Notes under the pieces: generated by a model
What the model was told of the DNA's origin: nothing
What the model saw: only the letters and a program-made list of their open reading frames with translations
The model's database searches: none
Part shown: one piece after another, positions 1 through 64,000 of the stretch
How the letters are laid out: each line of letters opens with the position of its first letter
How positions within the stretch are numbered: the stretch's first letter is position 1
Translations under genes and position numbers: made by a program
Assembly (NCBI GenBank): GCA_964585615.1
Contig: CAZPEN010000023.1
Coordinates: 1-64,000, forward strand
Origin: an uncultured Chthoniobacter sp.
GTDB lineage: Bacteria > Verrucomicrobiota > Verrucomicrobiia > Chthoniobacterales > Terrimicrobiaceae
Direction of reading: 5' to 3'
Length of the DNA: 64,000 nt

Positions 1-4
1 GGCC

Positions 5-68
5 GGTTCCGGGCGCTAGGTGTTACGCTTTATCCTTTTACCCTGCGAAGCAGGGACGGAAAAAATTT
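5..68. repeat. Copy 1 of a ~48-60 nt conserved intergenic element (core aggtgt..ccttttNCCCTGCgaaGCAGGGNcggaaaaaa) containing a 6-bp GC-rich inverted repeat
   Basis: Gapless alignment of 18-65 with 16577-16624 gives 42/48 identical nt. Internal palindrome CCCTGC-gaa-GCAGGG followed by an A-run. Lies about 110 nt upstream of the sigma-54 promoter at 178. Confidence 0.6.
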
Positions 69-177
69 TATGAATTTGGACAACTTGATGGCAGCTTTCG
101 CGCATCGGCATCAAGAAGGAAAGCTCCTCACATTCCGTTTGGCAGGGAGAACAAGGATTGCCATTTGCCGCACAAGT

Positions 178-193
178 TGGCACGATTTTTGCC
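178..193 (+). promoter_or_regulatory. Sigma-54 (RpoN) -24/-12 promoter: TGGCACGatttTTGC
   Basis: Exact match to the TGGCACG-N4-TTGC consensus. GC of the -12 element at 191-192, 15 nt before the ATG at 207. Same strand as the downstream gene block. Confidence 0.7.
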
Positions 194-206
194 TCATCTC
201 CATTCG

Positions 207-680
207 ATGAAAAAACTCACATACGCCCTCCTCGCCGCCGCAGTGCTTGCCGGTGCGGGAAACGGATTCACCCGCGAGCCGGAGAAGTTCACGACCGAAG
301 AGGTCGTGACGGAAAAGAAAACCGTGAAAGTGCAGGCCAGTCCGGCCTCGGCCTTTCCATCCAACCCAAACGCGCAATACGTGAAGCTGCGGGTGGGAGA
401 AATCCGCCCGGCCCTTGAATCGAAAGGGAGCCTGTTTGCCTCCGCTCCGGAAGCCTTTTATCTGCCCGCCGAGGCTATCGGAGTGGTGCAGGTGATCGTG
501 GAAAAGAAAGGCACGACCGCCACGTATTTCCTCAAGGGCCTGCGCAAGGGAAAAACGGTCGGGGGCGTGGTCCAGCGCGGATGGCTTGACAAGACCGGCT
601 TCAAACCGAGGACGATCACCGACGAAGGCCGCATCCAGCAAGCGCTCAAGGCAAAACCCTTTTACGTCACTGTCGAATGA
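207..680 (+). CDS. secreted hypothetical protein (signal peptide MKKLTYALLAAAVLAGAG)
   Basis: ORF 165..680; the N-terminal signal peptide starts at the ATG at 207. No recognisable catalytic motifs. Confidence 0.6.
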   Translation: MKKLTYALLAAAVLAGAGNGFTREPEKFTTEEVVTEKKTVKVQASPASAFPSNPNAQYVKLRVGEIRPALESKGSLFASAPEAFYLPAEAIGVVQVIVEKKGTTATYFLKGLRKGKTVGGVVQRGWLDKTGFKPRTITDEGRIQQALKAKPFYVTVE

Positions 681-949
681 AAAAAATATCCATCCCGCTC
701 GCCGCCTCGCTTTTGCTCGTGGGCTGCGCCACGCAGATCACGGAAGGCCCCACCGGCCCTTCACGTCCGGCTCCGGTAGTCACGTCCTCCCCCGCCCCAA
801 CGCCCCGGCCCCAACCGGCGGAATCACCACGACCGACGCCGTCCCCGGTGAGCCGACCCACCCCTTACCCGATCCCCCAGAGACCCGATACAGGCACCTC
901 GCCTCTGGCCCCTTCGCCGGACCAACCGATCTGGCAACGCACCCAGTAA
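677..949 (+). CDS. small proline-rich lipoprotein (LVGCAT lipobox)
   Basis: Signal peptide plus lipobox LLLVGC. Pro/Thr/Ser-rich low-complexity mature part. Start overlaps the previous stop by 4 nt. Confidence 0.5.
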   Translation: MKKISIPLAASLLLVGCATQITEGPTGPSRPAPVVTSSPAPTPRPQPAESPRPTPSPVSRPTPYPIPQRPDTGTSPLAPSPDQPIWQRTQ

Positions 950-958
950 AGGCACTCT

Positions 959-2620
959 ATGCCTGCCGTCTCCGAGCTCAATCTGGCGCTGGTGATTCTC
1001 CGCGATGGGGCCGAGGGGGAGACCATTCCACTCAAGGGCGGAAAATTTACGTTCGGGCGCGATGCGGCGCACGATCTCACCCTGCCCGATGCCTCGGTCT
1101 CCAGAAACCACGCGGAGCTGGCCATTTCGCCAGGTGGAGTGCAACTCCGCGACCTCGGGAGCCGCAACGGCATCCGAGTGAACCGGGTTCCCCGTAAGCA
1201 GGCCAACCTCCTGCCGGGAGACACCTTCGAGATTGGTGTATTTACCTTCCGCCTCAAGGCCGGAGCGGCTCAACGGCGTGCGCCCGCGCTGCAACGCCCT
1301 TCGCCAGAGGTCGCCATCGAACAAACCGTCTCTCGCGCCTTCCCACTCCCGCAGCTGTCCCATGAGCGGCAACTCTCCACCATTTACCACGCCTGTTTCT
1401 GGCTCACGGAGAGCACGGATCCTGAGCTTCTCACCGAACGCCTTGCCCGCCTGCTTTGCGATGCGACCGATGCGGTGGAGGCGCAGTTTTATTCCGCAGA
1501 TCTCACCCTGCGCCACCGCTGCGGAGAGGCCGGAAAACCTGTTGTGAAGATCGCTGCTTTCCTTGCTGAGAAATTCCAGTCCCTGCCCGAGGCGGCCATG
1601 GTATCCGGTAAGGAGATCGCCCGGCACCAAAGGGGCGTCGGCCAGTTCAACTATCTCGTGGGCCCGATTCGCCGGGGGGGGAATGGCGATGCGGCAGCCC
1701 CTTTTATCCTCCTCTTGCGCCCCGAAGATTGGGAACCTTTCACCCTCGATCAGCGCGTGCTGTTGCAAGCCGTCTGCCAACTTTGGGCCAGGGAGACGGT
1801 CAAAATCGAAGCCACTGAGACCCTCCGCCGCGAGAACCAAGCCCTCAAGTTGAAGGCGGCCTCCCCAACCTTGCTCGGCCAGAGCGACGTCCTCCAGCAC
1901 CTGCGCCAGCAACTCAACCGCGCCGCCGCCACCAAGGCCACCATTCTGCTCGATGGCGAGACCGGCTCCGGCAAGGAAGTTGTCGCCCAATTTATCCACG
2001 AATCCAGCCCCCGTGCCGCCAAGCCCTTCGTCAAGGTCAACTGCGCCGCCATTCCCGACGGCCTCATCGAGAGCGAACTCTTCGGCCACCAGAAGGGGGC
2101 CTTCACAGACGCAAAAGACAGCCGCAAAGGCAAATTCCTTCAAGCCAACGGAGGCACCCTTTTCCTCGACGAAATCGGCGAGATGCCTCTCTCCGTGCAG
2201 GCCAAGGTGCTCCGCGCCCTCGAAAACGGGGAGATCGAACCCCTCGGCAGCGAGGCCGTGCAGAAGGTGGATGTGCGCGTCATCGCCGCCACGCACCGCA
2301 ACCTTGCCGAGATGGTCGAGCGCAAGGAATTCCGCCAGGACCTCTACTTTCGTCTCAATGTCTTCAACCTCGGTGTCCCTCCGCTGCGAGAACACGCCGG
2401 GGATATCGCCGAACTGGCCCGCCATTTCCTCGAAGCCTTCTGCCGCGAAAACGGCCTCGCCGAACTCGCCATCGCCCCCGCGGCCCTGGCCCTTCTCGAA
2501 AAACACCAATGGCCCGGCAACGTGCGCGAACTGCGCAATGTCATCCAGCGTTGCGCGATCGTTGCCGCCGGGCCGACGGTTTTGGCGGAAGACGTGAAAA
2601 AGGCGATCGGTGTTTCCTAA
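959..2620 (+). CDS. FHA-domain / GAF-like / sigma-54-interaction (AAA+) transcriptional activator lacking a C-terminal HTH
   Basis: N-terminal FHA signature ([22 protein letters not shown]...NGIRVN). Central AAA+ sigma-54 activator motifs: GETGSGKE Walker A, GAFTDA (GAFTGA-like), DEIGEM Walker B, GNVREL. Protein ends about 30 aa after the AAA+ domain with no Fis-type HTH. Confidence 0.85.
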
Positions 2621-2638
2621 GCATCAAAAAATCCATCC

Positions 2639-4438
2639 ATGAAAAAACTCAAAATCCTCTGCATTCACGGCGTGGGCCAGCACGAGGCGGACATCGCCTG
2701 GGTGCAGGCTTGGGCGGATCATGCGATTCAGGGCACGAAGCCCTGGAACCCGACTCTGCAAACCGAGGCAGACCTTCTCTATTTTGAAAAGTTTTTCGCC
2801 GACGCGCCGATCAATGCGGCGACATATGCCAAAGCGATCTCAGCGATGACCTTCAGCGGGCTGACACACGGAATCGGGGATTTGTTCCGCCGCAACCGGG
2901 GGGTCACGGAGGTCTCCAACAAAGTTCGCTGGCTTGCAGGCATGGTGGTGCAATGGGCGGACAACCCTCAACTCCGGGACAAGGTGCGGAAGGCAATCCG
3001 GCAGAAAATCACGAACTATCAACCCGATGTGATTCTCGCCCATAGCCTTGGCTCGCTCGTCACCTACGATACATTCGTGCACGGCGGGGACGATCTCGTG
3101 CGGGACCGATATTACGTGACCTTCGGGTCCCAAATCGGAAATCCCTTCGTGAGAAATATTTTTGGAGGACGGATTGTCCCTCTACCCGCCAAACGCTGGT
3201 TCCATCTTTTCAATCCTCAGGATGACGTGCTGACCGCCCGATTGAATCTCTCGGACACAAATTTTCTTCAAGTCATCACGGATTTTGAGCTTGAAGGCGT
3301 TGGCGATCACGATGCCGATGGCTACCTCAGCCATGCATCTGCCGTTCAGGTTGTGTGGTCAGAGATCAGTGGGGCCGAAAAATCCCAGTTGGCGAGGAAT
3401 CTGAAGGGAAAGTTCACGGCATCCGTGCGCGGTGCGGGCAAGCCTCTCAACCGGGCGCTGATCATCGGAATCAACGACTATCCCGATCCCAAGATGCGGC
3501 TTGAGGGATGTGTCAACGACGCCTTCCGCATGAGTGAGACGCTCCAGGAGTGCGGCTTTCCCGCAGAGGGAATCCGCCTGCTGCTCAATGAGCGCGCCAC
3601 GACGGATGCCATCCGAGAGCGCCTGGCCTGGCTGCTTGACCGTCCCCAGCCGGGCGACCAGCGGTTCCTGGCCTTCAGCGGGCACGGAGCGCAGATCGAA
3701 TCCTACGGACTCGGTGAATCCGTGGACCGTCAGGACGAGTGTCTTGTGCCCTACGATTTCGACTGGAGCCTGGACCGTGCCATCCTCGACGACTTCATCC
3801 ACGACCTCTACGTGGACCTCCCCGAGGGGCTGGACTTTTACGCGTTCTTCGACTGCTGCCACTCCGGAGGACTGGCCCGTGAGGGAGGCCCGAGGGTTCG
3901 GGGCCTGCAGCCTCCCGACGATGTCCGCCACCGCAGCTTGGAATGGGATGGAAAGCTGCAACTCTGGAAAGCCCGCAACCTGCCTCCCGTTAATCCCGAT
4001 CTCGCCGCATCGACAAAAAGCACATCGGCGATCAGTGGCGACGGGTCGGCCCTTTCAAATGGACAGTCTTACCTGGGGCGATCCGGGAATCTGCACCGCC
4101 TCTTGCGCTCTTCCTCACTCCGCACACTGCCAAACGCAAAATACGACTCCGTGCGCAAGGATCTCCATCACCACGGCCCCTATCTGCCCGTCATCTTCCA
4201 AGCCTGTCAGGAAAGCGAACTCGCCTGCGAATACCACCACGGAGCAGTGCCCTACGGGGCTTTCACCTTTGTCACAACCAATATCCTCCGCCAACACGCC
4301 GCACAGAAAAAGACGATCACCTTTGCCTCGTTGATCAAACGAACCAACTCCGCGCTCAAGGCGCTCGGTTACACACAGACACCGGTGCTCGTGGGACCAA
4401 GCGTAAAAATGCGAAAACCAATGCCTTGGAAGAAATAG
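2639..4438 (+). CDS. alpha/beta-hydrolase (lipase/esterase-like, AHSLGS nucleophile elbow) fused to a C-terminal caspase-like peptidase C14 domain
   Basis: N-terminus ILCIHGVGQ, AHSLGS, and later D and H residues typical of alpha/beta-hydrolases. C-terminal half has the caspase His (FSGHGAQ) and Cys (FFDCCHSGG) dyad after an ALIIGINDYPD..L.GCVNDA start. Confidence 0.8.
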   Translation: MKKLKILCIHGVGQHEADIAWVQAWADHAIQGTKPWNPTLQTEADLLYFEKFFADAPINAATYAKAISAMTFSGLTHGIGDLFRRNRGVTEVSNKVRWLAGMVVQWADNPQLRDKVRKAIRQKITNYQPDVILAHSLGSLVTYDTFVHGGDDLVRDRYYVTFGSQIGNPFVRNIFGGRIVPLPAKRWFHLFNPQDDVLTARLNLSDTNFLQVITDFELEGVGDHDADGYLSHASAVQVVWSEISGAEKSQLARNLKGKFTASVRGAGKPLNRALIIGINDYPDPKMRLEGCVNDAFRMSETLQECGFPAEGIRLLLNERATTDAIRERLAWLLDRPQPGDQRFLAFSGHGAQIESYGLGESVDRQDECLVPYDFDWSLDRAILDDFIHDLYVDLPEGLDFYAFFDCCHSGGLAREGGPRVRGLQPPDDVRHRSLEWDGKLQLWKARNLPPVNPDLAASTKSTSAISGDGSALSNGQSYLGRSGNLHRLLRSSSLRTLPNAKYDSVRKDLHHHGPYLPVIFQACQESELACEYHHGAVPYGAFTFVTTNILRQHAAQKKTITFASLIKRTNSALKALGYTQTPVLVGPSVKMRKPMPWKK

Positions 4439-4444
4439 AAGGGT

Positions 4445-5758
4445 ATGATCACTACAACTGAAGAATTGCTTGCCCGCGCCCGCTCTGCCCTGGGAAAGAA
4501 GATCCCTTATGAGAACAGCAAAGGTGGCTTCAAACCCGAAATCGATACTCCCAATCAGCGCGGCGGTTGCGACTGTAGCGGTTTCGTCGCCTGGGCGCTC
4601 GGCATTAGCCGCCTCACGAAGGATCCGTTCTACCTCCGCAAGAATGGTGGCTGGATTGAGACAACAGCCGTTTATGAGGATATTGGCTCGCCGGTGGGGC
4701 TGTTCTCTGCCCTGGACCAGCCACAACCCGGATGCGTCGTGGTCTATCCAGATCACGTCGCCGGTGGCACACCACACGAAGGTCACATCGGAATCGTGAC
4801 GAAGGTAAGAAAAACCGCAGCCGGTGCGGAAGCAACCTCCGTGATTCACTGCTCCTCATCGGGTTGGAAGAAGCAGGGAGACTCTATCCAGGAGAACGCG
4901 CCAGCCGCTCTGCTCAAGAATCCAGATGTGAGATACGGGTGGTTTTCCGGTATGGAATCTGTCATGTCGCCCGCTTCCAGATCCACGATTACCACAGCAA
5001 CCAGAGGGTTGCTCAGAGATGTCCCGCATGCCGCGGGAGTCCGGTTTTCCGTGAAGGAAGGGGACGGGATATTTACCCACGCCTGGGAGTTCCCCGGCGA
5101 GACACCATTCTTTTTTCAGAGCCGCCTTCATGTGTGCGCTGACGGTGCGCCAGACGCCTATGCGCCGGGAAACCTGGGAACAGACGACCTGCGTAACGCC
5201 GGAAAGCCTCCTCGCAAAGACGCTCCGATGGATCGCGACTTTCACCTCTGGAAATGGTTTGGCATAGTTGTTGGTGACGGAAATCACCCCATTGTACAAA
5301 AAGCCTCCGACCCCAACCCCGGCTTCTTCGTTTCCCAAACCGCCCATGGCAACTGGGGACGCTACCCGGAGACCGATCCGCGCTGCTACGTGAACGCCAA
5401 CGAGATCGCCTATCTGGTGCTTCCGAGTGGGCATACCGGCGGAGCTCGCAAGGGAGATTTTGGATCTATTATTCATCGCCCCACCGGCAAGGCGATCCCC
5501 GCCATCTGGTCCGAAGTGGGGCCGGACGACGAGACCGGGGAAGCATCGATTCTGGCTGTGAAGCAACTGGGATTTGTCGCCAACCCTCGCAAGGGAGGCA
5601 GTTCAAAACGCGAATTCCTCTATCTCGTCTTCCCGGGCTCAGGCAATGGTCGGCCTCGCGAGCAGAAAGAGATCGAAAAGATCGGCGGCCGACTTTTCGC
5701 CGATTGGGGCGGAATCCAGCGGGTATCGCGCCTGCCGGATCTGACGGGACGGGTATGA
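4445..5758 (+). CDS. NlpC/P60-like (papain-fold) cell-wall peptidase domain protein with a C-terminal domain of unknown function
   Basis: GGCDCSGFVAWALG motif (NlpC/P60 catalytic Cys context) and downstream HIGIV His. About 290 C-terminal residues unassigned. Confidence 0.6.
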   Translation: MITTTEELLARARSALGKKIPYENSKGGFKPEIDTPNQRGGCDCSGFVAWALGISRLTKDPFYLRKNGGWIETTAVYEDIGSPVGLFSALDQPQPGCVVVYPDHVAGGTPHEGHIGIVTKVRKTAAGAEATSVIHCSSSGWKKQGDSIQENAPAALLKNPDVRYGWFSGMESVMSPASRSTITTATRGLLRDVPHAAGVRFSVKEGDGIFTHAWEFPGETPFFFQSRLHVCADGAPDAYAPGNLGTDDLRNAGKPPRKDAPMDRDFHLWKWFGIVVGDGNHPIVQKASDPNPGFFVSQTAHGNWGRYPETDPRCYVNANEIAYLVLPSGHTGGARKGDFGSIIHRPTGKAIPAIWSEVGPDDETGEASILAVKQLGFVANPRKGGSSKREFLYLVFPGSGNGRPREQKEIEKIGGRLFADWGGIQRVSRLPDLTGRV

Positions 5759-7596
5759 ACTTCAGGACGGAGGGGCATCTGAACAGGGAGGACTCGCAAG
5801 GCTGGTATTTTAGTGAGTTCGACAGAATTGGCCTTGGCCGATTCCTCCTCCGGCAGAACGCAGGGCGCAAGCTGGCTTTGTGGGCTTTGCTGTTCTGGTC
5901 GATCGTCCTGCTTCTTGGCCACTACGGGAAAGCCAACTATATTCCCCGCGTTTTCGAATTGTCTTTCCCGGTTGGAGAGCAATGGGAAAAATTCACTCTT
6001 GTTCTAAAAAGCGGCTACCTTGCCGAGGCCAACCACGGTCTTTTTTACCTGCTGGTTGCTCCCCTGTTTCTCTTCCTCGCCCACTCCTTTCTATGGCAAG
6101 TGGGTGCCATTACCAGGACCTTGATTGAACACCGCAGGCTTGTGCCCCTGCCACCCAGCGCGAGTTTTACGGAGCGCCTCGCACGATGGAACACCTGGTT
6201 TTTGCCAATTTGGATTCTGGCCTTTTGTGTTTGGGTTCCGGCCCAGCTGTTTCAGGAATATTCCAGCCTCAACAAGGTGAGGTCTTCCGGTTACGACCGG
6301 AAGTCGGAAAGCCTCTCAAAGAACTTTGGCTATGTGCAGGCTTGGCAGACGGGAAAATGGTGCGACACGTTTGGAGAAACTCCCCTGCACGAGCGGGCGG
6401 AATGGCTGGCATCAAGCCGATTGTGGAAAGAAGAGTCTCCCTCGTTATCCCAGAAATTCGAAAATCGCGTCGCTTATAACAAACTCGGCATCCCCTCAGA
6501 ATACTTTATCTCGCTTGAGGCCAGAACGCAGGGATTGGCCTTTAACACCCTCCGGCCAGAAAAGGCCGGAAGAATCTATGACTCGGGACACTTTGCGATT
6601 CGACTTCCCGATTGGTTGCACGCACGAGGAGTTGCTCTGGACAAGCCACCGAAATGGAACTTTACGGTGCTGCCCCAACATCGATGGGATGCCCAAACGG
6701 TACGGGAAAAATATTGCTTTGAAGCCTTCCTGTTTCTCAATCTTGCCTCGGAAGCCTGTTTCCAGGTTGTCGCAACGCTTATCGTGATCAAGAGCATCGC
6801 CTGGATCGTTCTTTTGCAATATTGGCTGCCTTCCGCGACAACTTCCAAACCAAACGGAACGATCTTTCGCTTCATGAGGGAGGTTTTCCCCAAGGTATTT
6901 GCCATTGCCGCGCTCGGACTTACGGTCGTTTTTGCTTGTATCAAGCCGATGACCTTGTTCGCCACGGTTCCGGCCTGGCTGCTGGCTGCCTTGCTTTTCA
7001 ATCTCGCACGTCAGGGACGCAAGGAGGCGATTGCGCACGCCAAGATCAGGCCGGACTGCCAGGATCCGACCCGCAAATACGGAATGGGGGAAATTCACGC
7101 CATATACAATGCCATGGTTGCCCTGGCCGCACTTGGAGCGCTGGGTCTATGCCTACTACTTCTGAATTCCTTCACCCCCGGAGTCTTGGACACGGGTGGC
7201 GGCCACACACAGGTTATCGAATTTCTGAGCATTCTTTTGGTTGTAGCAGTGGTTTTGGCCGTAGTTTTCGGGCCGATGACGTTATTCAGTTGGCACCTCG
7301 CGACGTATCGGGAAAAATGCATCGGCAGAGTGGCCGCCAAAGGCACGACGGAATGGCTGCGCTTGACGGATTTGATGAGAAGCCAATGGGCTTGGCCGTG
7401 GAAGAATGCCTGGTTTGTGACATTGTCGGGGGCGGTCATCGCATTTTGCGCCGTGGGAGCCGGCATGAGCCTGGGTTTTCTGCCGGGTGAGTTACAGAGC
7501 TCTGCCGACAGCTTCATGGATTTGCCACGAAACTTTCGCGAGTTGGCTTGCTATCTTGCTTCCGCCACCAATCCAGAATTGTCTTTCCGAGATTGA
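5755..7596 (+). CDS. polytopic integral membrane protein (about 12 predicted TM helices), unknown function
   Basis: Many long hydrophobic segments. ATG at 5755 overlaps the upstream TGA (ATGA coupling). Confidence 0.6.
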   Translation: MNFRTEGHLNREDSQGWYFSEFDRIGLGRFLLRQNAGRKLALWALLFWSIVLLLGHYGKANYIPRVFELSFPVGEQWEKFTLVLKSGYLAEANHGLFYLLVAPLFLFLAHSFLWQVGAITRTLIEHRRLVPLPPSASFTERLARWNTWFLPIWILAFCVWVPAQLFQEYSSLNKVRSSGYDRKSESLSKNFGYVQAWQTGKWCDTFGETPLHERAEWLASSRLWKEESPSLSQKFENRVAYNKLGIPSEYFISLEARTQGLAFNTLRPEKAGRIYDSGHFAIRLPDWLHARGVALDKPPKWNFTVLPQHRWDAQTVREKYCFEAFLFLNLASEACFQVVATLIVIKSIAWIVLLQYWLPSATTSKPNGTIFRFMREVFPKVFAIAALGLTVVFACIKPMTLFATVPAWLLAALLFNLARQGRKEAIAHAKIRPDCQDPTRKYGMGEIHAIYNAMVALAALGALGLCLLLLNSFTPGVLDTGGGHTQVIEFLSILLVVAVVLAVVFGPMTLFSWHLATYREKCIGRVAAKGTTEWLRLTDLMRSQWAWPWKNAWFVTLSGAVIAFCAVGAGMSLGFLPGELQSSADSFMDLPRNFRELACYLASATNPELSFRD

Positions 7597-7664
7597 AAAT
7601 ATAGCTCGTTGAAATACCTCGTCTCACAATGAGCACATTCTCCTATTGCGACATGACCAGAACT

Positions 7665-7680
7665 TGGCACAGAAATTGCC
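7665..7680 (+). promoter_or_regulatory. Sigma-54 -24/-12 promoter: TGGCACagaaaTTGC
   Basis: Matches the TGGCAC-N5-TTGC consensus. In the 95-nt gap before the kinase gene. GC of -12 at 7678-7679, 13 nt before the GTG at 7692. Confidence 0.65.
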
Positions 7681-7691
7681 GGCCAGCGTAA

Positions 7692-9599
7692 GTGACAAAC
7701 GACGAACTCAATTCCTCCACGCTCAGCGGCGCGACCAGCGCCGGCGACGGTGCGTTGCCGGACGACATCGATTTCGGCCAGACGATCCGCGGGTTTGTCG
7801 AAGGGCAGGAGGCGTTTGGCCGTTATCGCCTTCGGAAGATTTTGGGCCGGGGCGGCATGGGGCTTGTCTGGCTGGCATGGGACGGACGGCTGGAGCGGGA
7901 TGTCGCGCTCAAGTTCATGCCGGAGATGGTGCGTTTGGATGCTTCGGCCATTGACGATCTCAAGCGGGAAACGCGCAAGAGCCTCGAACTCACTCATGCC
8001 AACATCGTTCGCATTCACGATTTTGCCATGGACGACTTGTCGGCAGCCATCGCCATGGAATATGTGGATGGCCCTACGCTTTCGGCTCTCCGCATCCAAA
8101 AACCGAACCGCGTTTTCGAGCCGGACGAGATTGTTGAGTGGGTGCGCCAGCTCTGCGCCGCCCTCGACTATGCACACTCGGAGGCCAAAATCGTCCATCG
8201 TGACCTCAAACCCGCCAACCTGATGCTCAGTTCCGGCGGACGCCTCAAAATCACCGACTTCGGCATCGCACGATCAATCAGCGACAGCATGAGTCGCGTT
8301 TCGGTGCAGCATCACGACAGCAGCGGCACGCTCGCCTACATGAGTCCACAGCAGGCCATCGGTGCGAAGCCTTCCTCAGCGGATGACATCTACAGCCTCG
8401 GGGCGACTCTCTATGACCTCCTTACCGGGAAGCCTCCGTTCCACAGCGGGAACATCTACGCCCAAGTTCGAGAGGTTGTGCCACCACCCATAGCCGAGAG
8501 ACGGGTGCAGCTGGACGTGGGAAGCAGCATGGTGCTTCCTGAGTCATGGGAAAAGATGATTGCAGCTTGCCTGGCGAAGGATCCTGCACACCGCCCGCAA
8601 TCGGCTGCCGAGATCTGGGAGGGTCTCAACGTACGTGTGTCCGCTGACACGTTGAAAAAATCGAGCCGCTTTCCGGTGCGGGTGGCTGCTGTTGTGGTCC
8701 TCTCCCTCATCGCTGCAGGCGCAGGCTGGTGGTTCGGCTACGAGCAGCCGCGCCAGCAGGCTGCTGCCGCACTCGCAGCCCAGGCGCAGGCCGAGGGACT
8801 CGCCCGCCAGGCCGCTGCTGCCGAGGCACAGGTTCAAAAGGAAGAAGCCGAAACCGCCGCTCGACAGGAAGCCGAGCGAAAGAAGGCCGAAGCTGCCGCC
8901 GCCGAGCAAGCCCGCATCGCCGCAGCCAAGCAGCAGCTCATCACCGAGACCCAGGATCTTGCTCAAAAGGCGCTCGCGGCCAAACAGTGGAACCAGGCAG
9001 AGTCCATTGCCGACAAACTTACCTCGCTCGACCCTCAGAATACGCAGATCGCGAGCATCCGCCAGTCTACAGTAGTCGGCCGCGAAGCCCAGCGTACCTC
9101 CGAGGAACGCGCCCGGGCGCTGCCCCCCGACCTCCCCGCCTCCGCAGCCTTCAGCACAGAAGCGATCTTCGCTCCCTCCCCCTACGCATCATACAACAAC
9201 TACTCGCAAAGTCAGATCCTTCGAAGAGCTCAGGAAAAGCTCAAATCAGCCGGGCTTTACAGCGGATCCGCTGACGGAGAATCCGGTGCAGGAACCACAA
9301 ATGCACTCATCGCTTTCCAGCGGGCAGACATGAACTTGCCTGTTTCAGGACGGTTGGATGATCCCACGCTCGCCGCACTCGGCCTCACCGGCATCGCCGA
9401 AATGACAGCGCCTACCCCCACACCACGTCCAAAACCGACCGCCACACCGAGGCCAAAGCCCGCAGGCACTACGAAGCCTCCTCCTTCCAATCCCAATAGT
9501 TCCGTGGATCCTAGAAGTGCCCTTCAAAGAAACTACGAGGCGGGATACATAGACAAAGAAACAAGAGACTTTTACCTCGAAGGTTTAAAAAACAGATAA
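7692..9599 (+). CDS. Hanks-type Ser/Thr protein kinase with TM helix, Ala/Gln/Glu-rich coiled-coil linker and C-terminal peptidoglycan-binding (PG_binding_1-like) domain
   Basis: Kinase motifs GRGGMG, VALK, HRDLKPAN, DFG, SGTLAYMSPQQ. TM segment VAAVVVLSLIAAGAGWWFG. C-terminus LKSAGLYSGSADGESGAGTTNALIAFQRADMNLPVSGRLDDPTLAAL matches the PG_binding_1 pattern. GTG start. Confidence 0.9.
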   Translation: MTNDELNSSTLSGATSAGDGALPDDIDFGQTIRGFVEGQEAFGRYRLRKILGRGGMGLVWLAWDGRLERDVALKFMPEMVRLDASAIDDLKRETRKSLELTHANIVRIHDFAMDDLSAAIAMEYVDGPTLSALRIQKPNRVFEPDEIVEWVRQLCAALDYAHSEAKIVHRDLKPANLMLSSGGRLKITDFGIARSISDSMSRVSVQHHDSSGTLAYMSPQQAIGAKPSSADDIYSLGATLYDLLTGKPPFHSGNIYAQVREVVPPPIAERRVQLDVGSSMVLPESWEKMIAACLAKDPAHRPQSAAEIWEGLNVRVSADTLKKSSRFPVRVAAVVVLSLIAAGAGWWFGYEQPRQQAAAALAAQAQAEGLARQAAAAEAQVQKEEAETAARQEAERKKAEAAAAEQARIAAAKQQLITETQDLAQKALAAKQWNQAESIADKLTSLDPQNTQIASIRQSTVVGREAQRTSEERARALPPDLPASAAFSTEAIFAPSPYASYNNYSQSQILRRAQEKLKSAGLYSGSADGESGAGTTNALIAFQRADMNLPVSGRLDDPTLAALGLTGIAEMTAPTPTPRPKPTATPRPKPAGTTKPPPSNPNSSVDPRSALQRNYEAGYIDKETRDFYLEGLKNR

Positions 9600-9646
9600 T
9601 ACCGCGATTTCTAACAGCTACCAACTTACTATCTTTTAAACACAAT

Positions 9647-10252
9647 ATGAACCTGAAAAAATTCGCATGCCATTTCACTCTTGCCATGTTGCTTTTAGGA
9701 GTTACTCCGTCCTGCACACAAAATGACTCCCTCTATTCCGCCTGGGGGGTGAGGCGAGGGGAATTACTGATGAATAACTTCCCTGTGCCTGAAGGTGTAT
9801 ACGGATTCAACCCGTCTTGGGCGGAAACTGGTTTCCGGGGGTCAGTGACAGTGAGACGAGTTCCTCAAAGCGATGGCCTCAAAGTTTACAACATTACAGG
9901 TTCAATCTCTTGGAGTAGGCAGTCAAAGCCACATGAAAAAGATCCTCTGCCTGGTTGGCCAGATGCTCGAGAGGATGGCTCTGTCACTATAGACGGTGTA
10001 TATGCAAAAGCCGGGCGGTTCTACTTGCTAGATGGATCTGCTACTCTCAATGGCGTCGCGACTGGTCCTGGCTATTTCGACTATTTGAAGAAAGTCGGCC
10101 TGCCTGGCGGACAGAGAGAGTTTACAATCTCAACCCAGCAGATTCAGTGTGAAGTTGTGCCTACGAATACACCTCCAGGCTTAGTTATAAGCTGCTTCAA
10201 GAATAATGTGCCCATTCCACCTGTCAAAATTGTACTCTTCAAAAGACTCTGA
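9647..10252 (+). CDS. secreted hypothetical protein
   Basis: Signal peptide. Markedly lower GC than flanks. Confidence 0.5.
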   Translation: MNLKKFACHFTLAMLLLGVTPSCTQNDSLYSAWGVRRGELLMNNFPVPEGVYGFNPSWAETGFRGSVTVRRVPQSDGLKVYNITGSISWSRQSKPHEKDPLPGWPDAREDGSVTIDGVYAKAGRFYLLDGSATLNGVATGPGYFDYLKKVGLPGGQREFTISTQQIQCEVVPTNTPPGLVISCFKNNVPIPPVKIVLFKRL

Positions 10253-10352
10253 TCTCATCTCATATATGCAGCCGTTTCTTGGTAAACTGTAGTGTTAGTG
10301 CCATGATACAACACCACCATGAGATGTTACGTGGAGCAGAGAAACAAAAGCG

Positions 10353-11168
10353 ATGATCCCTACACTCCGCAAAAACGATAAAGGCGATGCTGTCTCGCGC
10401 TGGCAGACCTTTCTCATCGGCCAAGGCTTCCACGCAAAAGGCGCCGACGGCGTTTTCGGCAAGGACACGCTCATCGCCACGGCGGCTTTCCAAAAGAAAT
10501 ACAAACTCAAGCCCGACGGTGTCGTAGGCAACAGCACCTACGCGGTGGCCGCACAACTCGGCTTTCCGATCACCACCGATGACTCGACCGCCCAGAATTC
10601 CATCTCGTGGCCAGTGCCGCCGAAGGATTTCGGTCCGACCAACGCAGAAACCCGGGACGCTGAGTTCGGATGGTTTGATTTCGAGCACGCTCCAGCCCCC
10701 AAAAACTATGAACGCATCCGCATCCTCTCGACGTGGGAGAAGGATAATCTGATCGTGGTGGATGTCCCGCAACTAGCGAAGGCCCTTGGATTAGCCACCC
10801 AAAGAGCCACCATCCACAAGAATATCCAAGATCCCTTTCTCTCTGTGTGGGCAGCTTGGGAAAAAGCAGGGCTGCTAGACCGCATATTGACTTGGGAGGG
10901 TGCTTTCTCCCCACGCTTCATCCGGGGCGGAGCCACACCCAAGAACGTCCAGGCCAAGAATCGCAGCAAGCTCAGCAACCACGCATGGGGCACGGCTTTC
11001 GACATCAACTACGAGTGGAACCAACTCGGCTCCATTCCGGCCCTTGTCGGACAGAAGGGCAGCGTCCGCGAGTTGGTCCCGCTCGCCCTCAAGCACGGCT
11101 TCTTTTGGGGTGGTCACTTCCGCAACCGGCTCGACGGCATGCACTTCGAATGGGGGCGGTGGACATGA
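10353..11168 (+). CDS. peptidoglycan-binding domain (PG_binding_1) + M15 (VanY/L-Ala-D-Glu peptidase-like) zinc peptidase
   Basis: N-terminal GDAVSRWQTFLIGQGF..DGVFGKDT..AFQKKYKLKPDGVVGNSTY matches PG_binding_1. C-terminal SNHAWGTAFDIN and GGHF..DGMHFE motifs match M15 zinc-binding H-x6-D ... H. Confidence 0.75.
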   Translation: MIPTLRKNDKGDAVSRWQTFLIGQGFHAKGADGVFGKDTLIATAAFQKKYKLKPDGVVGNSTYAVAAQLGFPITTDDSTAQNSISWPVPPKDFGPTNAETRDAEFGWFDFEHAPAPKNYERIRILSTWEKDNLIVVDVPQLAKALGLATQRATIHKNIQDPFLSVWAAWEKAGLLDRILTWEGAFSPRFIRGGATPKNVQAKNRSKLSNHAWGTAFDINYEWNQLGSIPALVGQKGSVRELVPLALKHGFFWGGHFRNRLDGMHFEWGRWT

Positions 11169-11367
11169 TGCCCCGCCGGGGAGCGATGTATACCGCAGCC
11201 CCGAGCAAAGTGGGCGAACAAAGCTGGCACGGAAATCGGTTTTCGACTACAAAACTTCGCTTATGAATTTCTTCGCGAACGACCACCTCCAACGCAGCGG
11301 CTTGGCCTGATCAAACTCACTCTTTCAAATAATGTTTTGATTTCCCTCTTTTAACGATCCCACCTTC

Positions 11368-11838
11368 ATGAAAATAACAGATTTGACCGCGAAGATGAAA
11401 AAAGTCTCAGTACTTTCCGCAATCCTCTTCAGCCTTGCCTTTGCGGGGTGTGCTTCCATTTCCGATTACGACCAGACCGCATACAAGAATGCGGTTGATC
11501 TCAAGGTGGATACCCTGACTGTGATGAGTCGGGCCAATCAGCCCTATTCCTCCCAGAAAGACTCTTTGGACGCCTTGGGGGTGCAGATGGATAAGGCTTA
11601 CGAATACGACGCCGGACGACCAGTCAACCAGAAGACCCTCCAGATGTGGGATATCCTTTTGAAATCCGATGCCGCCATTCCCGAAAATGGAATCTGGCCG
11701 AAATTCGTGGAGAGGTGGCGGGCGGACGGGCGTCTCTCCGGAGCCTATCTGCAAGACAAGAAGGAAAACGTCGCCGATGCCTTCGACAAGATCATTGCCC
11801 TCGAAAGCGGCAAGTTGAAACCATCGGACATTCCCTGA
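11368..11838 (+). CDS. lipoprotein, unknown function
   Basis: Signal peptide with lipobox (LAFAGCAS). Confidence 0.5.
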   Translation: MKITDLTAKMKKVSVLSAILFSLAFAGCASISDYDQTAYKNAVDLKVDTLTVMSRANQPYSSQKDSLDALGVQMDKAYEYDAGRPVNQKTLQMWDILLKSDAAIPENGIWPKFVERWRADGRLSGAYLQDKKENVADAFDKIIALESGKLKPSDIP

Positions 11839-11844
11839 CAGCAT

Positions 11845-12171
11845 ATGGCAAAAAACAGCATTGATTGGGGCCAGGTCGGCAGCGACGTGGCGAAACTCGC
11901 ACAGAGCATCTTTTCGAGCCGCGCCAAGGCGCTGGCCAAGGATGGGATGATCTTCTTGAAGGAGGTCCAGGAGCGCGCAATTAAGTATCATCTTCAGCTC
12001 GCAACCGAGCAAATCACGAAGTCCGAATTCAACGAACTGATGCTTGACCTGAAGGCACTGGCGAAAATGGAAAAGCTCAAACAGGAGGGGCTCACCCTAG
12101 TCGCCCGTGACAAGTTTATTAACGGTGCCATCGACATCCTGATGAAAGCGGCGATTTCTGCCATTCCCTGA
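11845..12171 (+). CDS. hypothetical protein (helical)
   Basis: ORF tightly packed within the unidirectional cluster. Confidence 0.35.
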   Translation: MAKNSIDWGQVGSDVAKLAQSIFSSRAKALAKDGMIFLKEVQERAIKYHLQLATEQITKSEFNELMLDLKALAKMEKLKQEGLTLVARDKFINGAIDILMKAAISAIP

Positions 12172-12181
12172 GGAGGAGGCC

Positions 12182-12799
12182 ATGCCACTCTCTCTCCTGA
12201 ATAACACCTCGATCCGTCTCGATGAGGTGATTGCCGCCATGCGGGCGAAAAAATATCACGTATTTGACCGGGAGGACTACCAATTGAACATCGTCGGCAT
12301 CCGTCGGAGACCGTTCAAGGTGGATGTCTTCAACGATACTCTCTTCTGTTTTCACCCGTTGAACGGGCAGTGGACTTACGCGAAATACCAGATCACCACG
12401 ATTCCCGGACTCACGTATCTCAAGGAGAAATTTTATCATGAGAAGGGAACGGCCATTCTTATGCCCGGGCAATACAAGGATGCCTATGAAATCGGCAATC
12501 ATTGGGGGTATCAGGCGGTCTGCCAGAAGGACTCGGTGCGTCTGCCGGTCTATCGCGACGACAAGTTCGACGGTATCCCCGAGCTGGACGACAGAAAGCG
12601 CTTCACGGCTGGCGGGATCAATATCCACAGGGCTTCCCGACAAGGATGCACCATTCGGATCGGAGAGTACTCCGCCGGGTGCCAGGTTTTCCGGTGCGCC
12701 GAGCATTTCGATGGGTTTATGGCAACCGCCCGACGCGCCCGCGCAATGCATGGAAACTCCTTCACCTACACCTTGATCGACGAGTCGGACGTGCGGTGA
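12182..12799 (+). CDS. hypothetical protein
   Basis: ORF in the cluster. No motif I can assign with confidence. Confidence 0.4.
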   Translation: MPLSLLNNTSIRLDEVIAAMRAKKYHVFDREDYQLNIVGIRRRPFKVDVFNDTLFCFHPLNGQWTYAKYQITTIPGLTYLKEKFYHEKGTAILMPGQYKDAYEIGNHWGYQAVCQKDSVRLPVYRDDKFDGIPELDDRKRFTAGGINIHRASRQGCTIRIGEYSAGCQVFRCAEHFDGFMATARRARAMHGNSFTYTLIDESDVR

Positions 12800-12982
12800 G
12801 TTCCGCATGCTTCCGCTCAATAGCACTTGGGTGGAAAAACCATCGTGTCTCGACCGGCTATTCCGGGTTGATGGTCGAGAAGTCGGAGGTCCCGGAAGGT
12901 CCTCGGATTTTCTCTGTCATCGGTTTCCCGGATTGTCTCTTCACTGTCTCCACGGTTGAATTTTGGAGATTTGGGAGAAACT

Positions 12983-12998
12983 TGGCACGGAATCTGCC
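12983..12998 (+). promoter_or_regulatory. Sigma-54 -24/-12 promoter (near-consensus): TGGCACGgaatCTGC
   Basis: TGGCACG-N4-CTGC (GC of -12 conserved). 54 nt upstream of the ATG at 13051. Same TGGCACGGAAT as the promoter at 18894. Confidence 0.55.
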
Positions 12999-13050
12999 GA
13001 ATCGACATTTGTGAAAATATTGATTACCAACAAAAAATCATTCTAACGCC

Positions 13051-14592
13051 ATGGGATTCTTTACCGAACGCTGCCCGAACTGCGGGAAACCAATTTCCAA
13101 AAACGCCCAGCATTGCAACCACTGTGGCTGTCCGTCCTCCACCGCCTGGGCGAGTTGCCATTCCTGTGGCACCGCCGTGGGCGCGGACTCGAAATTCTGC
13201 TGGAAGTGCGGTTCCGAACAAAACCCGGACGCCAGGGTGAAGTTCTACGGCGACCGCTGGAGACGATCCGGTTCGGACTTCGCTGTGCGTGTGGAGTTGA
13301 ATACTCCTGAGGCCGTTCTCCACCACGGCCTTCAGGTGGACGACGGCACGCTTGCCCTGATTTTCCAGGACGGTCGGCTGCTGAGCACGCTGGAGCCGGG
13401 CTACCACACCTTCGACAACGTCCTCCAGCGGGTGCTGGGGCTGGACAAGGGCAAGTACGCCCACGCCGTGCTGCTTGACATGCGCTCGGCCGAGGTGGAC
13501 TTCTCGTTCTCCGGTTTGCAGGTGTCCGGCGGGCTGCTGGTGGATTTCCAGGCGCGGCTGTATTTTCAAATCACTGACCCGCAGGCATTTGTGGCTACGA
13601 TGGTGAGCGAGGCCGCATCAACTTTCACCACAGACGATCTCTCCCAGCGCTTCGGGGCGGAAGTTCGCGACGCCCTGCAGGGAGCCATCACCAGCCTCGA
13701 TCTCAACGACCTCCTTGTGCTGGGTGGCGTGCGGTCCCAAGTGGAGGAGGCAATGTCTGGCCCACTCCAACAGCGACTTGCGCCCTTCGGGATGCAGGTG
13801 GCGGGGTTGCGGTTGGTGGATTTCCATGGAACGGCCGTCGAAGGGGCCCGGGCCAAGCTCGGTGAACTGGCCCAACTCAACCGCGAATTCGAACTCAACC
13901 GCCGCCTCGAGGAGGCCCTCCGCCGCGAGAAAGTCGAGGCCTTCCGCAGCGAGGAGGAGGCGGGCGATTACTATTCGAAGATCACTGACGAATACGGACT
14001 CAAAGATGCAGAGCGCGAGGAGAAGAAAAAGCGTTGGGTACAGGCCGCCGAGAACCAGACGCAGGTCGAGGGGATCCGCCTCGATTACCAACTCCGCCGC
14101 CAGGAAATCCTCCACCGCCTCGACGAGCAGGCACTCCTTCACGAGCACGACTTTACCGATCTCAAGGCGAAGCTCGACCAGGACCGCCTCCGGCTCAACG
14201 AGGCGCTGGCCCACGATAAAGCACGCTTCGACCAGGAGCAGGCCCAACGACTCCATAAAGCCTCCACAAATAAAACCATCGCCGAGCAGGGTATCGACAC
14301 TCTCGTGAAGCTCAAGGAGGCGAAACTAGGGGTACGCAAGCAGGAAGACGAGCATGAGTTGAACCTCGAAAGCCAGCGCCTGCGCCTGAGAGGCGACGCA
14401 CCGCTCCAAGCCCTCATCGCCACACTGCCCGCCGAGCAGGCGGACCGATTGCTCAAACTGGCCGAGATGGAAATGCGCAAAGGGCTGAGCGCCGAGCAAT
14501 CCCTCGCGCTTGTCGCAGAAAAATCTCCCGAGATTTCTCCTGCTGTCGCCGACGCCCTGCGGGCGCGCTATGCAAACAAGGAGAAAGAATAA
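13051..14592 (+). CDS. zinc-ribbon (4 CxxC pairs) + SPFH/band-7-like domain + long coiled-coil protein
   Basis: N-terminus CPNCG..CNHCG..CHSCG..CWKCG. Middle region is beta-rich then helical, as in SPFH. C-terminal 200 aa charged coiled coil. SPFH assignment is tentative. Confidence 0.55.
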   Translation: MGFFTERCPNCGKPISKNAQHCNHCGCPSSTAWASCHSCGTAVGADSKFCWKCGSEQNPDARVKFYGDRWRRSGSDFAVRVELNTPEAVLHHGLQVDDGTLALIFQDGRLLSTLEPGYHTFDNVLQRVLGLDKGKYAHAVLLDMRSAEVDFSFSGLQVSGGLLVDFQARLYFQITDPQAFVATMVSEAASTFTTDDLSQRFGAEVRDALQGAITSLDLNDLLVLGGVRSQVEEAMSGPLQQRLAPFGMQVAGLRLVDFHGTAVEGARAKLGELAQLNREFELNRRLEEALRREKVEAFRSEEEAGDYYSKITDEYGLKDAEREEKKKRWVQAAENQTQVEGIRLDYQLRRQEILHRLDEQALLHEHDFTDLKAKLDQDRLRLNEALAHDKARFDQEQAQRLHKASTNKTIAEQGIDTLVKLKEAKLGVRKQEDEHELNLESQRLRLRGDAPLQALIATLPAEQADRLLKLAEMEMRKGLSAEQSLALVAEKSPEISPAVADALRARYANKEKE

Positions 14593-14863
14593 ATAAAATG
14601 GACTCCAGTTCCAATGACAATTCGGTTTCCCGTTGGATGGAACATCTCAGTTCCGCACTGCTTTTGCTCATGGGTGGCTGCCTGGGAGGGGGCGCGATTT
14701 TCGAGATTGTCTTTAAACGCGGAGAACCTTCCGTTTTGCGACAGGAAACATTGCTGGGAATTTTGGTGGCGGCAGCCCTCCTTCTTCCGGGGGTGGCACC
14801 AGAGTTTCGCGCAAACTAGCCAAACAAAAAATGAGAAATCAAAAATGGGGAAGCTGCAGAGAA

Positions 14864-15640
14864 ATGAAATACATTGTTTTAGCACTGCTGGGCATAGCAG
14901 GATTCTCTCGCGCGCAGGAGACAAATTCGCTTGGGATGAAACTTGTGCCGGTGCCTGGAACAAAGATCCTGATGGCGACGACGGAGGTGACGGTGGACCA
15001 ATACAAGGCGGCAGGGCTCGGGTATGAGTCGCCGAAGTTTCCGCAGGGAGGCAATCACCCTGCGGTGAACGTGAGCTGGAACGACGCGAAGAAGTATTGC
15101 GCGTGGCTGAGTAAGAAGGAGGGGAAGAAGTATCGGCTGCCGACAGATCATGAATGGAGTTGCGCTGTCGGAATCGGACATTTGGAGAATCCAGCAGACA
15201 ATCCGGCAAGCAAGAGTGAAAAGATCGTTGATGTGTATCCATGGGGAAAAGGGAAGCCGAGCGGGAAGGCAGGCAACTACATGGGGCAGGAGTGGAATTC
15301 GCCAATGGGAATCGAGACCGCTCAAAAATACGGATTCAAGCGGGGCGAGTGGAGTTTAGTTCCTGGCTATCACGACGGAGTTCTTTTCACATCGGCGGTC
15401 GGCAACTACTCACCGAATACATTTGGGATCTACGATTTGGGGGGAAACGTTTGGGAGTTGTGCGAGGACAAGTTCGGCGGGAACGGATATGATAAGAGCA
15501 TGCGTGTGCAACGGGGCGGGTCATGGGGATACTTCACCAAGGATTTTGTATTATCGTCCTCCCGTATCCGCAATGAACCAGGATCTCGCAGCGACAACAT
15601 CGGCTTTCGGGTTGTGTGTATTCCAATAGATAAACCGTGA
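14864..15640 (+). CDS. FGE-sulfatase (SUMF1/formylglycine-generating enzyme family) domain protein, secreted, paralog 1
   Basis: NHPAVNVSWNDAKKYCAWLS, RLPTDHEW, DLGGNVWE, RGGSW motifs typical of the FGE-sulfatase domain. Signal peptide. Confidence 0.8.
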   Translation: MKYIVLALLGIAGFSRAQETNSLGMKLVPVPGTKILMATTEVTVDQYKAAGLGYESPKFPQGGNHPAVNVSWNDAKKYCAWLSKKEGKKYRLPTDHEWSCAVGIGHLENPADNPASKSEKIVDVYPWGKGKPSGKAGNYMGQEWNSPMGIETAQKYGFKRGEWSLVPGYHDGVLFTSAVGNYSPNTFGIYDLGGNVWELCEDKFGGNGYDKSMRVQRGGSWGYFTKDFVLSSSRIRNEPGSRSDNIGFRVVCIPIDKP

Positions 15641-15756
15641 ATGATATGAATGAATCAAAAACGTTGGCAAAGCCAGGAATTGGAAGACAGCCTTCCGGAT
15701 TTAGTATCGAAGTGGAGAGCGAAGCGAAGCAAATGGCTTGCCGATCCGTCCGAGTA

Positions 15757-16566
15757 ATGAAAGCGAAACGCATCGGCAGGATGCGGATGCCACGATGGGT
15801 TGTCTTGGCGATGGCGCTTGTGGTGTCGGCGTCTATCGCTCGCGCGCAGGGTTTCACGAACAGCGTTGGAATGAAGATGGTTCCTGTGCCGGGCACAAAG
15901 ATCCTGATGGGGACGACGGAGGTGACAGTGGATCAATACCGGGCGGCAGGTCTGGGGTATGAGGCACCGGAGTTCGCGCAGAGCGGGAACCATCCGGCGG
16001 TGAATGTGAGCTGGAACGATGCGAAGAAATACTGCGCATGGCTGAGCAAGAAGGAGGGGAAGAAGTATCGTTTGCCGAGTGACCGGGAGTGGAGTTGCGC
16101 GGTGGGGATCGGGAATCTGGAGAGCGTGGGAGGGAGCCCGGAGAGCAAGTGCGAGAAGTTGCCGGATGTGTTTCCGTGGGGAAGCGGGAAGCCGAGTGGG
16201 AGGGCAGGGAATTACATGGGGCAGGAGTGGAAAAGTAGCTCGGCAGGAATAGCATATGCGAAATCGAAGGGTTGGAAAGAGGGGCAACTGTGCCTGGTTC
16301 CCGACTACAATGATGGACACATGTTCACGGCTCCCGTGGGAAGCTATTCACCGAACAGTCTTGGGATCTACGATCTGGGGGGAAACGTGTGGGAATGGTG
16401 CGAGGACAAATACGGAGGAAGCGGAGCAGCAAAAGCCTATCGTGTGATGCGCGGCGGGGCGTGGGGCGGTGGCGACATCTGCGGTTTGCTGTCGTCGTGT
16501 CGCGATCACGTCAATCCCGAGTATCGCGGCGGTAGCTACGGTTTTCGGGTGGTCTGTGAGGCGTGA
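15757..16566 (+). CDS. FGE-sulfatase domain protein, secreted, paralog 2 (tandem duplicate)
   Basis: About 70% identical to the upstream paralog over the domain. Same motifs. Confidence 0.8.
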   Translation: MKAKRIGRMRMPRWVVLAMALVVSASIARAQGFTNSVGMKMVPVPGTKILMGTTEVTVDQYRAAGLGYEAPEFAQSGNHPAVNVSWNDAKKYCAWLSKKEGKKYRLPSDREWSCAVGIGNLESVGGSPESKCEKLPDVFPWGSGKPSGRAGNYMGQEWKSSSAGIAYAKSKGWKEGQLCLVPDYNDGHMFTAPVGSYSPNSLGIYDLGGNVWEWCEDKYGGSGAAKAYRVMRGGAWGGGDICGLLSSCRDHVNPEYRGGSYGFRVVCEA

Positions 16567-16630
16567 TCCGGCGGCGAGGTGTAGCCCTTTACCCTTTTTC
16601 CCTGCGAAGCAGGGTCGGAAAAAACTTCAA
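16567..16630. repeat. Copy 2 of the conserved intergenic element with CCCTGC-gaa-GCAGGG inverted repeat
   Basis: See copy 1. Located immediately after the FGE paralog 2 stop and before the C39-like peptidase gene. Confidence 0.6.
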
Positions 16631-16646
16631 CCAGTAGATCAAAACC

Positions 16647-17366
16647 ATGAAATGCCATTTTGGTGGTTCAAAGCGGTCGAATCGAGAAAGCCAAGCCTCT
16701 CAACAGGAACTTAACGGTGTCCGGCGGATTTCGCTACTGCCTCTTTGCGTTTTTTTGATCCTGACTTTTCTCGCGAGCCATGTCGGAGCGCAATCCTACG
16801 GCTTGGCACCAATTTATGTGGGTATTGAGAAGAACGCGATATCCGGTATTTCGGCTTCGCAGAAGACACCGATGTGGTGTTGGGCTGCTTGTATTGAGAT
16901 GGTGTTGCGGTATTACAACATTGAAATCACTCAGGAAGATGTCGTCTATCGCACCTACGGTATTGACGCGGCTGGAAATCTGCCAGTATTTGGAGCGAAA
17001 GCCCCGGAGATCACACGGAATCTAAATAACTGGAGTTTCGATCGGAATGGCAAACCTTACGTGGTTCGGGCGGCGTTGTTTCCGGGAACTCCGCGTAACG
17101 AGATTGTCATTGATCATCTCAAATCGGGAAGGCCCATTATCCTGGGATATGGACCTGATCCTGATTCCGGCCATGTCGTGGTGCTGACGGCACTGAGTTA
17201 TGTCGTGGACCAATATGGGAGGCCATATGTGACTACCTTGATTGTGCGAGATCCGTTTCCCGATAATTGGGGATTGATGGATCGAGGGCGAAAGGAATAC
17301 GTGAACGGCATGCTCCCGGCACCGATTCAATGGATGTGGATCGTGGATGCAAAACGGGCCTATTGA
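16647..17366 (+). CDS. secreted papain-like cysteine peptidase (C39-like domain)
   Basis: Signal peptide. PMWCWAACIEMVL (Cys in a C39/papain-like context) and downstream SGHVVVLTAL His. Confidence 0.55.
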   Translation: MKCHFGGSKRSNRESQASQQELNGVRRISLLPLCVFLILTFLASHVGAQSYGLAPIYVGIEKNAISGISASQKTPMWCWAACIEMVLRYYNIEITQEDVVYRTYGIDAAGNLPVFGAKAPEITRNLNNWSFDRNGKPYVVRAALFPGTPRNEIVIDHLKSGRPIILGYGPDPDSGHVVVLTALSYVVDQYGRPYVTTLIVRDPFPDNWGLMDRGRKEYVNGMLPAPIQWMWIVDAKRAY

Positions 17367-17502
17367 ACTGCCACGCCTGATGAAGTACAAATAAATGTCT
17401 GCCCAGCACCGCGATAAATCCCTGTCCGCTCTTCTTTTAAAATATGACTGTAGCCAGATCCAAATATAGAAAGAGAAAGCTACAAATGGCTGTTCAGATT
17501 GG

Positions 17503-18771
17503 ATGTGTTGGGTTTCTGGTTGTATGAAAACAAGACCATGCCTTAGGATTGTGCGTCTAGCCTGCAAGCATTTCAATAAGTTGAGTCAGCGCGAGGTTTT
17601 CGCATTTGTTGTCATTTCTCTGGGAGGCTTGGCTGGTGGTTTTTTGAGTGATTTACGACATCCAGATCCTCTGGCAAGCCGGGAGAGCATGGATTATTTT
17701 TACCTGATTTTCGGTGTGGCTGCAGCTTGGGTTGGCGTCTACGTCGTTCTGGGGAGTGAGGTCGTCAAGCTTGTTCGCCGCTTTGCCCTGTCGGTGGTTT
17801 GTGGCTTCGCTGGCGTAGCGGTAATTGAAAGCACGCAAAGCTTTGTTGGAGTGAAGGAGAAGGTGGATTTTCAGAGTGCTTTGAATCAAGAGAAATTGAT
17901 ACAAGAAAGGATTCGACAGATTATCCGACAGCAGGAATTGCAAGTTGATGGGGCGAGAATTGAGAATAGCGCTGAAGCAAAGATCCAGGAGACGCGAAAT
18001 CGTTTAGCTCAGCTTCTTTCGATGGCAGCTGCCTATCCTTCGATGGAAACGGATGGCATGATACTTCCGACACTTTTTGTCGGCCTCGATACTCTTGAAG
18101 ACGGAGTCAAGCAAGCTCCGCGTGAGTCAGTGCAGGCACTTCGTGATCTTTCGGGATTGGAAGGTCTCTGCTTGTCGGATTACATGAAGGGTCTCCTAAA
18201 GCGACACTTGAGGAACGCGGAAACATCTCTGCAGGCAGTTGCCGCCTCTACTCCGATTCCCAATTTGGCAGGTTCTGAAGTCGCTTCCTCTCCTGCGACA
18301 GCGAAGCCCACTGCGCAAATAGGAAACATGCCCGGCAGAGGTGCATCACCCTCTCCTTCTCCAATCGGCCTTTCTACGGCTAGTCCAACGCCTGAGCAAG
18401 AATCTGCCGTGGGGTTTATCAGGGTTGCGAACTATGGCCCTCTTCAAAGTCAAAATCCAAAGTGGGATGATATTTTGATTCGCTCCGCGCAAGGAAATAA
18501 GAATCGAGGCTTCCCTAAACCAACCGGAGCGGAGCCCGAGAATGAAATGCTGGATCTGAACGCGAAATACGTTGTGGAGGCCGATATTTTTCTTCGTAGC
18601 GACTTTCCCTCAGTGAACGAGAAGGGGCTGTTATTCGCCCCCAGTATCGCCGTAATTAAAAGGGGATCTCTGGTTACAGTGACACGTGCGGCGATCAGAT
18701 CGAACAAATCGCTGTCTCAACTTTGGGCGGAAGTTTCCGTTAACCGAAACGATCTTCTTTCTGTTGAGTGA
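17503..18771 (+). CDS. membrane-anchored coiled-coil protein, unknown function
   Basis: N-terminal TM segments then long helical region. Lower GC at its 5' end. Confidence 0.45.
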   Translation: MCWVSGCMKTRPCLRIVRLACKHFNKLSQREVFAFVVISLGGLAGGFLSDLRHPDPLASRESMDYFYLIFGVAAAWVGVYVVLGSEVVKLVRRFALSVVCGFAGVAVIESTQSFVGVKEKVDFQSALNQEKLIQERIRQIIRQQELQVDGARIENSAEAKIQETRNRLAQLLSMAAAYPSMETDGMILPTLFVGLDTLEDGVKQAPRESVQALRDLSGLEGLCLSDYMKGLLKRHLRNAETSLQAVAASTPIPNLAGSEVASSPATAKPTAQIGNMPGRGASPSPSPIGLSTASPTPEQESAVGFIRVANYGPLQSQNPKWDDILIRSAQGNKNRGFPKPTGAEPENEMLDLNAKYVVEADIFLRSDFPSVNEKGLLFAPSIAVIKRGSLVTVTRAAIRSNKSLSQLWAEVSVNRNDLLSVE

Positions 18772-18893
18772 ACCAATCAACGACTGACTTTGCCATCCAT
18801 CGCCCCATGCCAAACAACGACATTGATTTTGCTCAGCCGTTTCATCGGGCAGGCACCAACCAGTGGTGTTGCGCCACACGGTTGCATGAATCT

Positions 18894-18909
18894 TGGCACG
18901 GAATTTGCC
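18894..18909 (+). promoter_or_regulatory. Sigma-54 -24/-12 promoter: TGGCACGgaatTTGC (perfect consensus)
   Basis: Exact TGGCACG-N4-TTGC. 58 nt upstream of the ATG at 18966. Precedes the tandem FHA-TM-caspase genes. Confidence 0.75.
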
Positions 18910-18965
18910 CAGAAGGCAGGCGTGACGAAACGTCCGAAGGCTATTAACTTTTCGAAGCATTTGCC

Positions 18966-20921
18966 ATGCCTGCCATAAACCCTCTCCGCATTTCCCGACT
19001 CAGCGGCTTCGGCTCGAAGCCCCCGCAGGACTTTGATCGATCTCCCGTTACCCTCGGCACAGCGTCCAGTTGTCACATTCGCTTCGATGCCGTTCTCGAC
19101 AAGGGCGTGGGGCCGCAGCATGCCCGGCTGGAGTGGAATGGAGAGGCGTGGTATTTGCTGGATGGCGGAACGCCCGCTGGCATCTGGTTAGATGGGCGTC
19201 GGCTGGAAGAACCCCTGCGGGCGGGAGGGGAGTTTTCCTTTCGGCTGGGTCAATCGGGTCCGGGAGTTTCCGTGCACGTGCTGCCAGCCAGCGTTATGTC
19301 TGAGGTCCCGGTCGCTCCGTTGCCGGTTCTTCCGCCCCCAAAAACAAAGCCACGTCTGCCAGTCGCGGGGATTGTGGTGGCAATCGTGCTTGCGGTGGCA
19401 ATCCTCGCCGGGGGTGGGGTTTTCATAGGGCGGAAGCTCGCGAACCCCAAAAATCTGGATTTCTCCGCACCAGCCCAAGAAGAGGATTTCTCACTAACCG
19501 ATCCCGTCTTTCAGGCGCAGCAGGCACAACAGCAACTCGCCTCAACCCCGCCGGGTCCGCAACCATGGGATCAGACCGGTCCGGACGAGGAGGATCTCAC
19601 CTGGCTGCCGATGGAGCCATCGTATCAATACTCAACTTATGTCCAAGGATGGACTCCCGGGAGCGGCAGCAGCCCCTTCACCGGAGATCTCTCCAGCCCA
19701 AGCCTGGCACAGGAATTTGCCCAACTCAGCATCCGCCCCCCGCAATTCGTCGAAGAACCCGGCGGTGGCCTGCCCCCCCAATCGGCGGGAGCAATCTGGA
19801 CCACGGACGACACCCGGTTGGCGGTGGAGCTGATGCTGGCGGCGGAATATGGCGCCAATCCCCCGCCAGATACAGAGGCACAGGGAGGGCTGCCAGCACA
19901 GGGAGCACCGGGCGTGTTCGTTCCGGGCAATCTTTCTCCTGAAGAGCTCCAGGCGGTCGAGGATCAGCTTGGCCGCCAGGCATCGAAGGCAGCAGGGGGA
20001 AATGCGCGGCATTTTGCAAAGACTTTGCGCATGGCCCTCGATACGGAGGCTCGCAATGCCGGACGGCAGCGCCTTGCGGCAAGTGCACGGGAGGAGGGGG
20101 CAACTTCTCCAGACGTCAGCCCGCAGGTGTGGGCGGTGATCGTTGGCATTGACGATTTTGAGAATATCAACGACATCGTGGGCTGCAAAAACGATGCCAT
20201 CGGCATGGCGAAGATTCTCATGCTGCACGGGTTGCTCCATCCCAAACGAACCTACTTGATGACCGACAAGATGCAGGGAGCCATGCGACCGACGGGAGCG
20301 AACATCAAAAGAGCCTTGAACGAGGTCCTCACCAAGGCGGGACCGAACGATATGGTGGTTTTCTTTTTTTCCGGCCACGGGGGAGAAGATCCCGCCTCGG
20401 GGGAAACCGTGTTCACCGGTGTGGACTTTACCTTCGACGATCCACTGGATACGGGGTTGACCGGCTCCGCTCTCCAGTCACTTATTAAACGCTCCGCCGC
20501 GTCCAAGTTACTCATGTTCTTTGATGCCTGCCACGCTGGCGGTTTGGCGCCACTGGGCCGGAATCCGCGGGGATTTCGCAGTGGTGTGAATCCGACTTTT
20601 CTCGATCAACTGGCCGAGGGCCGCGGGCATGTGGTGATCCGCGCCGCCGCCAAGGAGGAGATGAGCATCGGGAGCGATAAATTGAATCACGGTATTTTTA
20701 CATTTGTCACGCTGGCGGGTCTGACAGGAGGGGCGGATCGCGACAAGGATGGAATCGTGACCCTCAGCGAACTGCGACCCTACGTGACTCGGGAGACTCC
20801 GAAGCTTGCCAAGCAACTCGGCCATGACGTCTTCCATCCGAGCTTTACGAGCGGCGGACAGGCGGGTGAAATCGGCGACATTCCGCTGACGATCGTTCCT
20901 CCACCGGCACCCAAAAAATAA
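18966..20921 (+). CDS. FHA domain - TM helix - Pro/Gln-rich linker - caspase-like C14 peptidase
   Basis: N-terminal FHA (SPVTLGTASSCHIRFD..QHARLEW..WYLLDGGTPAGIWLDGRRL). TM VAGIVVAIVLAVAILAGGGVFIG. C-terminal caspase with FFFSGHGG (His) and FFDACHAGG (Cys). Confidence 0.85.
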   Translation: MPAINPLRISRLSGFGSKPPQDFDRSPVTLGTASSCHIRFDAVLDKGVGPQHARLEWNGEAWYLLDGGTPAGIWLDGRRLEEPLRAGGEFSFRLGQSGPGVSVHVLPASVMSEVPVAPLPVLPPPKTKPRLPVAGIVVAIVLAVAILAGGGVFIGRKLANPKNLDFSAPAQEEDFSLTDPVFQAQQAQQQLASTPPGPQPWDQTGPDEEDLTWLPMEPSYQYSTYVQGWTPGSGSSPFTGDLSSPSLAQEFAQLSIRPPQFVEEPGGGLPPQSAGAIWTTDDTRLAVELMLAAEYGANPPPDTEAQGGLPAQGAPGVFVPGNLSPEELQAVEDQLGRQASKAAGGNARHFAKTLRMALDTEARNAGRQRLAASAREEGATSPDVSPQVWAVIVGIDDFENINDIVGCKNDAIGMAKILMLHGLLHPKRTYLMTDKMQGAMRPTGANIKRALNEVLTKAGPNDMVVFFFSGHGGEDPASGETVFTGVDFTFDDPLDTGLTGSALQSLIKRSAASKLLMFFDACHAGGLAPLGRNPRGFRSGVNPTFLDQLAEGRGHVVIRAAAKEEMSIGSDKLNHGIFTFVTLAGLTGGADRDKDGIVTLSELRPYVTRETPKLAKQLGHDVFHPSFTSGGQAGEIGDIPLTIVPPPAPKK

Positions 20922-20923
20922 CT

Positions 20924-22600
20924 ATGAGCAGCGAACTTCAAATCACCAAGATCACGGGATTTCAGCGGGGCAAAGCGACCCGGTTTGTCGAGAGCCCCGT
21001 GGTGCTTGGCACGGCCGACACTTGCTCTCTCATTTTTGATCCCGCTTGGGATAAGACGGTTTCTGCCAAGCACGCCACAGTGGAACTCCGGGAAGGTGAC
21101 TGGTGGTTCATTGACCACAGCGAGCATGGCAGTTGGATCAACGGCCAACGGCTTTCCGCCGCCCGCAAACTGGAGCCGGTGACCGAAATCGAACTCGGGC
21201 GCGGCGGCCCAAAGATCCGGTTGGAGTTTGCCGTGGCCCCGATGTCGTCTCCTGTGCCCATGAGTCCTCCTCCTGTGCAAGCCCCGGTACCCCCTGTGCC
21301 CACGCTCCCGGCTTCAATGGGGCCAGTCAAAAGGGGATCTCGCGGATCCAAGCCCCTCGTATTGGCAGCAGGGATTATTCTTTTTCTGGGTTTGGGAGTG
21401 GCGGGGATCGTGTTTTGGAACGGCTCCAAAGAGGAACAAGCCCTGGAGGAAACTGCTCAGGAAGCCCCGCCCGACGAAGAGTTGTGCGAACTGGTCGAGG
21501 AATCCGCCCCGCAAAATCCCCCGCCTTCGGCAACGACTCCCGCGTCGTCAGCCATTGGTCGCGGCTGGGCCATCATTGCTGGCGTCAACCAATACTCCAA
21601 CGGAATCAACTCCCTCGCCATGTGTGTCAACGACGCCAAGGCGGTCGCCAAGTCGCTGGTGGACTCCGGCATCTTCCACTCGGACAGCGTGATTCTGATG
21701 ACGGACGAATCGCCTCCCGAGTTGCAGCCGACTTCGATCAATATCGAACGGATGATCAAGACCGTAGCCGCCCAGGCCAAGCCCGAGGACATTGTCTATT
21801 TCAGCTTTTCCGGGCATGGCGACTGGGACGAAGCGAAGCAAGACTCGATGATTATCACCAGCGACGCCAATCCGCAGAATCTCGAACGCACCACTCTCTA
21901 TGGCGCGACCCTGCAAAAGCTCTTCTCCGGAATCGCGGCCGAGAAGCTCATTGTCGTGCTGGACTCCTGCCACAGCGGCGGCATTCAGGTAAAGGGCCGC
22001 AAGGAAGTCCGCCAAGCCGCAGGAATCCCCGAGGCGTTTTATCAGAAGTTCACCGATTCCAAGGGGCAGATCACCGTGCGTTCCTGTGCTTTCAACGAGG
22101 TTTCCTGGGAGTCACCCGAACTGGGGCACGGGCTCTTCACCTACCATCTGGTCGCCGGGCTCACCGGAGCGGCAGATCGCGACGGGGATGGAATCGCCAC
22201 CCTTTCCGAGGTGAGGGCGTATGTTTCCGAAAAGGTCCCGGCAGACGCGGTTGCCAAATTCGGCGAAAAGCAAACCCCGAGCTTTACCAGCGGCGGCCTG
22301 CTGGGTGAGGTCGGCGACATTCCGCTCACCGTCATACCGGCCCAGCGAGCCCGACGTCTCGGCACGCTGGACACCCTGCGCCAGCGCGCCAGCGCCCTCT
22401 CCGCCCAGGACAAAATTTCCGCTCAGGAACTCGATACCATCAAAGATACCCTGCGTGTCCTCTCCGAAAAACGCCGTTTCGCTCCCGCCGAACAAGAACA
22501 GATCAAACTCACACTTCGGCTGCTCCTGGGAAAGACCACTGCAGCCGACTACCGCCTGGCCTCACGGGCACTCGGCGGCACAAAGCCCGCGTCTAAATAG
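20924..22600 (+). CDS. FHA domain - TM helix - caspase-like C14 peptidase (paralog of the upstream gene)
   Basis: FHA (SPVVLGTADTCSLIFD..KHATVEL..WWFIDHSEHGSWINGQRL). TM LVLAAGIILFLGLGVAGIVFW. Caspase FSFSGHGDWDE and VLDSCHSGG. 3-nt intergenic gap from the upstream paralog. Confidence 0.85.
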   Translation: MSSELQITKITGFQRGKATRFVESPVVLGTADTCSLIFDPAWDKTVSAKHATVELREGDWWFIDHSEHGSWINGQRLSAARKLEPVTEIELGRGGPKIRLEFAVAPMSSPVPMSPPPVQAPVPPVPTLPASMGPVKRGSRGSKPLVLAAGIILFLGLGVAGIVFWNGSKEEQALEETAQEAPPDEELCELVEESAPQNPPPSATTPASSAIGRGWAIIAGVNQYSNGINSLAMCVNDAKAVAKSLVDSGIFHSDSVILMTDESPPELQPTSINIERMIKTVAAQAKPEDIVYFSFSGHGDWDEAKQDSMIITSDANPQNLERTTLYGATLQKLFSGIAAEKLIVVLDSCHSGGIQVKGRKEVRQAAGIPEAFYQKFTDSKGQITVRSCAFNEVSWESPELGHGLFTYHLVAGLTGAADRDGDGIATLSEVRAYVSEKVPADAVAKFGEKQTPSFTSGGLLGEVGDIPLTVIPAQRARRLGTLDTLRQRASALSAQDKISAQELDTIKDTLRVLSEKRRFAPAEQEQIKLTLRLLLGKTTAADYRLASRALGGTKPASK

Positions 22601-22722
22601 CCGCTGGAGCATCTCCCGACTCCCACCGCTTATCACCACATGTTTCGTATCGAATTTGGCAGCTTGCAGCGGCAGTTTGGCTCGCACTCTTCCGAGTATA
22701 CCCACGCGCCGGTGGTGCTGCC

Positions 22723-23172
22723 GTGCTTGATCATGCACGCACGAAGCGCGTAACCGATCCATCCCCTCACCCGTACATTGGCGCGAGCGACGACTTCTTC
22801 GGGTTTCTTCCACAAGGTGCTCCAGGCGGTTTCCTCCCGGATCCCTTCCCGCTGTTGAGTCCTTCTGGACAAGCTCTTCGAGAAATCCCGACGATGCTCC
22901 AAAAAATGTTTGTCGGGGACGCGGGGCGGTTGCGACAGGTGTTGCTCAACCTCACGGACAATGCCGTCAAATTTACGGAAGCAGGATATGTTTTCATCGC
23001 GATTTCCAGCGAATCGCCCCTTCTCTTTTGCGTAAAGGACAGCGGGACGGGAATTATTGATGGGCGGTTCCCTGCTCGTGGAAACCAGCCCCGGATTCAG
23101 TTCCTGCTTCTTTTTCCAACTTCCGTTGGAGCCGATGTTGGAAGACTGAATTTTTGGGTTTCTAACTTTTGA
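22723..23172 (+). pseudogene. remnant of a sensor histidine kinase (HATPase_c N-box/G1-box only; no HisKA/DHp, degenerate G2)
   Basis: GDAGRLRQVLLNLTDNAVKFTEAGYVFIA...VKDSGTGI is a typical HATPase_c core. The upstream and downstream sequence is not kinase-like. Confidence 0.6.
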
Positions 23173-23318
23173 GGATCACTCGATTCTCAAAAGTCATAAT
23201 TCATGGGGCAAAATTGGGGCAAAAGCTGACCCTTTCCGCTGATTTCCTGACAATTCCTGTCGGATGTCAAAAATTGCGTTATTGCTCGCAAAGCCTCTAT
23301 TTATCAGGCATTCAGGAG

Positions 23319-23403
23319 CGGATGGGGGGGGATTCGAACCCCCGGTACCTTTCGGTACACACGCTTTCCAGGCGTGCGCAATCGACCACTCTGCCACCCA
23401 TCC
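23319..23403 (-). tRNA. tRNA-Ser (anticodon GGA), class II with long variable arm; CCA not encoded
   Basis: Manual fold of the reverse complement: acceptor GGATGGG/CCCATCC, 3-bp D stem GCA/TGC, anticodon stem CACGC/GCGTG with loop CTGGAAA, variable arm GTACC-GAAA-GGTAC, T arm GGGGG-TTCGAAT-CCCCC. Confidence 0.8.
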
Positions 23404-23698
23404 CCTTCGGAGAGAGCCGTTAGAGTTAACTGACTTGTGGAAGTTTGACAACCTTCGTGATGGAATTTCTGCTTGCGAGTAGTGGGCCAACAATCCGATG
23501 CCAGATTGTTGAAGTGAAGATCTCCACCGCGCTGACAGACCGCGACTGCAAGTGCGCTACCCCGCCAAAAGCACAGTGACACCCGGCAGCGGAGCCTTGG
23601 GTTCGTTTCCGAAAGGAAATCTGCAGTCTCCCCGCCGAAGGGGAAAGAAACGATTTCAAAGACACCCGAACGCACAAAAGCACCAAACTCTGATAAAA

Positions 23699-23775
23699 TG
23701 GTGCAGCCGATAGGACTCGAACCTATAACCTTCTGATCCGTAGTCAGATGCTCTATCCAATTGAGCTACGGCTGC
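23699..23775 (-). tRNA. tRNA-Arg (anticodon ACG), CCA encoded
   Basis: Reverse complement GCAGCCGTAGCTCAATTGGATAGAGCATCTGACTACGGATCAGAAGGTTATAGGTTCGAGTCCTATCGGCTGCACCA folds as a cloverleaf with anticodon loop CTACGGA. Confidence 0.85.
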
Positions 23776-24177
23776 TTGGCGCGGGAGGGAAAATAGAACA
23801 GCAAATAAGCGATGGCGTCAAATGGGAAATGAAAATTCCTCTGCCTGCAAATGGACTTGCATGAAAAGCGCTCTCCCCCGGGAAAAATGATTGCTCCTTG
23901 AATCACCGGCCGGCCGCTGTGTTATGCTCGGGCAACTTCCTTCCTGTGCAAAACAAAATCACGAGATCATTGTCCGTGTCGTTTGTTCCAAGGCTTTTTG
24001 GTTTCCCTCGTCTTCCCATTTCTGGCATTTGTCCGCCCGGTGACGGCACAGGAGGGGGGCCCCTTCTCTTCAGCAATCTCAACCAGACCACGACATCGTC
24101 GCTGCAGTTGGAACACGCCTTCGTCGGATTCCCCTTTGCGAGCGTGTTTGTCACCGGCAGCAAATCCTGCGTTTCAA

Positions 24178-24720
24178 ATGAAAAAAACACACACCCAAGA
24201 GCAACTGCTCCAGGCATTGCAAATCCGATTTGAGAAAAACCCGCACCGTCACAGGAATTTGAATTGGGCAATGGTGCAGGCGCGGTTGGAGGCGAATCCG
24301 GACAGTCTGCGCTCGCTCGCGGAAATGGAGCGAACCGGCGGCGAACCGGATGTGGTGGGGGGAAAATCGGGCGAATTCCTTTTCATGGATTGCTCGCCGG
24401 AAAGTCCCGCCGGGCGGCGCAGTGTGTGTTACGACCGCGAAGGCCTGGAGTCGCGCAGGGAGCACAAACCGGAAGCCGCCGCCATGGACATGGCAGCAAC
24501 CATGGGCATCGGCCTGTTGACGGAAGAGGAATACCTTGCACTGCAAAGGCTGGGAGAATTCGATCTGAAGACTTCCAGCTGGATCGCCACCCCGCCGGAG
24601 ATCCGCAAGCGGGGCGGGGCGCTGTATGCCGAACGCCGCTACGACCGTGTGTTCATCGGCCACAACGGAGCGCAGTCCTACTACGCCATCCGGGGATTTC
24701 GCGGTTCACTCAGGGTCTGA
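24178..24720 (+). CDS. DUF4256-family protein (tentative)
   Basis: 180-aa ORF starting MKKTHTQEQLL. Sequence pattern recalled as DUF4256-like; uncertain. Confidence 0.45.
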   Translation: MKKTHTQEQLLQALQIRFEKNPHRHRNLNWAMVQARLEANPDSLRSLAEMERTGGEPDVVGGKSGEFLFMDCSPESPAGRRSVCYDREGLESRREHKPEAAAMDMAATMGIGLLTEEEYLALQRLGEFDLKTSSWIATPPEIRKRGGALYAERRYDRVFIGHNGAQSYYAIRGFRGSLRV

Positions 24721-24770
24721 ACCCCGAAGCGAAAGGACAAAAATCGGTGGATTCTCCGCTTTTCCCGGGA

Positions 24771-25598
24771 TTATTTTGCGTGAAGCCAGGGAGCGTCGGC
24801 CTCCGAGGCTTTCAAGGAATTCATCACAATGTAGAGCAACGCCTCCAGCATCTCCGGGGTGGTGCGGTAAATGTCCGTCGCTCCTTCCGGAGGCTGCCAT
24901 GTCGAGGCGGGAAGCGAGGGGACAAAGCTCAGATCCCGGATGTCCACCACTGCGGTGAAATCCTTGCGCGTGACCTCCATGCGGCGGGGCAGATAGCCCG
25001 GAGCGACCCAGATACGGCCCTGAAAATCCTCCGCCTTGGTCGCTTTGGCAAGCTCCGGCATCAGCCCCGCAGTCAGCACCCGGCAATCCTCTCCGTTCAA
25101 GGTCTCCACCTCGGCCACATCGGCCCGGGCGATGGAGAAGAGCGCCGGCAGAAAAATCGCCTGCTGGGCCGAGACGGGCACAAAAATCGGGGTGGTCAAC
25201 TTGAGGTTCTTCTTCGGTTTGACTTTGAACTGCGAAATCAGGAACTCCACCTTGCTGCCGGGGGTCGCCCAGACTTCGTTGCCGTTCCGACAAATTGTGA
25301 ATTGCTCGCCGAGCACGGGGGCCTCCAGCCTCACCTTGTCCGGAAACTGCACCGCCGCTTTGAGTGTGGCCCCTTTCATGTTGGCCGGAAGCCGGCCGGC
25401 CACCCCGGTCATCTCAATGGTGAGCGTCGCCGCCCGGTTTGCGCTTTTCGTATCGGCCAGCAGGACTCCCCAGAGCGGTTGAAAAATTTTCCCGATGACA
25501 TCGTAAGGATTGTCCCTCGGAACTCCCTGTTGGGCGTGAATAGGAAGGGTGGCGGCCAGCAAAAGAAGCAGGATCGGGCGATACATCGGCGCCCTCAT
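24771..25598 (-). CDS. exported hypothetical protein (signal peptide MRAPMYRPILLLLLAATLPIHAQ)
   Basis: Signal peptide at an internal Met of the longer ORF. Beta-rich. Confidence 0.5.
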   Translation of the reverse strand: MRAPMYRPILLLLLAATLPIHAQQGVPRDNPYDVIGKIFQPLWGVLLADTKSANRAATLTIEMTGVAGRLPANMKGATLKAAVQFPDKVRLEAPVLGEQFTICRNGNEVWATPGSKVEFLISQFKVKPKKNLKLTTPIFVPVSAQQAIFLPALFSIARADVAEVETLNGEDCRVLTAGLMPELAKATKAEDFQGRIWVAPGYLPRRMEVTRKDFTAVVDIRDLSFVPSLPASTWQPPEGATDIYRTTPEMLEALLYIVMNSLKASEADAPWLHAK

Positions 25599-25708
25599 TA
25601 CCCCCGATTCCTTTCCGAGGCAAAAAGTTTTGCATTTTTCCTCCATCCGGTGTCGGTTAGCGTCCGACGAATGAATACCGCAACCGGATGGGGATCGATT
25701 GAACGGGC

Positions 25709-26452
25709 ATGATTGCCGCCGGACTCGTTTACGCATTTTTGGAGAGTACGATTGAGGGGAAGCTGGTCCTTCTCACCCTCTTTCTTGCCTCGATTTTCAG
25801 TTGGTCGGTGATGGTGACCAAATTGCGCTATCTGCACTTTGCCAGGAAGCAAAGTGCGCGATTCTCAGCGCTCTTCCACCGCGACCGGCTGCCGCTCCGG
25901 ATCTACGAGCAGGGAGTCCGCTTCGAGGGCTCCCCGCTTTACGAGATTTACCGGGCGGGCACGGCCGAACTTTGCTTCCAGATGCTCGGCTCCACCGAGG
26001 TGGACGAAACCTTCCGGGCCAGGCTGGAATCTGCGGACAAGATCAGCCCCGCCCAGATGCGGGCGGTGCAGGCGGCCATGGAGCGGGCCGTCGGAGAATC
26101 GGCGCTCAAGCTGGAATCGCAGATGATCATCCTCTCCACCGCCGTCAGTGGCGGCCCCTTCCTCGGTCTCCTGGGGACTGTCTGGGGTGTCATGGACGCC
26201 TTTTCCGGCATCGCCGCGGCGGGCACGGCCAACCTGGCCGCAATGGCTCCCGGTGTCTCCGGCGCACTGATCACCACCGTCGTCGGATTGCTTGTCGCGA
26301 TCCCTGCGATGTTCGGGTACAATTTTCTGGTCACCAGCGTCCGCTCAATGATTGTCCAGGCGGACAATTTCGCGGCGGAACTTTCTTCCGAGATTGAACA
26401 CCGTTACGTCGAACACGGAACGCGCGATTCCCGCCGTTCCCTCCACTCCTGA
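25709..26452 (+). CDS. exbB: MotA/TolQ/ExbB proton-channel family protein
   Basis: Three TM helices and conserved C-terminal GLLGTVWGVMDAF...PGVSGALITTVVGLLVAIPAMFGYNFL. Confidence 0.85.
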   Translation: MIAAGLVYAFLESTIEGKLVLLTLFLASIFSWSVMVTKLRYLHFARKQSARFSALFHRDRLPLRIYEQGVRFEGSPLYEIYRAGTAELCFQMLGSTEVDETFRARLESADKISPAQMRAVQAAMERAVGESALKLESQMIILSTAVSGGPFLGLLGTVWGVMDAFSGIAAAGTANLAAMAPGVSGALITTVVGLLVAIPAMFGYNFLVTSVRSMIVQADNFAAELSSEIEHRYVEHGTRDSRRSLHS

Positions 26453-26454
26453 CC

Positions 26455-26880
26455 ATGCGCCGCTATTCCTCGCGACAGAGCCTGCAAACGCTCACGGAGT
26501 TGAACGTGACCCCCCTTCTGGATCTGGCGTTCGTGTTGCTGATCATTTTCATGATCACCACTCCGCTCATTGAAAACAGCCTCGACCTTGTCGTTCCGAC
26601 CAGCTCGACCGCGAAGTCCTCGGTGAATCCGGCGGAAGTCTTCACCATCTCCATCGACAAGGACAACGGGCTGAAACTGAACAACGAGCCCGTCACCGCC
26701 GCAGATCTCGAATCCCGACTGGCCGCCCTCCATTCGCAGGATCCCGCCACTGCTGTTGTGGTGCGCCCGCACAAGGATCTGCCGGTCCAAAATTTTGTGT
26801 CGGTCATGGACATCCTCCAACGCACCGGCATCACGAAAGTCGGCGTCATGACCCATCCGGAACAACCCGCCACTCCCTGA
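26455..26880 (+). CDS. exbD: ExbD/TolR biopolymer transport protein
   Basis: N-terminal [23 protein letters not shown] typical of ExbD/TolR. Confidence 0.85.
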
Positions 26881-26881
26881 C

Positions 26882-27859
26882 ATGGGCGATCCAAGGTTCC
26901 GGCGGAATCTTATCCTCGTTGCCGCCATCCACATCCTGGCACTGGCAGCCTTCTTCGCCTTTTCCAGGCGGGAGATCAAAAAGCCGGCCGGGGAAGTTGT
27001 CTGGATGAATCCCGGCGCATTTTCCATGGCCGCGGAGCAGGACAATTCGTCCCCGGAAGTGGAGCCTTCTCCCACCCCGGAACCGACTCCCGAATCAACG
27101 CCGGAGCCCACCCCGGAACCAACGCCAGAACCGACTCCGGAGTCCACTCCGGAACCCACCCCCGAAATCCCCCCTGCGGACTCCGACATTCCCGTTGCAA
27201 CGCCCTCACCAACTCCCACACCCAAACCAACCCCCTCTCCGACTCCCAAACCAACCCCAAAGCCAACGCCCAAACCGTCTCCCAAACCGTCTCCCAAACC
27301 CTCTCCAAAGCCAACACCCAAGCCCAGTCCAAAACCCAGCCCCAAAGCGAGCCCGAAACCCAGCCCCAAAGCCTCTCCAAAACCGGATGCTTCCCCCAAG
27401 GCCTCCGCTTCTCCCAAAGCCTCTCCGGGAGCCTCTCCCAAAGCTTCCCCCGGTGCTTCTCCGGGCGAATCCACCACGGGATCTTCCTCCTCGAAGTCCG
27501 GCGACAAAGGCTCCGGCAGCGCCTCCCAAGGCTCGGGCAACAGTTCGAAAGCCGGAGCCGGAGGAGACGCCTCCCAGTTTGCCTGGTACCATGAACTCAT
27601 CCACGATCGCTTCTACAGCCAGTGGGACCAGCCGACATCGATTTTCGACCAGGCCAAATCGTTCGTCTGCACGGTCAAAATCCGCATCGAAAAGGACGGC
27701 AAAATTTCCAGTGCGGAGATCGTCAAAACAAGTGGAAACCCCCTCATGGACGAATCCGTTCTCGCCGCAGCAAAGCGGGTGTCCCAGATCGACCCTCCCC
27801 CGTCCGGCCTCTCCTCCGGTGGTGCCTATACGGTCAACATCAACTTCGAACTCGAGTAA
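26882..27859 (+). CDS. tonB: TonB-family energy transducer with long Pro-rich tandem-repeat spacer
   Basis: N-terminal TM, (TPEP)n and (PKPS/TPKP)n repeats, C-terminal TonB_C-like domain. Directly follows exbB-exbD. Confidence 0.75.
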
Positions 27860-27951
27860 ACCCGGATCCGGAGATTCTTCACGCAGCGACACAGAGAAAA
27901 ACGGTTTCGGGATAAATCGCCCGGGGATTTTCCGTTCGAGTCAACTGCACC

Positions 27952-28731
27952 TCAGTTGTCCATGCCGCGTTGCAGCCTGCGATTGCAATACAGGACATCC
28001 ACAACGTTGCGCACATATTGTTCGTCACTGATCCCGTCCGTCGCCTCCGCGGGAAAAACCACCTTGCTGCGAAAATAGGCGGCCAGCTCGGAAAACAACT
28101 CGATGCGGGCGCTCGGATCAAAGTCTTCCCGGCGCAGGAGGGACTGCAGGGCGATGGCTGCATCGCCCGGTCCGATCTGTTGGCGAAGACGGGCTTCCAG
28201 ATGGGGATACTGCCGCAAAGAGTTGTAGCGTCCCGCGACAAGTTGAGCGACATCCGGCTCGGCAATCGCTGGAATTCGAGCAACAATCGTGTTCGCTGCG
28301 ATGTCCCCAAGGCGCTGGAACTTGCGGGAAAACCAGCAGGAGAGGCCTCCCACCGCATAAAAAAGCGGCAGACAATCGACAAAGCGCAGCAGGTTTCTCA
28401 CCACGATCTGGTGAAACTGAAGCTTCAGCCCCTCCGCGTCCACCACCCGGAGCCGGAGGAGTTTTTTTCCAATGGTCTGGCCCCGCCAAAACCATTCAAA
28501 AACCAGGCCATATCCGATCGAAATGGCAAAATACAAAAATGTGTAGACTGCGGCGGCAATATCCCGGCTGACAAACCTCAGGAAGCCGATGAACAGCCCC
28601 GCCAGACTCATCAGGGCCCCGACTGCGGCGAGGTCGATGAGCCAGGCGGCAAAACGCACCACAGGACCGGCCAAAACCTGGGAAAAAACCACGCCTTCCG
28701 GCGTGCGGATGCGAAGAGAACTCGGCTTCAT
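27952..28731 (-). CDS. RDD-family membrane protein
   Basis: WRGQTIGKKLLRLRVVDAEG motif and TM helices. ATG overlaps the upstream TGA (ATGA). Confidence 0.7.
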   Translation of the reverse strand: MKPSSLRIRTPEGVVFSQVLAGPVVRFAAWLIDLAAVGALMSLAGLFIGFLRFVSRDIAAAVYTFLYFAISIGYGLVFEWFWRGQTIGKKLLRLRVVDAEGLKLQFHQIVVRNLLRFVDCLPLFYAVGGLSCWFSRKFQRLGDIAANTIVARIPAIAEPDVAQLVAGRYNSLRQYPHLEARLRQQIGPGDAAIALQSLLRREDFDPSARIELFSELAAYFRSKVVFPAEATDGISDEQYVRNVVDVLYCNRRLQRGMDN

Positions 28732-29723
28732 GCCTTTGGCTTTCCAGTTCCGGATTTCAACAGAAAGAGCGCCAGCAACACGAACTCCACCAAACCAAGG
28801 GTGATCTTGGCCCAATAAGGAAAGACGGGTTCGTGATACTGGGAGAGAAAAGCTTCGACAAATCCCGCCCAAACCAGCAGCAGGGCCACGCCGGTGATCA
28901 ATGTCACCAGATCGGCACCAATGGCGCGCAGGCGAACGGCAAGCGGTTCGCGCCCCCCCCAGCCAATAAGGGCACCGGCCAGAAGCAACCCCGCCTGACC
29001 GGCAATCAGAATGGCGGGAATCTCCACGACCCCGTGCGGAAGGAGCCACCCGAGAAGAAACTCCGTTTGTCCAGCGAGGATGTAATCAAACCCCACCGCA
29101 CCAAGAATCACTCCATTGTAGAAAAGCAGCACCACCGTCCCCACCCCCCAGGTCATTCCAAGTGCCAGGGCCAGAATGGAAACCCTGGTGTTGTGGGTCA
29201 TCAATTGGGTGGAGAAGGAAGCCCGGCCATCCCGGAGCCGATCGTCCTCGGCTGCCTCCTCTTTGGCAACACGCTCTGCGGGATTCTGGAGCAAATGAGG
29301 AAAAGGAGTGATGACTTGCTTGGCCTCGGGGTCAAACGCAATCGCCCCCGCGCCAAAAAAACAGCCGGCAAGCGTAATGCCCACCGCCAGAAAAAATGCA
29401 CGGAGATGACGGCGGAAGGTTTGAGGCAGGGAGCAAAAGAACCAGTGCAGTGGATGCAACCGCGTCTGGTTTCCACGGGTTTCATGAATCTCCCCGTAGG
29501 CGCGGGAGACGAGATTCTCGAGGAATTGCCGGGTTTCGGGTTCCGGATATCCGGCCAAACGAGCAAGATCCGAAGCGCTTCGTTCGTAGAGAAAATGAAA
29601 GCGCTTCACTTCTTCGAGGGAAAGATGCGCATGGGGATCGGTTTCCAGCCGCTGCAGGAACTCTTCCAACTCCCGCCAGCAGGGGCTCCCGGCAGCAATG
29701 AATCGCGGCAGGTCGATAATCAC
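28728..29723 (-). CDS. SpoIIM-like (DUF95) membrane protein; probable GTG start overlapping the upstream stop
   Basis: TM-rich C-terminal half (GVILGAVGFDYILAGQ...LPHGVVEIPAILIAGQAGLLLAG). The longer ORF overlaps the DUF58 gene, so it is trimmed to the GTG at 29723. Confidence 0.55.
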   Translation of the reverse strand: MIIDLPRFIAAGSPCWRELEEFLQRLETDPHAHLSLEEVKRFHFLYERSASDLARLAGYPEPETRQFLENLVSRAYGEIHETRGNQTRLHPLHWFFCSLPQTFRRHLRAFFLAVGITLAGCFFGAGAIAFDPEAKQVITPFPHLLQNPAERVAKEEAAEDDRLRDGRASFSTQLMTHNTRVSILALALGMTWGVGTVVLLFYNGVILGAVGFDYILAGQTEFLLGWLLPHGVVEIPAILIAGQAGLLLAGALIGWGGREPLAVRLRAIGADLVTLITGVALLLVWAGFVEAFLSQYHEPVFPYWAKITLGLVEFVLLALFLLKSGTGKPKA

Positions 29724-31021
29724 AGAATCTGACGTTTTTTGATGTTGAGATATTCCGACACAAGGCGCAGTCCCATGCGTTCGCTGTCGAACAGCATCCA
29801 CTTCGCTCCCCGACGCCGGAGCTGTCGCCCCAGTTCTTCGAGATTGTGCCAGCGCAGGTGGCTGCCCAAGCGCCCGTAAAGATCCTCTGTGTGGGAAACC
29901 GGATCGCAAAACATCGGGAAAATCCCCGATGGACGCATCATTCCAACCATCACCAGATGCTGCCGGGCGACAAGCTCCACGTTGCGCAGAAAACTCCCGG
30001 CAAGCACCGGATCGTCCAGAACCGTGAGAAAAATCACCAGCGAACGACGGCGCAGACGCAGGCGGATGAACGTGCAAACTTCGTCGAAATCCGGATTCAC
30101 CATGCGGGGTTGGATCGCATAAATCGCATCGCGACAGGCCTGATAATGGGAAAAGCCGCTGCGCGCCCGCACAAAATTTTCCACCCGGTCGGAAAAAGAC
30201 AGCAGGCCGAACAAATCACCCTGTTGTTCTGCCGCGAGCCCCAACAACAGAGCCGAGGAAAGGTGTCGCTCGACGGCTTCCTCCCGTGCGCTCAGACGCG
30301 AGGCATCGACCGCAACATACACTTCCTGCGTGCGCTCGATCTGAAAAACCTTGGTGATGGGCTGTCCCCGCCGCGCCGTGGCTTTCCAATGAATGTCCTC
30401 GGACCCGTCGCCGGCAACATACTCGCGAAGTTTCTCGAACTCCCGCCCCTTGCCGATCTGCCGCTGGGCATGAGCGCCAAACGCCCCGCGGAACATCAAA
30501 TCCAGTCCCTTCCGCTCTTTCTGCAAATCCGGATACACCCGAATTTCCCCCCGCAAAGGCAGTCTTGTGCGGATGTTCCAGAATCCCAGGGGAGAAGAAG
30601 CTTCCACATGCACCGCGTGCAGCGGGTAGCTCCCGCGCTTCTCGGGGCGGCAGGCCCACGGCAGCCTGGACCACTCCGCACCGCCCGGCAACGCAACCTC
30701 CACTTCATCGCGGGACACAAAAAATTCACCGGGCAGCGGCAGTGCCACACGCAGCGTGCGCGGACGGCAGTCTGGATTTCGCATTCGAAGTTCGATTTGA
30801 GCATCCTTTTCCAGCCTCAACCGCGAAACAGCGGGCGCATCGAGTCCGATTCCGTTCAACACACCCCGGGAAAGCAGCCCATCCAGAATCACCAGAAACA
30901 CCAGGGCCGCAATCAGCGCGACACCAATCCCAAACGTCGAGGGGTGAACTCCCGCCAACACGGAGAACGGCAGGGCGACCAGCGCAAACCAAAAAAGAAG
31001 GCGGTTGCGCGGGGAGATCAT
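29720..31021 (-). CDS. DUF58-domain protein (vWA-like, MoxR partner)
   Basis: Two N-terminal TM helices. VAGDGSEDIHWKATARRGQPITKVFQIERTQEVYVAVDAS is typical of DUF58. Confidence 0.75.
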   Translation of the reverse strand: MISPRNRLLFWFALVALPFSVLAGVHPSTFGIGVALIAALVFLVILDGLLSRGVLNGIGLDAPAVSRLRLEKDAQIELRMRNPDCRPRTLRVALPLPGEFFVSRDEVEVALPGGAEWSRLPWACRPEKRGSYPLHAVHVEASSPLGFWNIRTRLPLRGEIRVYPDLQKERKGLDLMFRGAFGAHAQRQIGKGREFEKLREYVAGDGSEDIHWKATARRGQPITKVFQIERTQEVYVAVDASRLSAREEAVERHLSSALLLGLAAEQQGDLFGLLSFSDRVENFVRARSGFSHYQACRDAIYAIQPRMVNPDFDEVCTFIRLRLRRRSLVIFLTVLDDPVLAGSFLRNVELVARQHLVMVGMMRPSGIFPMFCDPVSHTEDLYGRLGSHLRWHNLEELGRQLRRRGAKWMLFDSERMGLRLVSEYLNIKKRQIL

Positions 31022-31977
31022 CGCGGCACGGAAACCTGCTCGAGAACATGGGAAACAGACTCGGGAACGGTGACCCCTTCGATCTCAAACTCCGGACGCA
31101 GGATCAGGCGATGTTCCAGCACCGGCAGGGCCATGCTCTTGATGTCATCGGGCGTGACGAAATCCCGTCCGCAAATGGCCGCATTGGCGCGGGCGGCCAG
31201 AATCAGGGCCTGCGTGGCACGCGGTCCGGCACCGACCAGAACATTCTCATGCCGGCGGGTGGCGAGAACGATGTCCACCGCATAGGCCAGGAGCTCCTCG
31301 CTCACAACAATCTCCCGGAGCTGCTCCCTCAAGGTCAGCAGATCCTCATGCCGGATCACGGCCCGCACGGCCCCTCCGGCCAGGGTGGCTTCGGGAGAGT
31401 CCGGGCCAATGGTGCGGCGGGCCAGCAGGAGTTCCTCCGGACGCTCCGGTGCACTCATCGTGATCTTGAGCATGAAGCGATCTTTCTGCGCTTCCGGCAA
31501 CGGGTAGGTGCCTTCGTATTCAATGGGATTCTGTGTCGCGAAAACCGTGAAATTCGCCGGCAGATGATGCGTCTCGCGGTCGATCGTCACCTCCCGCTCC
31601 TGCATCGCCTGGAGCAATGCGGACTGCGTTTTTGCAGGCGCACGATTGATTTCATCCGCAAGCAGAAATGATGTGAAAATCGGGCCGCGCACGAGAGAAA
31701 ATTCGTTGCGCTGGAGGTTGAAGACGTTGGTTCCGGTGATGTCGGACGGCATCAGATCGGGCGTGAACTGGATGCGGGAGAAATCGCATCCGAGCACATG
31801 CGCCAGCGTGCGCACAAGCAGGGTTTTTGCCACGCCCGGCACGCCTTCGATGAGCGCGTGGTGGCCGGTAAAAATGGCGATGAGGGCCTTTTCGATCACA
31901 TCCTGCTGGCCAATGATGACTTTGCCCACCTCGGCGCGGGCATCGGTGAGAACTTCCTTCAAGCGGGTGTTTTCCAT
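31018..31977 (-). CDS. moxR: MoxR-family AAA+ ATPase
   Basis: LIEGVPGVAKTLL Walker A, DEINRAP Walker B, 319 aa. Confidence 0.9.
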   Translation of the reverse strand: MENTRLKEVLTDARAEVGKVIIGQQDVIEKALIAIFTGHHALIEGVPGVAKTLLVRTLAHVLGCDFSRIQFTPDLMPSDITGTNVFNLQRNEFSLVRGPIFTSFLLADEINRAPAKTQSALLQAMQEREVTIDRETHHLPANFTVFATQNPIEYEGTYPLPEAQKDRFMLKITMSAPERPEELLLARRTIGPDSPEATLAGGAVRAVIRHEDLLTLREQLREIVVSEELLAYAVDIVLATRRHENVLVGAGPRATQALILAARANAAICGRDFVTPDDIKSMALPVLEHRLILRPEFEIEGVTVPESVSHVLEQVSVPR

Positions 31978-33209
31978 GATTTTTTGACGGGTTGAATGCT
32001 GGTGTTCTGAGGACCGTGGCGGAGGACGTCACGAATTTTTTGGTAGGCGGCGACAGGATCGCGTCCGCGAACAGGTCGCTCTTCTTCCACGCGGACGATC
32101 TCCTCCACGGCGGATTTTTCACGGGCCGAGACGGTCCGGCCAAAAGATTTCCGCCACTCCTGAAGACAAACGTCAAATACCTGATCCGGGGGAATATTGC
32201 GCCGGAGCAAACCGACAAACCCGGCCGTGGTGTTCCGTCCAACAATGACATCCTCCCGCCCGCTCCCCACCGAGCGGCGGGGCACGAGAGTGGAGGAATT
32301 TTTCCAAATGAAAAGCCCGGCCAACACAAGAAGGGTGGCGACTCCACCAAAGAGCCGGTATTTGCGTACCAGCGCGGCAATGCCGGGGGATTCCATGATC
32401 CCGAAATGGGCTTCATCAAAGACGATGTGCCTGCCGGAACCCACTAGCCAGGCCAACACGGCAGGTTGGCGATCCTTCACCATGGCCTCATTGCTCACAA
32501 AGTAAGAGTCCGTTGCCACCACCACGCTGCCCCGCCCGCGTTTCATCTCGGCCATCACCGGACCTTCCTTGCTCCGATAAAGAACGGTCCACAAGGCGGA
32601 AGGATCTTTGAGGATGGTTTCCCCATGCCATTTCAACTCAAGAGGAAGGCCGTCCGCAGCGACATTTTGCACCGGATATTCCCCGGACCCCTCGGACGGA
32701 ATCACCTCCAGGGACAGCCCCCACTTTTCCCGGAGGCTGACAAATTCCTTTTCCTTTCTCTCTTCCTTTTTTTTCTTTTTTTCCGGAGCCTTCTCCTCGC
32801 CTTCTTTTTTTGACTCTCCGTCCCTTTCCTGCCGGGCCCGCCAGCCCGCATATCCGGGAGCAAGGGTGATGACAAGGCGTCCGCCTTCGAGCAGGAAGCG
32901 GTCAATGACACGAAACGCATCCACCGGCAGCAAGTCCCAGTCACCCGCCCTGGCGGAAAACTGCATATACGTGGTTCCCTTTCCTTCCGGCAGACGATTC
33001 ACCGCGCTGTGGTCGCGGGTTGCCCACACGCCGGGAAGGGTCTGCAGACTTTCGTAAAAGATCATGGTTCCGAGCGGATCGCTGCGCAACGAAGACGACG
33101 GAGGGTAAACATCCCCCCGGTCAAAACGATCTTTGAGCAGGAGAAACAATGTTCCCGCAAAAAGTCCCGCACAGGCAAACAAAAGAATCACGGGAGCATG
33201 CGACTTCAT
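31959..33209 (-). CDS. DUF4350-like exported protein of the MoxR operon
   Basis: Signal/TM N-terminus, a Lys/Glu-rich insert and a C-terminal TM. Assigned by operon position. Confidence 0.45.
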   Translation of the reverse strand: MKSHAPVILLFACAGLFAGTLFLLLKDRFDRGDVYPPSSSLRSDPLGTMIFYESLQTLPGVWATRDHSAVNRLPEGKGTTYMQFSARAGDWDLLPVDAFRVIDRFLLEGGRLVITLAPGYAGWRARQERDGESKKEGEEKAPEKKKKKEERKEKEFVSLREKWGLSLEVIPSEGSGEYPVQNVAADGLPLELKWHGETILKDPSALWTVLYRSKEGPVMAEMKRGRGSVVVATDSYFVSNEAMVKDRQPAVLAWLVGSGRHIVFDEAHFGIMESPGIAALVRKYRLFGGVATLLVLAGLFIWKNSSTLVPRRSVGSGREDVIVGRNTTAGFVGLLRRNIPPDQVFDVCLQEWRKSFGRTVSAREKSAVEEIVRVEEERPVRGRDPVAAYQKIRDVLRHGPQNTSIQPVKKSWKTPA

Positions 33210-34813
33210 TCACTGCCTTTCATTTTTTCCAGATTGGCGGCAAAACACTGCACAAGCCCGGCATTCACCGCGTGAAGGCCATACCAGACTCGCTCGAAGA
33301 CACGGACATTTTCATGAAAGAGAACGGGGATTTCCGGCAGGGAATGCCCGCGCCGTCCGAGTTCCCGTTCATAGTCCCGGTTGGATTTGAACCGGGCAAT
33401 TGTGATGAGTCCACGCGAGGCAAGGTGCGAGAGCCCGGCCAGGTAGAAAGCCCTCAGGGCCGGGCGAAACTCCCCCCTCTCCTGAAGCTGCCGCCCCATT
33501 TTCACCCAGTCGTCTTCGGGAAGATCATCGGCAGAAGTGGTCTCGTCTTCCAGGTCGGGAACGGCGCTGAGGACGGTCCCCGTCACGGAAACGGAGCGCC
33601 GGTGCCTGCGAACGATCCGCATGGTGGTCAGAGCCAGTCCCACCGTAACCAGAGCCAGGACGGAGAAGAGAAAAACATTCTGGAAGGCCATCCACCCGGG
33701 CTCCGGGCCGGGTGAAGACGAGCGACGCTCGCGCGAAAAAATCCAGTCGAAAATCTTCCGAAGAAACTCCGCAAGGACTTCAACCCCCTCCCGAACCACC
33801 CGGAAAACACTCTTGAGAAAACCGGCGAACAACCCACTTTTTTCAACGGTTTTTTCCTCCACACCAACCCGCCATGTATATTTTTCCTGTTGAATGACGC
33901 TGGAGATGGACCGATCCAGCTCAGCTTCGACAACCGGCCTCGGGCGCTGCTCCGCGGAAAGGGCGGAAGACCCAAAACTGAAAAACAGGCAGACCGCCAG
34001 AATGGCCGCAGAACCGGAAAGACGCCGGACTTCCATCCTCAGGTCATCCCCGGACTTCAGGGACTTTCCGTAAAAGCATCTCAGAACAAAGCAAGCCTTG
34101 AACAAAGGATCGACGCTCAAATACGTCAAAACAGCAGTGGCGGCAAAAAATGTGGTGTTCAGCAGGCTCATCGGGCTCTGCGTAAAAACGGATTCCACGC
34201 CGAAAAACATCTTGAGCAGATGAGGTGCAACAAGTCCGAGGGTGATCCAGTTCATGAAGACATAGAGAGCGAACAGGGAGAGAAGTGTCAGCAGCGTATG
34301 ATTTTGCGCCGGCCAGAACCTGGCCTGTTGCCAGGCGCTTCGAACCAGATCCCTCAAACGGGTTTTTCCATCGTCCAACGTGGAAAAATTCTGAAAAAAG
34401 GCATAGGCCCAACCGAAAGGCAGAAAAGCGATCGCAGCAAGGGGCAGCACAACCAGCCCCGCGGAATGACAGATCGTTTGAATGCACAAAGAACGGAAAA
34501 CTCTCCCCGGCGTGAAGACCCCGGGCCTCCCGCCGCGCAACTTCACAAGGAGGCTTGCGGCAAAGCAGGATTGAAAAAACTTCATCCAGATGAACAACAC
34601 GGTCATGGCCAGCGCCGCTCCTCCCAGACGGCTGTTCGCACCGGCCTTCCCGCCAAGATCGGCACAAAAAATCAAGAACCCGGCGGCGAAGGGAACCGAG
34701 CCAAGATAATAAGCCGCCAGGATGCCGGTGGGACAGGAACGCAGGAGAACGAACCCCTCCTCGATCAACTCGACTCCAGACTTGCCGTGTTCGCGCAGAA
34801 ACGCCTTCTTCAT
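33206..34813 (-). CDS. polytopic membrane protein with C-terminal DUF4129-like domain
   Basis: Multiple TM helices. C-terminal KMGRQLQERGEFRPALRAFYLAGLSHLASRGLITIARFKSNRDYEREL resembles DUF4129. Confidence 0.55.
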   Translation of the reverse strand: MKKAFLREHGKSGVELIEEGFVLLRSCPTGILAAYYLGSVPFAAGFLIFCADLGGKAGANSRLGGAALAMTVLFIWMKFFQSCFAASLLVKLRGGRPGVFTPGRVFRSLCIQTICHSAGLVVLPLAAIAFLPFGWAYAFFQNFSTLDDGKTRLRDLVRSAWQQARFWPAQNHTLLTLLSLFALYVFMNWITLGLVAPHLLKMFFGVESVFTQSPMSLLNTTFFAATAVLTYLSVDPLFKACFVLRCFYGKSLKSGDDLRMEVRRLSGSAAILAVCLFFSFGSSALSAEQRPRPVVEAELDRSISSVIQQEKYTWRVGVEEKTVEKSGLFAGFLKSVFRVVREGVEVLAEFLRKIFDWIFSRERRSSSPGPEPGWMAFQNVFLFSVLALVTVGLALTTMRIVRRHRRSVSVTGTVLSAVPDLEDETTSADDLPEDDWVKMGRQLQERGEFRPALRAFYLAGLSHLASRGLITIARFKSNRDYERELGRRGHSLPEIPVLFHENVRVFERVWYGLHAVNAGLVQCFAANLEKMKGSE

Positions 34814-35136
34814 TTTTCCAGCATCTTGAATGTTTTCCAGATCGTTCCCTCGTGAAAGGAACTCGGAATGGCAAGAAGGCTCCTGCCGATGAGAAAAAAG
34901 AAAAACCAGATGAAAACAACGGCAAACAGGCCCAGCAACAGACGTCCGATCCCGTCAAAACGACGCCGGGGGGAAACGGCGGGCGCCAGGAGCCGCCGCA
35001 GACAGTCCGCACAAAGGATGCGCCCATCGTGTTCGGAGACACACTCCCGGCAGAAATACCGTTTGCATTCCGGACAACGGGCAACGGCTTCCCGTTCGGC
35101 GTGATGCCGGCAACGTTGATGGACGAGCGCCCTCAT
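34810..35136 (-). CDS. small zinc-ribbon + TM protein
   Basis: CPECKRYFCRECV...CADC then a hydrophobic segment. ATGA overlap with the upstream gene. Confidence 0.45.
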   Translation of the reverse strand: MRALVHQRCRHHAEREAVARCPECKRYFCRECVSEHDGRILCADCLRRLLAPAVSPRRRFDGIGRLLLGLFAVVFIWFFFFLIGRSLLAIPSSFHEGTIWKTFKMLEK

Positions 35137-35594
35137 GAGGAGCCAGCTTCCCGCTGGGCGGCCATGATGGCCGGGTGCAGTCGCGTCAACATCTTGCGCG
35201 CGGAACGCACCCGATGAAGGGAGGGAAGTTCCAACGTCTGCACCGCCGTGCGCAGCGTACACCGGCACGTCGGTCCCTGAAGATGGTTGATCGCAGCCAT
35301 GAGAAAAAACAGCCCGGCAATGATGCCGAACATCACCGCTCCTTCAACAGGAACAAAAAATGCAGGAACACCAGCAACCAGCCCCAGCAGGCAGAGCACA
35401 AGGGTCATCACCAGACCATTCTTTGTCCGGCAGATGACGATGGCCTGGATATCGCGGTAAAAAAATCTCCTGTAAGATTCGGTGACGCCGTGGGAATAGA
35501 CCAGCAGAAGATGGTCGGCGGATGTCCACAGCGTGGTAGTGAAAAGGAACCGTCCGCTGCGCCCGGGAAGCCGTTTGTAGGGGTGCCTGTCCAT
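35133..35594 (-). CDS. membrane protein, unknown function
   Basis: Two or three TM segments. Confidence 0.4.
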   Translation of the reverse strand: MDRHPYKRLPGRSGRFLFTTTLWTSADHLLLVYSHGVTESYRRFFYRDIQAIVICRTKNGLVMTLVLCLLGLVAGVPAFFVPVEGAVMFGIIAGLFFLMAAINHLQGPTCRCTLRTAVQTLELPSLHRVRSARKMLTRLHPAIMAAQREAGSS

Positions 35595-35597
35595 TGA

Positions 35598-36182
35598 TCA
35601 AAAAATCTTGAAGAGCTTCCCGAAGAACATCCCCCAGGCAAGGGTTTCCACCAACCCAAGCAGGATGGCGAACACGAAGCTCGCCCGACGGGGCCCGGTG
35701 AGACTCGGCGGCCTGCTCCACCCGTAAAGAGCGGCCACCACTGCAAGCGGTCCGGTCACAAACGTCACCGGCCACATGATCAACACCGGCAGCACAGCGA
35801 TCATCAAGGCAATTCCCCCGTAAAGAATACGATCCCCATCAAGGTTCCCGATATGTTTTTTCCCACGCGAAGAACTCATACACCCCGGACACACATGCCG
35901 TCCCTGCAACTCCACATCGCAGAGAGCGCAAAGGAACCGTCCGCAAAGATCGCACACCTGCCGGGCTCGGCTCTGGGGATGATAAAAACACCCCGCATCT
36001 TCCGCCGCGACCACGGCTTCAACCGGACTGCAGACAGGCAATGAACGGGAATAGGCGGGGAAAACCACCCCCTCGAGAAGGCGTCCACACGAAGGGCACG
36101 GGTGCGCAGCCCCGGGCTGCACGAAATCCTCCTGGAGATCGGTCCGGCATTTGGGACAGGACAAATGGACAGGTTCTGTCAC
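35598..36182 (-). CDS. double zinc-ribbon membrane protein
   Basis: CPKCRTDL..CPSCG and CDLCGRFLCALCD...CPGC, then TM helices. Confidence 0.5.
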   Translation of the reverse strand: MTEPVHLSCPKCRTDLQEDFVQPGAAHPCPSCGRLLEGVVFPAYSRSLPVCSPVEAVVAAEDAGCFYHPQSRARQVCDLCGRFLCALCDVELQGRHVCPGCMSSSRGKKHIGNLDGDRILYGGIALMIAVLPVLIMWPVTFVTGPLAVVAALYGWSRPPSLTGPRRASFVFAILLGLVETLAWGMFFGKLFKIF

Positions 36183-36188
36183 AGGCGC

Positions 36189-37262
36189 TCAGGCCGTTGT
36201 GGTCCCCGCGCCTTCTTCGCCGAAGATGTCTTCGTAAAGCCGCGACACCGACGCAAAAGCAATCGGAAGCACGACCAAAATGCCAACACACAAGGCAAGC
36301 AAACCAAGAAGGGACAACATCATCAGGACCGCAAAGAAACCCAGAATCTTCCAAAAGTGGAGGTGAACAACACGGCGGCTCAGTTTCATCGCAGCCGTCG
36401 CATTCAACCCCCGGTCAAGGATGAGCAGGGGGGTGAACATCCAACTAAGAGTAAAATAGAACATCGCCAGCAGGACCGGAACCAGCAGGACAAGCGGAAC
36501 GAACGACAAAATCCCGGGTGTCCCCCCCTCCTTTGATGACACAGAGACGATTGCCGGTATGTAAAGGGCCAGGGGAATGGCACAGACAAGCATCCCCCCA
36601 AGAATGACCGCAGTCACGATGAGCATGTAGATGGCCTGTTGGGCAAAGCCACGACGAAACCCTTCAAACCCATCGTTCAAGGTGGCCGCTTCTCCACGAA
36701 ACTGCTTGAGGAAATACCAGTTCAATCCCGCCATGATCTGAGGTTGGACCAGGAAAACCGCCAGAATCCCGAGAATCGGAATCTGCTGGGAACCGATCAG
36801 AACCAGGTAACACAGCAGGGTGACGCCGAGGCACGGCCAGAAATTTCCCTTCACCAGGTTCCATGTGCGCGACAGCACCGAGCGGATCGTGAAATCATAG
36901 CCGCGCTGCTGGACCAATTTCCAGAGATCCTCGGCATTGATCGTCCGCCCGAAGCTCACCACCCCTTCCTGGAATTTCTGCACGGCCACCGGCTTGCAGG
37001 CACCACAGACGAATCGTCCGGCCAGGGAAATCAACTGGTCCGGAGGGAAAAGCCGGCCGCACTCGGCACAGCGAGACATTCCATGGGCAGGAGGCGGTGG
37101 TGGCAGGTCGAAAATACTGGCATAGGGCACCCATTTTTCCATGCCCTCCTTCCAGATAAGCGTGTCCGCCGCAATGGCACCGGATTGCAGGAGGTTGCCG
37201 AGCGCCGTTTCATCGACCGGGCCGACCTGTGTTTTATCAATTGTCGCGTAAAACCAGTTCAT
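36189..37262 (-). CDS. DUF4339 (GYF-like) domain + zinc-ribbon + polytopic membrane protein
   Basis: N-terminal MNWFYATIDKTQVGPVDETALGNLLQSGAIAADTLIWKEGMEKWVPY is DUF4339-like. CAECGRLF..CGAC. About 5 TM helices. Confidence 0.55.
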   Translation of the reverse strand: MNWFYATIDKTQVGPVDETALGNLLQSGAIAADTLIWKEGMEKWVPYASIFDLPPPPPAHGMSRCAECGRLFPPDQLISLAGRFVCGACKPVAVQKFQEGVVSFGRTINAEDLWKLVQQRGYDFTIRSVLSRTWNLVKGNFWPCLGVTLLCYLVLIGSQQIPILGILAVFLVQPQIMAGLNWYFLKQFRGEAATLNDGFEGFRRGFAQQAIYMLIVTAVILGGMLVCAIPLALYIPAIVSVSSKEGGTPGILSFVPLVLLVPVLLAMFYFTLSWMFTPLLILDRGLNATAAMKLSRRVVHLHFWKILGFFAVLMMLSLLGLLALCVGILVVLPIAFASVSRLYEDIFGEEGAGTTTA

Positions 37263-37482
37263 TTTTTCTGGTGCTCTTTAGTACACTTGAAAAATCCAAA
37301 TGGCCAGCATGGAAATCCAAACAGGCGATCATGGTCAGGGTGTTTTGGCTTGAAGGTCAAGAAGGCCGATAGAGAGAGGAAAAAAGCTATCCTGAACTTC
37401 GAGGGAGAAAAACGCCGCAAAGCCGCAAGGGCACTTGAGTCGTGGTCTTTTTTTGCTTCACTATGTCGACATGTGAACATAA

Positions 37483-37677
37483 TTGCTTCATGCGCTGGCA
37501 ATGGTAGCCATGTTCATCGAATCGGTCCGCCCCCCCCACAAAGACGCCCCCACTCTGCGCCTGATCAAAAAGGCCGGTGCCAAAGTCCTCTTCCTGCCCG
37601 CCTGCTCCCCGGACCTCAACCCCATTGAAACACAGGGGCCCGTTGCGAGGGCTCGCGTCAGGGATGATTTTTCCTGA
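37483..37677 (+). mobile_element. remnant of an IS630/Tc1-mariner family transposase (C-terminal DDE fragment)
   Basis: KAGAKVLFLPACSPDLNPIE matches the conserved LPPYSPDLNPIE region of IS630 transposases. Only about 60 aa present, no upstream transposase ORF. Confidence 0.55.
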
Positions 37678-39319
37678 AAATCTCCCGCAGGGGGTGTTCA
37701 TCAAGGACATTTGCCCGGATTCCCCCGAGTTTCTCCGGGTCGTAGAGCTGGATGCCGACGTAGTAATAGATCGGGGCCACCGGCACGGCCTGCCGCACGA
37801 GGAGGTCTTCCGCCCGGCGGAGGATGTCGAGACGCCTGGCGGGATCGACCTCCCGGGTGGCCTCGGAGAGCAACCGGTCGTATTCGGGGCTGCTCCAGCC
37901 GGTCCGGTTGTTGCCGCCGCCGGTGAGGAACATGTCCAGAAAGGTGTTCGGGTCCGGGTAGTCGCCCACCCAGCTTGAACGCGCGATGTCGTAATCCAAA
38001 AGCGACAGCGAATTGAGATAGACCTTCCACTCCTGGCGGACGAGGTTCACGTTCACCCCGAGCGTCTCGCGCCACATGCTTTGCAACTCCACCGCCACCG
38101 CCTCGTTGAGTTCGCTCTTGCTGTAAAGGTAGTTCACCAGGGGAAACCCATGCCCCCCGGGGAAACCCGCCTCCGCCAGCAGTTGTCGCGCCGCGGCGGG
38201 ATCGAATGCCAGCCCATCGGTCCCCGCATAGCCCGGAATCCCCGGCGGCACAAACCCCGGCGCGGGCAGCTCCCCGGCCCGTGTGATTTTTTCCACGATG
38301 CGCTTCTTGTCGATCGCCTGCGAGAATGCCCGCCGCACCCGCTCGTCCGCAAACGGTCCGTGGACGCAGTTGTAGCGCAGGAAGTAGATCCCCAGGAACG
38401 GCGCTGCGTGGAACCATGGTTGCTTCTTCAGTTCGTCCAGCAGTGCGGGCGGAGCGAGCCCCTTGTCCATCACCAGATCCGCGAGGCCGCTGGCGAAAAA
38501 ATTGAACGCCACATTCGCATCGGAGATCGGAAGCACATCCACGGTCCCGAGCGCGACCCCGGCCCTGTTCCAATAGTGCGGATTTTTTTTGAGCCGGATC
38601 TTGTCATTGATCCGCCAATCCTCGAGAACATACGCCCCATTGCCAATGAGGTTTCCGGGCTTCACCCAATCGTCCCCCACCCGCGCGATCAGATCCACGC
38701 GCACCGGATGCAGCGTGGGAAATGCACACAACTCCAGGAAATACGGCGTCGGATTTTCCAGCTCCACCACCAGCGTCCGCCCGTCGGGAGCCTTCACCCC
38801 CACATCCGCAAAATCCACCGTCGCCCCCTCCGCAAAGGCCCGGGCATTTTTCACCGGAAAGAGCATATAGTTGTATTGCGCACCAGTGGCCGGGGTGAGC
38901 GTGCGCTTCCACGATGCCACAAAATCCTCCGCCACCAACGGACGCCCGTCGCTCCACCTGGCATCCTCCCGGAGGTGAAAAGTATACGTCCGGCCATCCG
39001 GAGAGATCTCCCACGACTCCGCCACCCCGGGAACCGCCCGTCCGGCCGCATCGAACGCACAAAGCCCCTCGAAAAGGGCGTTCACCACCCGCCCCTCGGG
39101 CTGGCCCGTGATCACAGCCGGATCCAGAGTCTCCGGCTCCGCCCCGTTGATGAAGACCAGATCCGCCCGGCGCGACGGCGCATCGCACGCCCAAAGAAAA
39201 ACCGGACCGAGCAGGACAAGCAACCGTCGGGCTTGAAATATCCCCGCCATCCTTGCCGCAAATCCCTTCGCATCCCTCGATTTGCTCCGCTGCGTTGTGA
39301 TTCTGTACATTTTGTTCAT
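37658..39319 (-). CDS. ABC transporter substrate-binding protein, family 5 (oligopeptide/dipeptide/nickel type)
   Basis: 553 aa with signal peptide. Typical SBP_bac_5 N-terminal region LVFINGAEPETLDPA. Confidence 0.8.
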   Translation of the reverse strand: MNKMYRITTQRSKSRDAKGFAARMAGIFQARRLLVLLGPVFLWACDAPSRRADLVFINGAEPETLDPAVITGQPEGRVVNALFEGLCAFDAAGRAVPGVAESWEISPDGRTYTFHLREDARWSDGRPLVAEDFVASWKRTLTPATGAQYNYMLFPVKNARAFAEGATVDFADVGVKAPDGRTLVVELENPTPYFLELCAFPTLHPVRVDLIARVGDDWVKPGNLIGNGAYVLEDWRINDKIRLKKNPHYWNRAGVALGTVDVLPISDANVAFNFFASGLADLVMDKGLAPPALLDELKKQPWFHAAPFLGIYFLRYNCVHGPFADERVRRAFSQAIDKKRIVEKITRAGELPAPGFVPPGIPGYAGTDGLAFDPAAARQLLAEAGFPGGHGFPLVNYLYSKSELNEAVAVELQSMWRETLGVNVNLVRQEWKVYLNSLSLLDYDIARSSWVGDYPDPNTFLDMFLTGGGNNRTGWSSPEYDRLLSEATREVDPARRLDILRRAEDLLVRQAVPVAPIYYYVGIQLYDPEKLGGIRANVLDEHPLREIFRKNHP

Positions 39320-39343
39320 TCTGTCCCAAAAGCCGTTCTCGGG

Positions 39344-40306
39344 TTACCCCCCGGCCAGCCGCTCCAGTGTCTTCTCCACCCAGGCCGCCACGCCCTCCCA
39401 CGAGCGGAACTCCCCCACCGCCCGCGCATCCCCACGCCCGCTCCCCCCGAGAAACGCATGGGCCAACTGGCATCCCGGTCCCAGCTCCAGCACCACGTCG
39501 CACTCCGCCTCGCGCAACCGCTGTCTCACCAGATCCCAACGCACCGTCCGGTGTATTTGCTCCGGCAGCGTTGCTTCCATCTGCTGGCGCGTGGACACCT
39601 TCCCGGAATCAATCCCCGCCAGGATCGGAGACACCGGCGGACTCCACCGCAGCAGGTGCAGCGCCTCCCGGAACGGCTCCACCGCCGCATCCAGCAGCGG
39701 CGTGTGCGATGGCACCGACACCGGCAGCACCACAGCCTCCCGTGCCCCCGCCGCCAGGAGCCCTCTCACGATCTCCCCCTCGCCTCCCGCACGGCACCCC
39801 ACCACACAATGATCCTCCGCCAGCACAATCGCCAAAAATCCCCCCCCCGCCTTCGCCACCTCTTCCACCCGCGGAACCTCCAGCCCCATCACCGCCACAA
39901 GCTCCCCGCTCCCTGCCGCATCCATCGCCCGCGCCCGCAGGCCCGCCAACCGAACGACATCCACCTCTCCCAACACCCCCGCACAGCCATACGCCGACAA
40001 TTCCCCCAGACTGTAACCCGCAAAAAACTGCGGCGTCGGCAGACTCCCGGCCAATTCCGCCCACACCATCTGCTGGAACAGGCACAACAATGGCTGCGAA
40101 AAATGGTTCCTGAAAATTTCCTCCGGCCGCGCCCCCGGCTCCGCAAGCCACGCCGCCACCTCCGGTTCCAGACATCCCGCCTCCACCACCCGCCGCCGCA
40201 CCCCATTTCCCTTTTCCGTGAAAGGCATCTGCTGGAAGAGATCCGGCGACTGGGCGCCCTGCCCGGAACAAATAATCGCGAAATTCATGCGGTCCCCTCC
40301 ATTCAT
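39344..40306 (-). CDS. malonyl-CoA:ACP transacylase-like acyltransferase (MdcH/FabD family)
   Basis: FAIICSGQGAQ (GQGxQ motif) and acyltransferase fold length. Start ambiguous because of an 18-nt tandem duplication. Confidence 0.6.
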   Translation of the reverse strand: MNGGDRMNFAIICSGQGAQSPDLFQQMPFTEKGNGVRRRVVEAGCLEPEVAAWLAEPGARPEEIFRNHFSQPLLCLFQQMVWAELAGSLPTPQFFAGYSLGELSAYGCAGVLGEVDVVRLAGLRARAMDAAGSGELVAVMGLEVPRVEEVAKAGGGFLAIVLAEDHCVVGCRAGGEGEIVRGLLAAGAREAVVLPVSVPSHTPLLDAAVEPFREALHLLRWSPPVSPILAGIDSGKVSTRQQMEATLPEQIHRTVRWDLVRQRLREAECDVVLELGPGCQLAHAFLGGSGRGDARAVGEFRSWEGVAAWVEKTLERLAGG

Positions 40307-41184
40307 GCGGTCCCCTCCAGATAATGCACAAACAACGTCGCCGCCAGCAAATCCGCCACGCCACCCGCCGTCAGTCCCCGTGCCACAAACGCCCGGTGGA
40401 TGCCCACCGCCCGCTCTTCCCACCCCGCCTCATAAATTCCCCCCGACGCCAGGAACTGCCCGGCCTCTTCTCGCGCAAACCACCATCCCCCGCTCCCCCC
40501 GCGCTTCAACAGCGTCGTATCCCCGCAGCACGTCAACAGCTCAAAAAACACCTGCACCCCTGCCTGTTCCACCGACACCCCCGCATCCACCGCCCGCCGC
40601 AAAGCCGGCAGGCCGACATCGTAAATCGAAGGATATCCCCCCTTTGCCTCCCCGCGCGCCCCGGTCACCCCATGCCGCCGACACATCACCAGCCCGTCAC
40701 TCGCCCCTGCCACTTCCCCCGGCATCGGCAACTCCCCGCCCCAGCGCCCCGCCACGATCTCCCCCAGCGTCCCCACGGTCCCCCCGGACCTCACCCCCGC
40801 AGCCGCAGCCAGCAGTCCCAGACAAAAAATCGCCCCCCGGTGCGTGTTCCGTCCCCCCGTCGCCTCCAGCATCGCCCTTTCCGCCGCCAACCCGATCCGC
40901 TGCAACTCGCCCAGTTCCTCCCCCGCCGCACCCGCCGCCGCCATCGCCTGGAAAAATGGCTCCAAACACGCGATCGACTCCAGAAAACACCCCGCATCCA
41001 TGTCCGGATGACTCCCATTGTCCACAAAACTCACCAAACCCGGCTTCGGATACACCGCCAGTTCCTCCCTCAACGCACGGACCACCCACCCGGCGATCTC
41101 CGCCGGGGCCAGCCCCTCCGCCTGCATCGTTTCAATTCCCCCGGACATCCCCGGACTCTGTTCAGAATCCCCCGGCGATTTCAA
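40303..41184 (-). CDS. triphosphoribosyl-dephospho-CoA synthase (CitG/MdcB family)
   Basis: GGRNTHRGAIFCLGLL motif region typical of CitG/MdcB. 293 aa. Confidence 0.65.
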   Translation of the reverse strand: MKSPGDSEQSPGMSGGIETMQAEGLAPAEIAGWVVRALREELAVYPKPGLVSFVDNGSHPDMDAGCFLESIACLEPFFQAMAAAGAAGEELGELQRIGLAAERAMLEATGGRNTHRGAIFCLGLLAAAAGVRSGGTVGTLGEIVAGRWGGELPMPGEVAGASDGLVMCRRHGVTGARGEAKGGYPSIYDVGLPALRRAVDAGVSVEQAGVQVFFELLTCCGDTTLLKRGGSGGWWFAREEAGQFLASGGIYEAGWEERAVGIHRAFVARGLTAGGVADLLAATLFVHYLEGTA

Positions 41185-41405
41185 CCCCGGAACCCCGGAT
41201 TGTTTTCTCCCCCCACAAAAACCATTTGCCAGTCGCCCCCGTCACCAATGACAGCGCCGAGTGGATGTGATTTCCCAAACCGTTCCAAAGCACGCTCCCT
41301 CGAGAATTCGCAGGCAGCCGCCGTTTTCAGGATAAAGTTGCCGCAACAGCGCTTTCTTTGCAGCGCGGTCTGTCCTTTCCGGCGCGGACATGCGACAACC
41401 GGGGC

Positions 41406-41933
41406 ATGGAACATTCTCCCGCCATCCTGATCCGCAGACGGGCCTGGGGTGACACGAGCTGGATCGTCACATGGCTCACCCTGGAGCACGGGAAGGTCTC
41501 CACCATGGCGCGCGGAGCACGGCGTCCGGGCAGTCCGTTTGCCGGGAAGCTGGATCTCTTTTACTCCGCGGAAATCTCGTTCCAATCCTCCAGAAAGTCC
41601 GCCCTCCACTCGTTGCGGGAAGTGCAGCTCCTCGAACCTTTCGACGCTTCGGGCGTGCCCTGCGCGAACATTTACCTCTGTGGCTATTTCGCGGAGATGA
41701 CCGACCTCGTCACGGAACCGGGTGCGCCCGTCGCGGGAGTCTACGATCTTCTGCGCCGGGCTCTGGGTCACCTCCGGAGCCAAACCGCCACGCTCCGCGC
41801 ACTGGAACACTTCGAGCGGGAACTCGCCCGTGCGCTGGGCGTCGGGGACGGAGTCGTCCTCTCCGCACTGGAAACCTGTTGCGGCAGCATCCCCTCCTCC
41901 CGAAATGCCGCACTGAAACTTCTCAAAAAATAA
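41406..41933 (+). CDS. recO: RecO-like DNA repair protein (short form)
   Basis: N-terminal ILIRRRAWGDTSWIVTWLTLEHGKVSTMARGARR matches the RecO OB-fold start. Confidence 0.55.
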   Translation: MEHSPAILIRRRAWGDTSWIVTWLTLEHGKVSTMARGARRPGSPFAGKLDLFYSAEISFQSSRKSALHSLREVQLLEPFDASGVPCANIYLCGYFAEMTDLVTEPGAPVAGVYDLLRRALGHLRSQTATLRALEHFERELARALGVGDGVVLSALETCCGSIPSSRNAALKLLKK

Positions 41934-41981
41934 AAATCCTTCTCGTCTCAAAGTTCCCTTTTCCCTATTCTGTCGTCTTCT

Positions 41982-42791
41982 ATGCAGACCACTGCAAATC
42001 TTTGGGAAGTCCTCTGCCGGGATCTGGAAGAACAGCGCAGCCTGCCCTCGCGGGAACAGCACCATGTCGCGGCGCAGAAATTCAAGGAGGCGGCCAACCA
42101 GGTCTTCCGCAAGAGCAGTCCGCGTCTCAGCGATGCCCTGGAAATCGCGGGCGATGTGTGCCAGGCCTCCGGCTTTTTTTCCGATGCGGTGCAGGACTTC
42201 AAGGACTCCCTGGATCACAACCTGGAAAACGGAAACCTTTCCTCCGCCGCGCGCGTGGCGGCGAAGCTGGCCCTGTTGTTGGATCATCAGGGCGAGGAAG
42301 CCGGTGCGCGCCGTTACTACAGCCAGGCCCTGGAGCTTTACGAGGCCGCCCATGACTATTCCCAGCACTGTATGCTTGCCAGCAACCTCGCCGGTCTGGA
42401 AAAGCGCGCGGGGAATTTTCCCGCCTGTGAAAAGCACTACCAACAGGCGCTGGATATCGCCGTCCGTCTCCACGGGGAAGTTCATCCGAGCGTGGCCCTC
42501 GTCTGCAACAACCTCGCCGTGGCCTACACGGATGCCGGAGATTGGGTCCGTGCAGAAAACCTCCACATGCGCGCACTTGGCATCCGGGAACAGGTCTTCG
42601 GGGCCATTCACCCGGAAGTCGCCCAATCCCTCGCCAACCTCGGCGTGGTCTACCATGCCAGTTCCAATTTTGAAAAAGCCCGCAGCTACTACGAGGCGGC
42701 GATGAAAACCTATCTCGCGTTCAAGAAACCCGACGCCCCCGAACTGCATTCCCTTAAGGCAAACCTGGAAAAATTGAACCGACGCGCATGA
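41982..42791 (+). CDS. tetratricopeptide-repeat protein (kinesin-light-chain-like TPR_12 repeats)
   Basis: Repeated ...ALxNLAxxYxxxGxxxxAxxLxxxAL... units. Confidence 0.7.
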   Translation: MQTTANLWEVLCRDLEEQRSLPSREQHHVAAQKFKEAANQVFRKSSPRLSDALEIAGDVCQASGFFSDAVQDFKDSLDHNLENGNLSSAARVAAKLALLLDHQGEEAGARRYYSQALELYEAAHDYSQHCMLASNLAGLEKRAGNFPACEKHYQQALDIAVRLHGEVHPSVALVCNNLAVAYTDAGDWVRAENLHMRALGIREQVFGAIHPEVAQSLANLGVVYHASSNFEKARSYYEAAMKTYLAFKKPDAPELHSLKANLEKLNRRA

Positions 42792-43297
42792 TTTCTCCCC
42801 GCATTCTCTCCCCTGCCGAAGCCCGTGCGGAGCGGGATCGTCTCGTGGCAGCTGGAAAGACACTGGTTTTCACCAACGGTTGCTTCGACATCCTGCACCG
42901 CGGCCATGCGACCTACCTGGCATTCGCCCGGGCCCAGGGCGACGCCCTCTGCGTCGGCCTCAACAGCGACGCCTCCGTCCGCAGAAGCAAGGGCCCCACA
43001 CGTCCGGTCAACCCGGAGGAAGACCGCGCCTTCGTCGTCGGTTCGCTGAAGGCGGTGGATTTTGTTGTTCTCTTCGACGGGGACGAACCGAAGGATCTCA
43101 TCGCAAAAATCCTCCCGCAGGTGCTGGTCAAGGGAAAGGACTGGGCCCACTACGTGAGCGGACGCGACATCGTCGAGGCCCACGGTGGCCGGGTCGTCCT
43201 GGCGGATATGGTTGAAGGACGTTCCACAACCGGCACCATCGAACGGGTACTCTCCAGCCAGGCGAAAGAGGCGGAGAAGTCCGTCCTCAGGCCGTGA
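42788..43297 (+). CDS. rfaE2: D-glycero-beta-D-manno-heptose 1-phosphate adenylyltransferase (RfaE domain II / cytidylyltransferase-like)
   Basis: TNGCFDILHRGH (HxGH nucleotidyltransferase motif), 169 aa. Confidence 0.75.
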   Translation: MISPRILSPAEARAERDRLVAAGKTLVFTNGCFDILHRGHATYLAFARAQGDALCVGLNSDASVRRSKGPTRPVNPEEDRAFVVGSLKAVDFVVLFDGDEPKDLIAKILPQVLVKGKDWAHYVSGRDIVEAHGGRVVLADMVEGRSTTGTIERVLSSQAKEAEKSVLRP

Positions 43298-44894
43298 GGG
43301 CGAAGCGGTCCGAGCCCAGAAGGCCGGATTTTTCGAGAAAGTAATCGTAGCCACCCGGGTAGGAGGTCACGGTGCCGGCGTTGATGTGGAGAATCCGGTT
43401 GGCCAGTTTCCGGATGAAGTGGACGTCGTGGGAGATGAAGAGCAGGGTGCCCTCGTAGGCTTCCAGGGCGAGGACAAGGGATTCGACAGTGAGGATGTCC
43501 AGATGCGTCGTCGGTTCGTCCATGAGGAGGAGATTCGGCGGATCGACAAGGAACTTGATCAGGTTGAGGCGCGTCTTTTCCCCGCCGCTGAGGACCGCGG
43601 TTTTCTTGTGAATGTCGTCGCGTTTGAAGAGAAACGACCCCAGCATGCTGCGGGCATCTTCCTCGCGGAGGGTGCCGTTGCTGGCAAGGACTTCCTCGAT
43701 GACGCTGTTGTTGGGATCGAGCGAAGCGGAACGGTGCTGGCTGAAGTAGCCGATCTTCGAGTTGTGCCCGGCCTGGCAGGTACCTTTCTGGATCGGGACA
43801 ATCCCGGCCATGATCTTGAGAAGCGTGGATTTCCCCGCGCCATTTGGACCGACCAGAGCGGTGCGTTCGCCGCGTTCGACCAGAAGATCAAGCCCGCGGT
43901 AAACCGGACGATCCCCGTAGGCCATGTGAACCCCCTTGAGTGCCATCGCCTGCTGGCCGCCCCGCGGCGGCTGGGGAATGCGGAAGCGGAACGGTTTTTT
44001 CGGAGGTTCCGGGCGCTCGATTTTTTCCATCCGCTCGATTTGCTTGAGCTTGCTCTGTGCCTGGGCGGCCTTGGAAGAGACAGAGCGGAAGCGATCGGCA
44101 AATTCCTGGAGGGCGGAAATTTCCTTCTGCTGGTTCTTCCAGGCGGCGGCGAGCTGCTCGTAGTTCGCCTCGCGCTGGCGCATGGCGTCGGAGAAATTTC
44201 CCGTGTAGGAGAGGATCTTGCGGTTGGAAATCTCGAAGACCTTGCCGACCAGGGCGTCCATGAACTCCAGATCGTGGGAAATCAGGAGCACGGCTCCGGA
44301 GTAGTTCTGGAGGTATTTCTGGAGCCAGAGCAGCGAGAGCAGATCAAGGTGGTTGGTGGGTTCGTCCAGAAGCAGAAGATCGGGCTCCATGACGAGCAGT
44401 CGCGCAAGGTGGGCACGCATCACCCATCCCCCGCTCAGTTCCCTGGCGGGCCGGTCGAAATCCTCCTCCCGGTAGCCGAGTCCCTTGAGCATCTTTCTGG
44501 CGCGGGCCTCGACATGCGAGTTGCACAGGGCCTCGTGCTTGGCATGGGCCTCCAGATAATCCGCACCCTCGACAAGACCGTCTTTCTCCAGCCGGGCCAG
44601 TTGGGCTTCCAGCGCGGGAATCTCCCCGGCCCGCCCGGTGGCAATATCCAGGGCCGTCTCCGCCCCGACCGCCTCGCCTTCCTGCGGCAGATACCCGAGC
44701 ATCGTCCACTCGTCGCGCTGGACGCTTCCCGCGTCGGGCTCGTCTTTTTTCAGGATGAGCGAAAAGAGCGTGGATTTCCCCGCGCCATTGGGCCCGACCA
44801 GAGCCACCCGCTCGCCATAGTTCACCTGAAGCGAGGCGTCTTCAAAAAGCAAACGCCCGCCCTGGCTCTTCCTCAAATCCCGGATCGTCAACAT
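43287..44894 (-). CDS. ABC-F family ATPase (two tandem ABC domains, no TMD)
   Basis: Two Walker A (GPNGAGKST, twice), two LSGG signatures, an inter-domain linker. Confidence 0.85.
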   Translation of the reverse strand: MLTIRDLRKSQGGRLLFEDASLQVNYGERVALVGPNGAGKSTLFSLILKKDEPDAGSVQRDEWTMLGYLPQEGEAVGAETALDIATGRAGEIPALEAQLARLEKDGLVEGADYLEAHAKHEALCNSHVEARARKMLKGLGYREEDFDRPARELSGGWVMRAHLARLLVMEPDLLLLDEPTNHLDLLSLLWLQKYLQNYSGAVLLISHDLEFMDALVGKVFEISNRKILSYTGNFSDAMRQREANYEQLAAAWKNQQKEISALQEFADRFRSVSSKAAQAQSKLKQIERMEKIERPEPPKKPFRFRIPQPPRGGQQAMALKGVHMAYGDRPVYRGLDLLVERGERTALVGPNGAGKSTLLKIMAGIVPIQKGTCQAGHNSKIGYFSQHRSASLDPNNSVIEEVLASNGTLREEDARSMLGSFLFKRDDIHKKTAVLSGGEKTRLNLIKFLVDPPNLLLMDEPTTHLDILTVESLVLALEAYEGTLLFISHDVHFIRKLANRILHINAGTVTSYPGGYDYFLEKSGLLGSDRFALTA

Positions 44895-44906
44895 AGGGCG
44901 GTCCGG

Positions 44907-45680
44907 TCAGCGAACGATGCCGCGCTGGGAACTCTCGATGAACGAAAGCAGGTGGTCCCGGACCCCGGAAGCGGCGATCTCCGCCGCAATCTGCCCGCAG
45001 GCCTGCCTGACATTGAGGTTCGAACGATACAGGAGCCGGTAGGCCTCGCGGAGTGCCCGCACATCCTCCGCGGAAAATCCCCTCCGCTCGAGTCCCACCT
45101 GGTTCACCCCGCGGATCTCCGCCGGATTCCCATCGGCAATCATGTAGGGCGGAACGTCCTGCACGATTTTCGTGCAGCCGCCAATGATGGAATGCCGTCC
45201 GATCCGGCAGAATTGATGCACGCCGGAAAGTCCGCCGATCACGGCATGGTCATCGACGAGCACATGCCCGGCGATGGTGCCATTGTTGGAGAAAATCACA
45301 TGGTCGCCGACCGTGCAATCGTGGGCGACATGCGAATAGGCCAGAAAATTCCCGTGGTTTCCAATCACGGTCCTGGTTCCCGGAAGGGTCCCACGGTTGA
45401 CGGTGCAGAATTCGCGGAAGGAATTGTCGGAGCCGATTTCCAGGTGGGTCGGTTCGCCGGAATACTTCAGATCCTGCGAGCGCTGGCCGATCGAACAATA
45501 CGGGTAAAAGGTGTTGCGGTCCCCGATTTTCGTGGGTCCGGCAATGGTCACATGCCCGATGAGGCGGCACCCGGCCCCGATTTCCACGCCGGCACCAATG
45601 TGACAGAAGGGTCCGATCTCCGTGTCCTCGCCGAGGGACGCGGAGGGGTCCACAACCGCGCTGGGATGGATCACCGTCAT
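44907..45680 (-). CDS. lpxA: acyl-ACP--UDP-N-acetylglucosamine O-acyltransferase
   Basis: Left-handed beta-helix hexapeptide repeats from MTVIHPSAVVDP. 257 aa. Confidence 0.85.
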   Translation of the reverse strand: MTVIHPSAVVDPSASLGEDTEIGPFCHIGAGVEIGAGCRLIGHVTIAGPTKIGDRNTFYPYCSIGQRSQDLKYSGEPTHLEIGSDNSFREFCTVNRGTLPGTRTVIGNHGNFLAYSHVAHDCTVGDHVIFSNNGTIAGHVLVDDHAVIGGLSGVHQFCRIGRHSIIGGCTKIVQDVPPYMIADGNPAEIRGVNQVGLERRGFSAEDVRALREAYRLLYRSNLNVRQACGQIAAEIAASGVRDHLLSFIESSQRGIVR

Positions 45681-46993
45681 TTGTCAACCAACCCGAAAAG
45701 AAGCTGCGCCTCGGAGACCACTTCGCCGTTCACCAGGCAGCGGCAGACCGCCTTGCCGAGCCGCCTTTTCATGCTGGTCATCTCGCCTTCGATGAAAAGC
45801 GTGTCCCCCGGCATCACCGGTTTGCGGAACTTCACCTCGTCGGCACTCATGAAATACCCGATCTTCCCGGCGTTCTCGGTCTTGCGCATCATCACAATGC
45901 TGGCAACCTGCGCCATGGCCTCCAACTGGAGCACGCCCGGCATCACGGGATGCCCCGGGAAATGTCCCTGAAAATACGGTTCGTTGATCGAGATGGCCTT
46001 GACCCCGATCGCTTTCGTGTCCCCCTGGAACTCGATGATGCGGTCGACCATGAGGAACGGATAACGGTGCGGGAGCGTGCGCATGACCTCGTTGACATCG
46101 AGGGCTCCGGCGGTCGCCGCGACGGGCCGCGGGGCGGCGGCGGCAATCTCCGCATGGCGCGAGGCCAGGCGCTTGGCGGCCTCGGTATTGATCCCATGGC
46201 CGGGTTTCACCGCGACCACGTGTCCGCGGATGCGGCGTCCCGAGAGGGACAGATCCCCGATGATGTCGAGGATCTTGTGGCGCACGAATTCGTCCGGGAA
46301 ACGAAGCGGTTCCTTGCTGAGGACACTGTCCCCGCGTGCGACGATCGCATTTTCCAGGCTGCCCCCCTTGATGAGCCCCTTGTCCATGAGCGGCTTCACA
46401 TCCTCGTAAAAAACGAACGTCCGCGCCGGGGCGATTTCCTTCTCGTAGAATTCCGGGGTGATCTCCGCGGAGAGAAATTGCGTGAAACGTCCCTGCGGGC
46501 CGACCTGGGTGCAGGAGACACGGAATTTCGTGTCGGGCAAAATCACAAAAACCGACTCCCCCATCTCGATGGTCAGGGGTTCCAGAATGTCGAGATAACT
46601 CCGCGGGGCATCCTGCTCGACGATCCCGGCCTTGAGAATCATCGCGACATAGGCCGAAGCACTGCCGTCGCCGATCGGCGGCTCGTTGGCATTCATCTGG
46701 ATGAGGGCGTTGTCCACACCCAACCCGCTCAATGAGGAAAGCACATGCTCGACCGTGTGGATTTTCACCATCCCCTGCACCAGGGTCGTTGCGCGTTCGA
46801 CGGTCTTGACATGCGACGCGGCCGCCTCCACCACCGGTTCATCGGGCAGATCCACCCGCTGGAACTTGAAGCCGTGTCCGGCCGGGGCGGGAAGAATGGT
46901 CAGGGTGACGTCTTCCCCGGTGTGAAGAGCGCTTCCGGTGAGTGTTGCAGGGGCTGCGAGTGTGCGTTGTTTGTCCACGTTTCTTTGTTTCAA
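45677..46993 (-). CDS. lpxC-fabZ: bifunctional UDP-3-O-acyl-GlcNAc deacetylase / 3-hydroxyacyl-ACP dehydratase (LpxC-FabZ fusion)
   Basis: N-terminal LpxC-like 280 aa. C-terminal FabZ hot-dog with FPGHPVMPGVL motif. Confidence 0.8.
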   Translation of the reverse strand: MKQRNVDKQRTLAAPATLTGSALHTGEDVTLTILPAPAGHGFKFQRVDLPDEPVVEAAASHVKTVERATTLVQGMVKIHTVEHVLSSLSGLGVDNALIQMNANEPPIGDGSASAYVAMILKAGIVEQDAPRSYLDILEPLTIEMGESVFVILPDTKFRVSCTQVGPQGRFTQFLSAEITPEFYEKEIAPARTFVFYEDVKPLMDKGLIKGGSLENAIVARGDSVLSKEPLRFPDEFVRHKILDIIGDLSLSGRRIRGHVVAVKPGHGINTEAAKRLASRHAEIAAAAPRPVAATAGALDVNEVMRTLPHRYPFLMVDRIIEFQGDTKAIGVKAISINEPYFQGHFPGHPVMPGVLQLEAMAQVASIVMMRKTENAGKIGYFMSADEVKFRKPVMPGDTLFIEGEMTSMKRRLGKAVCRCLVNGEVVSEAQLLFGLVDK

Positions 46994-46999
46994 AAATTT

Positions 47000-47500
47000 T
47001 TATTCCTGCGCTCCGGTGCGGAGCAGGATGTCCACGTACTTCTGGTTGCCGGCCCGGAGCCGTCCGACGAGGGCCCGGCCAATGGCTCCGAGGAGCTGGA
47101 TGGCGGCGTTCGGCTGCAACCCGCCCAAAACTCCGATGGTCATGCGGGTGATCCGAAGAAGCACGCAGGTCTCCAGGGCGGTCACATCGGCCGACCGCGG
47201 GCCGTCGTCGACCAGCGAGACCTCTCCAAAAAAATCTCCGGTCTCCAGCCGGGCCATCTCAATGTCCCGCCCCTCGGCATCCACCGTCACCCGGACGCTT
47301 CCCTCCAGGACGACATAGAGACAATGCCCTTCTTCCCCCGCCCGGACAACCCGGTCCCCGGCAGCGCAGTTCACCACATCGGTCAATTGCAGCAACGTGG
47401 TGAGTTCCTCCGGCGCAAGTCCCGCAAAGACGCAGAACTTCTGCAACCGCGGGTCATCCGGCGTGAGCGTTGTCGTTGAAGTGATTGAGGATTTTTCCAT
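47000..47500 (-). CDS. cyclic-nucleotide-binding domain protein
   Basis: GDFFGEVSLVDDGPRSADVTALE matches the cNMP_binding signature. Confidence 0.65.
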   Translation of the reverse strand: MEKSSITSTTTLTPDDPRLQKFCVFAGLAPEELTTLLQLTDVVNCAAGDRVVRAGEEGHCLYVVLEGSVRVTVDAEGRDIEMARLETGDFFGEVSLVDDGPRSADVTALETCVLLRITRMTIGVLGGLQPNAAIQLLGAIGRALVGRLRAGNQKYVDILLRTGAQE

Positions 47501-48146
47501 CGAGCATTTGGATTCGGACCGGTGCCAGGGCGGCAACCGGTTCGCTGTGAGTCACAATAACCAGCACGGCAATTTTTTGGGAAGCAATCTTTGAGAGTGT
47601 CTCACAAACCCTGGCGGCATTTGCCGAGTCCAGATTCCCGGTGGGTTCGTCGGCCAGGAGCAGACGGGGGCTCCCGGCAAGAGCCCTCGCGATGGCTGTC
47701 CGTTGCATTTCCCCCCCGCTGAGCTGATGGGGGAAATGCCCGGCCCGGGCTCCCAACCCCACGAGATCCAGCATCTCCGCGACACGGGGAGCGGTCTTTC
47801 CCGGAGAATCCCCGCGCAGGAGAAGCGGCAGTTCCACGTTCTCCCGCACCGTCATCGCCGGGAGCAGATTGAAAAACTGGAAGACAATCCCGAGAGTATG
47901 CCGGCGGTAGGCGGTCAGGGTCTTTTCATCCGCCCCGTGAAGCGGCACTCCATCCACCACCACTTCCCCGGATGTCGGGCGGTCCAGCCCGCCCAGAAGA
48001 TTCAACAGGGTGCTCTTCCCGCAGCCGCTCGGTCCGGTGATCGTCACAAACTCCCCTGCGGCAATATCCAGCGACACCGCATCCAGCGCCCGGATGGTCC
48101 CCGTGCCGGAAGAATACGTTCGCGTGACATTTCGCAAATGGATCAT
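47454..48146 (-). CDS. ABC transporter ATP-binding protein (LolD/MacB-type)
   Basis: [36 protein letters not shown]. Start taken at MIHLRNV. Confidence 0.8.
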
Positions 48147-48980
48147 AGTGGCACCCACCATTGCCGTGATGTGAGACCTGTTCAAGAAGACTTCGAAATC
48201 CTCGGGGAAACTCCCGACCTCCTTGTCGTGGACAAACCGGCCGGCCTCCTCGTGCATCCCACCAAGCCCGGCGGCCCGCGTACCCTCTGGGACGGATTGC
48301 GCGAGCTCCTTGGTTACGAACTCGTCAATGGCGGCCAGGTGTCGCTCATCAACCGGCTCGACCGTGAGACCAGCGGAGCCGTGCTGGTGGCCAAATCCTC
48401 CTCCGCCGCCCGCACCGCGGCCATGGCCATGCAGGAGGGAAAAATCCGGAAGTCCTACCTCGCCATCGTCTGCGGCTGGCCGACGGAAGAAACTTTTGAC
48501 ATCAATGCCCCCATCCTCCGGCTCGGCGAGGTGGCCGAAACCACGATCCACCTCCAACGCGCCGTGCATCCCGCCGGAGCCCCCGCCCACACCCGTTTCC
48601 GCGTCCTCTCACGACACCTGCACCACGGAAGTCCCTTCGCCCTTGTCTCCGCGGAACCCCTCACCGGCCGCACCCACCAAATCCGGGTCCACCTTGCCCA
48701 CCACGGACATCCTGTCGTCGGCGACAAAATCTACGGCCCCTCTCCCGATTGCTACCTGGAATTCATCCGCACCGGATGGACGCCTTCTCTCGCCGAACGT
48801 CTTCTCCTCCCCCGCCATGCCCTCCACTCCGTCGGAATTGCCCTGGATTGGAACGGCGCGAACCTTCACTGGACCTGCAACCTGCCTGCGGATATGAGGG
48901 ATTTTCTCGAAAAAGAGGCACTGGGCAGCACCGGACACGGCCAGCAGCAGAACGAACAGCCCCGCGCTCAGCCGCAATAA
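48138..48980 (+). CDS. RluA-family pseudouridine synthase
   Basis: LLVVDKPAGLLVHP and HQIRVHLA motifs. Start uncertain (ATG at 48138 or the downstream GTG). Confidence 0.75.
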   Translation: MDHSGTHHCRDVRPVQEDFEILGETPDLLVVDKPAGLLVHPTKPGGPRTLWDGLRELLGYELVNGGQVSLINRLDRETSGAVLVAKSSSAARTAAMAMQEGKIRKSYLAIVCGWPTEETFDINAPILRLGEVAETTIHLQRAVHPAGAPAHTRFRVLSRHLHHGSPFALVSAEPLTGRTHQIRVHLAHHGHPVVGDKIYGPSPDCYLEFIRTGWTPSLAERLLLPRHALHSVGIALDWNGANLHWTCNLPADMRDFLEKEALGSTGHGQQQNEQPRAQPQ

Positions 48981-49285
48981 ACATGCCGCCCGGCGGTGAA
49001 GGCCATCTTCACCAACAACGGACGGGGTGTTTGAAACATCGCCGATTGCGGGAAAACATGGACTCCCACCGGCTCACCGGGAAATTTTTCGCGGAGCAAC
49101 TCCCGCGCCCCGGCTTCCACACGCGAAACCGCCCGGCCATCGGCAACCAGAAGAATGAGATTTTTTTCCGCATCAAGCCCGCACTCCTTTGCCACCCCCG
49201 CATCAAGCGACCAGATATCCTCAATCGGAAAAGCCGCCACCAGCAAGGCAACCCGTTCCTCCACCGACAATGCTGTTGTATTCAT
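48968..49285 (-). CDS. small hypothetical protein
   Basis: C-terminal 105 aa of a longer ORF. Confidence 0.3.
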   Translation of the reverse strand: MNTTALSVEERVALLVAAFPIEDIWSLDAGVAKECGLDAEKNLILLVADGRAVSRVEAGARELLREKFPGEPVGVHVFPQSAMFQTPRPLLVKMAFTAGRHVYCG

Positions 49286-49433
49286 AGGGAGAGATCCCAA
49301 AATACCCCTCCCGTTCCCATTTTGCAAAGCTCCCCGAAGAGAAAGAACACGATTGCCTGTCTCGATAATCCTCCGCTTTTTTCCCAAGAAATCCGCTTGT
49401 GTATTCGGATGACGAAGATCAAGAATCCGGGGT

Positions 49434-50762
49434 ATGCGAATCCCGCTTGCGGTTTTATTGATCGTCTCGACTCTGGGAGTTGCGCGGGCGGCCTCGGAGC
49501 TGGAGCAAAAATTGGAACTGGCCCGGGAAGCAAATGACACCCATGCGGAGATCGAGTTGCTCCGGCGCTGGCTGGAAGCAAACCCGAGCGATGCCGCGGC
49601 CGTGGAGGAATTGGTCACACTTTGGCTGGAAGTGCCGGATTACGCCATGGCCCTCCAAACCCTGAAGTTGGCTCCTTCCCCGGATGCCGGTCTGGTGGCG
49701 CGGACCAATGCAGAGGTGGTCTGGCGGCGGGATGAGAACCAGCAGGAGGCTCTCAAAATCCTGAGGGAACGCCTGCTCGCGGCCCCGAAGGATCGCGATT
49801 CCCAGTTGATGCTGGCGGACTACCTGGCGAAGGCCGGGGAACGCCGGGAACAAATCACCGTGCTGGATGCGCTCATTGCCGGACAGAGCGACTTCGACCT
49901 CCTTCTCGACCGTGCCGATGCGAAACTCGCCCTGGACGATCCCCGGGGAGCCCTGACAGATTTTCACAACGCCGCCTCCGGAGCGCCGGACGAATCCCGC
50001 GTCAAGGAGGCCCAACCGGGTTTTGAACGGCTCGAAGTGGCTTTGGAAAAAACCTCCTCGCTGGACAGGCAGCCGGAAAGTCCTCCCGGGCACCTCAAAA
50101 AATCCTACTGGTGGTTCTACGGCGGTCTCCCGCGCCGCGGGCTCTCGGAGGCTGTCGCAGGGCTCCAAGCCTGGCCGGACTCGGCTTTGGGAAAAATCCT
50201 GGAAACAAAGGGCCTGGTTGCCAATGGCACGCTCGATTCCGCCAAGGCCCGCCAGGAACGCCATGTGGATGTCTCCGCCAGCCTGGACGATGAAAAAGGA
50301 CGCCAGGGCATCCTGCTGGCGGATGCGGATCTGGCAAAGAAACCCGCGGATCCCGCCCTGCTGGCCCGCCGCGCTTCCTGGCTGAATTACATGGGACAAT
50401 ACCTCCTCGCCATGGATGACGTGGAGGCCGTCCTGAAGGCGGATCCCTCGAATGTCCTCGCCCTCCATATCGCCGTCGCCGCCAGCCTCCGCCTCGGGAA
50501 TTTTCCTGCGGCAACGGCCTATGCCCAGAAACTCGAAAATCTCAAGGCCCCGAAGGATGTCCTCTCGGATGTCTTCTCCGGGCTGGCTCAAATGGCATTC
50601 GAGCAGTCGAATCTTCCCCTCGCCCTCGATTTCGCAGAGCGCTCGCTGGCCGCACAGCCAACCGCCACGGTCTGGAAATTGAAGGCCGCCTGTCACACCC
50701 GCCTCGGCCAGCCGAATGAGGCCGCTGACGCCTTGAAAAAGGCGGAGAAAGGCTCCCGATGA
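49434..50762 (+). CDS. secreted TPR-repeat protein
   Basis: Signal peptide MRIPLAVLLIVSTLGVARA. Multiple TPR-like helical repeats. Stop overlaps the A2M start. Confidence 0.65.
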   Translation: MRIPLAVLLIVSTLGVARAASELEQKLELAREANDTHAEIELLRRWLEANPSDAAAVEELVTLWLEVPDYAMALQTLKLAPSPDAGLVARTNAEVVWRRDENQQEALKILRERLLAAPKDRDSQLMLADYLAKAGERREQITVLDALIAGQSDFDLLLDRADAKLALDDPRGALTDFHNAASGAPDESRVKEAQPGFERLEVALEKTSSLDRQPESPPGHLKKSYWWFYGGLPRRGLSEAVAGLQAWPDSALGKILETKGLVANGTLDSAKARQERHVDVSASLDDEKGRQGILLADADLAKKPADPALLARRASWLNYMGQYLLAMDDVEAVLKADPSNVLALHIAVAASLRLGNFPAATAYAQKLENLKAPKDVLSDVFSGLAQMAFEQSNLPLALDFAERSLAAQPTATVWKLKAACHTRLGQPNEAADALKKAEKGSR

Positions 50763-53700
50763 AAAAATGGCTTCTTCTCCTCGCCCTCGGCACCGCTTCC
50801 GCGATGCAACCCCCGCCACCGAAACCGGCGGGCCCGGCTCCCACGGTGACTCCCGCCCCGCTTCCTCCGCCGCCGGTTTTTGAGATTCCCGAGGATACCC
50901 GTCGCTTCACAAATGACCCCGAAGCAGGTGGCATGGGGATTTCTCCCGTCGACGGAAAAATCGAGCCCTACTCGAGTTTCAGCATCACATTTCCAAGTGA
51001 CATCATCACTCCGGACAAGATCGACATGGAGGGATCGGAATCCCCCGTGGCAGTCTGGCCGCCGCTGGAGGCCTCGTATTATTGGCGATCTCCGGTCGAG
51101 GGCGACTGGCTGGTCACCGGACCGCGCATCCCGGGACAAACCTATCGCCTGCGGTTGCGCGAAGACCTCAGGACGCTGGATGGCAGCCCGTTGCCGGTCA
51201 ACTCCTGGGGCGTCGAACTCCGGAGCGATCCGCTCAAGGTCTCCAGCTGGTATGACGAACGCGATCAACTGAACTCGCGCCCGGTCGTGCCGCTGGAATT
51301 CAACTACCCGGTCCGCCTCCACGACGTCGCAGAAGGCCTGTGGTTCCAGGACCGCGCGACACGGAAGCGATTCCCCGCCCAGGTCTCGGTTGAGTTCGGA
51401 GAGGATGAGGAAAAATCCCTGCTCCTGCCAACCCCGACCACCATCCGCGCCATTCCACGCGAACCGCTCCCGGTGGGGGCCTTTTACGACATCGTGGTGG
51501 AAAACGTCCACGATGCCTACGCCGGCCGCATCCTTCCCTACCCGAAGGTCTTCCCGCTCGGCTCCACACGCCCGCTGGCGGTGGACTTCGTCGCCGCCCG
51601 CAACTGGGCCACGGACAAACCCCACATCGAAATCAAATTCCGCACGGATCTCTCCGACGATCCCCTCCCCGCAAATGCCGTGAAAATCGAGCCGCCCGTG
51701 CCCGGATTTTCCCTGCGCAAGGACAGCGCCCGCATCTACGTGGACGGGCGTTTTGATACGAACACCCGCTACAAGGTCACGATCTCAAAGGCCGTCACCG
51801 GCGACCGGGGATTCCCGATGGCCGCTGATTCCCTGTGGGGCGCGACGTTCCCGCACAAACCGCCAACCATCCTTTTCCCTCCGGGAGAGTTCCGCCAACG
51901 CAGCGCGCTCGGCCTGCGCTTCGCCCTCGTCCAGTCGAATACCGAAACCCTCCATTGGCGGCTTGCGAAGATCCCGGGAGAAAAATTGCAGGCCGTCCTT
52001 GATGCGGTTCGCAAAGAGTCCGTGGCGGGAGATCCCCTCATCATCGACCAGTTCGCTCTCGAAGTCCTCGGCAACGGAGAATTTCCCGCGGTGTCGGATG
52101 ACAGGGAAGAACTCCGGAAAATCGAATTCAAACCCTCCGTCCCACTCGGCGGCCCCTGCATCATCGAGGCTGTTGCCGGAACAGCAGATGGCACAAAGGT
52201 CGCCAACCGCGCACTCGTCTGGTTCGGAGATCTCGCCCTCACGCAGAAACTCGCTCCGGACACCCTCACGATCCGCATCGCCGGCATGGGGAACGGACAG
52301 CCGGTCCCCGGAGTCCGCCTCCAGCTCCTGACCAAGGAATTGCTGGAAGTGGCCTCTGCCGTCAGCGACTCCTCCGGCCTCGTCACTTTCCCGCGCACCG
52401 CCTCGACCGCCGCCATGTATTTCCAAACCACGCAGGATGGCCGCCCGACTCTCTGGCCAGCGGCTCCGGACGGACAGTTTGCCTCCGGCTCCTCCTACTT
52501 CTCTCCCCAGCCATCCGTGCTGGGACGCACCCTCACCGACCGGCCGCTTTATCGGCCGGGACAGGATCTGAAGATCAAGGGGTTCGTCCGGGAAAAGAAA
52601 GACGGCCTGCTTGTCGTGCCGGAAGGACAGACCATTTCCTGGGAAATCACCAAGGCCTGGCAGGATGACATCCTCGCTTCGGGTACCGCAAAAGTCAGTT
52701 CTTCCGGCGGCTGGGACGCCGACTGGACCACTCCCGCGGACGGCGATCTCGGAGAGTTTCGTGTGCGGGCAAAACTCGGCATCGCGGATGCCGGCAACCC
52801 CGCCCTCTTCCGCATCGAGGAATTCCGCAATCCGCCTTTCTCGGTGAGTTGCCTGGCGGAGGACGCCGCCAAACCGGCCGAATCGGTCATCAGCATCGCC
52901 TCGCGCTATTTCCACGGCGCTCCCAATGCCGGCAGCCGGGTCAAGTGGAAAGCCACGTGGCTCAGCGACCACGAGGGCGAATTTTATTACGCCGAGGAAA
53001 GCGACGGCTTCATCCAGGTTGATCTTTATTCCCAAATGCTGAAGCCCCCGGTCTACGAGACCGTCGTCGAGGGCGAAACGGTGCTGAATGGAAACGGCCT
53101 CGCCACCATCACCTGCCCGCAACCCTTCCCCGATCCCGGCAACCGCGCCGACACCACGGTCTTCTGGCAGGTGGATGTCACGGGCCCGGATGGACAGACC
53201 ATCACCGGCGGCGTCACGGACAGCGTGGCCATGAATGAGGTCGCCCTCGGGGTGAAGCCTCTCGATGAGCGCCCGGAAAACACCGCCCGATTCGAACTCC
53301 GAGCGGTTCCGCGACTCGAAGGCACCCCCGTTCCGGAGAAAGTCCCGGTCGTTCTCTACCTCGTCAAAGCCAAGTCGGTGAAGGAACAGATCGCCCCGTT
53401 TGTCTATCGCTACCGGAATTTTGACGACTACATCCGCCTGGCGGCAAAGGACGTTCCCTCGAACGGAACGGTGGATTTCCCCGCAAAAGAACCCGGTCGC
53501 TACGTCCTCGTCGCAGGCCCCATCGCGGGCGGAATGCAGGTCAGCGCACAGGAAGATGTCACCGGTCCCGGCGAGTCGGAGTTTCCGGTCCGCAATGACG
53601 AATCTCTCGATGTCTCCGGTCCGCAAAATCCCGTGATCCTCGGTCAGAACGCCGGATTCGACATCCTCGCCCCCTCCGGAGGAATTGCCTGGGTCACTGT

Positions 53701-56251
53701 CGAAACCGACCGCATCCTGGACTCCCGCACGCTCGAACTCCCCGGCAATGCCACCCGCATCGAAATCCCGACAAAAGAAGAATTTTTGCCCAACGCCTTT
53801 GCCTCCGTCTATGTGCTGAGACCGGGAGGAAATGACAGGATTCCGGGCGAAATGTTTGGTTACAGTGCTTTCCAGGTCTCCGACCCCTCGAAGGAACTGA
53901 GCGTCCACCCACAACTCGACAAGCCGACTTGTGAACCACGCGAAAAGGTCACCGGCTCGGTGCTCGTGACGAACGAAGGAAAACCGGTCGAGGGTGCCGA
54001 GGTCACGGTCTACGCCGTGGATGATGCCATTCTCACCCTCGGCGACTGGATGCTTCCGGACTTGGCCGCCCCCTTCTTCCCTCCGAATACCTTCAATATC
54101 ATCACCTCCCCCGCACTCCGCGGACTCGTGGCGGGAATCAATCCCGAGCAGCTCACTCAAAAGGGCTACACCGTCGGCGACGGCGGCGGCGAGGAATTCG
54201 GCAGCGTGGAATTCACCCGCAAGGATTTCAAGCCGCTCCTCTTCTGGAGTCCGGCACTGAAAACCGATGCCAGGGGGCTGGTCTCCTTCGAGACCACCGC
54301 TCCGGACAACCTCACACGCTTCCGGGTGATCGCTCTCGCCCAGACTCCGAAAAGCCAGTTCGGTGCCGCCTCGGACACCTTCGAGGTCTCCAAAAAACTG
54401 ATCATCGAACCGGCTCTCCCGCGCTTCCTGCGCGAAGGCGACGAGGTCGAACTCCGCGCCGTGGCCCGCCAGAAATTCGCCGCCAACGAAAAACTGCTCG
54501 TCCGTTGCACTGGCAACCTCCCGCTTTCCGGACCGGACCGCCTGGAAGTCGCAGCCGACCGGAACGCCCCGGCCGTGGTTCGCTTCCCGGCCAAAGTGGG
54601 AAAAAATCTTTCCAGCGCCACCATCCGCTTCGATGTGATCTCCACCGGTTCTGAAAAAGCGGCGGACTCCGTGGAAGTCACTCTCCCGGTGCTCCCGCGC
54701 ACCATCACCGTGAACGAATCCCGCGCCGGCAACTGGTCCGGGGACAAATTCTCCACAGCAGATTTTCTGCCGCCGGAATGGGCCGCATCGCAAGGAACAT
54801 TCGACACCACGCTTTCCACTTCCCCATGGCTCACGAAGTTGATGGGCCTGCCTGCCGTGCTTGACTACCCCCACGGCTGCCTGGAGCAGCAATCCTCGCG
54901 AATCCTCGCCTTCACCTCGCTGGCGGAACTCCTCAAGTGGCTCCCCACGGACAAAGAGCGCGATGAAAACTACCGCCACACGATCTTGGAATCCTTGAAA
55001 GTCATCGAAGCCTCACTGCTTCCCGATGGACTCCTTCCCTATTGGCCGATGGGCACCGTGGGCAGTCCCTTTGTCACCATCCAGACATCCCTCGCGGTTG
55101 CCATGGCAGAGGCGGAAGGCATGGACGTTCCCCAACGCCTCTCGGAGGAACTGCCGGGAGCTCTCAACGCCATGGTACAACGCACAATCAGCGTCACCCC
55201 CACGCTACGGGCCTTTGCTCTGTTCGCCCTCACCCAGATCGAGGAAAATCCCGACCTCGCCGCCCCGGCGGATGAATTGTATCTCGAACGCGACAAGCTC
55301 ACCTACGAGGGCAGGGCCTTCCTCGCCCTGGCTTATGCGGAACTCAAACTTGCCCCGGAAAAACAAAAGGAACTCGTCGCCGGGTTGCCGGGAGAATTCC
55401 CCGATCAGGGCTTCGACCCCCAGACCTTTTCTTCGCCAACCCGCACCGAGGCTTTGTGCCTGCTCGCCCGCTTCTCCGTGGATCCCTCCACCCAGGCGGG
55501 AACCATCCGCTCCCGGATCGGTCAGCTCATGGAATCCTCCGCCTCGCTCTCCACCCAGGAAAACCTGTGGCTCCTTCTCACCTTCAAGGCCCTCCTGAAA
55601 ATGCAGCCGCCCGTCGGCTTCGCAAAATCCGTCACCCCCGCTCCCGATGCCCTCGCCCCGAACAAAACCGCTGCCGAATGGACCGGCCGGATGCTCGACA
55701 CTGCCGCCGGATTCCAGCTCTCCGGCCTCGGCAAAAACGGAAAGGGAACCTTCGTCCTGAACGCCACACGACAACTCACCGAAACAGAAACCCAGCCGGT
55801 GCAAAAGGGCATGAGGATCGACCGGCTCGTCAAAAATGTCACCGACGCCTCGCGCAAGGGAACCGCCGATGCCCCCTTCCGGCTCGGCGATGAAATCCTC
55901 ATCACCTACCGCTTCCAATCCGCAAAACCCCAGAACTTCATTGCTCTGGAAGACGCACTCCCTGCCGGTGTGGAAGTTCTGAATCCCAACCTTGATCTCT
56001 TCGGCAAATACTATTCCGTGAACGAAGACGCCGGGGTCATCATCCCCACCCTGTCGCATTCGGAAATGCGGGACAGCCGGACGGATCTCTACTTCGACGA
56101 TCTGCCCGCCGGGTTGAATTCCTACACCGTCCTTGCCCGGGTAACCTCCGCGGGCACGTTCGGGTGGCCGGCCGCCCAGATCTACCCGATGTACGACAGC
56201 CGCATCTACGCCCGCACCGCGCCCTCACCCTGTGTGGTGAAGGCGCAGTAA
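50759..56251 (+). CDS. bacterial alpha-2-macroglobulin family protein with intact thioester (GCLEQ)
   Basis: 1830 aa, signal peptide MKKWLLLLALGTASA, DYPHGCLEQQSS thioester motif near residue 1370, MG-domain-sized repeats throughout. Confidence 0.8.
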   Translation: MKKWLLLLALGTASAMQPPPPKPAGPAPTVTPAPLPPPPVFEIPEDTRRFTNDPEAGGMGISPVDGKIEPYSSFSITFPSDIITPDKIDMEGSESPVAVWPPLEASYYWRSPVEGDWLVTGPRIPGQTYRLRLREDLRTLDGSPLPVNSWGVELRSDPLKVSSWYDERDQLNSRPVVPLEFNYPVRLHDVAEGLWFQDRATRKRFPAQVSVEFGEDEEKSLLLPTPTTIRAIPREPLPVGAFYDIVVENVHDAYAGRILPYPKVFPLGSTRPLAVDFVAARNWATDKPHIEIKFRTDLSDDPLPANAVKIEPPVPGFSLRKDSARIYVDGRFDTNTRYKVTISKAVTGDRGFPMAADSLWGATFPHKPPTILFPPGEFRQRSALGLRFALVQSNTETLHWRLAKIPGEKLQAVLDAVRKESVAGDPLIIDQFALEVLGNGEFPAVSDDREELRKIEFKPSVPLGGPCIIEAVAGTADGTKVANRALVWFGDLALTQKLAPDTLTIRIAGMGNGQPVPGVRLQLLTKELLEVASAVSDSSGLVTFPRTASTAAMYFQTTQDGRPTLWPAAPDGQFASGSSYFSPQPSVLGRTLTDRPLYRPGQDLKIKGFVREKKDGLLVVPEGQTISWEITKAWQDDILASGTAKVSSSGGWDADWTTPADGDLGEFRVRAKLGIADAGNPALFRIEEFRNPPFSVSCLAEDAAKPAESVISIASRYFHGAPNAGSRVKWKATWLSDHEGEFYYAEESDGFIQVDLYSQMLKPPVYETVVEGETVLNGNGLATITCPQPFPDPGNRADTTVFWQVDVTGPDGQTITGGVTDSVAMNEVALGVKPLDERPENTARFELRAVPRLEGTPVPEKVPVVLYLVKAKSVKEQIAPFVYRYRNFDDYIRLAAKDVPSNGTVDFPAKEPGRYVLVAGPIAGGMQVSAQEDVTGPGESEFPVRNDESLDVSGPQNPVILGQNAGFDILAPSGGIAWVTVETDRILDSRTLELPGNATRIEIPTKEEFLPNAFASVYVLRPGGNDRIPGEMFGYSAFQVSDPSKELSVHPQLDKPTCEPREKVTGSVLVTNEGKPVEGAEVTVYAVDDAILTLGDWMLPDLAAPFFPPNTFNIITSPALRGLVAGINPEQLTQKGYTVGDGGGEEFGSVEFTRKDFKPLLFWSPALKTDARGLVSFETTAPDNLTRFRVIALAQTPKSQFGAASDTFEVSKKLIIEPALPRFLREGDEVELRAVARQKFAANEKLLVRCTGNLPLSGPDRLEVAADRNAPAVVRFPAKVGKNLSSATIRFDVISTGSEKAADSVEVTLPVLPRTITVNESRAGNWSGDKFSTADFLPPEWAASQGTFDTTLSTSPWLTKLMGLPAVLDYPHGCLEQQSSRILAFTSLAELLKWLPTDKERDENYRHTILESLKVIEASLLPDGLLPYWPMGTVGSPFVTIQTSLAVAMAEAEGMDVPQRLSEELPGALNAMVQRTISVTPTLRAFALFALTQIEENPDLAAPADELYLERDKLTYEGRAFLALAYAELKLAPEKQKELVAGLPGEFPDQGFDPQTFSSPTRTEALCLLARFSVDPSTQAGTIRSRIGQLMESSASLSTQENLWLLLTFKALLKMQPPVGFAKSVTPAPDALAPNKTAAEWTGRMLDTAAGFQLSGLGKNGKGTFVLNATRQLTETETQPVQKGMRIDRLVKNVTDASRKGTADAPFRLGDEILITYRFQSAKPQNFIALEDALPAGVEVLNPNLDLFGKYYSVNEDAGVIIPTLSHSEMRDSRTDLYFDDLPAGLNSYTVLARVTSAGTFGWPAAQIYPMYDSRIYARTAPSPCVVKAQ

Positions 56252-56268
56252 TCGCCCCGGAGCGAAAC

Positions 56269-56604
56269 TCAGAGCTTGAGCTTCACCATCGCCGCGTGCT
56301 CTTCATCCGAACAGGCGGAATTGAGCGGCACGTCGGTCTCTTTTGAAGACTCCCCGACAAGCCCGTTCGCAAGCAAATAGCTCTCCAGTTCCTCGCCGCT
56401 GAGATCCGGCAGCATCACCCCGTTCACCACGACGCAGGGCGACAACGGCTGGCCGCTGAGCTGCTCCATCTCGAACCGGTAATCGGGATTCAAAATAATG
56501 TCCTTCTCCGTGTAGGGAATGTCGTATTTGGCCAGAACGGCGCGAACGCCCTTGCTCCAGCCACAGTGAGTTTTCAGGTAGGCAGTGATTTCAGGTTTGC
56601 TCAT
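56269..56604 (-). CDS. glutaredoxin-like protein with monothiol-type CGWS motif
   Basis: KTHCGWSKG at the N-terminus and thioredoxin-fold length. Start at internal MSKPEIT. Confidence 0.55.
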   Translation of the reverse strand: MSKPEITAYLKTHCGWSKGVRAVLAKYDIPYTEKDIILNPDYRFEMEQLSGQPLSPCVVVNGVMLPDLSGEELESYLLANGLVGESSKETDVPLNSACSDEEHAAMVKLKL

Positions 56605-56765
56605 TTTCAAATGGGAAATTGCGGCGCAATGTAACGGCAAATCCGCCCGAGTCAATGGGAGAGACGTTTTCTGTCGCTGCAAACAAACCTGAACAAAAAC
56701 GCACGACACACGATTTGAACTTTCTCTTGCAACATTCAAAAACCCGACTATCTTCTGTCCTTCAA

Positions 56766-56842
<77 letters not shown>

Positions 56843-57049
56843 ACTTTCAAGCCCTGACAACACGAAATGCTGTCAGGGCTTTTTGCTTATAGTCAGCGAG
56901 TTACAAGGATAATTCGGGTTCTTGCTCCGCAAAAATCAGAAATTTTGCTGCATGACTGGAAATGGATGGAATTTACAGGAAGTCGCATGAAAGTGTCCGC
57001 CATTTATCCGCCCAAAATCCTCGAAAATCCTGTTTTCGAGGAAGGTATT

Positions 57050-58189
57050 TCAAAATCTCATGCGAATGCCTTGGGAATGCCGCTGCTGTCGTTGCTCATT
57101 TTCTAGGATTCGGATGATGGTTCGTAGGAGTCGCAGGGAGCCGACAAGCAATTGACCTCGCCGGAAATGATGGCCCAAAGCAAGTCGGGAAAGATCATTT
57201 CCACTGGCAAGGAAACGAGCCAGCTCTCTTGCCGGGTCCGAATGTGCAACCCTCGTTTTGGGATGAGTTCGATCAGGTCGATTTCCTCCGTAGGAAACGC
57301 GCGATTTTCCACGGACAGCCACCCCGTAGGTTTGACGAGGTGATAGGGGTCGATGCGGCTCGCGATTTCGAGCCATGTTTGGTTTCTGGTGGGTTCGGTT
57401 TTTTTTACAAGTTTGGTTTTCGGTGTTTCGATTGCCATGATGTTTGAGTTGGTTGAGGTTGTCGTTGATTTCCGCCAGACGGCGGGATTCTGAGGAAATG
57501 GCTTTGTTGATTTCGGCCTTGCGCATTTTGCGACCGGCGCGGCTCATGGCGGCGATCTGCGGGCCGAGATGTTGGGAGGGTGGACGTTCAATGTCCTGGG
57601 CTTTGAGAGATTGCCGGTTGACGGTTTCGGAATGCCCGGCCTTCTTCAATGCGCGGTTACAGCGCGTCTCCCACATTTCCCGGATGCGCTCGACTTCCAG
57701 CGGGCCGGTTTTGCGATCATCAAGGCAGCGGATTTTATGGGAGGAGAAATTTCCTTTTTCGTCCACGGCACGGGCCGTCATGAATATATGGCCGTGGGTA
57801 TTTCGACTGTCGCCTTTCACGTTGGGATGGTGGAGATTCACACAAACGGCGCACCCGTAGGTGTCGCGAAGTTGAAGGCCGAAACCGCGCAATAGCGCCC
57901 ACTGTTCTTTCGTGCCCAGCTCATGAGGCAAGGCAACATCCATCGCCCGGCCCACACGGGCATCGTAACGCTTTTCTGCCCCTTCTGCGGCGGCGGCAAG
58001 GCATCCCGGCGTCATGGCGGGACCGATGATTTGGGATTCGATCACGTCGGTCTTGTGCTTGGACCAATCGTGTTTTTGACCGGTGCGCTCGTCGGTCAAC
58101 TTGGTGCGCGTGTCATAGGCGATTTGGGCAAAGGCACTGTGCCCCTTGCCCCGGCTGATCGGGCGGATGGACAAATGGAAAATCGCCAT
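57050..58189 (-). CDS. MobA/MobL-family relaxase (C-terminal ~120 aa of this frame look non-protein-like)
   Basis: N-terminus MAIFHLSIRPISRGKGHSAFAQIAYDTR (MobA/MobL signature incl. catalytic Tyr region) and HxH motif (NTHGHIFM). Confidence 0.75.
   Translation of the reverse strand: MAIFHLSIRPISRGKGHSAFAQIAYDTRTKLTDERTGQKHDWSKHKTDVIESQIIGPAMTPGCLAAAAEGAEKRYDARVGRAMDVALPHELGTKEQWALLRGFGLQLRDTYGCAVCVNLHHPNVKGDSRNTHGHIFMTARAVDEKGNFSSHKIRCLDDRKTGPLEVERIREMWETRCNRALKKAGHSETVNRQSLKAQDIERPPSQHLGPQIAAMSRAGRKMRKAEINKAISSESRRLAEINDNLNQLKHHGNRNTENQTCKKNRTHQKPNMARNREPHRPLSPRQTYGVAVRGKSRVSYGGNRPDRTHPKTRVAHSDPARELARFLASGNDLSRLALGHHFRRGQLLVGSLRLLRTIIRILENEQRQQRHSQGIRMRF
57103..57438 (-). CDS. hypothetical protein in alternative frame overlapping the relaxase 3' region
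   Basis: Protein-like composition, unlike the relaxase frame over the same nucleotides. Confidence 0.25.
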   Translation of the reverse strand: MAIETPKTKLVKKTEPTRNQTWLEIASRIDPYHLVKPTGWLSVENRAFPTEEIDLIELIPKRGLHIRTRQESWLVSLPVEMIFPDLLWAIISGEVNCLSAPCDSYEPSSES

Positions 58190-58481
58190 TTCAGGAAACC
58201 GGTTTGGCCGGGTAGGAAAAGAAAACATCCGCCGGACCGGGTGTCCGGTCCGTGGGGCGCGAAATCGCGGCTCTCCAAAATCCGTGCGTGGGATTTTGGC
58301 AGAGCGGTCGGGCCAAGTCCCGACTGCCCGCACAGGTGTCAGGCGAACGGTAGTGAGCCCTTTTCGCCCCCGGCGAAAACGCGCTCGCGTCGTGGGGTTC
58401 CCCCCACGATGCGTAAGTGCGCTTCGCCTTCAAGAGAAGGCTTCGGTGGCTCGGAAGTCTCATTTGCAAAGACCCTCTCTT

Positions 58482-58757
58482 TTACCGGCGAGAGGGAGGC
58501 AGTGCTTCCTTCGCGGCCTGGGGAAAGACCGAACGCAAAACCTCCCTGTCCGGCTCTGAGGCGGCGGACAGGAGTTCGGAGAGCAATGGCTGATGATCAC
58601 GCAAGACCAGCCCGCCAAGAATGATCTTGGCGCGGGTCAGTCGTTTGCGCTCGGAGGTTTTGGCTTCTTGACGGAGACGGCGGATTCGTTCTTCGATCTG
58701 CCGTTTCTCGGTTTCGAGCTTTTCAATCTTTTGCTGGCTGGTGGTTGGGATTTCCAT
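58482..58757 (-). CDS. MobC-like relaxosome accessory protein
   Basis: Coiled-coil KRQIEERIRRLRQEAKTSERKRLTRAKIILGG resembles the MobC family. Immediately upstream of the relaxase. Confidence 0.5.
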   Translation of the reverse strand: MEIPTTSQQKIEKLETEKRQIEERIRRLRQEAKTSERKRLTRAKIILGGLVLRDHQPLLSELLSAASEPDREVLRSVFPQAAKEALPPSRR

Positions 58758-59048
58758 AGGTCTGGGGTTGGTGTTTTGAAAATGCCGTTTGTTCAAAACG
58801 GCGGGAGAGTGGTGCGCCTGAAATTCCCGACAGGCTTTCCGCGTTCGTCGTTGCCCGCTCCGGTTTCGTAAACTGGTAGGATGAAAACTGGCTTGCCTCT
58901 TCGGGCCATTGCAGGCGATTCCATCCAACCGCTCGCCACATGACACCGCCTCCCCGGCAGACAACGCCACGCCCCTTTTTTCTTCCTACAGGCCGGAAAG
59001 AAATCGACGGAGATTTTGTGATTCCCGATTTTTCGCATGAGGCCCTTT

Positions 59049-59564
59049 TCATGCCGTGACCCCGGTTTCAGCCGATCTGACAAAACGTCTCTCGCTGGGC
59101 ATGAGGGGAGGCAATTCCCCGCCCACCAATCGTTCGTATGCTGTTTCCACGGATTCCGTGGCGACAAGCAGGTCCCGTCCTTCCCGCAGAATGATAAACC
59201 AACCGCCCTTCGCGTGCCGGGTAGCCCACAGCATCCGGTCAACGAGCTTGGCCGAACCAAGCACGGCGATGATTTGCTTTTTTGTCAACGTCAGCGGGCG
59301 CATGCCTGCAATGGAAACTCGCTGGATAGAACGATTCATCCGATTCTCCGGTTGGAAATTTCGACCTTCATCATGAGTCTCAAGGTAGAAAAGTTTTCGG
59401 AATTGATGTCTCTGATTATGGAGAAATCTGTTTTCGGCTTCATGGATGCCACTACCGCACAATGGCGGGAAAACCCTGTTCCTGGCTGGGAACAATATGC
59501 GCCAATTTTTTGCGGCGATTTTGTCGGCGGTCTGCTGGGTCTGATCGCGGTCATGAAGCGACAA
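59049..59564 (-). CDS. hypothetical protein
   Basis: ORF between mobC-like and abiEii; competing plus-strand ORF is low-complexity. Confidence 0.25.
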   Translation of the reverse strand: MSLHDRDQTQQTADKIAAKNWRILFPARNRVFPPLCGSGIHEAENRFLHNQRHQFRKLFYLETHDEGRNFQPENRMNRSIQRVSIAGMRPLTLTKKQIIAVLGSAKLVDRMLWATRHAKGGWFIILREGRDLLVATESVETAYERLVGGELPPLMPSERRFVRSAETGVTA

Positions 59565-59676
59565 TTAGCCGCTGCTGCGCGGTCCCCCTGCTCCAGATTG
59601 GGAGCAACTTCAAGCGGCGCAGAACTTCCGTGGAAATCGGTGGACGACCTCGGTCACACGGACGGGTCGGAACAAT

Positions 59677-60546
59677 TCAAACGCGAGGTCTTGTCAGCGA
59701 AATCCAAGGCCCCGGATGCTTCCAGTCCATTGTGAAAGAATCTCCAGTGCGCAACGCCTCGTGAACAGGCCGCAAAAATCCCCGGATCGCAGTGACCGCA
59801 TCGGAGAATGTCGATGGAGCTTCGGAAGGTCGCATCCGTTTCAAGAACCCTGCCCATTGTGACTGCTTGGAAGGGTCGAAGTCGTCCTCGAATGCCTGTG
59901 GTGCGGCGGTAAGTTCCGTCCCCCGTTTGCGAAAAGTGGCAAGGATGGCAGCACTCAAGTCGGCACCGGAAAAATCCGATGTGTTTGCCAGCAACCACAC
60001 GTCGAAGAAATCCTTCATTCTGCTGTTGAGTCTTCCCAGAGAGACCATCGCCTCGAACTTTTCGGCAATGGCTGTTTCCCGGTTGTAGGCACGCAAGACG
60101 GGAGCGGGATAGTCGAGAATGGTCGGATAGCTGATTTCGACCGGTCCGGGAGTCACGATGTCGCTGAACCCCATATCGATCTGCATGGAGAGCCGTGTGG
60201 TGGCGAGAATTCCGGTAAAGGTTGCCCGCACCCCCTCGTAGTCGGCATCCTCGGCAATCCTCGTCGTGATCACGCTTTCGGAGTCGAACAAAACCCCATC
60301 ATCCGGCACATCTGTCCGGCAAATCTCCGCAATGATGCGCGTGATCCCGTTGAGATCGTTACTGGTTCTGGCCAGCAGGTCGATGTCACGGGTCGCCCGC
60401 AGGATCGGAGCACGCCATGCCACGAGCATCAACGCCCCTTTCAGGATGAAAAGATTCTCGTGCCCGGACTGCGACAATCGATAGAGCCATCTTTCCAGCG
60501 CGTAATACTGAACGAGGGAAGGAACGCCCCGACTCTTTTGACACAT
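59677..60546 (-). CDS. AbiEii/AbiGii-family nucleotidyltransferase toxin (type IV TA)
   Basis: YALERWLYRLSQSGHENLFILKGALMLVAWRAPILRATRDIDLL matches the AbiEii N-terminal signature. Confidence 0.7.
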   Translation of the reverse strand: MCQKSRGVPSLVQYYALERWLYRLSQSGHENLFILKGALMLVAWRAPILRATRDIDLLARTSNDLNGITRIIAEICRTDVPDDGVLFDSESVITTRIAEDADYEGVRATFTGILATTRLSMQIDMGFSDIVTPGPVEISYPTILDYPAPVLRAYNRETAIAEKFEAMVSLGRLNSRMKDFFDVWLLANTSDFSGADLSAAILATFRKRGTELTAAPQAFEDDFDPSKQSQWAGFLKRMRPSEAPSTFSDAVTAIRGFLRPVHEALRTGDSFTMDWKHPGPWISLTRPRV

Positions 60547-60591
60547 TCTTGAGCCGCTGGTGGACCGAGGCTCCGATATTCTTGAGCTCGC

Positions 60592-61194
60592 TCACGCGAC
60601 GGCCTCCAAATAAGGCCGCATCACATTTTCAACCCGGCACGTGCGGGCGAAATCCAAAACCTTGTCGAATCGCCGCGGCTTGCTGCGGGCATAGTTGCGG
60701 AGCGCCTCGGTCGCTGTCTCGATTCCGATCCGATTCCGGAATTTGAAAATGTCGGCCAGCGTTTTCTCCCGGCTGAAGATGCGGGCAGTGACTCCGTCGA
60801 TGTCATGCTCTTCAACGCCACAGGATAGGGATTGCAGAGAAAAGCTGAACACCTCAATCGGCGGATGCTCGATTTTTGGGGGCCAGCTTCCCGGACGCAG
60901 CGCGATCTGCACCGTGTGGGGGATTTGGGTAGTCAGCTCATGGAACGCAAGGGCGCTGATCAGACAGACCACAGCCGATGGAACTCGCTTGGCCACCAGT
61001 GTCAGGTCGGGATTGGCCAGCGGAGGAAGCCCAACGAGGCGAAACAGCCCGCGGCTGGTTTGCTCAATGATCCCCGCATCCCGCATCTCATAGAGTGTGC
61101 GCGAGTGAATCCCTGCCTGAATGGCCTCACGCGTGCGAACGAGTCCGCCGCTCGATTCGAATACGGCCTTTGCTCGCTCAATGGGTGTGCTCAT
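60592..61194 (-). CDS. AbiEi-family antitoxin (type IV TA)
   Basis: N-terminal GGLVRTREAIQAGIHSRTLYEMRDAGIIEQTSRGLFRL is AbiEi_4-like. Directly upstream of the AbiEii gene. Confidence 0.7.
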   Translation of the reverse strand: MSTPIERAKAVFESSGGLVRTREAIQAGIHSRTLYEMRDAGIIEQTSRGLFRLVGLPPLANPDLTLVAKRVPSAVVCLISALAFHELTTQIPHTVQIALRPGSWPPKIEHPPIEVFSFSLQSLSCGVEEHDIDGVTARIFSREKTLADIFKFRNRIGIETATEALRNYARSKPRRFDKVLDFARTCRVENVMRPYLEAVA

Positions 61195-61397
61195 GGTTGC
61201 CTTGGATAAAAACCAAGGCACATGGTGGCATCTAGTGAGGTTTTTATCCAGAGAAAACGCGTCAACGACCTCGGCTCAATGGCGCGGAGCGCATCGCGAA
61301 CAGAGCAACATGCCTCCACGACGCTCGACGAACAACACGGCACCCCCTGCTTCTGATAAGACGGTCTTTCAGAATAATAGAAGGCATGCGAGGTATT

Positions 61398-64000
61398 TCA
61401 CTCTACGACGATGCGAAAAAAACGTCGCGGCTGACTGCCATCGTTAGCGAGGTTTACCGTCACAGTACCGCCTGTGCCCGGAATGTGTTGCTGAAGAGCC
61501 TGCCAGGCCGCTCCCGATTCGAGTCGATCTGACTGCTCAAGTCGGTAGGTTTTTTCGGAAACAGTCGTGAAACTGAGCAGGAGATTGTTATCGCTTTGTC
61601 CAATGAAAGCCCGCAACACACTTGCCGCATCAACAGGGCTGGTTCCAGCCAGATATTCTTTTTGGTTGTCTTGGCCGTCGCCATCTGGATCAGCGTTGGC
61701 GGCAGCATCCCCAGCCGCGCTCAGCCCGTCTCCGAAATACTGAAGCCGCCATGCACCCGGGAACCCATCTCCGACTCCCGCCGGAGTGGAGGCGTTCAGG
61801 ACCGCATAGTCGGAAGAAAATCCGGACACAAGGCACTTCAGCCGGTAATCATAAGATGCGGAGGCGTCAAGAAGTGAGTCGGTGTAAGTTGTGGAACTGG
61901 CAGAGAGGCTGCCATCGAGCGTTGTCCAAGTGTTCAGGGCATGCGGTGACCTTTGCAAAATGTAGCCGGTTCCAAACGGGGCATTGTCTGTCCATGTTAG
62001 CCGGATCTGCGATTCTGACAGGGCCGCTCCCGCAAGATTTGATGGCGCAGGAACATCAACGGTGACGAAAAACGTGCGGAAAGATGTATTTCCGAGCACG
62101 TCCATTGCGCTCGTCGTGACCGTTGTTGTTCCGATGGGAAACACGGAACCGGATGCAGGGTTGTTGGTTGTTCCGAGAACGCCGCTGATATTGTCCAGCG
62201 CAGCGGTGCTGAATGTGACAGCAGCTCCGGCGGCACCCGTGGCATAAGCAGAGATACCTGCCGGGACGCTGATGTCCGGAGGCGTCAGATCAACCACCAC
62301 TTCGTTGCTGTTCGGGCTTTCACCGGCGGGGTCTGATGCGGTGATGCAGTAGTAGAAGGTCGAGCCGGGATTCAGATTGGTGCATTCGTAACCCAGTGCA
62401 TTCAGCCCCGAGGCGACCGTGGTGTAGGGACCTCCGCTGATCGTTGCCCGCTTGACGTTGTAAGCGGCGGCGGCAGCGGAGGAGTTCCAACGCAGTGTGG
62501 CCTGGACTGCCCCCGGAGTTTGAGCCACACTCAGACCAGAAGGCGCGGGGGGTGCCTGGAATGTCAATCCGGAAACTGTCACATTGTCAAAAACCGCTGT
62601 AGTTGCAGTTGCGTTGTCAGATGAAGACACAGCCAGACCCACGCAAATCGGATCTGTCATCAAAATCGCGGGAGGATTGAAATACAGAGAGGTCCAGGTT
62701 GTTCCATCGGTGGACACATAGCCTGAAAAGGTATTTCCCACCCTAACCACACGCACCCAAGGATGGGTGGCAGCGTTCACTCCGGTGTTGCTGTTGGCGA
62801 CCTTGGTGGCCCCGTCGGTTGCGGTTCGAAGTTCACATTTCGCCGACGAGGTGTTGGCCACAACCGCTGCGCTGGCAGCACCGGCATCTGGCGAGGCTCG
62901 CATCATTACCCCGACCTTCGACACGCTGGAGCCTGGCGAAACGATCCGCGCAGTGATCGAACAATTGCCGGACAAATGGACATACACGAAGTGAAGGGAA
63001 TCGGCCGTACCGCCAATGTCAGCACCGGATCCCACGACCGTGTAATTGCCGGAGGTGCCTGCCCAGGCACCACCACCAAGTCCCACCGTTCCCACGTCGG
63101 CATCCTGCAAAGGAGGGGGGAGGAAACTGGGCACGGCGTGAACGGGCAGGGAATTCACCGTCTCGCCTCCTGAGTCCGCTGCCGTCACCACGTAGTAGAA
63201 GGAGTCGCCAGCAAGAACGGTCTGATCGGTATAGGTGGTGGTGATGCCAGAAACGGTGGCAACAGTGTCAAACGGTCCGCCGGGCGATGAAGCCCGCTTG
63301 ATGTTGTAGGAGCCAACCGTCCCGTCGAATGGGGCCCAGGTCAACACCACCTTGCCCGTGTTGTCCGTCACCGTCACGTCATTGACAACAGGAACGAGGG
63401 TCGCGCTGACCGGCGAAGAATCCGGCCCTTCGCCCTGGGGATTGACTGCGGAAACAACATAGTAGTAGGTCGTTCCGCTGCCGACAGTGTCATCGACATA
63501 CTTGGTTGTGCTCGCAAGGTTTTCGGCAATCGTTGTGAATGGTCCTCCAACAGAGGAGCTGCGTTTGAGATTGTAATGAACGGCATTCATCGCCGTCCAA
63601 GCCAGAGTCACCTTGCCAACTTCCGGAGATGCCGTCAGATCCGTGGGAGCAGCGACAACCCGGTAATTTGCAAGGACTGTGACATAGCGCTGCCCAGTCG
63701 TAGCAGTGGCAGTCGAAGATCCGGCGGCACTCAGGAACCCGACATCCCCGCTCCAGTGATCAAATACAAGACCTGTGGTCGAGTTGGCCGTAATGCCCAC
63801 CGTGGCATTGAGTGAATAGTTTCCGCTGCCGGAGCCGGAATTGACAACCAGCTTGCAGGGTTGATCCGTTCGAAACGGACTGGCTGGCACACCGTCAACA
63901 ACATTCCCCGAAGTGTCGACAACTTTGCGGTAAAGATTGCAAATGGGGTTGTTGTCCCAAAGGTAGCGCACCGAGACAGGAACGGGTACGCTGGCACTGG
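61398..64000 (-). CDS. large surface/secreted repeat protein (FN3-like and HYR-like Ig-fold repeats), N-terminus beyond the window
   Basis: Repeated ~90-aa beta-rich modules (…YNVKRASS.GGPY…). PPDISVPAGISAYATGAAGAAVTF is HYR-like. No signal peptide at the ORF start within the window, so it likely continues upstream. Confidence 0.6.
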   Translation of the reverse strand, partial: SASVPVPVSVRYLWDNNPICNLYRKVVDTSGNVVDGVPASPFRTDQPCKLVVNSGSGSGNYSLNATVGITANSTTGLVFDHWSGDVGFLSAAGSSTATATTGQRYVTVLANYRVVAAPTDLTASPEVGKVTLAWTAMNAVHYNLKRSSSVGGPFTTIAENLASTTKYVDDTVGSGTTYYYVVSAVNPQGEGPDSSPVSATLVPVVNDVTVTDNTGKVVLTWAPFDGTVGSYNIKRASSPGGPFDTVATVSGITTTYTDQTVLAGDSFYYVVTAADSGGETVNSLPVHAVPSFLPPPLQDADVGTVGLGGGAWAGTSGNYTVVGSGADIGGTADSLHFVYVHLSGNCSITARIVSPGSSVSKVGVMMRASPDAGAASAAVVANTSSAKCELRTATDGATKVANSNTGVNAATHPWVRVVRVGNTFSGYVSTDGTTWTSLYFNPPAILMTDPICVGLAVSSSDNATATTAVFDNVTVSGLTFQAPPAPSGLSVAQTPGAVQATLRWNSSAAAAAYNVKRATISGGPYTTVASGLNALGYECTNLNPGSTFYYCITASDPAGESPNSNEVVVDLTPPDISVPAGISAYATGAAGAAVTFSTAALDNISGVLGTTNNPASGSVFPIGTTTVTTSAMDVLGNTSFRTFFVTVDVPAPSNLAGAALSESQIRLTWTDNAPFGTGYILQRSPHALNTWTTLDGSLSASSTTYTDSLLDASASYDYRLKCLVSGFSSDYAVLNASTPAGVGDGFPGAWRLQYFGDGLSAAGDAAANADPDGDGQDNQKEYLAGTSPVDAASVLRAFIGQSDNNLLLSFTTVSEKTYRLEQSDRLESGAAWQALQQHIPGTGGTVTVNLANDGSQPRRFFRIVVE

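Follow-up and report, generated by a model that had tools for sequence, protein, structure and literature searches.

Within the window, the 64,000 nt stretch of contig CAZPEN010000023.1 from an uncultured Chthoniobacter sp. that was analysed here, one gene (ABH-C14) is predicted from its sequence to encode a single cytoplasmic polypeptide with two enzyme domains, an alpha/beta hydrolase followed by a metacaspase, both with intact catalytic centres. The fusion, proposed in an earlier note on this DNA, is not unique to it: relatives occur, patchily and at 44-53% identity, in no fewer than 508 of the 185,579 species genomes searched, from more than 10 phyla. Pairing of a hydrolase with a caspase is already known as a kind, since alpha/beta-hydrolase and caspase gene pairings have been described from bacterial conflict systems by Kaur et al. 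(PMC7159879). What is novel is the fusion of both into one polypeptide and the widespread family of such proteins, of which no published account was found in the literature searched. A 2012 survey of prokaryotic metacaspases worked from Pfam domains only, and such fusions would therefore have been tallied as caspase-only.

Table 1. Features of the ABH-C14 gene and of its surroundings, in positions of the window.
Feature	Position	Strand	Details
Perfect sigma-54 -24/-12 consensus, TGGCACGATTTTTGC	178-192	+	precedes the genes of 207-7596, among them 2639-4438
FHA plus sigma-54 AAA+ activator (bEBP)	959-2620	+	Pfam FHA, Sigma54_activat and AAA_lid_14; matches stop at residue 550 of 553
ABH-C14 ORF, alpha/beta hydrolase fused to metacaspase	2639-4438	+	ORF list: ATG start, complete, 599 aa
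N-terminal alpha/beta-hydrolase domain, unclassified family	2639-3382	+	aa 1-248
Nucleophile elbow AHSLGS	3038-3055	+	aa 134-139; Ser136 codon 3044-3046; between strand 131-135 and helix 137-147
Variable basic inter-domain linker	3383-3448	+	aa 249-270; pLDDT low at 249-267 (full-length model); poor conservation
Metacaspase p20 region	3449-3874	+	aa 271-412; Pfam C14, TbMCA2 alignment
Catalytic dyad	His349 at 3683-3685; Cys407 at 3857-3859	+	TbMCA2 alignment
p20-p10 linker	3875-4153	+	aa 413-505; linker of about 95 aa, an insertion of about 90 aa when compared with Pfam C14; low AF2 confidence
Metacaspase p10 region	4154-4408	+	aa 506-590; Pfam C14 match to 585, AtMC9 match 272-584
CHAP/NlpC-P60-like plus GH75-like protein	4445-5758	+	Pfam CHAP 1.9e-5, Glyco_hydro_75 2.1e-3
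Membrane protein, about 9 TM	5755-7596	+	JGI gene call, TM scan; no Pfam match

The ATG start of the ABH-C14 gene is supported by the N-terminus of its product, MKKLKILCIHGVG, which fits the family consensus MxxxLxILCVHGVGH. Strand 1 of the hydrolase forms the immediate beginning of the chain, with nothing before it, and no transmembrane segment or signal peptide was found anywhere in the 599 aa (best 19-residue Kyte-Doolittle window 0.95), as the earlier note had also held for this single polypeptide. More than 120 full-length homologs were recovered, with coverage of 99-100% and identity of 46-53%, and Ser136, Asp195, His224, His349 and Cys407 are each conserved in 120 of 120 of them. The arrangement of the two domains relative to each other was discarded, as the full-length AF2 model (pTM 0.47) has no inter-domain contact and its inter-domain geometry is unreliable.

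Structure prediction confirmed an alpha/beta-hydrolase fold for the N-terminal domain. The oxyanion motif HG (H10-G11) follows directly on strand 1 and is invariant among homologs, as is H135-S136-L137-G138 of the elbow (120 homologs). In the predicted structure Asp195 follows strand 186-191 and His224 follows strand 209-213, so that the elbow serine, the acid and the histidine have the order and the loop positions that are canonical for the alpha/beta-hydrolase superfamily, together with an oxyanion-hole motif. The serine-hydrolase domain with AHSLGS described in the earlier note is thus upheld. Residues 60-127 form a helical insert in the fold, about 70 aa long, whose surface shows the invariant motif RWTAGMVxQW together with R87 and L112-R113. 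By sequence the domain is isolated: it has no Pfam match at E<=10 and none in NCBIfam, a profile of 16 N-domains found nothing at E<=10 among all PDB sequences, 9jyx included, and Pfam run on each of the 16 homologous N-domains gave nothing above threshold. Sub-threshold Pfam matches among the 16 were to Ser_hydrolase, Hydrolase_4 ('serine aminopeptidase S33'), Abhydrolase_6 and LCAT, and some homologs carry the JGI label 'predicted alpha/beta hydrolase family esterase'. Taken together, the domain is predicted to be an active Ser-Asp-His alpha/beta hydrolase with an intact triad, forming a sequence family of its own.

What such a hydrolase would act upon is less sharply indicated. Several lipases and a DDHD domain are among the structures nearest to the N-domain, and the top single Foldseek structure is the Nir2 DDHD domain (PDB 9jyx), at a marginal TM-score of 0.51 and ranked first with one model and second with the other. 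Enzymes of the iPLA1 group have the GxSxG serine (PMC9031518); the DDHD domain of Nir2 is itself catalytically dead (PMC12582312). Membership in the DDHD/iPLA1 group was rejected on the lack of a PF02862 match and of a PDB sequence match and on the shifting structural rank. Of the earlier label of lipase or phospholipase, the serine hydrolase fold stands, whereas no sequence family bears out the more specific part and the DDHD match is marginal and unstable. Activity as a lipase or phospholipase is plausible, mainly from rare family members with an added PF04185 phospholipase C/acid phosphatase-like or PLDc_2 (phospholipase D-like) domain.

The C-terminal domain has a complete metacaspase layout of p20, linker and p10, closest to that of plant type II metacaspases. 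Its PF00656 (C14) match scores 92.7 bits against a cut-off of 21.4 (residues 272-585), the caspase/haemoglobinase fold was confirmed, and both dyad contexts, FSGHG around His349 and FDCCHSG around Cys407 (Cys213 of TbMCA2), are kept in 120 of 120 homologs, all of which agrees with the complete C14 His/Cys dyad domain reported earlier. Invariant residues of p10 are A522, C523, E531, Y532, G540 and A541. The S1-pocket residues Cys291, Asp294, Ser347 and Asp405, likewise conserved in 120/120, correspond to Cys92, Asp95, Ser156 and Asp211 of TbMCA2, which have been assigned to an acidic pocket (PMC4357240). A pocket of this type is typical of Arg/Lys-specific metacaspases, and the same specificity is predicted here. 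The acids aligned to the residues that we take to form the Ca2+ site of TbMCA2 are partly kept: D366 is D in 95/120 and N in 23/120, D384 never varies, and 91/120 have D or E at position 415. The p20-p10 linker contains an invariant Arg-rich motif (R414, R421-G, PDD, R430-H-R432, W436, W443 and R446) and is a candidate autoinhibitory or self-cleavage segment.

Exact sigma-54 sites number three in the window, where 0.14 would be expected, and all of them lie just 5' of plus-strand genes; the promoters of the locus are placed at 178-192, 7665-7679 and 18894-18908. The site listed in Table 1 sits 15 nt 5' of the first ATG, at 207, with hardly any room for a leader. The bEBP, which lacks a C-terminal HTH, is directly upstream of ABH-C14 and probably co-transcribed with it, as the earlier note had stated: the gap from its stop at 2620 to the ATG at 2639 is 18 nt, the next gap, to the CHAP-GH75 gene, is 6 nt, neither holds a terminator-like site, and the perfect sigma-54 promoter lies upstream. 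The start of the 9-TM gene then overlaps the CHAP-GH75 stop by 4 nt. The CHAP-GH75 protein has no transmembrane segment and no signal peptide. Its homologs, only 32 in number, carry both domains, and conservation of the local operon through this gene was dropped as an idea, the three homolog contexts examined being all unlike each other. Some homologs have giant DUF6443/RHS-type proteins or a KAP NTPase in their vicinity; at one locus (L090) a 569-aa gene directly upstream takes the place of ABH-C14, and its product is related neither to ABH-C14 nor to the 9-TM protein of the window. The operon is part of a locus of about 23 kb with a peptidoglycan-binding Ser/Thr kinase (STK), two FHA-TM-caspase proteins and two FGE-sulfatase (FGS) domain proteins, and the window also encodes a PG_binding-M15 protein without a signal peptide. 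Elsewhere in the window, a DUF58/DUF4129 cluster is found at 29.7-34.8 kb on the opposite strand, about 25 kb from the ORF. No MoxR, vWA or VMAP gene adjoins the ORF in the window or any homolog among 135 neighbours elsewhere.

Within the family the hydrolase domain almost never occurs without the caspase. The hydrolase profile matches 149 representative proteins; C14 is present in 102 of these as well, and the remainder are fragments or frameshifted copies. A triple fusion, C11-hydrolase-C14, exists as well (P0180); a GH108-like identity for the 200-aa N-terminal extension of some homologs was unconfirmed by Pfam. Cultivable hosts include strains of Bradyrhizobium, Cupriavidus, Hoeflea, Nitratireductor, Geomonas and Sulfuriferula.

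Gene neighbourhoods were compared over about 75 other genomes, with 135 immediate neighbours and, for clustering, 1,156 ORFs from 80 loci. The gene stands solo or adjoins another peptidase gene, in surroundings that are mostly of housekeeping type; about a quarter to a third of the homolog loci have such a peptidase (astacin-like, clostripain C11, small caspase or C70). The commonest Pfam families among the 135 neighbours are Astacin (8), Peptidase_C11 (7), Peptidase_C14 (7), PPC (7) and Peptidase_C70 (3). There is no universal partner gene in the 80 loci, the biggest neighbour cluster being an ABC ATPase at 14 loci, and one homolog lies near RHS genes. The FHA-bEBP link is particular to the window locus and no property of the family: a sigma-54 activator domain was seen in 3 of the 135 neighbours, the regions upstream of 76 homologs showed no enrichment of the -24/-12 motif against an in-gene control, on which ground sigma-54 control as a family-wide trait was rejected.

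The earlier note had inferred an effector of conflict or abortive infection. Gene context does not support a defence role, because the neighbours are not defence islands: none was recognisable around the homologs in the ~75 genomes. PADLOC run on the 135 neighbours gave scattered, mostly generic matches and no recurrent defence component. The window protein itself has a domain-level match only to the generic 'caspase' model PDLC02987, and with the NCBIfam EACC1-type caspase model it scores 28 bits against a cut-off of 140, below threshold. Membership in a known PADLOC anti-phage system was rejected, given this generic match and the lack of recurrent defence components beside homologs.

The reading that we favour, with the chances for and against it about evenly balanced, is that of a latent intracellular degradative or cell-death module, wired in this genome into a regulated lysis or death programme. 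The protein would be produced as a latent zymogen, and a trigger, for which Ca2+ entering through a damaged envelope and a cut made by a partner protease are candidates, would free the metacaspase through self-cleavage at the invariant linker Arg residues. The freed protease would then cut cellular proteins, possibly including neighbouring protease zymogens, and the hydrolase would attack an ester substrate, most probably a membrane (phospho)lipid. In the source genome the module would be placed in a sigma-54 operon behind the FHA activator and followed by the signal-less peptidoglycan hydrolase and the 9-TM protein. As this operon lies inside the STK, FHA-caspase and FGE-sulfatase locus, phospho-threonine signals from the cell envelope probably turn on its expression. 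Against this reading count that the neighbours seldom match defence models, that the sigma-54/FHA context is confined to the window locus, that no sensor domain was found, that the AF2 model has no reliable inter-domain geometry and that the site at 178-192 allows scarcely any leader.

Strong conservation across phyla, at 45-50% identity, and housekeeping-type neighbours are unusual for fast-evolving conflict effectors, and a physiological role fits these two features equally well. In such a role, which we think rather improbable overall, the protein would serve protein turnover, stress proteostasis or the maturation of peptidase zymogens, with the hydrolase working on the same substrates as an additional peptidase, amidase or esterase. 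The strong purifying selection, neighbours that are mostly housekeeping or peptidase genes rather than defence genes, the sub-threshold Hydrolase_4 and Ser_hydrolase matches in some homologs and the term 'peptidase pairings', used for hydrolase-caspase pairs by Kaur et al. (PMC7159879), all lean this way. However, a core housekeeping role is disfavoured by a distribution that is patchy and scattered over phyla, the PLC-like and PLD-like fusions point to lipids, and the window gene is accompanied by signal-less cell-wall hydrolases and further caspases, with regulation dedicated to them. A toxin exported against competitors or a host, in the form of a polymorphic toxin or secretion-system cargo that travels with CHAP-GH75 and whose caspase would free the lipase in the target cell as in MARTX toxins, is very unlikely. 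The signal-less CHAP-GH75 and PG_binding-M15 proteins nearby, the RHS-type or KAP NTPase surroundings of CHAP-GH75 homologs, the ABH-C14 homolog close to RHS genes and the release of effector domains by the clan CD protease of MARTX (PMC4357240) could be read in its favour, but no secretion genes, PAAR/VgrG/Rhs fusion, delivery domain or adjacent immunity gene were found in the window or at about 75 homolog loci, and the hydrolase core begins right at the N-terminus.

The hydrolase could instead be a sensor or switch that binds and hydrolyses a small molecule or lipid, with a conformational change or an acyl-enzyme freeing the metacaspase as the sole effector. Alpha/beta hydrolases do act as signal receptors or activators in plants (D14/KAI2, GID1) and in Bacillus subtilis (RsbQ with RsbP). 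No further domain of the protein is a sensor, yet the hydrolase is obligately fused to the caspase, and the 60-127 insert bears an unusually invariant motif; moreover, the N-terminal region of type I metacaspases regulates the active site (PMC4357240), a place held here by the hydrolase. Nevertheless, D14 and RsbQ are absent from the top structural matches, there is no ligand candidate, AF2 gives no inter-domain contact, and the PLC-like and PLD-like fusions better suit an effector, so that we regard a sensing hydrolase as a doubtful prospect. It could be extended, with similarly low probability, to a stand-alone, horizontally mobile 'sensor-executioner', whose hydrolase would sense a damage or invader lipid or small molecule and, through its hydrolysis, unlock the Arg/Lys-specific, type II-like metacaspase, and whose protease cascade, by firing neighbouring astacin, clostripain and small-caspase zymogens, would kill or remodel the cell; in the source genome it would join a sigma-54/FHA/Ser-Thr-kinase multi-caspase programme.

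Bacterial metacaspases are abundant, but for hardly any of them, to our knowledge, has a trigger, a substrate or a biological role been established. The present family is small enough in scale to lend itself to experiment: one cytoplasmic protein of about 600 aa with both active sites intact, recurring beside intracellular proteases. Should the hydrolase prove to be a lipase effector, the family would amount to a suicide module of lipase plus protease; should it prove to be a switch that senses a ligand, metacaspase control would be possible without NLR/STAND-type sensors; and a true 'sensor-executioner' would be a bacterial one-protein counterpart to eukaryotic metacaspase damage responses. 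The N-domain also defines an alpha/beta-hydrolase family as yet unmodelled by Pfam and NCBIfam, and the window locus is a rare case of caspase-type genes apparently under sigma-54 and phospho-threonine (FHA/STK) control.

Among known systems, small YdeN/RBBP9-type enzymes (Ser_hydrolase, PF06821) resemble the hydrolase domain in size, with a sub-threshold match in 6/16 members (best E-value 0.0019; none for the window protein itself), and lack its helical insert. The VMAP ternary systems, compared by description, consistently combine a caspase-superfamily peptidase with an alpha/beta hydrolase, with predicted joint action. Theirs are two separate adjacent genes in MoxR-vWA-VMAP operons, in contrast to the single polypeptide of the window, which is encoded by a gene that is usually solo or beside another peptidase and has no adjacent MoxR, vWA or VMAP. 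In Vibrio cholerae, an alpha/beta-hydrolase phospholipase A1 is among the MARTX effectors. The clan CD protease (CPD) of MARTX and large clostridial toxins frees effector domains by autoprocessing after an allosteric trigger (PMC4357240). The likeness, a clan CD protease and effector domains in one polypeptide, is a functional analogy only: the MARTX CPD is of family C80 with Leu specificity and an InsP6 trigger, while the window protein is C14 with predicted Arg/Lys specificity, and MARTX is a huge secreted toxin while the window protein is cytoplasmic and of 599 aa.

Type II metacaspases provide the nearest structures to the C-terminal domain, and Arabidopsis MC9 and MC4 (type II, C14B) match the window protein by sequence at E of ~1e-17 to 1e-19. 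Both have the His/Cys dyad and the acidic S1 pocket, and in both a linker separates p20 from p10; in plant type II metacaspases this linker holds the self-cleavage site. The linker of the window protein is shorter (~95 aa) than that of the plant enzymes, with its own invariant Arg-rich motif and no evident plant linker motif. We know of no characterised metacaspase with an N-terminal alpha/beta-hydrolase domain. Type II enzymes are defined by having no N-terminal prodomain; unlike the plant members, the window protein is bacterial and carries in that place a large enzymatic domain, its hydrolase.

ABH-C14, an alpha/beta hydrolase (ABH) fused to a metacaspase (Peptidase_C14), is encoded by a genuine open reading frame of 599 aa, and its start codon is considered sound because the N-terminus MKKLKILCIHGVG agrees with the consensus N-terminus of more than 100 homologs. 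The complete C14 His/Cys dyad domain claimed in the earlier note is borne out. Peptidase_C14 matches residues 272-585 (Pfam, E 3.6e-26; 92.7 bits against a curated cut-off of 21.4), and the catalytic pair, H349 (SGHG) and C407 (DCCHSG), is invariant or nearly so in 120 homologs. Among sequences of solved structures, matches were obtained to Trypanosoma brucei metacaspase MCA2 (TbMCA2; E 6e-22), Arabidopsis metacaspases 4 and 9, and yeast Mca1; the domain is a true C14B metacaspase, nearest to the type II enzymes. C407 aligns with Cys213 of TbMCA2. The TbMCA2 S1 pocket residues are Cys92, Asp95, Ser156, and Asp211 (PMC4357240), and the equivalents in ABH-C14 (Cys291, Asp294, Ser347, and Asp405) are each conserved in 120 of 120 homologs, from which cleavage after Arg/Lys is predicted, as for other metacaspases. 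Between the two metacaspase regions, p20 (271-412) and p10 (about 506-590), lies a linker with an insertion of ~95 residues relative to the Pfam profile, the initial third of which is strongly conserved (R414, R421-G422, P426-D427-D428, R430-H431-R432, W436, W443, R446). As the enzyme is expected to cut after Arg, and metacaspase activation proceeds through Ca2+ and/or proteolysis (PMC4357240), we propose this segment as a candidate autoinhibitory or self-cleavage element.

The N-terminal domain belongs to the alpha/beta-hydrolase superfamily and to no curated family. Residues 1-269 have no Pfam match even at E<=10 and no NCBIfam match, and a profile of the domain matches no PDB sequence. Filing it as DDHD (intracellular PLA1-type, iPLA1) or as Ser_hydrolase was rejected, the sequence tests having failed. 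The AHSLGS serine-hydrolase domain described earlier is supported residue by residue: H10-G11 (oxyanion motif following strand 1), H135-S136-L137-G138 (nucleophile elbow, strand 131-135/helix 137-147), D195 (following strand 186-191), and H224 (following strand 209-213) are invariant or nearly so in the 120 full-length homologs, in an order and placement canonical for a Ser-Asp-His alpha/beta hydrolase. Since ABH-C14 lacks any hydrophobic segment (Kyte-Doolittle mean of at most 0.95 over 19 residues), in agreement with the claim that it lacks a TM segment, and opens directly with hydrolase strand 1, it is by sequence a cytoplasmic protein; its interpretation as an exported toxin cargo finds little support.

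The fusion architecture is widespread. A search of 5.8 billion proteins yielded more than 120 full-length relatives (580-620 aa, 46-53% identity, 99-100% coverage), and relatives were confirmed in at least 508 genomes in a scan of one genome per species. These span Planctomycetota, Verrucomicrobiota, Alpha-, Beta-, Gamma-, and Deltaproteobacteria, Nitrospirota, Chloroflexota, Acidobacteriota, Gemmatimonadota, and several candidate phyla, with cultured carriers including Sulfuriferula multivorans, Cupriavidus sp. 2TAF22, three Bradyrhizobium species, Hoeflea sp. TYP-13, Nitratireductor sp. XY-223, and Geomonas paludis. Their only NCBI name is 'caspase family protein'. When the hydrolase domain was searched by itself as a profile against 1.84 billion representatives, 1,532 proteins were recovered at E<=1e-3, of which 244 reached E<=1e-30. 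The hydrolase family is essentially always tied to a C14 domain, as 102 of the 149 best matches also carry C14, the others being fragments at contig ends or frameshifted copies that stop just past the caspase start.

Rare variants extend the basic chain. In one, of about 1,100 aa, a PF04185 phospholipase C/acid-phosphatase-like domain precedes the hydrolase and C14 (two confirmed by Pfam, with four more proteins matching these in size and layout); in others a PLD-like domain (PLDc_2) follows C14, FAD-oxidase domains (FAD_binding_4 or ALO) are present, or, in P0180, a clostripain (C11) domain, the hydrolase, and a caspase start share one chain. The larger relatives of these kinds are P0156, P0214 (probably also P0221, P0251, P0255, and P0266), P0172, P0143, P0240, and P0180. 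About a tenth of homologs carry a conserved N-terminal extension, helical in some, of ~200 aa (P0029, P0025, P0011) or ~130 aa (P0022, P0033, P0101, P0114), the range in the helical ones being 130-200 aa. One type opens RIVDFEARRKNGK...GGG.YEVAGIN, the second is helical and rich in Ala/Thr, and Pfam matches neither.

Clustering of ORFs from 80 loci found no universally conserved neighbour, and the four contexts checked by hand (Cupriavidus, two large MAG contigs, and the closest homolog) all differ, are housekeeping-like, and contain no FHA-bEBP, the FHA-domain sigma-54 activator encoded upstream of ABH-C14 in the window. Immediate neighbours are non-random. The leading Pfam families among 135 flanking proteins are Astacin (8), Peptidase_C11/clostripain (7), Peptidase_C14 (7; small stand-alone p20-type caspases), the pre-peptidase domain PPC (7), Peptidase_M10 (4, in part the astacin proteins again), and Peptidase_C70 (3), from which another peptidase lies next door in about one quarter to one third of loci, usually on the same strand and within ~100 nt. 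Visual inspection of two partners (an astacin-like protein and a C11 protein) revealed no obvious signal peptide. As regards the claim that the fusion resembles conflict effectors, PADLOC models matched few neighbours, mostly through generic domains, and there is no evidence for the family in defence islands.

Within the window the gene lies in a sigma-54/FHA/caspase locus. Three exact copies of the sigma-54 consensus TGGCAC-N5-TTGC are present in 64 kb, where 0.14 are expected, all on the plus strand and 15-60 nt upstream of a plus-strand gene start; almost no 5' leader remains after the sites at 178 and 7665.

Features of the window locus and its surroundings
Feature	Coordinates	Strand	Remarks
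Sigma-54 site, exact	178-192	+	Before gene string 207-7596, including ABH-C14
FHA + sigma-54-AAA+ activator (FHA-bEBP)	959-2620	+	ABH-C14 gene 18 nt downstream
ABH-C14	2639-4438	+	ATG start
CHAP/NlpC-P60 + GH75-like, without signal peptide	4445-5758	+	Starts 6 nt after ABH-C14
Membrane protein, ~9 TM segments, no family assignment	5755-7596	+	Start overlaps CHAP-GH75 stop
Sigma-54 site, exact	7665-7679	+	Before Ser/Thr kinase
Ser/Thr kinase	7692-9599	+	One TM helix, Ala/Gln-rich coiled segment, extracytoplasmic PG_binding_1
PG_binding_1 + M15_4 peptidase, without signal peptide	10353-11168	+	
Sigma-54 site, one mismatch	12983-12997	+	Before zinc-ribbon/Band_7 gene
Sigma-54 site, one mismatch	14794-14808	+	Before exported FGS-domain gene pair
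Two adjacent FGS (FGE-sulfatase, C-type-lectin-like) proteins	14831-15640, 15637-16566	+	Signal peptides
Exported 239-aa ORF	16647-17366	+	Papain-like Cys/His signature (MWCWAAC ... SGHVVV)
422-aa ORF	17503-18771	+	3 TM segments + coiled coil
Sigma-54 site, exact	18894-18908	+	Before tandem FHA-TM-caspase genes (18966-22600)
Two tandem FHA-TM-C14 proteins	18966-20921, 20924-22600	+	TM helix around residue 127/141
Two tRNA genes	23319-23403, 23702-23775	-	Right-hand edge of locus
DUF58 + DUF4129 proteins with neighbouring genes	29720-34813	-	~25 kb from caspase locus

The distribution of sites suggests a multi-operon sigma-54 regulon run by FHA-bEBP, which consists of FHA, AAA+, and lid without a C-terminal HTH DNA-binding domain, ends 3 residues past the lid, and has no Pfam family match in residues 100-300, between FHA and AAA+. 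Co-transcription of ABH-C14 with this activator, as first proposed, is well supported here by the short intergenic gap and the sigma-54 site before the gene string. The link is lineage-specific, since a sigma-54 activator domain occurs in only three neighbours elsewhere and no sigma-54 motif is enriched upstream of homologs. The only other locus seen with a sigma-54 activator directly upstream is L089 (Pelomicrobium sp. MAG, 5099-9545), which reads histidine kinase, NtrC-type bEBP, ABH-C14.

The Ser/Thr kinase is a candidate peptidoglycan-sensing kinase feeding the locus's FHA proteins. With an N-terminal FHA, one TM helix, and a C-terminal Peptidase_C14, the tandem FHA-C14 proteins would place the caspase outside the cytoplasmic membrane and the FHA inside, reading phospho-threonine; their caspases share only about 25-30% identity with that of ABH-C14. 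The CHAP-GH75 and PG_binding_1 + M15_4 proteins are both cell-wall hydrolases. The first of them, cytoplasmic, adjoins a multi-pass membrane protein, an endolysin-holin-like layout that suggests, by analogy, a regulated lysis cassette; proteins of other organisms combine the GH75-like module with Amidase_2, VanY, or a DUF900 alpha/beta hydrolase. FGS domains have repeatedly been reported beside caspases in surveys of prokaryotic metacaspases and conflict systems. Several lipoproteins are also encoded. The 239-aa and 422-aa ORFs occupy a lower-GC stretch; papain-like Peptidase_C70 genes flank ABH-C14 in three other genomes. Beyond the right edge the window carries ordinary chromosomal housekeeping genes, and the locus may be a genomic island whose left end lies outside the window. 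DUF58/DUF4129-type clusters usually accompany MoxR/vWA (Bat-like) systems; no link between the one in the window, on the opposite strand, and the caspase locus is evident.

Two intact, conserved catalytic centres lie on one cytoplasmic chain. On the preferred reading, ABH-C14 would be made as a latent zymogen; on a trigger, which by comparison with other metacaspases (PMC4357240) could well be Ca2+ or a partner protease, the Arg-specific metacaspase would cleave itself in the conserved linker, then degrade proteins and perhaps mature neighbouring protease zymogens, and the hydrolase would attack an ester substrate. A less probable rival, a role in ordinary proteolysis or zymogen maturation, draws on the high conservation and the non-defence neighbourhoods. 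Another rival, similarly less probable but attractive, regards the hydrolase as a ligand-sensing switch for the caspase and not an effector, since no other sensor is present and its helical insert carries an invariant motif.

On the preferred reading, membrane phospholipid is the favoured ester substrate of the hydrolase, because family members acquire PLC-like and PLD-like domains, because a DDHD domain gives the longest structural alignment and several lipases are among the nearest structures, and because effectors of the alpha/beta-hydrolase type in comparable systems have been interpreted as acting on lipids (PMC8195603). This is the weakest step, as the fold matches are generic, the rank of the DDHD match is unstable, and the DDHD domain of Nir2 is itself inactive (PMC12582312). 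Of the original lipase/esterase-like label, the alpha/beta hydrolase stands, and lipase activity is plausible.

Among clan CD proteases, the MARTX cysteine protease domain, which sets effector domains free (PMC4357240), is analogous to the metacaspase of ABH-C14. VMAP ternary systems were previously noted to pair an ABH functionally with a caspase (PMC7159879), as separate neighbouring genes, whereas ABH-C14 is a single chain. With its caspases, FGS domains, Ser/Thr kinase, and FHA proteins, the window locus echoes the FGS-centred and ternary 'conflict systems' of Kaur et al. (PMC7159879, PMC8195603); no STAND, MoxR, or vWA core adjoins these genes of the window. No prior description of the fusion family was found in a non-exhaustive search of the literature. 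New here are a widespread, conserved family in which the single-chain fusion is obligate and which mostly stands alone, the repeated association of this family with further intracellular peptidases, and, in the window, its placement under sigma-54/FHA control beside two further caspases.

What the first reader, a model, noticed from the sequence alone, without database searches (positions are those of the whole stretch)
4445..11168. Peptidoglycan-centred sensing/lysis module: STK with PG_binding_1 ectodomain, PG_binding_1-M15 peptidase, NlpC/P60 protein
The kinase C-terminus and the N-terminus of the M15 peptidase carry the same peptidoglycan-binding repeat type. The usual PASTA domains of cell-wall-sensing kinases are absent. 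An NlpC/P60-like protein and a 12-TM protein sit in the upstream unit. This suggests muropeptide or cell-wall state is the input of the system and hydrolases are among its outputs.
Basis: partly seen in the sequence, partly recalled or inferred. Interest (0 to 1): 0.55.

Follow-up and report, generated by a model that had tools for sequence, protein, structure and literature searches.

The report
Wall-binding kinase beside unlinked lysin genes
A membrane kinase with a cell-wall-binding outer domain really does sit next to three phage-lysin-like wall-cutting enzymes, but related genomes keep the kinase with a different set of signalling partners and never with these enzymes, so the proposed sensing/lysis unit is probably an accident of this one genome.

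Summary
The Ser/Thr kinase (7692-9599) has one membrane helix and a C-terminal PG_binding_1 domain (E 4e-12) and no PASTA. The next-but-one gene (10353-11168) is PG_binding_1 + M15_4. The "NlpC/P60" gene (4445-5758) has a papain-fold N-domain plus a GH75 chitosanase-like domain.

The window is from a verrucomicrobial genome (Terrimicrobiaceae-like).
- **Kinase context in relatives:** orthologues always lie in an island of FHA-sigma54 activator, SPFH, FGE-sulfatase, FHA-caspases and further kinases with other outer domains, and none of the loci examined holds a hydrolase.
- **Promoters:** sigma54-type promoters (TGGCACGGAAWTTGCC) precede the kinase, SPFH and FHA-caspase genes here and in relatives.
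- **Hydrolases elsewhere:** the M15 enzyme, the CHAP-GH75 enzyme and a third lysin-like gene (12182-12799) all lack signal peptides. They have phage relatives or phage-type modules, and their homologues sit in unrelated contexts.
- **The two PG_binding_1 domains:** they share only 37% identity over 35 residues.

Best reading: a wall-anchored receptor kinase of a conserved sigma54/FHA envelope-signalling island, into which endolysin-type genes have been inserted. Only the lipoprotein gene and the M15 gene could plausibly be co-transcribed with the kinase. Interest is modest.

The parts
178..193 (+). sigma54-type promoter (TGGCACGATTTTTGCC) before the small lipoprotein gene
   Evidence: the gene has homologues in L002 and L003
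207..680 (+). small exported/lipoprotein-like protein; conserved island backbone
959..2620 (+). FHA + sigma54-interaction AAA+ activator that ends at the AAA lid, with no DNA-binding HTH
   Evidence: FHA 1.7e-14, Sigma54_activat 3.1e-71, AAA_lid_14 to aa 550 of 553; 64% identical orthologue in L002
2639..4438 (+). cytoplasmic protein: N-terminal region with a GxSxG-like AHSLGS motif, plus a caspase-like C14 domain with an intact His/Cys dyad; not found in related islands
4445..5758 (+). signal-less two-domain wall hydrolase candidate: NlpC/P60-CHAP fold (aa 1-170) + GH75 chitosanase-like domain (aa 217-432)
5755..7596 (+). integral membrane protein with about 9-10 predicted helices, from a rare uncharacterised family; its start overlaps the stop of the previous gene by 4 nt
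7665..7680 (+). sigma54-type promoter (TGGCACAGAAATTGCC) 12 nt before the kinase start codon
   Evidence: same position before orthologous kinases in L002, L004, L005, L112, L115
7692..9599 (+). receptor Ser/Thr kinase: kinase domain aa 45-303, one membrane helix aa 327-345, Ala/Gln/Glu-rich stretch, PG_binding_1 aa 510-563 (nt 9219-9380), Pro-rich tail
9647..10252 (+). small exported protein (201 aa) of unknown function with low GC3 (0.46); no relatives found in any fetched locus or viral contig
10353..11168 (+). signal-less PG_binding_1 (nt 10383-10544) + M15_4 metallopeptidase (nt 10959-11153), endolysin-type architecture
11225..11240 (+). degenerate sigma54-like site (TGGCACGGAAATCGGT; the -12 element is lost)
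11368..11838 (+). lipoprotein (lipobox LAFAGC), 156 aa, unknown function
11845..12171 (+). 108-aa protein with no domain hit and no membrane segment
12182..12799 (+). signal-less 205-aa protein of a phage family (phrog_3000; weak match to an endolysin family); probable third wall hydrolase
12983..12998 (+). sigma54-type promoter before the SPFH gene
   Evidence: same position in L002 and L004
13051..14592 (+). zinc-ribbon + SPFH/Band_7 protein; conserved island backbone
14831..16566 (+). two tandem FGE-sulfatase-domain proteins (14831-15640, 15637-16566); conserved partners of the kinase
16647..18771 (+). exported C39/C70-like papain protease (16647-17366) and a 422-aa membrane protein (17503-18771), both with low GC3
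18894..18909 (+). sigma54-type promoter before the FHA-caspase pair
   Evidence: same position in L005
18966..22600 (+). two FHA - one membrane helix - caspase proteins (18966-20921, 20924-22600) with intact His/Cys dyads; conserved island backbone

Best explanation
**What the kinase is.** It is one member of a large verrucomicrobial family of single-pass receptor Ser/Thr kinases with interchangeable outer domains. In this member the outer domain is PG_binding_1. That domain most likely tethers the receptor to the peptidoglycan layer, or reports on it, in the periplasm.

**What the kinase belongs to.** Its conserved setting is a sigma54/FHA signalling island, not a hydrolase module.

**Inferred pathway.**
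1. The kinase autophosphorylates on threonine.
2. FHA domains read the phosphothreonine. The readers are the DNA-binding-domain-less sigma54 activator (959-2620) and the two membrane-spanning FHA-caspases.
3. The activator fires the sigma54 promoters in front of the kinase, the SPFH gene, the FHA-caspase pair and the small lipoprotein gene. This gives a self-amplifying envelope response.

**What the hydrolases are.** The three wall hydrolases are CHAP-GH75, PG_binding_1-M15 and the 205-aa phage-family protein. All are endolysin-type enzymes without export signals. Together with 2639-4438, 5755-7596 and the small lipoproteins, they occur in this island only in this genome. Their adjacency to the kinase is best read as insertion into a variable island.

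**Possible exception.** The 9647-10252 and M15 genes may be read through from the kinase's sigma54 promoter.

**Shown:** the domains, the topology by hydropathy, the conserved partners, the conserved promoters, and the non-conservation of the hydrolases.

**Inferred:** phosphotransfer, FHA docking, promoter activity, and wall binding.
For: **Domains and topology:**

**Variable outer domains:** the family shows many different outer domains. 20 of the 120 best hits carry PG_binding_1. Others carry PEGA, FGE-sulfatase, SH3, YARHG, Sel1 or beta-helix.

**Kinase arrays and backbone:** related Terrimicrobiaceae contigs hold tandem arrays of 3-5 such kinases plus homologues of the lipoprotein, activator, SPFH, FGE-sulfatase and FHA-caspase genes. 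They hold none of 2639-7596 or 9647-12799.

**Closest PG_binding_1 kinases:** those at 62-63% identity sit next to FGE-sulfatase x2, a Zn-ribbon-FHA protein and Band_7.

**Promoters:**
- The strict sigma54 motif occurs 7 times in the window against 1.6 +/- 1.3 in Markov shuffles.
- Four of the seven lie 11-57 nt upstream of + strand backbone genes.
- Motif density is 1.6 per 10 kb in related islands against 0.09 per 10 kb in 855 kb of unrelated loci, again just upstream of kinase, SPFH, FGE and FHA-caspase genes.
- The repeat finder independently recovers the promoter as a 22-nt repeat family (D8).

**Hydrolases:**
- About 1,958 M15 homologues share the same signal-less architecture. Their contexts are unrelated to one another.
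- GH75-like homologues in 80 metagenome loci (526 kb) have no M15, FHA, caspase or SPFH neighbour.
- Phage affinities of the M15 and 205-aa proteins.

**Rest of the window:** the ten largest ORFs scanned beyond 26 kb are ordinary chromosomal genes, with no phage or secretion apparatus among them.
Against: - The island genes from 165 to 22600 all lie on one strand, with short gaps, and no intrinsic terminator is predicted between the kinase, the lipoprotein gene and the M15 gene. Co-transcription, and hence a real regulatory link in this genome, cannot be excluded.
- Three signal-less lysins, a cytoplasmic caspase and an odd membrane protein packed into one signalling island is more than one would expect from a single random insertion.
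- In one distant genome (L024), homologues of the CHAP-GH75 and 205-aa proteins again lie together, with an FHA-kinase gene 3 kb away.
- The relatives compared are only 46-64% identical in their full-length orthologues, so a closer strain sharing the arrangement might exist.
- No experiment supports wall binding, phosphorylation or promoter use.
- The kinase promoter lies so close to the start codon (about 11 nt after the motif) that the mRNA would be almost leaderless.
Confidence: 0.6

Rival explanations
1. This is the first reader's reading sharpened into a kinase-triggered autolysis (programmed death or abortive infection) module. Wall damage is sensed through PG_binding_1. The kinase then activates the FHA activator and the caspases. 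Signal-less lysins held in the cytoplasm reach the wall once the membrane is breached, perhaps by the 5755-7596 membrane protein, and the cell lyses.
For: - The genes are co-directional and tightly packed, with gaps of 18, 6 and -4 nt from 2620 to 5758.
- The M15 gene lies downstream of the kinase's sigma54 promoter with no predicted terminator.
- All three hydrolases lack signal peptides, as holin-dependent endolysins do.
- Three caspase-like proteins with intact dyads lie in the island.
- The kinase domain resembles kinases in anti-phage model sets such as PD-T4-6 and mad6, though these models match any Hanks kinase.
Against: - None of the hydrolase, membrane-protein or lipoprotein genes is present in any related island examined.
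- Hydrolase homologues elsewhere have no kinase, FHA or caspase partner.
- The membrane protein has no similarity to holins or to anything characterised, and one homologue sits in an unrelated context.
- No small holin-like ORF exists in the gaps.
- PADLOC gives no system-level match for the hydrolases.
Confidence: 0.2
2. The hydrolases are exported weapons against other bacteria or fungi, paired with immunity lipoproteins. The pairs would be 9647-10252 with the M15 enzyme and 11368-11838 with the 205-aa enzyme. On this reading they merely landed in the island.
For: - Signal-less wall hydrolases each sit directly after a small exported or lipoprotein gene.
- A CHAP-GH75 homologue lies next to a giant RHS-type (DUF6443) protein in Ferruginibacter.
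- An M15 homologue follows a 1,166-aa patatin protein in Spirosoma.
- The GH75 domain is related to a proven chitosanase.
Against: - No secretion apparatus (T6SS or a contractile injection system) appears among the genes scanned.
- The lipoprotein genes are not conserved next to homologues of the hydrolases.
- No recognisable effector-delivery domain was found.
Confidence: 0.1
3. The segment 9647-12799, and perhaps 4445-7596, is the decayed lysis cassette of a former prophage.
For: - PHROG endolysin families match the M15 protein, and phrog_3000 matches the 205-aa protein.
- The M15 domain is 47% identical to a gene in a phage contig that carries terminase and tail-sheath genes.
- The 205-aa protein is about 40% identical to proteins of crAss-like and Bacteroides phages.
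- 9647-10252 has a deviant GC3 of 0.46.
Against: - No integrase, capsid, tail or terminase gene appears among the genes scanned.
- No flanking attachment-site repeats were found.
- The full-length M15 architecture is not found in cultured phages, but it is common in bacterial chromosomes in non-phage contexts.
- The M15 and 205-aa genes have host-like GC3 of 0.71.
Confidence: 0.1

Closest known systems
PASTA-domain receptor kinases (PknB / PrkC / StkP / Stk1)
   Same: Both have a Hanks-type kinase inside the cell, a single membrane helix, and a peptidoglycan-related module outside. The kinase domain matches the NCBIfam PknB_PASTA_kin model over aa 42-399. The likely logic, wall state to Thr phosphorylation, is the same. 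That the logic is shared is an inference from established knowledge of PASTA kinases.
   Different: - This kinase has no PASTA repeats.
- Its model score of 244.8 is well under the 450 cutoff.
- The outer module is a single PG_binding_1 three-helix domain behind a long Ala/Gln/Glu-rich stretch.
- The partners are FHA-sigma54, SPFH and caspases, not cell-division or PBP genes.
- The phylum is Verrucomicrobiota, not Firmicutes or Actinobacteria.
Modular endolysins of Gram-negative phages (phiKZ gp144 / KZ144 type)
   Same: Both have an N-terminal PG_binding_1 domain followed by a C-terminal catalytic domain, and neither has a signal peptide. The best solved match of the M15 protein's N-domain is gp144 (3BKH, E 1.8e-7).
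   Different: - The catalytic domain is an M15_4 metallopeptidase, not a lytic transglycosylase.
- The gene is chromosomal, without holin or phage neighbours.
- About 2,000 bacterial homologues have the same layout.
V-Csn, the soil-virus GH75 chitosanase (PDB 7TVL)
   Same: The C-terminal half of 4445-5758 aligns over the whole V-Csn chain (E 5e-34; Foldseek E 1.7e-18). The positions I judged equivalent to its two catalytic acids (D148, E157), by counting along the alignment, keep an acidic residue. One is E or D (E357 here) and the other is invariant (E366 here).
   Different: - The domain here is fused to an NlpC/P60-CHAP peptidase.
- Relatives fuse it to Amidase_2, VanY or PG_binding_1. This points to peptidoglycan, perhaps de-N-acetylated, rather than chitosan as the substrate. 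That is an inference.
Ser/Thr kinase to FHA-domain sigma54 activator pathways (Myxococcus FHA-type enhancer-binding proteins; T6SS PpkA-Fha1)
   Same: All three have a kinase, FHA readers and sigma54-dependent promoters in one neighbourhood. The Myxococcus and T6SS precedents are cited from my own knowledge and from reviews listed.
   Different: - The activator lacks a DNA-binding domain.
- The promoters sit in front of the kinase genes themselves.
- The other FHA readers are membrane-spanning caspases.
- There are no T6SS genes among those scanned.
Caspase-containing 'conflict systems' of multicellular-type bacteria (Kaur et al. 2020, PMC7159879)
   Same: Both include caspase-like peptidases, FGE-sulfatase-type domains and membrane-anchored wall-associating domains (PEGA, Sel1, PASTA). 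The paper reports its systems in Verrucomicrobia among other phyla.
   Different: Those systems are built around NTPases (MoxR-vWA, STAND, GTPases). This island has none of these, and is instead wired through a kinase, FHA domains and sigma54.

Membership tests
PG_binding_1 (PF01471) | Profile HMM score above Pfam's gathering cutoff (23 bits) in the kinase | tested here: met
   46.5 bits, E 4.3e-12, aa 510-563. The domain is conserved in orthologues.
PG_binding_1 (PF01471) | Profile HMM score above the gathering cutoff in the M15 protein | tested here: met
   40.0 bits, E 4.5e-10, aa 11-64. It matches the PG-binding domain of phiKZ gp144.
PG_binding_1 (PF01471) | Actual binding to peptidoglycan | not testable with these tools
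   This needs a sacculus pull-down or muropeptide binding with the purified domains.
PASTA kinases (PknB/PrkC/Stk1) | Extracellular PASTA repeats | tested here: not met
   No PASTA model appears at E<=0.01.
PASTA kinases (PknB/PrkC/Stk1) | NCBIfam equivalog score at or above the cutoff (450) | tested here: not met
   The score is 244.8 bits, and the match covers only aa 42-399, from the kinase domain to just past the membrane helix.
PASTA kinases (PknB/PrkC/Stk1) | Hanks kinase domain with catalytic motifs and a single membrane helix | tested here: met
   Pkinase E 7.9e-47. The motifs ALK, HRDLKPAN and DFG are visible in the sequence. There is one helix at aa 327-345.
Peptidase M15 (VanY / M15_4) | Profile HMM above the cutoff and zinc-ligand motifs (SxHxxGxAxD ... 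H) | tested here: met
   53.2 bits against a cutoff of 25. The motifs SNHAWGTAFD and DGMHFE are present here and in the 15 homologues inspected.
NlpC/P60 - CHAP papain-fold peptidases | Profile HMM above the cutoff | tested here: inconclusive
   CHAP scores 25.5 bits against a cutoff of 26. Eleven of the 12 longest homologues carry PF05257 in the precomputed annotation.
NlpC/P60 - CHAP papain-fold peptidases | Conserved Cys/His catalytic pair and papain-like fold | tested here: met
   C44 and H114 are invariant in 10 sequences. The model's N-domain has pLDDT mostly 72-90. It matches RipD, MAP1272c and MAP1204 P60 domains at probability 0.97-1.0 and CHAP domains more weakly.
GH75 chitosanases | Sequence and fold similarity, and conserved catalytic acids | tested here: met
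   phmmer against V-Csn gives E 5e-34 over the whole chain, and Foldseek gives E 1.7e-18. An acidic residue is kept at both positions I judged catalytic from the alignment. The Pfam GH75 model itself scores only 18.8 bits against a cutoff of 27.
GH75 chitosanases | Chitosan hydrolysis | not testable with these tools
   Fusions to Amidase_2, VanY and PG_binding_1 in relatives suggest a peptidoglycan-type substrate instead.
Phage lysis cassette (endolysin + holin, in a prophage) | Adjacent holin or spanin genes, and phage structural or integration genes nearby | tested here: not met
   No small membrane ORF lies in the gaps. No phage genes appear among the window genes scanned.
T6SS-type effector-immunity pairs | Secretion apparatus or delivery domains, and a conserved adjacent immunity gene | tested here: not met
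   No apparatus genes appear among the window genes scanned. The lipoprotein neighbours are not conserved beside homologues.
Bacterial sigma54 enhancer-binding proteins | Sigma54-interaction AAA+ domain with a GAFTGA-type loop | tested here: met
   Sigma54_activat scores 238.9 bits. The loop reads GAFTDA, one substitution from the consensus.
Bacterial sigma54 enhancer-binding proteins | C-terminal DNA-binding HTH | tested here: not met
   The protein ends 3 residues after the AAA lid, and there is no HTH_8 hit.
Bacterial sigma54 enhancer-binding proteins | Sigma54 promoters (GG-N10-GC) at target genes | tested here: met
   Four intergenic TGGCAC-N5-YYGC sites occur in the island, and they are conserved in relatives. 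Their activity was not tested.
Caspase-like peptidases (C14) | Profile HMM above the cutoff and a His/Cys dyad | tested here: met
   The three proteins score 92.7, 64.9 and 78.9 bits. SGHG and D(C/A/S)CH(S/A)GG motifs are present in all three.

The most novel reading that the evidence does not exclude
The conserved island is an envelope-surveillance system of an immune-like kind.
- Arrays of sigma54-driven receptor kinases with diversified outer domains would act as pattern sensors. The outer domains include PG_binding_1, PEGA, FGE-sulfatase, SH3 and Sel1.
- Their phosphothreonine marks would be read by FHA domains on membrane-spanning caspases and on a DNA-binding-domain-less sigma54 activator.
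- In this genome the island has captured three export-signal-less endolysin-type enzymes and a rare membrane protein. A wall-damage signal would therefore end in self-lysis.

If true, this would be a kinase-gated suicide or abortive-infection pathway not yet described.
Probability: 0.12. Interest if true: 0.75.

Novelty: new variant of a known kind. Interest (0 to 1): 0.33.

Why it matters
Wall-sensing by bacterial Ser/Thr kinases has been studied almost only through PASTA domains in Gram-positive bacteria. A conserved group of kinases that uses PG_binding_1 instead, in a Gram-negative-type phylum, would widen that picture.

The wiring is also unusual. These kinases are linked to sigma54 promoters, to an FHA activator without a DNA-binding domain, and to membrane-spanning FHA-caspases. 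That offers a defined, testable circuit.

The specific idea that made the finding attractive, a kinase that controls neighbouring lysins, is not backed by conservation. The practical value is mainly a corrected annotation and a caution against reading function from one-genome adjacency.

Two enzyme families also deserve biochemical attention in their own right. One is the signal-less PG_binding_1-M15 family, with about 2,000 members. The other is the GH75-like domain, which keeps fusing to peptidoglycan hydrolase modules.

Tried and rejected
**Structure and remote-homology attempts that gave nothing**
- Single-sequence AlphaFold of the 205-aa protein gave an unusable model (pLDDT 34.5).
- Sequence and profile searches of that protein against PDB sequences found nothing.
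- The N-terminal region of 2639-4438 has no PDB match. It also has no significant similarity to the alpha/beta-hydrolase that is fused to GH75 in Uabimicrobium, so no 'Rosetta-stone' link could be made.

**The membrane protein 5755-7596**
- It has no Pfam hit and no close relative in metagenome contigs.
- Only 64 relatives were found among 1.84 billion representatives.
- Its family has no Pfam or PDB match.
- The two contexts obtained were a 2.7-kb contig and an unrelated catabolic neighbourhood.

**Other searches**
- Viral-contig scans found no relatives of the CHAP-GH75 protein, 9647-10252 or 11368-11838.
- PADLOC gave only generic kinase, caspase and RtcR-like AAA+ hits plus an unexplained 'Csx23' match for 11368-11838. 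The PDB search gave that match no support.
- Rfam found only three tRNAs.
- The terminator scan was no better than shuffles (21 found against 24.6 expected). The absence of a terminator after the kinase is therefore weak evidence.
- Literature searches found no paper on PG_binding_1 kinases or on this island.

**Ideas considered and rejected**
- The two PG_binding_1 domains are not recent duplicates (37% identity over 35 aa).
- The region is not a prophage or a T6SS island.
- The 68-nt repeat at 1-68 and 16560-16627 does not mark a mobile element. It looks like the shared 3' end of paralogous FGE-sulfatase genes.

Full report
**Gene map.** The first 22.6 kb of the window carry 18 genes, all on the + strand.

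| Coordinates | Product |
|---|---|
| 207-680 | small exported protein |
| 959-2620 | FHA + sigma54 AAA+ activator |
| 2639-4438 | caspase-like protein with an N-terminal AHSLGS-motif region |
| 4445-5758 | CHAP + GH75-like protein |
| 5755-7596 | multi-pass membrane protein |
| 7692-9599 | Ser/Thr kinase |
| 9647-10252 | exported 201-aa protein |
| 10353-11168 | PG_binding_1 + M15_4 |
| 11368-11838 | lipoprotein |
| 11845-12171 | 108-aa protein |
| 12182-12799 | 205-aa phage-family protein |
| 13051-14592 | zinc-ribbon + SPFH |
| 14831-16566 | two FGE-sulfatase proteins |
| 16647-17366 | C39-like protease |
| 17503-18771 | membrane protein |
| 18966-22600 | two FHA-caspases |

The ten largest ORFs scanned beyond 26 kb are ordinary chromosomal genes. 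They include a MoxR/DUF58 cluster, a solute-binding protein and an alpha-2-macroglobulin, and the window also carries three tRNAs. The closest genomes are Terrimicrobiaceae and other Verrucomicrobiota metagenome-assembled genomes.

**Check of the observation.** Both PG_binding_1 calls pass Pfam's curated cutoff: 46.5 bits for the kinase and 40.0 bits for the M15 protein, against 23.
- **Kinase:** it has a complete Hanks domain, one hydrophobic helix (aa 327-345) and no PASTA hit. The PG_binding_1 domain is therefore predicted to be periplasmic.
- **M15 domain:** it passes its cutoff and keeps the zinc-ligand motifs.
- **'NlpC/P60' protein:** it is a papain-fold peptidase by conserved Cys44/His114 and by fold, although the CHAP model misses its cutoff by half a bit. 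This is a GH75 chitosanase-like domain matching the solved viral enzyme V-Csn at E 5e-34.
- **Membrane protein:** it has about 9-10 hydrophobic segments, not 12.
- **The two PG_binding_1 domains:** they belong to the same Pfam family but are not close, at 37% identity over 35 residues.

**What the kinase belongs to.** A search with the kinase returns thousands of verrucomicrobial kinases with the same catalytic domain and helix but different outer domains. These include PG_binding_1 (20 of the best 120), PEGA, CarboxypepD_reg, FGE-sulfatase, SH3, YARHG, Sel1 and beta-helix.

In two Terrimicrobiaceae genomes these kinases form tandem arrays of three to five genes. The arrays lie next to homologues of several window genes:

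| Window gene | Identity of homologue |
|---|---|
| FHA-sigma54 activator | 64% |
| SPFH protein | 53% |
| small 207-680 protein | 41-47% |
| FGE-sulfatase proteins | 32-36% |
| FHA-caspases | 33% (caspase part); 61-68% (FHA part) |

The closest PG_binding_1 kinases (62-63% identical over 90% of the length) lie beside two FGE-sulfatase genes (61-71% identical to those here), a Zn-ribbon-FHA protein and, in another contig, a Band_7 protein. The outer-domain layout is conserved among these orthologues: an Ala/Gln/Glu-rich stretch, a short helical repeat, PG_binding_1 and a Pro-rich tail.

No homologue of 2639-7596 or of 9647-12799 turned up in any of these loci. The ten additional ORFs scanned for domains in L002-L004, and the gene lists, contained no wall hydrolase of any kind. 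The remaining ORFs of those loci were not scanned for domains.

**A sigma54 regulon.** The motif TGGCA[CT]-N5-[TC][TC]GC occurs seven times in the window, against 1.6 +/- 1.3 in shuffles.
- **Position:** four of the seven lie in + strand intergenic regions directly upstream of 207-680, the kinase, the SPFH gene and the FHA-caspase pair. They share the extended sequence CTTGGCACGGAAWTTGCC. The repeat finder recovers them independently (family D8).
- **Conservation:** the same motif sits 17-84 nt upstream of kinase, SPFH, FGE-sulfatase and FHA-caspase genes in the related islands. There are 16 sites in 99 kb there, against 8 in 855 kb of unrelated loci.
- **The activator:** it has an FHA domain with the usual GR...SRxH residues and a GAFTDA loop, and it ends at the AAA lid with no DNA-binding domain.
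- **Other FHA readers:** the two FHA-caspases have one membrane helix between the FHA domain and the caspase domain, and intact His/Cys dyads.

The inferred circuit runs from kinase to phosphothreonine, to FHA readers, to sigma54 transcription of the same genes. It is an inference from domain knowledge and motif positions, and none of it was tested.

**What the hydrolases are.**
- **M15 protein:** it belongs to a family of about 1,958 detected homologues of roughly 260 residues. The 120 best hits listed all carry the same two Pfam domains, and the 15 sequences inspected all begin directly at the PG_binding_1 domain or after an N-terminal extension that contains no hydrophobic signal peptide. 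Members come from Verrucomicrobiota, Bacteroidota, Acidobacteriota and others. Its N-domain is most like that of the phiKZ endolysin gp144. Its catalytic domain is 47% identical to a gene on a phage contig that also carries terminase and tail-sheath genes. Three chromosomal contexts of homologues (70%, 62% and 48% identical) share no neighbour with this locus or with each other.
- **CHAP-GH75 protein:** its full-length homologues (42-71% identical) all lack signal peptides and sit in unrelated contexts. Eighty further metagenome loci around GH75-like homologues (526 kb) contain no M15, 205-aa-family, FHA, caspase or SPFH gene, and only one weak kinase match. In relatives the GH75-like domain is fused to Amidase_2, VanY and PG_binding_1. 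This suggests a peptidoglycan-type substrate.
- **205-aa protein:** it matches phrog_3000 (E 3.5e-22) and, weakly, an endolysin family. It is about 40% identical to proteins of crAss-like and Bacteroides phages. One of these is annotated with a PG_binding_1 domain, and another lies on a phage contig a few genes before a tape-measure gene. Its fold could not be determined.
- **One suggestive co-occurrence:** in a bioreactor contig (L024), homologues of the CHAP-GH75 and 205-aa proteins lie 1.5 kb apart, with a GH19 gene and an FHA-kinase gene nearby.

**Weighing the readings.**
- **Against a conserved unit:** the conserved partners of the PG_binding_1 kinase are FHA, sigma54, SPFH, FGE-sulfatase and caspase genes. 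The hydrolases are present only here, and their own families show no attachment to kinases. This argues against a conserved sensing/lysis unit.
- **For a local link:** all genes run in one direction. The 9647-10252 and M15 genes follow the kinase's promoter without a predicted terminator, although the terminator scan has no power here. Three signal-less lysins plus a rare membrane protein in one island is also striking.
- **Probabilities:** I put about 0.6 on 'conserved sigma54/FHA receptor-kinase island with locus-specific lysin insertions'. I put about 0.2 on a genuine kinase-gated lysis module in this genome, and about 0.1 each on antagonism effector/immunity pairs and on a prophage remnant. 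The last two concern the origin of the lysins and are partly compatible with the first.

**Comparison with known systems.**
- **Kinase:** it works like a PASTA kinase in outline but is not a member of that family. It has no PASTA repeats and falls below the family cutoff.
- **M15 protein:** it has the layout of phiKZ-type modular endolysins, but with a different catalytic domain and no phage context.
- **Kinase-FHA-sigma54 wiring:** it recalls the FHA-type activators of Myxococcus and the PpkA-Fha1 switch of type VI secretion. These two precedents are from my own knowledge. The absent DNA-binding domain, the promoters in front of the kinase genes and the membrane-spanning FHA-caspases differ from both.
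- **Literature:** I found no paper describing PG_binding_1 kinases or this island in the searchable library.

**Verdict.** The finding is a new variant of known kinds, of modest interest. The conserved island around it is the more interesting object.

Noticed in passing
window 178-193, 7665-7680, 12983-12998, 18894-18909; L002, L003, L004, L005, L112, L115: A conserved sigma54-type promoter (CTTGGCACGGAAWTTGCC) sits directly before kinase, SPFH, FGE-sulfatase and FHA-caspase genes across Terrimicrobiaceae islands. Its density there is 17-fold higher than in unrelated loci.
   Followed up: yes
window 959-2620: The FHA-sigma54 activator has no DNA-binding domain and a GAFTDA loop instead of GAFTGA. 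Its central region (aa 100-290) has no domain hit.
   Followed up: partly
window 18966-22600: Two tandem proteins have the layout FHA - one membrane helix - caspase, with intact His/Cys dyads. The caspase domain would lie outside the membrane. Their FHA domains have Thr where the usual Arg of the GR motif sits.
   Followed up: partly
window 11368-11838: This lipoprotein (lipobox LAFAGC) matches the PADLOC model named Csx23 almost end to end (E 1.2e-11). It has no match in PDB sequences and no CRISPR context in the window.
   Followed up: partly
window 1-68 and 16560-16627: A 68-nt direct repeat (81% identical) covers the 3' end of an FGE-sulfatase gene plus a hairpin (CCCTGCGAAGCAGGG). It suggests that another FGE-sulfatase paralogue lies just upstream of the window.
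   Followed up: no
window 14831-16566: The two FGE-sulfatase genes are tandem duplicates, with 74-78% identical DNA blocks about 935 nt apart. Two such genes also precede the closest orthologous kinase in L112.
   Followed up: partly
L024 7807-12440 and 14257-17421: In a bioreactor-sludge contig, homologues of the CHAP-GH75 protein (50%) and the 205-aa protein (51%) lie 1.5 kb apart. A PhoD-like gene, a GH19 gene and an FHA-TPR-kinase-LRR gene are nearby.
   Followed up: partly
P0014, P0016, P0029, P0030, P0032 (homologues of window 4445-5758): The GH75-like domain is fused in other organisms to Amidase_2, VanY, PG_binding_1 or a secreted alpha/beta-hydrolase. The CHAP half is fused to PG_binding_1. 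This looks like a modular wall-hydrolase toolkit.
   Followed up: partly
window 12182-12799: The 205-aa family keeps an invariant His149 and a Tyr-Ser-Ala-Gly-Cys-Gln-Val motif (aa 163-169). This is reminiscent of YkuD-type active sites, but the fold could not be confirmed.
   Followed up: partly
window 5755-7596: This membrane protein belongs to a very rare family. Only 64 relatives were found among 1.84 billion representative proteins, and the family has no Pfam or PDB match.
   Followed up: partly
window 9647-10252, 16647-18771: Three genes have a GC3 of 0.46-0.52, against 0.65-0.75 for the conserved island genes. This suggests recent foreign origin.
   Followed up: no
window 27952-34813 (- strand): A cluster of RDD, DUF58, MoxR-type AAA_3, DUF4350 and DUF4129 genes lies here. 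An alpha-2-macroglobulin gene of 1,830 aa lies at 50759-56251.
   Followed up: no

Follow-up and report, generated by a model that had tools for sequence, protein, structure and literature searches.

The adjacent genes W1 and W2 of an uncultured Chthoniobacter sp. probably encode a tandem pair of inner-membrane proteases, each crossing the membrane once in an N-in/C-out orientation, that form the output, under sigma-54 control, of a mobile island in which a likely input and a likely relay are encoded as well. Both genes lie in the 64,000-nucleotide stretch of DNA analyzed here (the window), and their products combine an FHA-like domain, a transmembrane (TM) segment and a metacaspase-like C14 domain:

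18966-20921, + strand: W1, 651 aa, with an FHA-like domain (~4-110), a TM segment (136-154), a linker (155-385) and a metacaspase-like C14 domain (386-650)
20924-22600, + strand: W2, 558 aa, with an FHA-like domain (~3-107), a TM segment (145-163), a 49-aa acidic linker and a C14 domain (212-478)

Architecture and topology of the protease pair

The two genes are 2 nt apart. BLASTP confirmed them as tandem paralogs: their caspase parts align over 264 aa with 40% identity (E = 5e-62) and their FHA parts over 100 aa with 32% (E = 1e-14), in agreement with the 35-40% estimated in the initial annotation. The common FHA/single TM/caspase layout proposed there is borne out by Pfam matches to FHA (35.6 bits for W1 and 41.1 bits for W2; gathering threshold, 20.7) and to Peptidase_C14 (PF00656; 64.9 and 78.9 bits; cutoff, 21.4) and by one Kyte-Doolittle peak in each protein. 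The W1 linker had been described as a 230-aa Pro/Gln-rich spacer; the length holds (231 aa) and the composition fits roughly (A 13%, P 11%, G 9.5%, Q 9%, with an acidic net charge). The linker is largely disordered or of low confidence in the AlphaFold2 model, apart from a single short conserved helix near 280-295; confidence is also low in the TM regions and in the C-lobe of W1. W2 ends in a helical tail of ~80 aa (472-549).

The C14 domain has the fold and the catalytic motifs of a caspase-type peptidase. The model of W2 matches metacaspases and MALT1 (Foldseek E about 1e-10 to 1e-11), which places it in the caspase/hemoglobinase fold, and the catalytic dyad His298/Cys349 (W2 numbering), on whose conservation the initial annotation had made its reading depend, is unchanged in 11 of 11 aligned FHA-caspase homologs, within the motifs FSGHG and D[AS]C[HQR]xGG. 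Fold and dyad motifs are shared with prokaryotic metacaspases/orthocaspases (MEROPS C14, clan CD; e.g., GSU0716 and MaOC1) and their eukaryotic counterparts Yca1 and AtMC4, as is a flexible loop of basic character that follows the catalytic Cys, the usual place of autoprocessing in these enzymes. In W2, this loop spans residues 350-368 and is modeled with low confidence, so that its assignment as an autoprocessing site is only suggestive. Contrary to what had been supposed, an extracytoplasmic caspase domain is not unusual for C14 peptidases: a 2012 survey that covered 671 prokaryotic metacaspases detected TM helices in 15% of them and an N-terminal TM segment or signal peptide in 46, and judged many metacaspases to be extracellular (PMC3501461). 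The same survey makes no mention of a fusion of FHA to a metacaspase, and the order of an FHA domain, one TM segment and then the protease distinguishes W1 and W2 from these relatives, as do the conserved tandem pairing, the two FHA subtypes and the sigma-54-type promoter. The unusual part is thus the FHA fusion and the surrounding system rather than a caspase that faces outside.

A database search for the FHA-TM-caspase architecture, as had been advised, did find relatives, but only 15 clusters of them in a set of 1.84 billion representatives, so that the architecture is rare. All family members come from metagenomes or metagenome-assembled genomes, and those with an island of the present type have so far been named only in Verrucomicrobia. 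The kinase-linked island in which W1 and W2 are set is itself rare. The gene pair is retained in the relatives while the outer domain varies between caspase, trypsin, and caspase plus subtilase: Trypsin_2 replaces the caspase in L007, L050, P0006 and P0012 (the FHA-TM-trypsin siblings of W1/W2 include L007:11948-13210, L050:12600-13910 and P0006), and the caspase domain of P0044 is followed by a prodomain and Peptidase_S8. Trypsin_2 and prodomain-bearing subtilases are typical exported proteases. DegS-type membrane-anchored periplasmic proteases illustrate proteolysis in the envelope stress response, and the FHA-TM-trypsin siblings share with them an N-terminal anchor and a periplasmic trypsin-fold protease; unlike DegS, the family has no PDZ domain and carries a large cytoplasmic FHA domain, and the proteases of the window are of caspase fold.

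This exchange of outer domains, together with the single TM segment of all members and a bias in flanking charge, leads us to conclude that the membrane very probably separates the caspase domain from the FHA domain, as originally predicted. All 27 family members start with an FHA domain of ~105 aa without a signal, followed by exactly one hydrophobic segment, which separates FHA from the protease in all 23 FHA-caspase proteins and is equally present in the four other FHA-TM proteins. The sole Kyte-Doolittle peaks lie at 136-154 in W1 (mean, 2.92) and at 145-163 in W2 (mean, 2.72), and all other windows reach at most 1.31. Net charge summed over the TM flanks is +69 on the N side versus +12 on the C side. 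It is very improbable that both domains are cytoplasmic, with the hydrophobic stretch as a re-entrant or peripheral anchor and the caspase acting intracellularly, as most orthocaspases studied so far do. The almost balanced flank charges of the W1-type proteins and the low AlphaFold2 confidence around the TM segment would allow such an arrangement, but 19-20 residues of this hydrophobicity (2.3-3.2 across the family) suffice to span a membrane and are helical in the W1 model, exactly one such segment occurs in every one of the 27 members, the summed flank charge is biased toward the N side, the C-terminal domain is exchanged for Trypsin_2 or joined to a prodomain-bearing subtilase, and the neighboring genes encode secreted or wall-active proteins.

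Nature of the FHA-like domain

The initial annotation placed the FHA domain in the cytoplasm to read phosphothreonine (pThr). The cytoplasmic location agrees with the N-in topology, whereas the motifs speak against pThr reading. Both proteins have the classical FHA beta-sandwich fold and a family-level Pfam match, but none of the 23 module sequences has the Arg of the GR motif, which is replaced by T in 19 of them, by S in three and by A in one. The Asn of the NG motif is likewise found in none of the 23 (E, A, G, S, T, H, Q or V instead), and its Gly is kept in 21. In the SxxH motif, 22 of the 23 sequences have the His but only 6 the Ser; the W2-type domain keeps both, and the W1-type domain has lost the Ser (Gly in W1). 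The GR-motif Arg is present in OdhI, in the sigma-54 activator of the island (canonical GR, SRxH and NG motifs) and in P0012, a distant FHA-TM-trypsin protein whose pThr motifs are fully canonical, which shows that canonical versions of the FHA-TM-protease architecture exist. Judged by these motifs, the FHA domain of W1 and W2 is devoid of a canonical pThr pocket, so that a direct phospho-link from kinase to caspase protein lacks positive support. The motif criterion comes from work on MxiG, whose N-terminal domain has an incomplete motif set and fails to bind pThr (PMC3162421).

That the two domains are nevertheless true pThr readers, and that the caspase proteins dock directly on a pThr that the kinase creates in itself or in a partner, seems unlikely to us. 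The classical fold, the linkage of kinase genes to the pair, the conserved Thr-containing motif DDxDFGQTIRGF at the N terminus of those kinases, the SxxH residues retained in the W2 type and the canonical motifs of P0012 are consistent with it; the replacement of the phosphate-binding Arg and of the NG Asn in all 23 sequences, the missing Ser of the W1 type and the MxiG precedent argue against it.

By analogy with MxiG/YscD, we infer instead that the FHA-like domain is a docking or oligomerization module. SctD proteins (MxiG, YscD, PrgH) are likewise single-pass proteins of the inner membrane, with an N-terminal cytoplasmic FHA fold devoid of the full pThr motifs and a periplasmic C-terminal part (PMC3162421), and W1 and W2 match Yop-YscD_cpl weakly. 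Membership in the SctD family was rejected, given that the scores against PF16697 (21.1 bits for W1 and 31.9 bits for W2) are below the cutoff of 33.2 and that the C-terminal domain is a C14 peptidase and not a set of periplasmic ring-building domains. No type III secretion genes were found in the window or in the related loci.

Promoters, activator and kinase of the island

The pair closes an island of + strand genes (about 165-22600) that encodes an FHA-sigma-54 activator, a receptor kinase, a zinc-ribbon/Band_7 protein, secreted FGE-like proteins and wall hydrolases. The features relevant here are as follows:

178-193, + strand: sigma-54-type motif, before the gene at 207-680
207-680, + strand: small secreted protein gene, preceding the activator gene; conserved in L003 (88%) and L048 (61%)
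959-2620, + strand: FHA-sigma-54 activator of the AAA+ enhancer-binding type (Pfam Sigma54_activat E = 3e-71, FHA E = 2e-14)
7665-7680, + strand: sigma-54-type motif, before the receptor kinase gene
7755-9599, + strand: receptor Ser/Thr kinase (Pfam Pkinase E = 8e-47, PG_binding_1 E = 4e-12)
12983-12998, + strand: one-mismatch sigma-54-type motif TGGCACGGAATCTGCC, before the zinc-ribbon/Band_7 gene
13051-14592, + strand: zinc-ribbon plus Band_7/SPFH protein (Pfam), a conserved partner of the pair
14831-16566, + strand: two tandem secreted FGE-sulfatase (C-type-lectin-like "FGS") proteins (Pfam E = 6e-30 and 1e-30) with signal-peptide-like N termini
16647-17366, + strand: secreted C39/C70-like papain-fold peptidase, in the immediate upstream region of the pair; window lineage only (L001, L002)
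17503-18771, + strand: 422-aa multi-TM protein, directly upstream of the pair; window lineage only (L001, L002)
18894-18909, + strand: sigma-54-type -24/-12 element TGGCACGGAATTTGCC of W1-W2, exact core TGGCAC-N5-TTGC (18894-18908)
18918-18927, + strand: GGCGTGACGA box, 8-10 nt downstream of the -12 element

The element TGGCACGGAATTTGCC lies 57 nt upstream of the W1 ATG. The exact core occurs three times in the window (0.14 expected), each time between genes and in the same orientation as the genes. The motif is kept at the same position upstream of the pair in five independent loci (the window, L003-5, L006, L008 and L050), is degenerate in L007 and is absent from L048. Across the upstream regions of five to six diverged loci, no other block is conserved except the GGCGTGACGA box, whose CGTGAC core is invariant in six otherwise diverged upstream regions and which may be either a transcript start region or an operator. 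The pair thus does have a promoter-type motif of its own, as the initial annotation held; it is near-perfect rather than perfect, because its final letter is C where the consensus has A/T. Exact sigma-54-type motifs are found at the homologous Band_7 position in L003, L048 and L050, and L050 repeats the arrangement of the window at its kinase gene (motif at 7049, gene at 7089). With the one-mismatch copy, the island has four sigma-54-type promoters.

Regulation by sigma-54 has been reported in Verrucomicrobiota (PMC12316311), and Myxococcus has sigma-54 activators of the FHA type (Jelsbak 2005, cited in PMC12288465). The product of 959-2620 carries the GETGSGK, GAFTDA and DEI motifs (Walker A/B and the GAFTDA loop), terminates directly after the AAA lid and contains no DNA-binding HTH. 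It is the candidate for driving the promoters of the island. Among the loci compared, its gene was seen in the window and the L003 lineage but in no other.

The receptor kinase, which probably starts at the TTG at 7755, consists of an N-terminal DDIDFGQTIRGF motif, the kinase domain, one TM segment, a coiled coil and a PG_binding_1 ectodomain; its kinase domain is active-looking, with the catalytic motifs present. The linkage within 10 kb that is seen in the window recurs in L007, L008, L048 and L050, whose kinases are 48-63% identical to that of the window and carry the same N-terminal motif; in L007 and L008, the FHA-protease genes have arrays of kinase paralogs on their flanks. No kinase was found in the examined DNA of L003 and L006. 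The Band_7/SPFH protein has a 95% identical ortholog in L003 and is present in L048, L049 and L050 as well. The FGE-sulfatase proteins have orthologs in L003 and L006, and in L007 their domain is fused to a kinase.

Proposed mechanism and purpose of the island

Our working model is that the kinase, with its peptidoglycan-binding ectodomain, is the input of the island and the HTH-less activator, with its canonical FHA domain, the relay. An envelope cue would activate the kinase, the activator would read the resulting pThr through its FHA domain, and transcription would start from the four -24/-12 promoters. The FHA-TM-protease pair would then be synthesized and inserted into the membrane, where the cytoplasmic FHA-like domains would bring the two proteins together with one another, or join them to the kinase or to the zinc-ribbon/SPFH scaffold. 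The outer protease domains, activated by proximity, would cut periplasmic or envelope proteins, probably after Arg/Lys. We infer the regulatory chain, the activation by assembly, the substrates and the outcome, which may be envelope remodeling, defence or suicide.

A receptor-type kinase with an ectodomain and co-encoded FHA proteins is also found in Ser/Thr-kinase-to-FHA modules (PpkA-Fha1 of type VI secretion, mycobacterial PknB-FhaA/GarA, and Rv1747), and the fusion of FHA to a sigma-54 AAA+ domain, here with canonical pThr motifs, recalls the Myxococcus activators. The island differs from these systems in that no PP2C phosphatase was seen in it, that its activator has no DNA-binding domain and that its output is a membrane-tethered pair of periplasmic proteases with degenerate FHA domains. 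A broader proposal, which we regard as doubtful at this stage, is that these loci constitute a hitherto undescribed trans-envelope signaling and execution system of Verrucomicrobia, leading from kinase arrays through the HTH-less activator and the four promoters to heteromeric, tethered periplasmic proteases. The ectodomains of the kinase arrays (PG-binding, PEGA, YARHG, WG repeats, OmpH-like, FGE/lectin-like) would be interchangeable sensors of envelope or invader cues, and the degenerate cytoplasmic FHA domains would gate the activation of caspase, trypsin or subtilase from inside the cell. If true, this would be a bacterial receptor-kinase-to-caspase pathway operating in the periplasm.

Clan CD domains are often maturation or autoprocessing proteases. 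The caspase domains could in principle be processing enzymes for co-encoded exported proteins (the FGE-like proteins, the C39-like peptidase, the wall hydrolases, the P0044 subtilase) rather than signaling effectors, an idea in keeping with the prodomain-bearing S8 domain directly after the caspase domain of P0044 and with the several secreted proteins encoded just upstream of the pair. We find it quite improbable, given that these upstream exported genes vary between loci whereas the W1-W2 pair is conserved, and that it leaves the conserved cytoplasmic FHA domain and the conserved pairing of two FHA types unexplained.

Another reading differs from our model in purpose only: the island would be an anti-phage or anti-invader abortive-infection system, with the tethered proteases as suicide or effector enzymes like those proposed for caspase/trypsin effectors in bacterial conflict systems. 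The interchange of caspase and trypsin matches the themes and the domain vocabulary of conflict systems (Kaur et al. 2020, 2021; PMC7159879, PMC8195603), and FGS, kinase and FHA domains are found together with an alpha/beta-hydrolase-caspase protein, which conflict systems also contain. pYEATS is shared with them as well, a pYEATS gene being present in L003 and a remnant in the window. As in those systems, the context is that of a mobile island: the island adjoins tRNA genes and has a lower GC content than its neighbors, and conjugation genes lie beside its relatives. However, a Pfam scan of the island genes revealed none of the NTPase cores of conflict systems (MoxR-vWA ternary, STAND, GAP1/DO-GTPase) and no effector-associated (EAD/Death-like) adaptor domain, and the papers cited contain no account of a sigma-54 regulon or of FHA-TM-protease fusions. 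Since PADLOC gives generic, domain-level matches only, a defence role is unsupported, and the peptidoglycan-binding and hydrolase genes would suit envelope maintenance equally; we therefore rate defence as possible, if on the unlikely side. The MoxR/DUF58 genes located elsewhere in the window (~32-37 kb) are encoded on the other strand, in a cluster of their own.

The tandem pair and its membrane topology

The pair consists of two adjacent genes.

18966-20921, + strand: W1, 651 aa, N-terminal FHA domain and C-terminal caspase-like Peptidase_C14 domain
20924-22600, + strand: W2, 558 aa, N-terminal FHA domain and C-terminal caspase-like Peptidase_C14 domain

All of these domain matches exceed the curated Pfam thresholds, and the TAA stop of W1 is followed by 2 nt and then by the ATG of W2. 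Each protein contains one strongly hydrophobic 19-residue window (residues 136-154 in W1 and 145-163 in W2) and no second candidate segment. ORF positions, Pfam matches and hydrophobicity bear out the coordinates and FHA/one TM/caspase architecture proposed in the initial annotation, and the tandem paralogy that it proposed agrees with BLASTP identities of 40% in the caspase part (264 residues aligned) and 32% in the FHA part (100 residues aligned).

When 1.84 billion cluster representatives were searched exhaustively with HMMER and the matches classified locally, 23 FHA-caspase proteins emerged, 15 of which are 50%-identity representatives. A profile of the FHA module by itself, run against a word-indexed protein database, retrieved four short FHA proteins unrelated to the family and missed even the known members. 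Full-length matches occur in only 2 of 185,579 species-representative genomes, both Terrimicrobiaceae; the family is rare and so far known only from uncultured Verrucomicrobia. All 23 proteins show an FHA domain at residues ~1-107, exactly one hydrophobic segment and then the caspase domain, and in four further proteins the FHA-TM module carries another C-terminal part. Summed over these 27 proteins, the 15 residues before the segment carry a net charge of +69 and the 15 after it one of +12, a bias that is strong in W2-type and weak in W1-type proteins. The N-terminal ~105 residues form a folded module devoid of a signal peptide. Since such domains stay in the cytoplasm during bacterial membrane insertion, the hydrophobic segment serving as a signal anchor, we place the FHA domain in the cytoplasm and regard the segment as a signal anchor. 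The C-terminal caspase is replaced by Trypsin_2 in two related loci (L007:11948-13210 and L050:12600-13910) and in proteins P0006 and P0012, and in P0044 the C-terminal caspase domain is followed by a fervidolysin-type prodomain and a subtilase; trypsin-type and subtilase proteases normally act outside the cytoplasm. The outer protease is modular, and this interchange of caspase, trypsin and subtilase on a constant FHA-TM stalk represents modular evolution of membrane-tethered proteases. Taken together, these four lines of evidence (conservation of a single segment, flank charge, signal-less FHA and swaps for exported-type proteases), make the N-in/C-out topology well supported and highly probable, in keeping with the opposite-side placement of the caspase predicted at the outset. 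The further claim that an outside-facing caspase is unusual for C14 peptidases was overstated, since in a survey of 671 prokaryotic metacaspases 15% had TM helices and many were inferred to be extracellular (PMC3501461).

The catalytic His (FSGHG) and Cys (D[AS]C[HQR]xGG) do not vary among 11 aligned FHA-caspase proteins; the loss of the dyad, which the initial annotation had named as evidence against its own reading, is therefore not observed. A DxDxDGxVTxxE EF-hand-like loop is likewise invariant in this alignment. Judged by these sequence features, the W1 and W2 caspase domains look like active metacaspase-type enzymes. The picture of a conserved bitopic pair, with a degenerate FHA domain inside and an intact clan CD protease across one TM, is well supported. 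The loop, in the form ADxDxDGxVTLSE, lies at residues ~588-603 of W1 and ~415-430 of W2 (window ~20727-20774 and ~22166-22213); invariant in all FHA-caspase proteins and present also in the unrelated bacterial C14 proteins P0007 and P0011, it may bind Ca2+ and would differ from the Ca2+ site known in metacaspases.

Sigma-54-type promoters and FHA domains

From ~165 to 22600, every gene lies on the + strand, and we refer to this block as the island.

207-680, + strand: small secreted protein
679-948, + strand: probable lipoprotein, read from the DNA, no Pfam match
959-2620, + strand: FHA-sigma-54 activator
2639-4438, + strand: alpha/beta-hydrolase-like and C14 protein, no TM
4445-5758, + strand: CHAP-domain protein
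5704-7596, + strand: multi-TM protein
7755-9599, + strand: receptor Ser/Thr kinase, one TM, PG_binding_1 ectodomain
10353-11168, + strand: PG_binding_1 and M15 peptidase
11368-11838, 11845-12171 and 12182-12799, + strand: small ORFs, identified by inspecting the + strand and by tblastn against L003
13051-14592, + strand: zinc-ribbon/Band_7 protein
14831-16566, + strand: two secreted FGE-sulfatase-domain proteins
16647-17366, + strand: C39-like peptidase
17503-18771, + strand: 422-aa TM protein
18966-22600, + strand: W1-W2 pair

The window contains three copies of the -24/-12 promoter core TGGCAC-N5-TTGC (0.14 expected), each on the + strand and just 5' of + strand genes; a fourth copy carries one mismatch.

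178, + strand: precedes the small secreted protein, then the lipoprotein and activator genes
7665, + strand: precedes the kinase gene
12983, one mismatch: precedes the zinc-ribbon/Band_7 gene
18894, + strand: precedes the pair

The copy upstream of the pair, TGGCACGGAATTTGCC at 18894-18909, lies 57 nt 5' of the W1 ATG, and the motif recurs upstream of the pair in the related loci L003-L005, L006, L008 and L050. The exact core and its conservation support the proposal that the pair has its own sigma-54 promoter. The motif is degenerate in L007 and absent upstream of the pair in L048; exact motifs also stand 5' of Band_7 genes in L003, L048 and L050, and of a kinase gene in L050. In six aligned upstream regions (window, L003, L006, L007, L008 and L050), the only conserved blocks are the -24/-12 element and, 8-12 nt downstream, a CGTGAC box that is invariant in all six. 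In the window, this box is GGCGTGACGA, at 18918-18927, downstream of the -12 element of the pair, and a looser GTGAC lies downstream of the kinase promoter at 7665. The GGCGTGACGA box could be a putative transcript start or operator site; a search at Rfam gathering thresholds returned only three tRNAs and matched neither the 5' leader nor the box to a known RNA element.

The co-encoded activator matches Sigma54_activat (E = 3e-71) with Walker A, GAFTDA loop and Walker B, and no HTH follows its AAA lid. Its FHA domain is canonical, with all three motifs expected of a phosphothreonine (pThr) reader, namely GR, SxxH and NG (fGR, vSRnHA and GSrNG), and an OdhI match of E = 5e-12. FHA-type sigma-54 activators are known in Myxococcus (Jelsbak 2005, as cited in PMC12288465). 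We checked the same motifs in all 23 module sequences, aligned with OdhI and GarA. The GR Arg position is occupied by Thr in 19 sequences, Ser in 3 and Ala in 1, never by Arg; the NG position is never Asn; and the SxxH Ser is found in 6 of the 23, being kept in W2 and replaced by Gly in W1. By sequence, the W1 and W2 FHA domains do not look like pThr readers, and the role in pThr reading that the initial annotation assigned to them is not supported, the GR Arg and NG Asn being absent from all 23 sequences. A precedent is MxiG-N, the cytoplasmic FHA fold of a single-pass inner-membrane T3SS protein, in which the motif set is incomplete and which does not bind pThr (PMC3162421). With the SctD proteins as the first case, the degenerate FHA of the pair would be the second in which an FHA on the inner side of the membrane works independently of phosphorylation.

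Related loci and a candidate circuit

Wherever both genes are present, a W1-type FHA-TM-X gene comes first and a W2-type FHA-TM-protease gene second.

Related loci, protease types of the two genes and linked genes
L003-L005: caspase + caspase; activator (L003, L004), Band_7, pYEATS, FGE; conjugation genes adjoin
L006: caspase + caspase; FGE; conjugation genes adjoin
L048/L049: caspase + caspase; ZnR-FHA protein, Band_7, small secreted protein, PEGA kinase
L007 (Terrimicrobiaceae MAG): caspase + trypsin; kinase paralog arrays
L008 (Terrimicrobiaceae MAG): caspase + W2-type FHA-TM gene; kinase paralog arrays
L050: W1-type FHA-TM-X gene + trypsin; two kinases, M15, Band_7

Receptor kinases and the ZnR/SPFH protein are linked to the pair in most loci. 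L007 (14-9873 and 15983-21550) and L008 (351-7515) carry arrays of four to six paralogous receptor Ser/Thr kinases; their members have in common the kinase domain and an N-terminal DDLDFGQTIRGF motif (DDxDFGQTIRGF). The ectodomains, scanned in L007, are all different (PEGA+PG_binding_1, YARHG, seven WG repeats, OmpH-like, SLBB+FGE-sulfatase), and the arrays resemble a diversified receptor repertoire. A partner absent from the window, a ~565-aa protein that begins with a zinc ribbon and has an FHA domain at its C-terminus, is found at L048 185-1891 (- strand) and L007 18296-19990, and shares its zinc-ribbon head with the ZnR/Band_7 protein.

We infer the biological role of the pair in the following way. 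An envelope cue would elicit a kinase response, the resulting pThr would be bound by the FHA domain of the activator, as in the Myxococcus proteins, and the four promoters would then fire. The protease pair would insert into the membrane and assemble via its cytoplasmic FHA-like domains, and proximity would yield active periplasmic enzymes that cleave envelope proteins. Candidate purposes are envelope remodelling, defence or suicide, and maturation of exported proteins.

Bacterial caspase homologs are abundant, and a trigger or substrate is known for very few of them. Here, a caspase-fold protease belongs to a defined genetic circuit with a candidate sensor (the receptor kinase with its peptidoglycan-binding ectodomain), a candidate relay (the activator with its intact pThr pocket) and conserved promoters, in a topology that puts the enzyme outside the cytoplasm and a docking domain inside. 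Such a circuit around a bacterial caspase is coherent, testable and rare; it is experimentally tractable and could reveal how a periplasmic caspase is switched on. The components are all of known kinds; their combination (FHA-TM-C14 fusion, conserved two-subtype pair, sigma-54 regulon and kinase array) is not described in the papers searched. Searches of the open-access literature for FHA with caspase and sigma-54, or for FHA, kinase and metacaspase in Verrucomicrobia, found no account of the architecture, an absence that is no proof. The island shares part of its domain vocabulary with the conflict systems that Kaur et al. described, yet lacks the NTPase cores by which those systems are defined. 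The PADLOC matches were all to generic models (kinase, PD-T4-6 and others; caspase; RtcR/PspF AAA), from which no defence system could be assigned. We rejected a ternary MoxR-vWA conflict system (MoxR/DUF58 genes at ~32-37 kb): these genes lie on the opposite strand, with tRNAs and ExbBD genes between them and the island, and are not conserved near the relatives.

Island borders and neighbouring genes

The right end of the island is marked by three features.

22723-23172: HATPase_c fragment, 149 aa, probably a truncated histidine kinase, adjoining the tRNA genes
23318-23403: tRNA-Ser
23699-23775: tRNA-Arg

This fragment and the tRNAs, together with a GC content of 0.567 in the island against 0.604 beyond its right edge, suggest that the edge is an integration site; a 16-mer search of both strands found no att-like repeats of the tRNA-Ser/Arg region elsewhere in the window. 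In L003 (12828-15268) and L006 (9090-12772), the genes directly 3' of the pair are those of conjugative type IV secretion (TraG/VirD4-like, TrbL, CagX, TrbI), and the module may travel on integrative conjugative elements. At 56767-58333, next after a tRNA-Met, lies a gene for a MobA/MobL relaxase (57050-58333, - strand; E = 8e-36), a second mobile-element trace in the window.

Within the island, the antisense ORFs 824-2509, 11407-12012 and 12119-12826 (all - strand) were rejected as genes, having no Pfam match, and tblastn against L003 favours the + strand genes. Between the Band_7 and FGE genes, at 14598-14786, lies a pYEATS remnant with 94% identity to residues 1-66 of the pYEATS protein in L003 (254 aa); the remainder of the gene has been deleted in the window lineage. 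The third caspase homolog (2639-4438, + strand) is a 599-aa protein without a TM, in which an alpha/beta-hydrolase-like region (HSLGS, GxSxG motif) at the N-terminus precedes a C-terminal Peptidase_C14 domain (E = 4e-26). Sphaerotilus (L014), Planctomycetales (L021) and a Verrucomicrobiota MAG (L034) have full-length homologs with 38-40% identity, and the protein fits a pairing that PMC7159879 calls "alpha/beta hydrolase-caspase".

Unrelated to the island by position is an 1830-aa bacterial alpha-2-macroglobulin (50759-56251, + strand; MG2, bMG3, A2M_BRD, A2M and bMG10 domains), a member of a family of broad-spectrum periplasmic protease traps.
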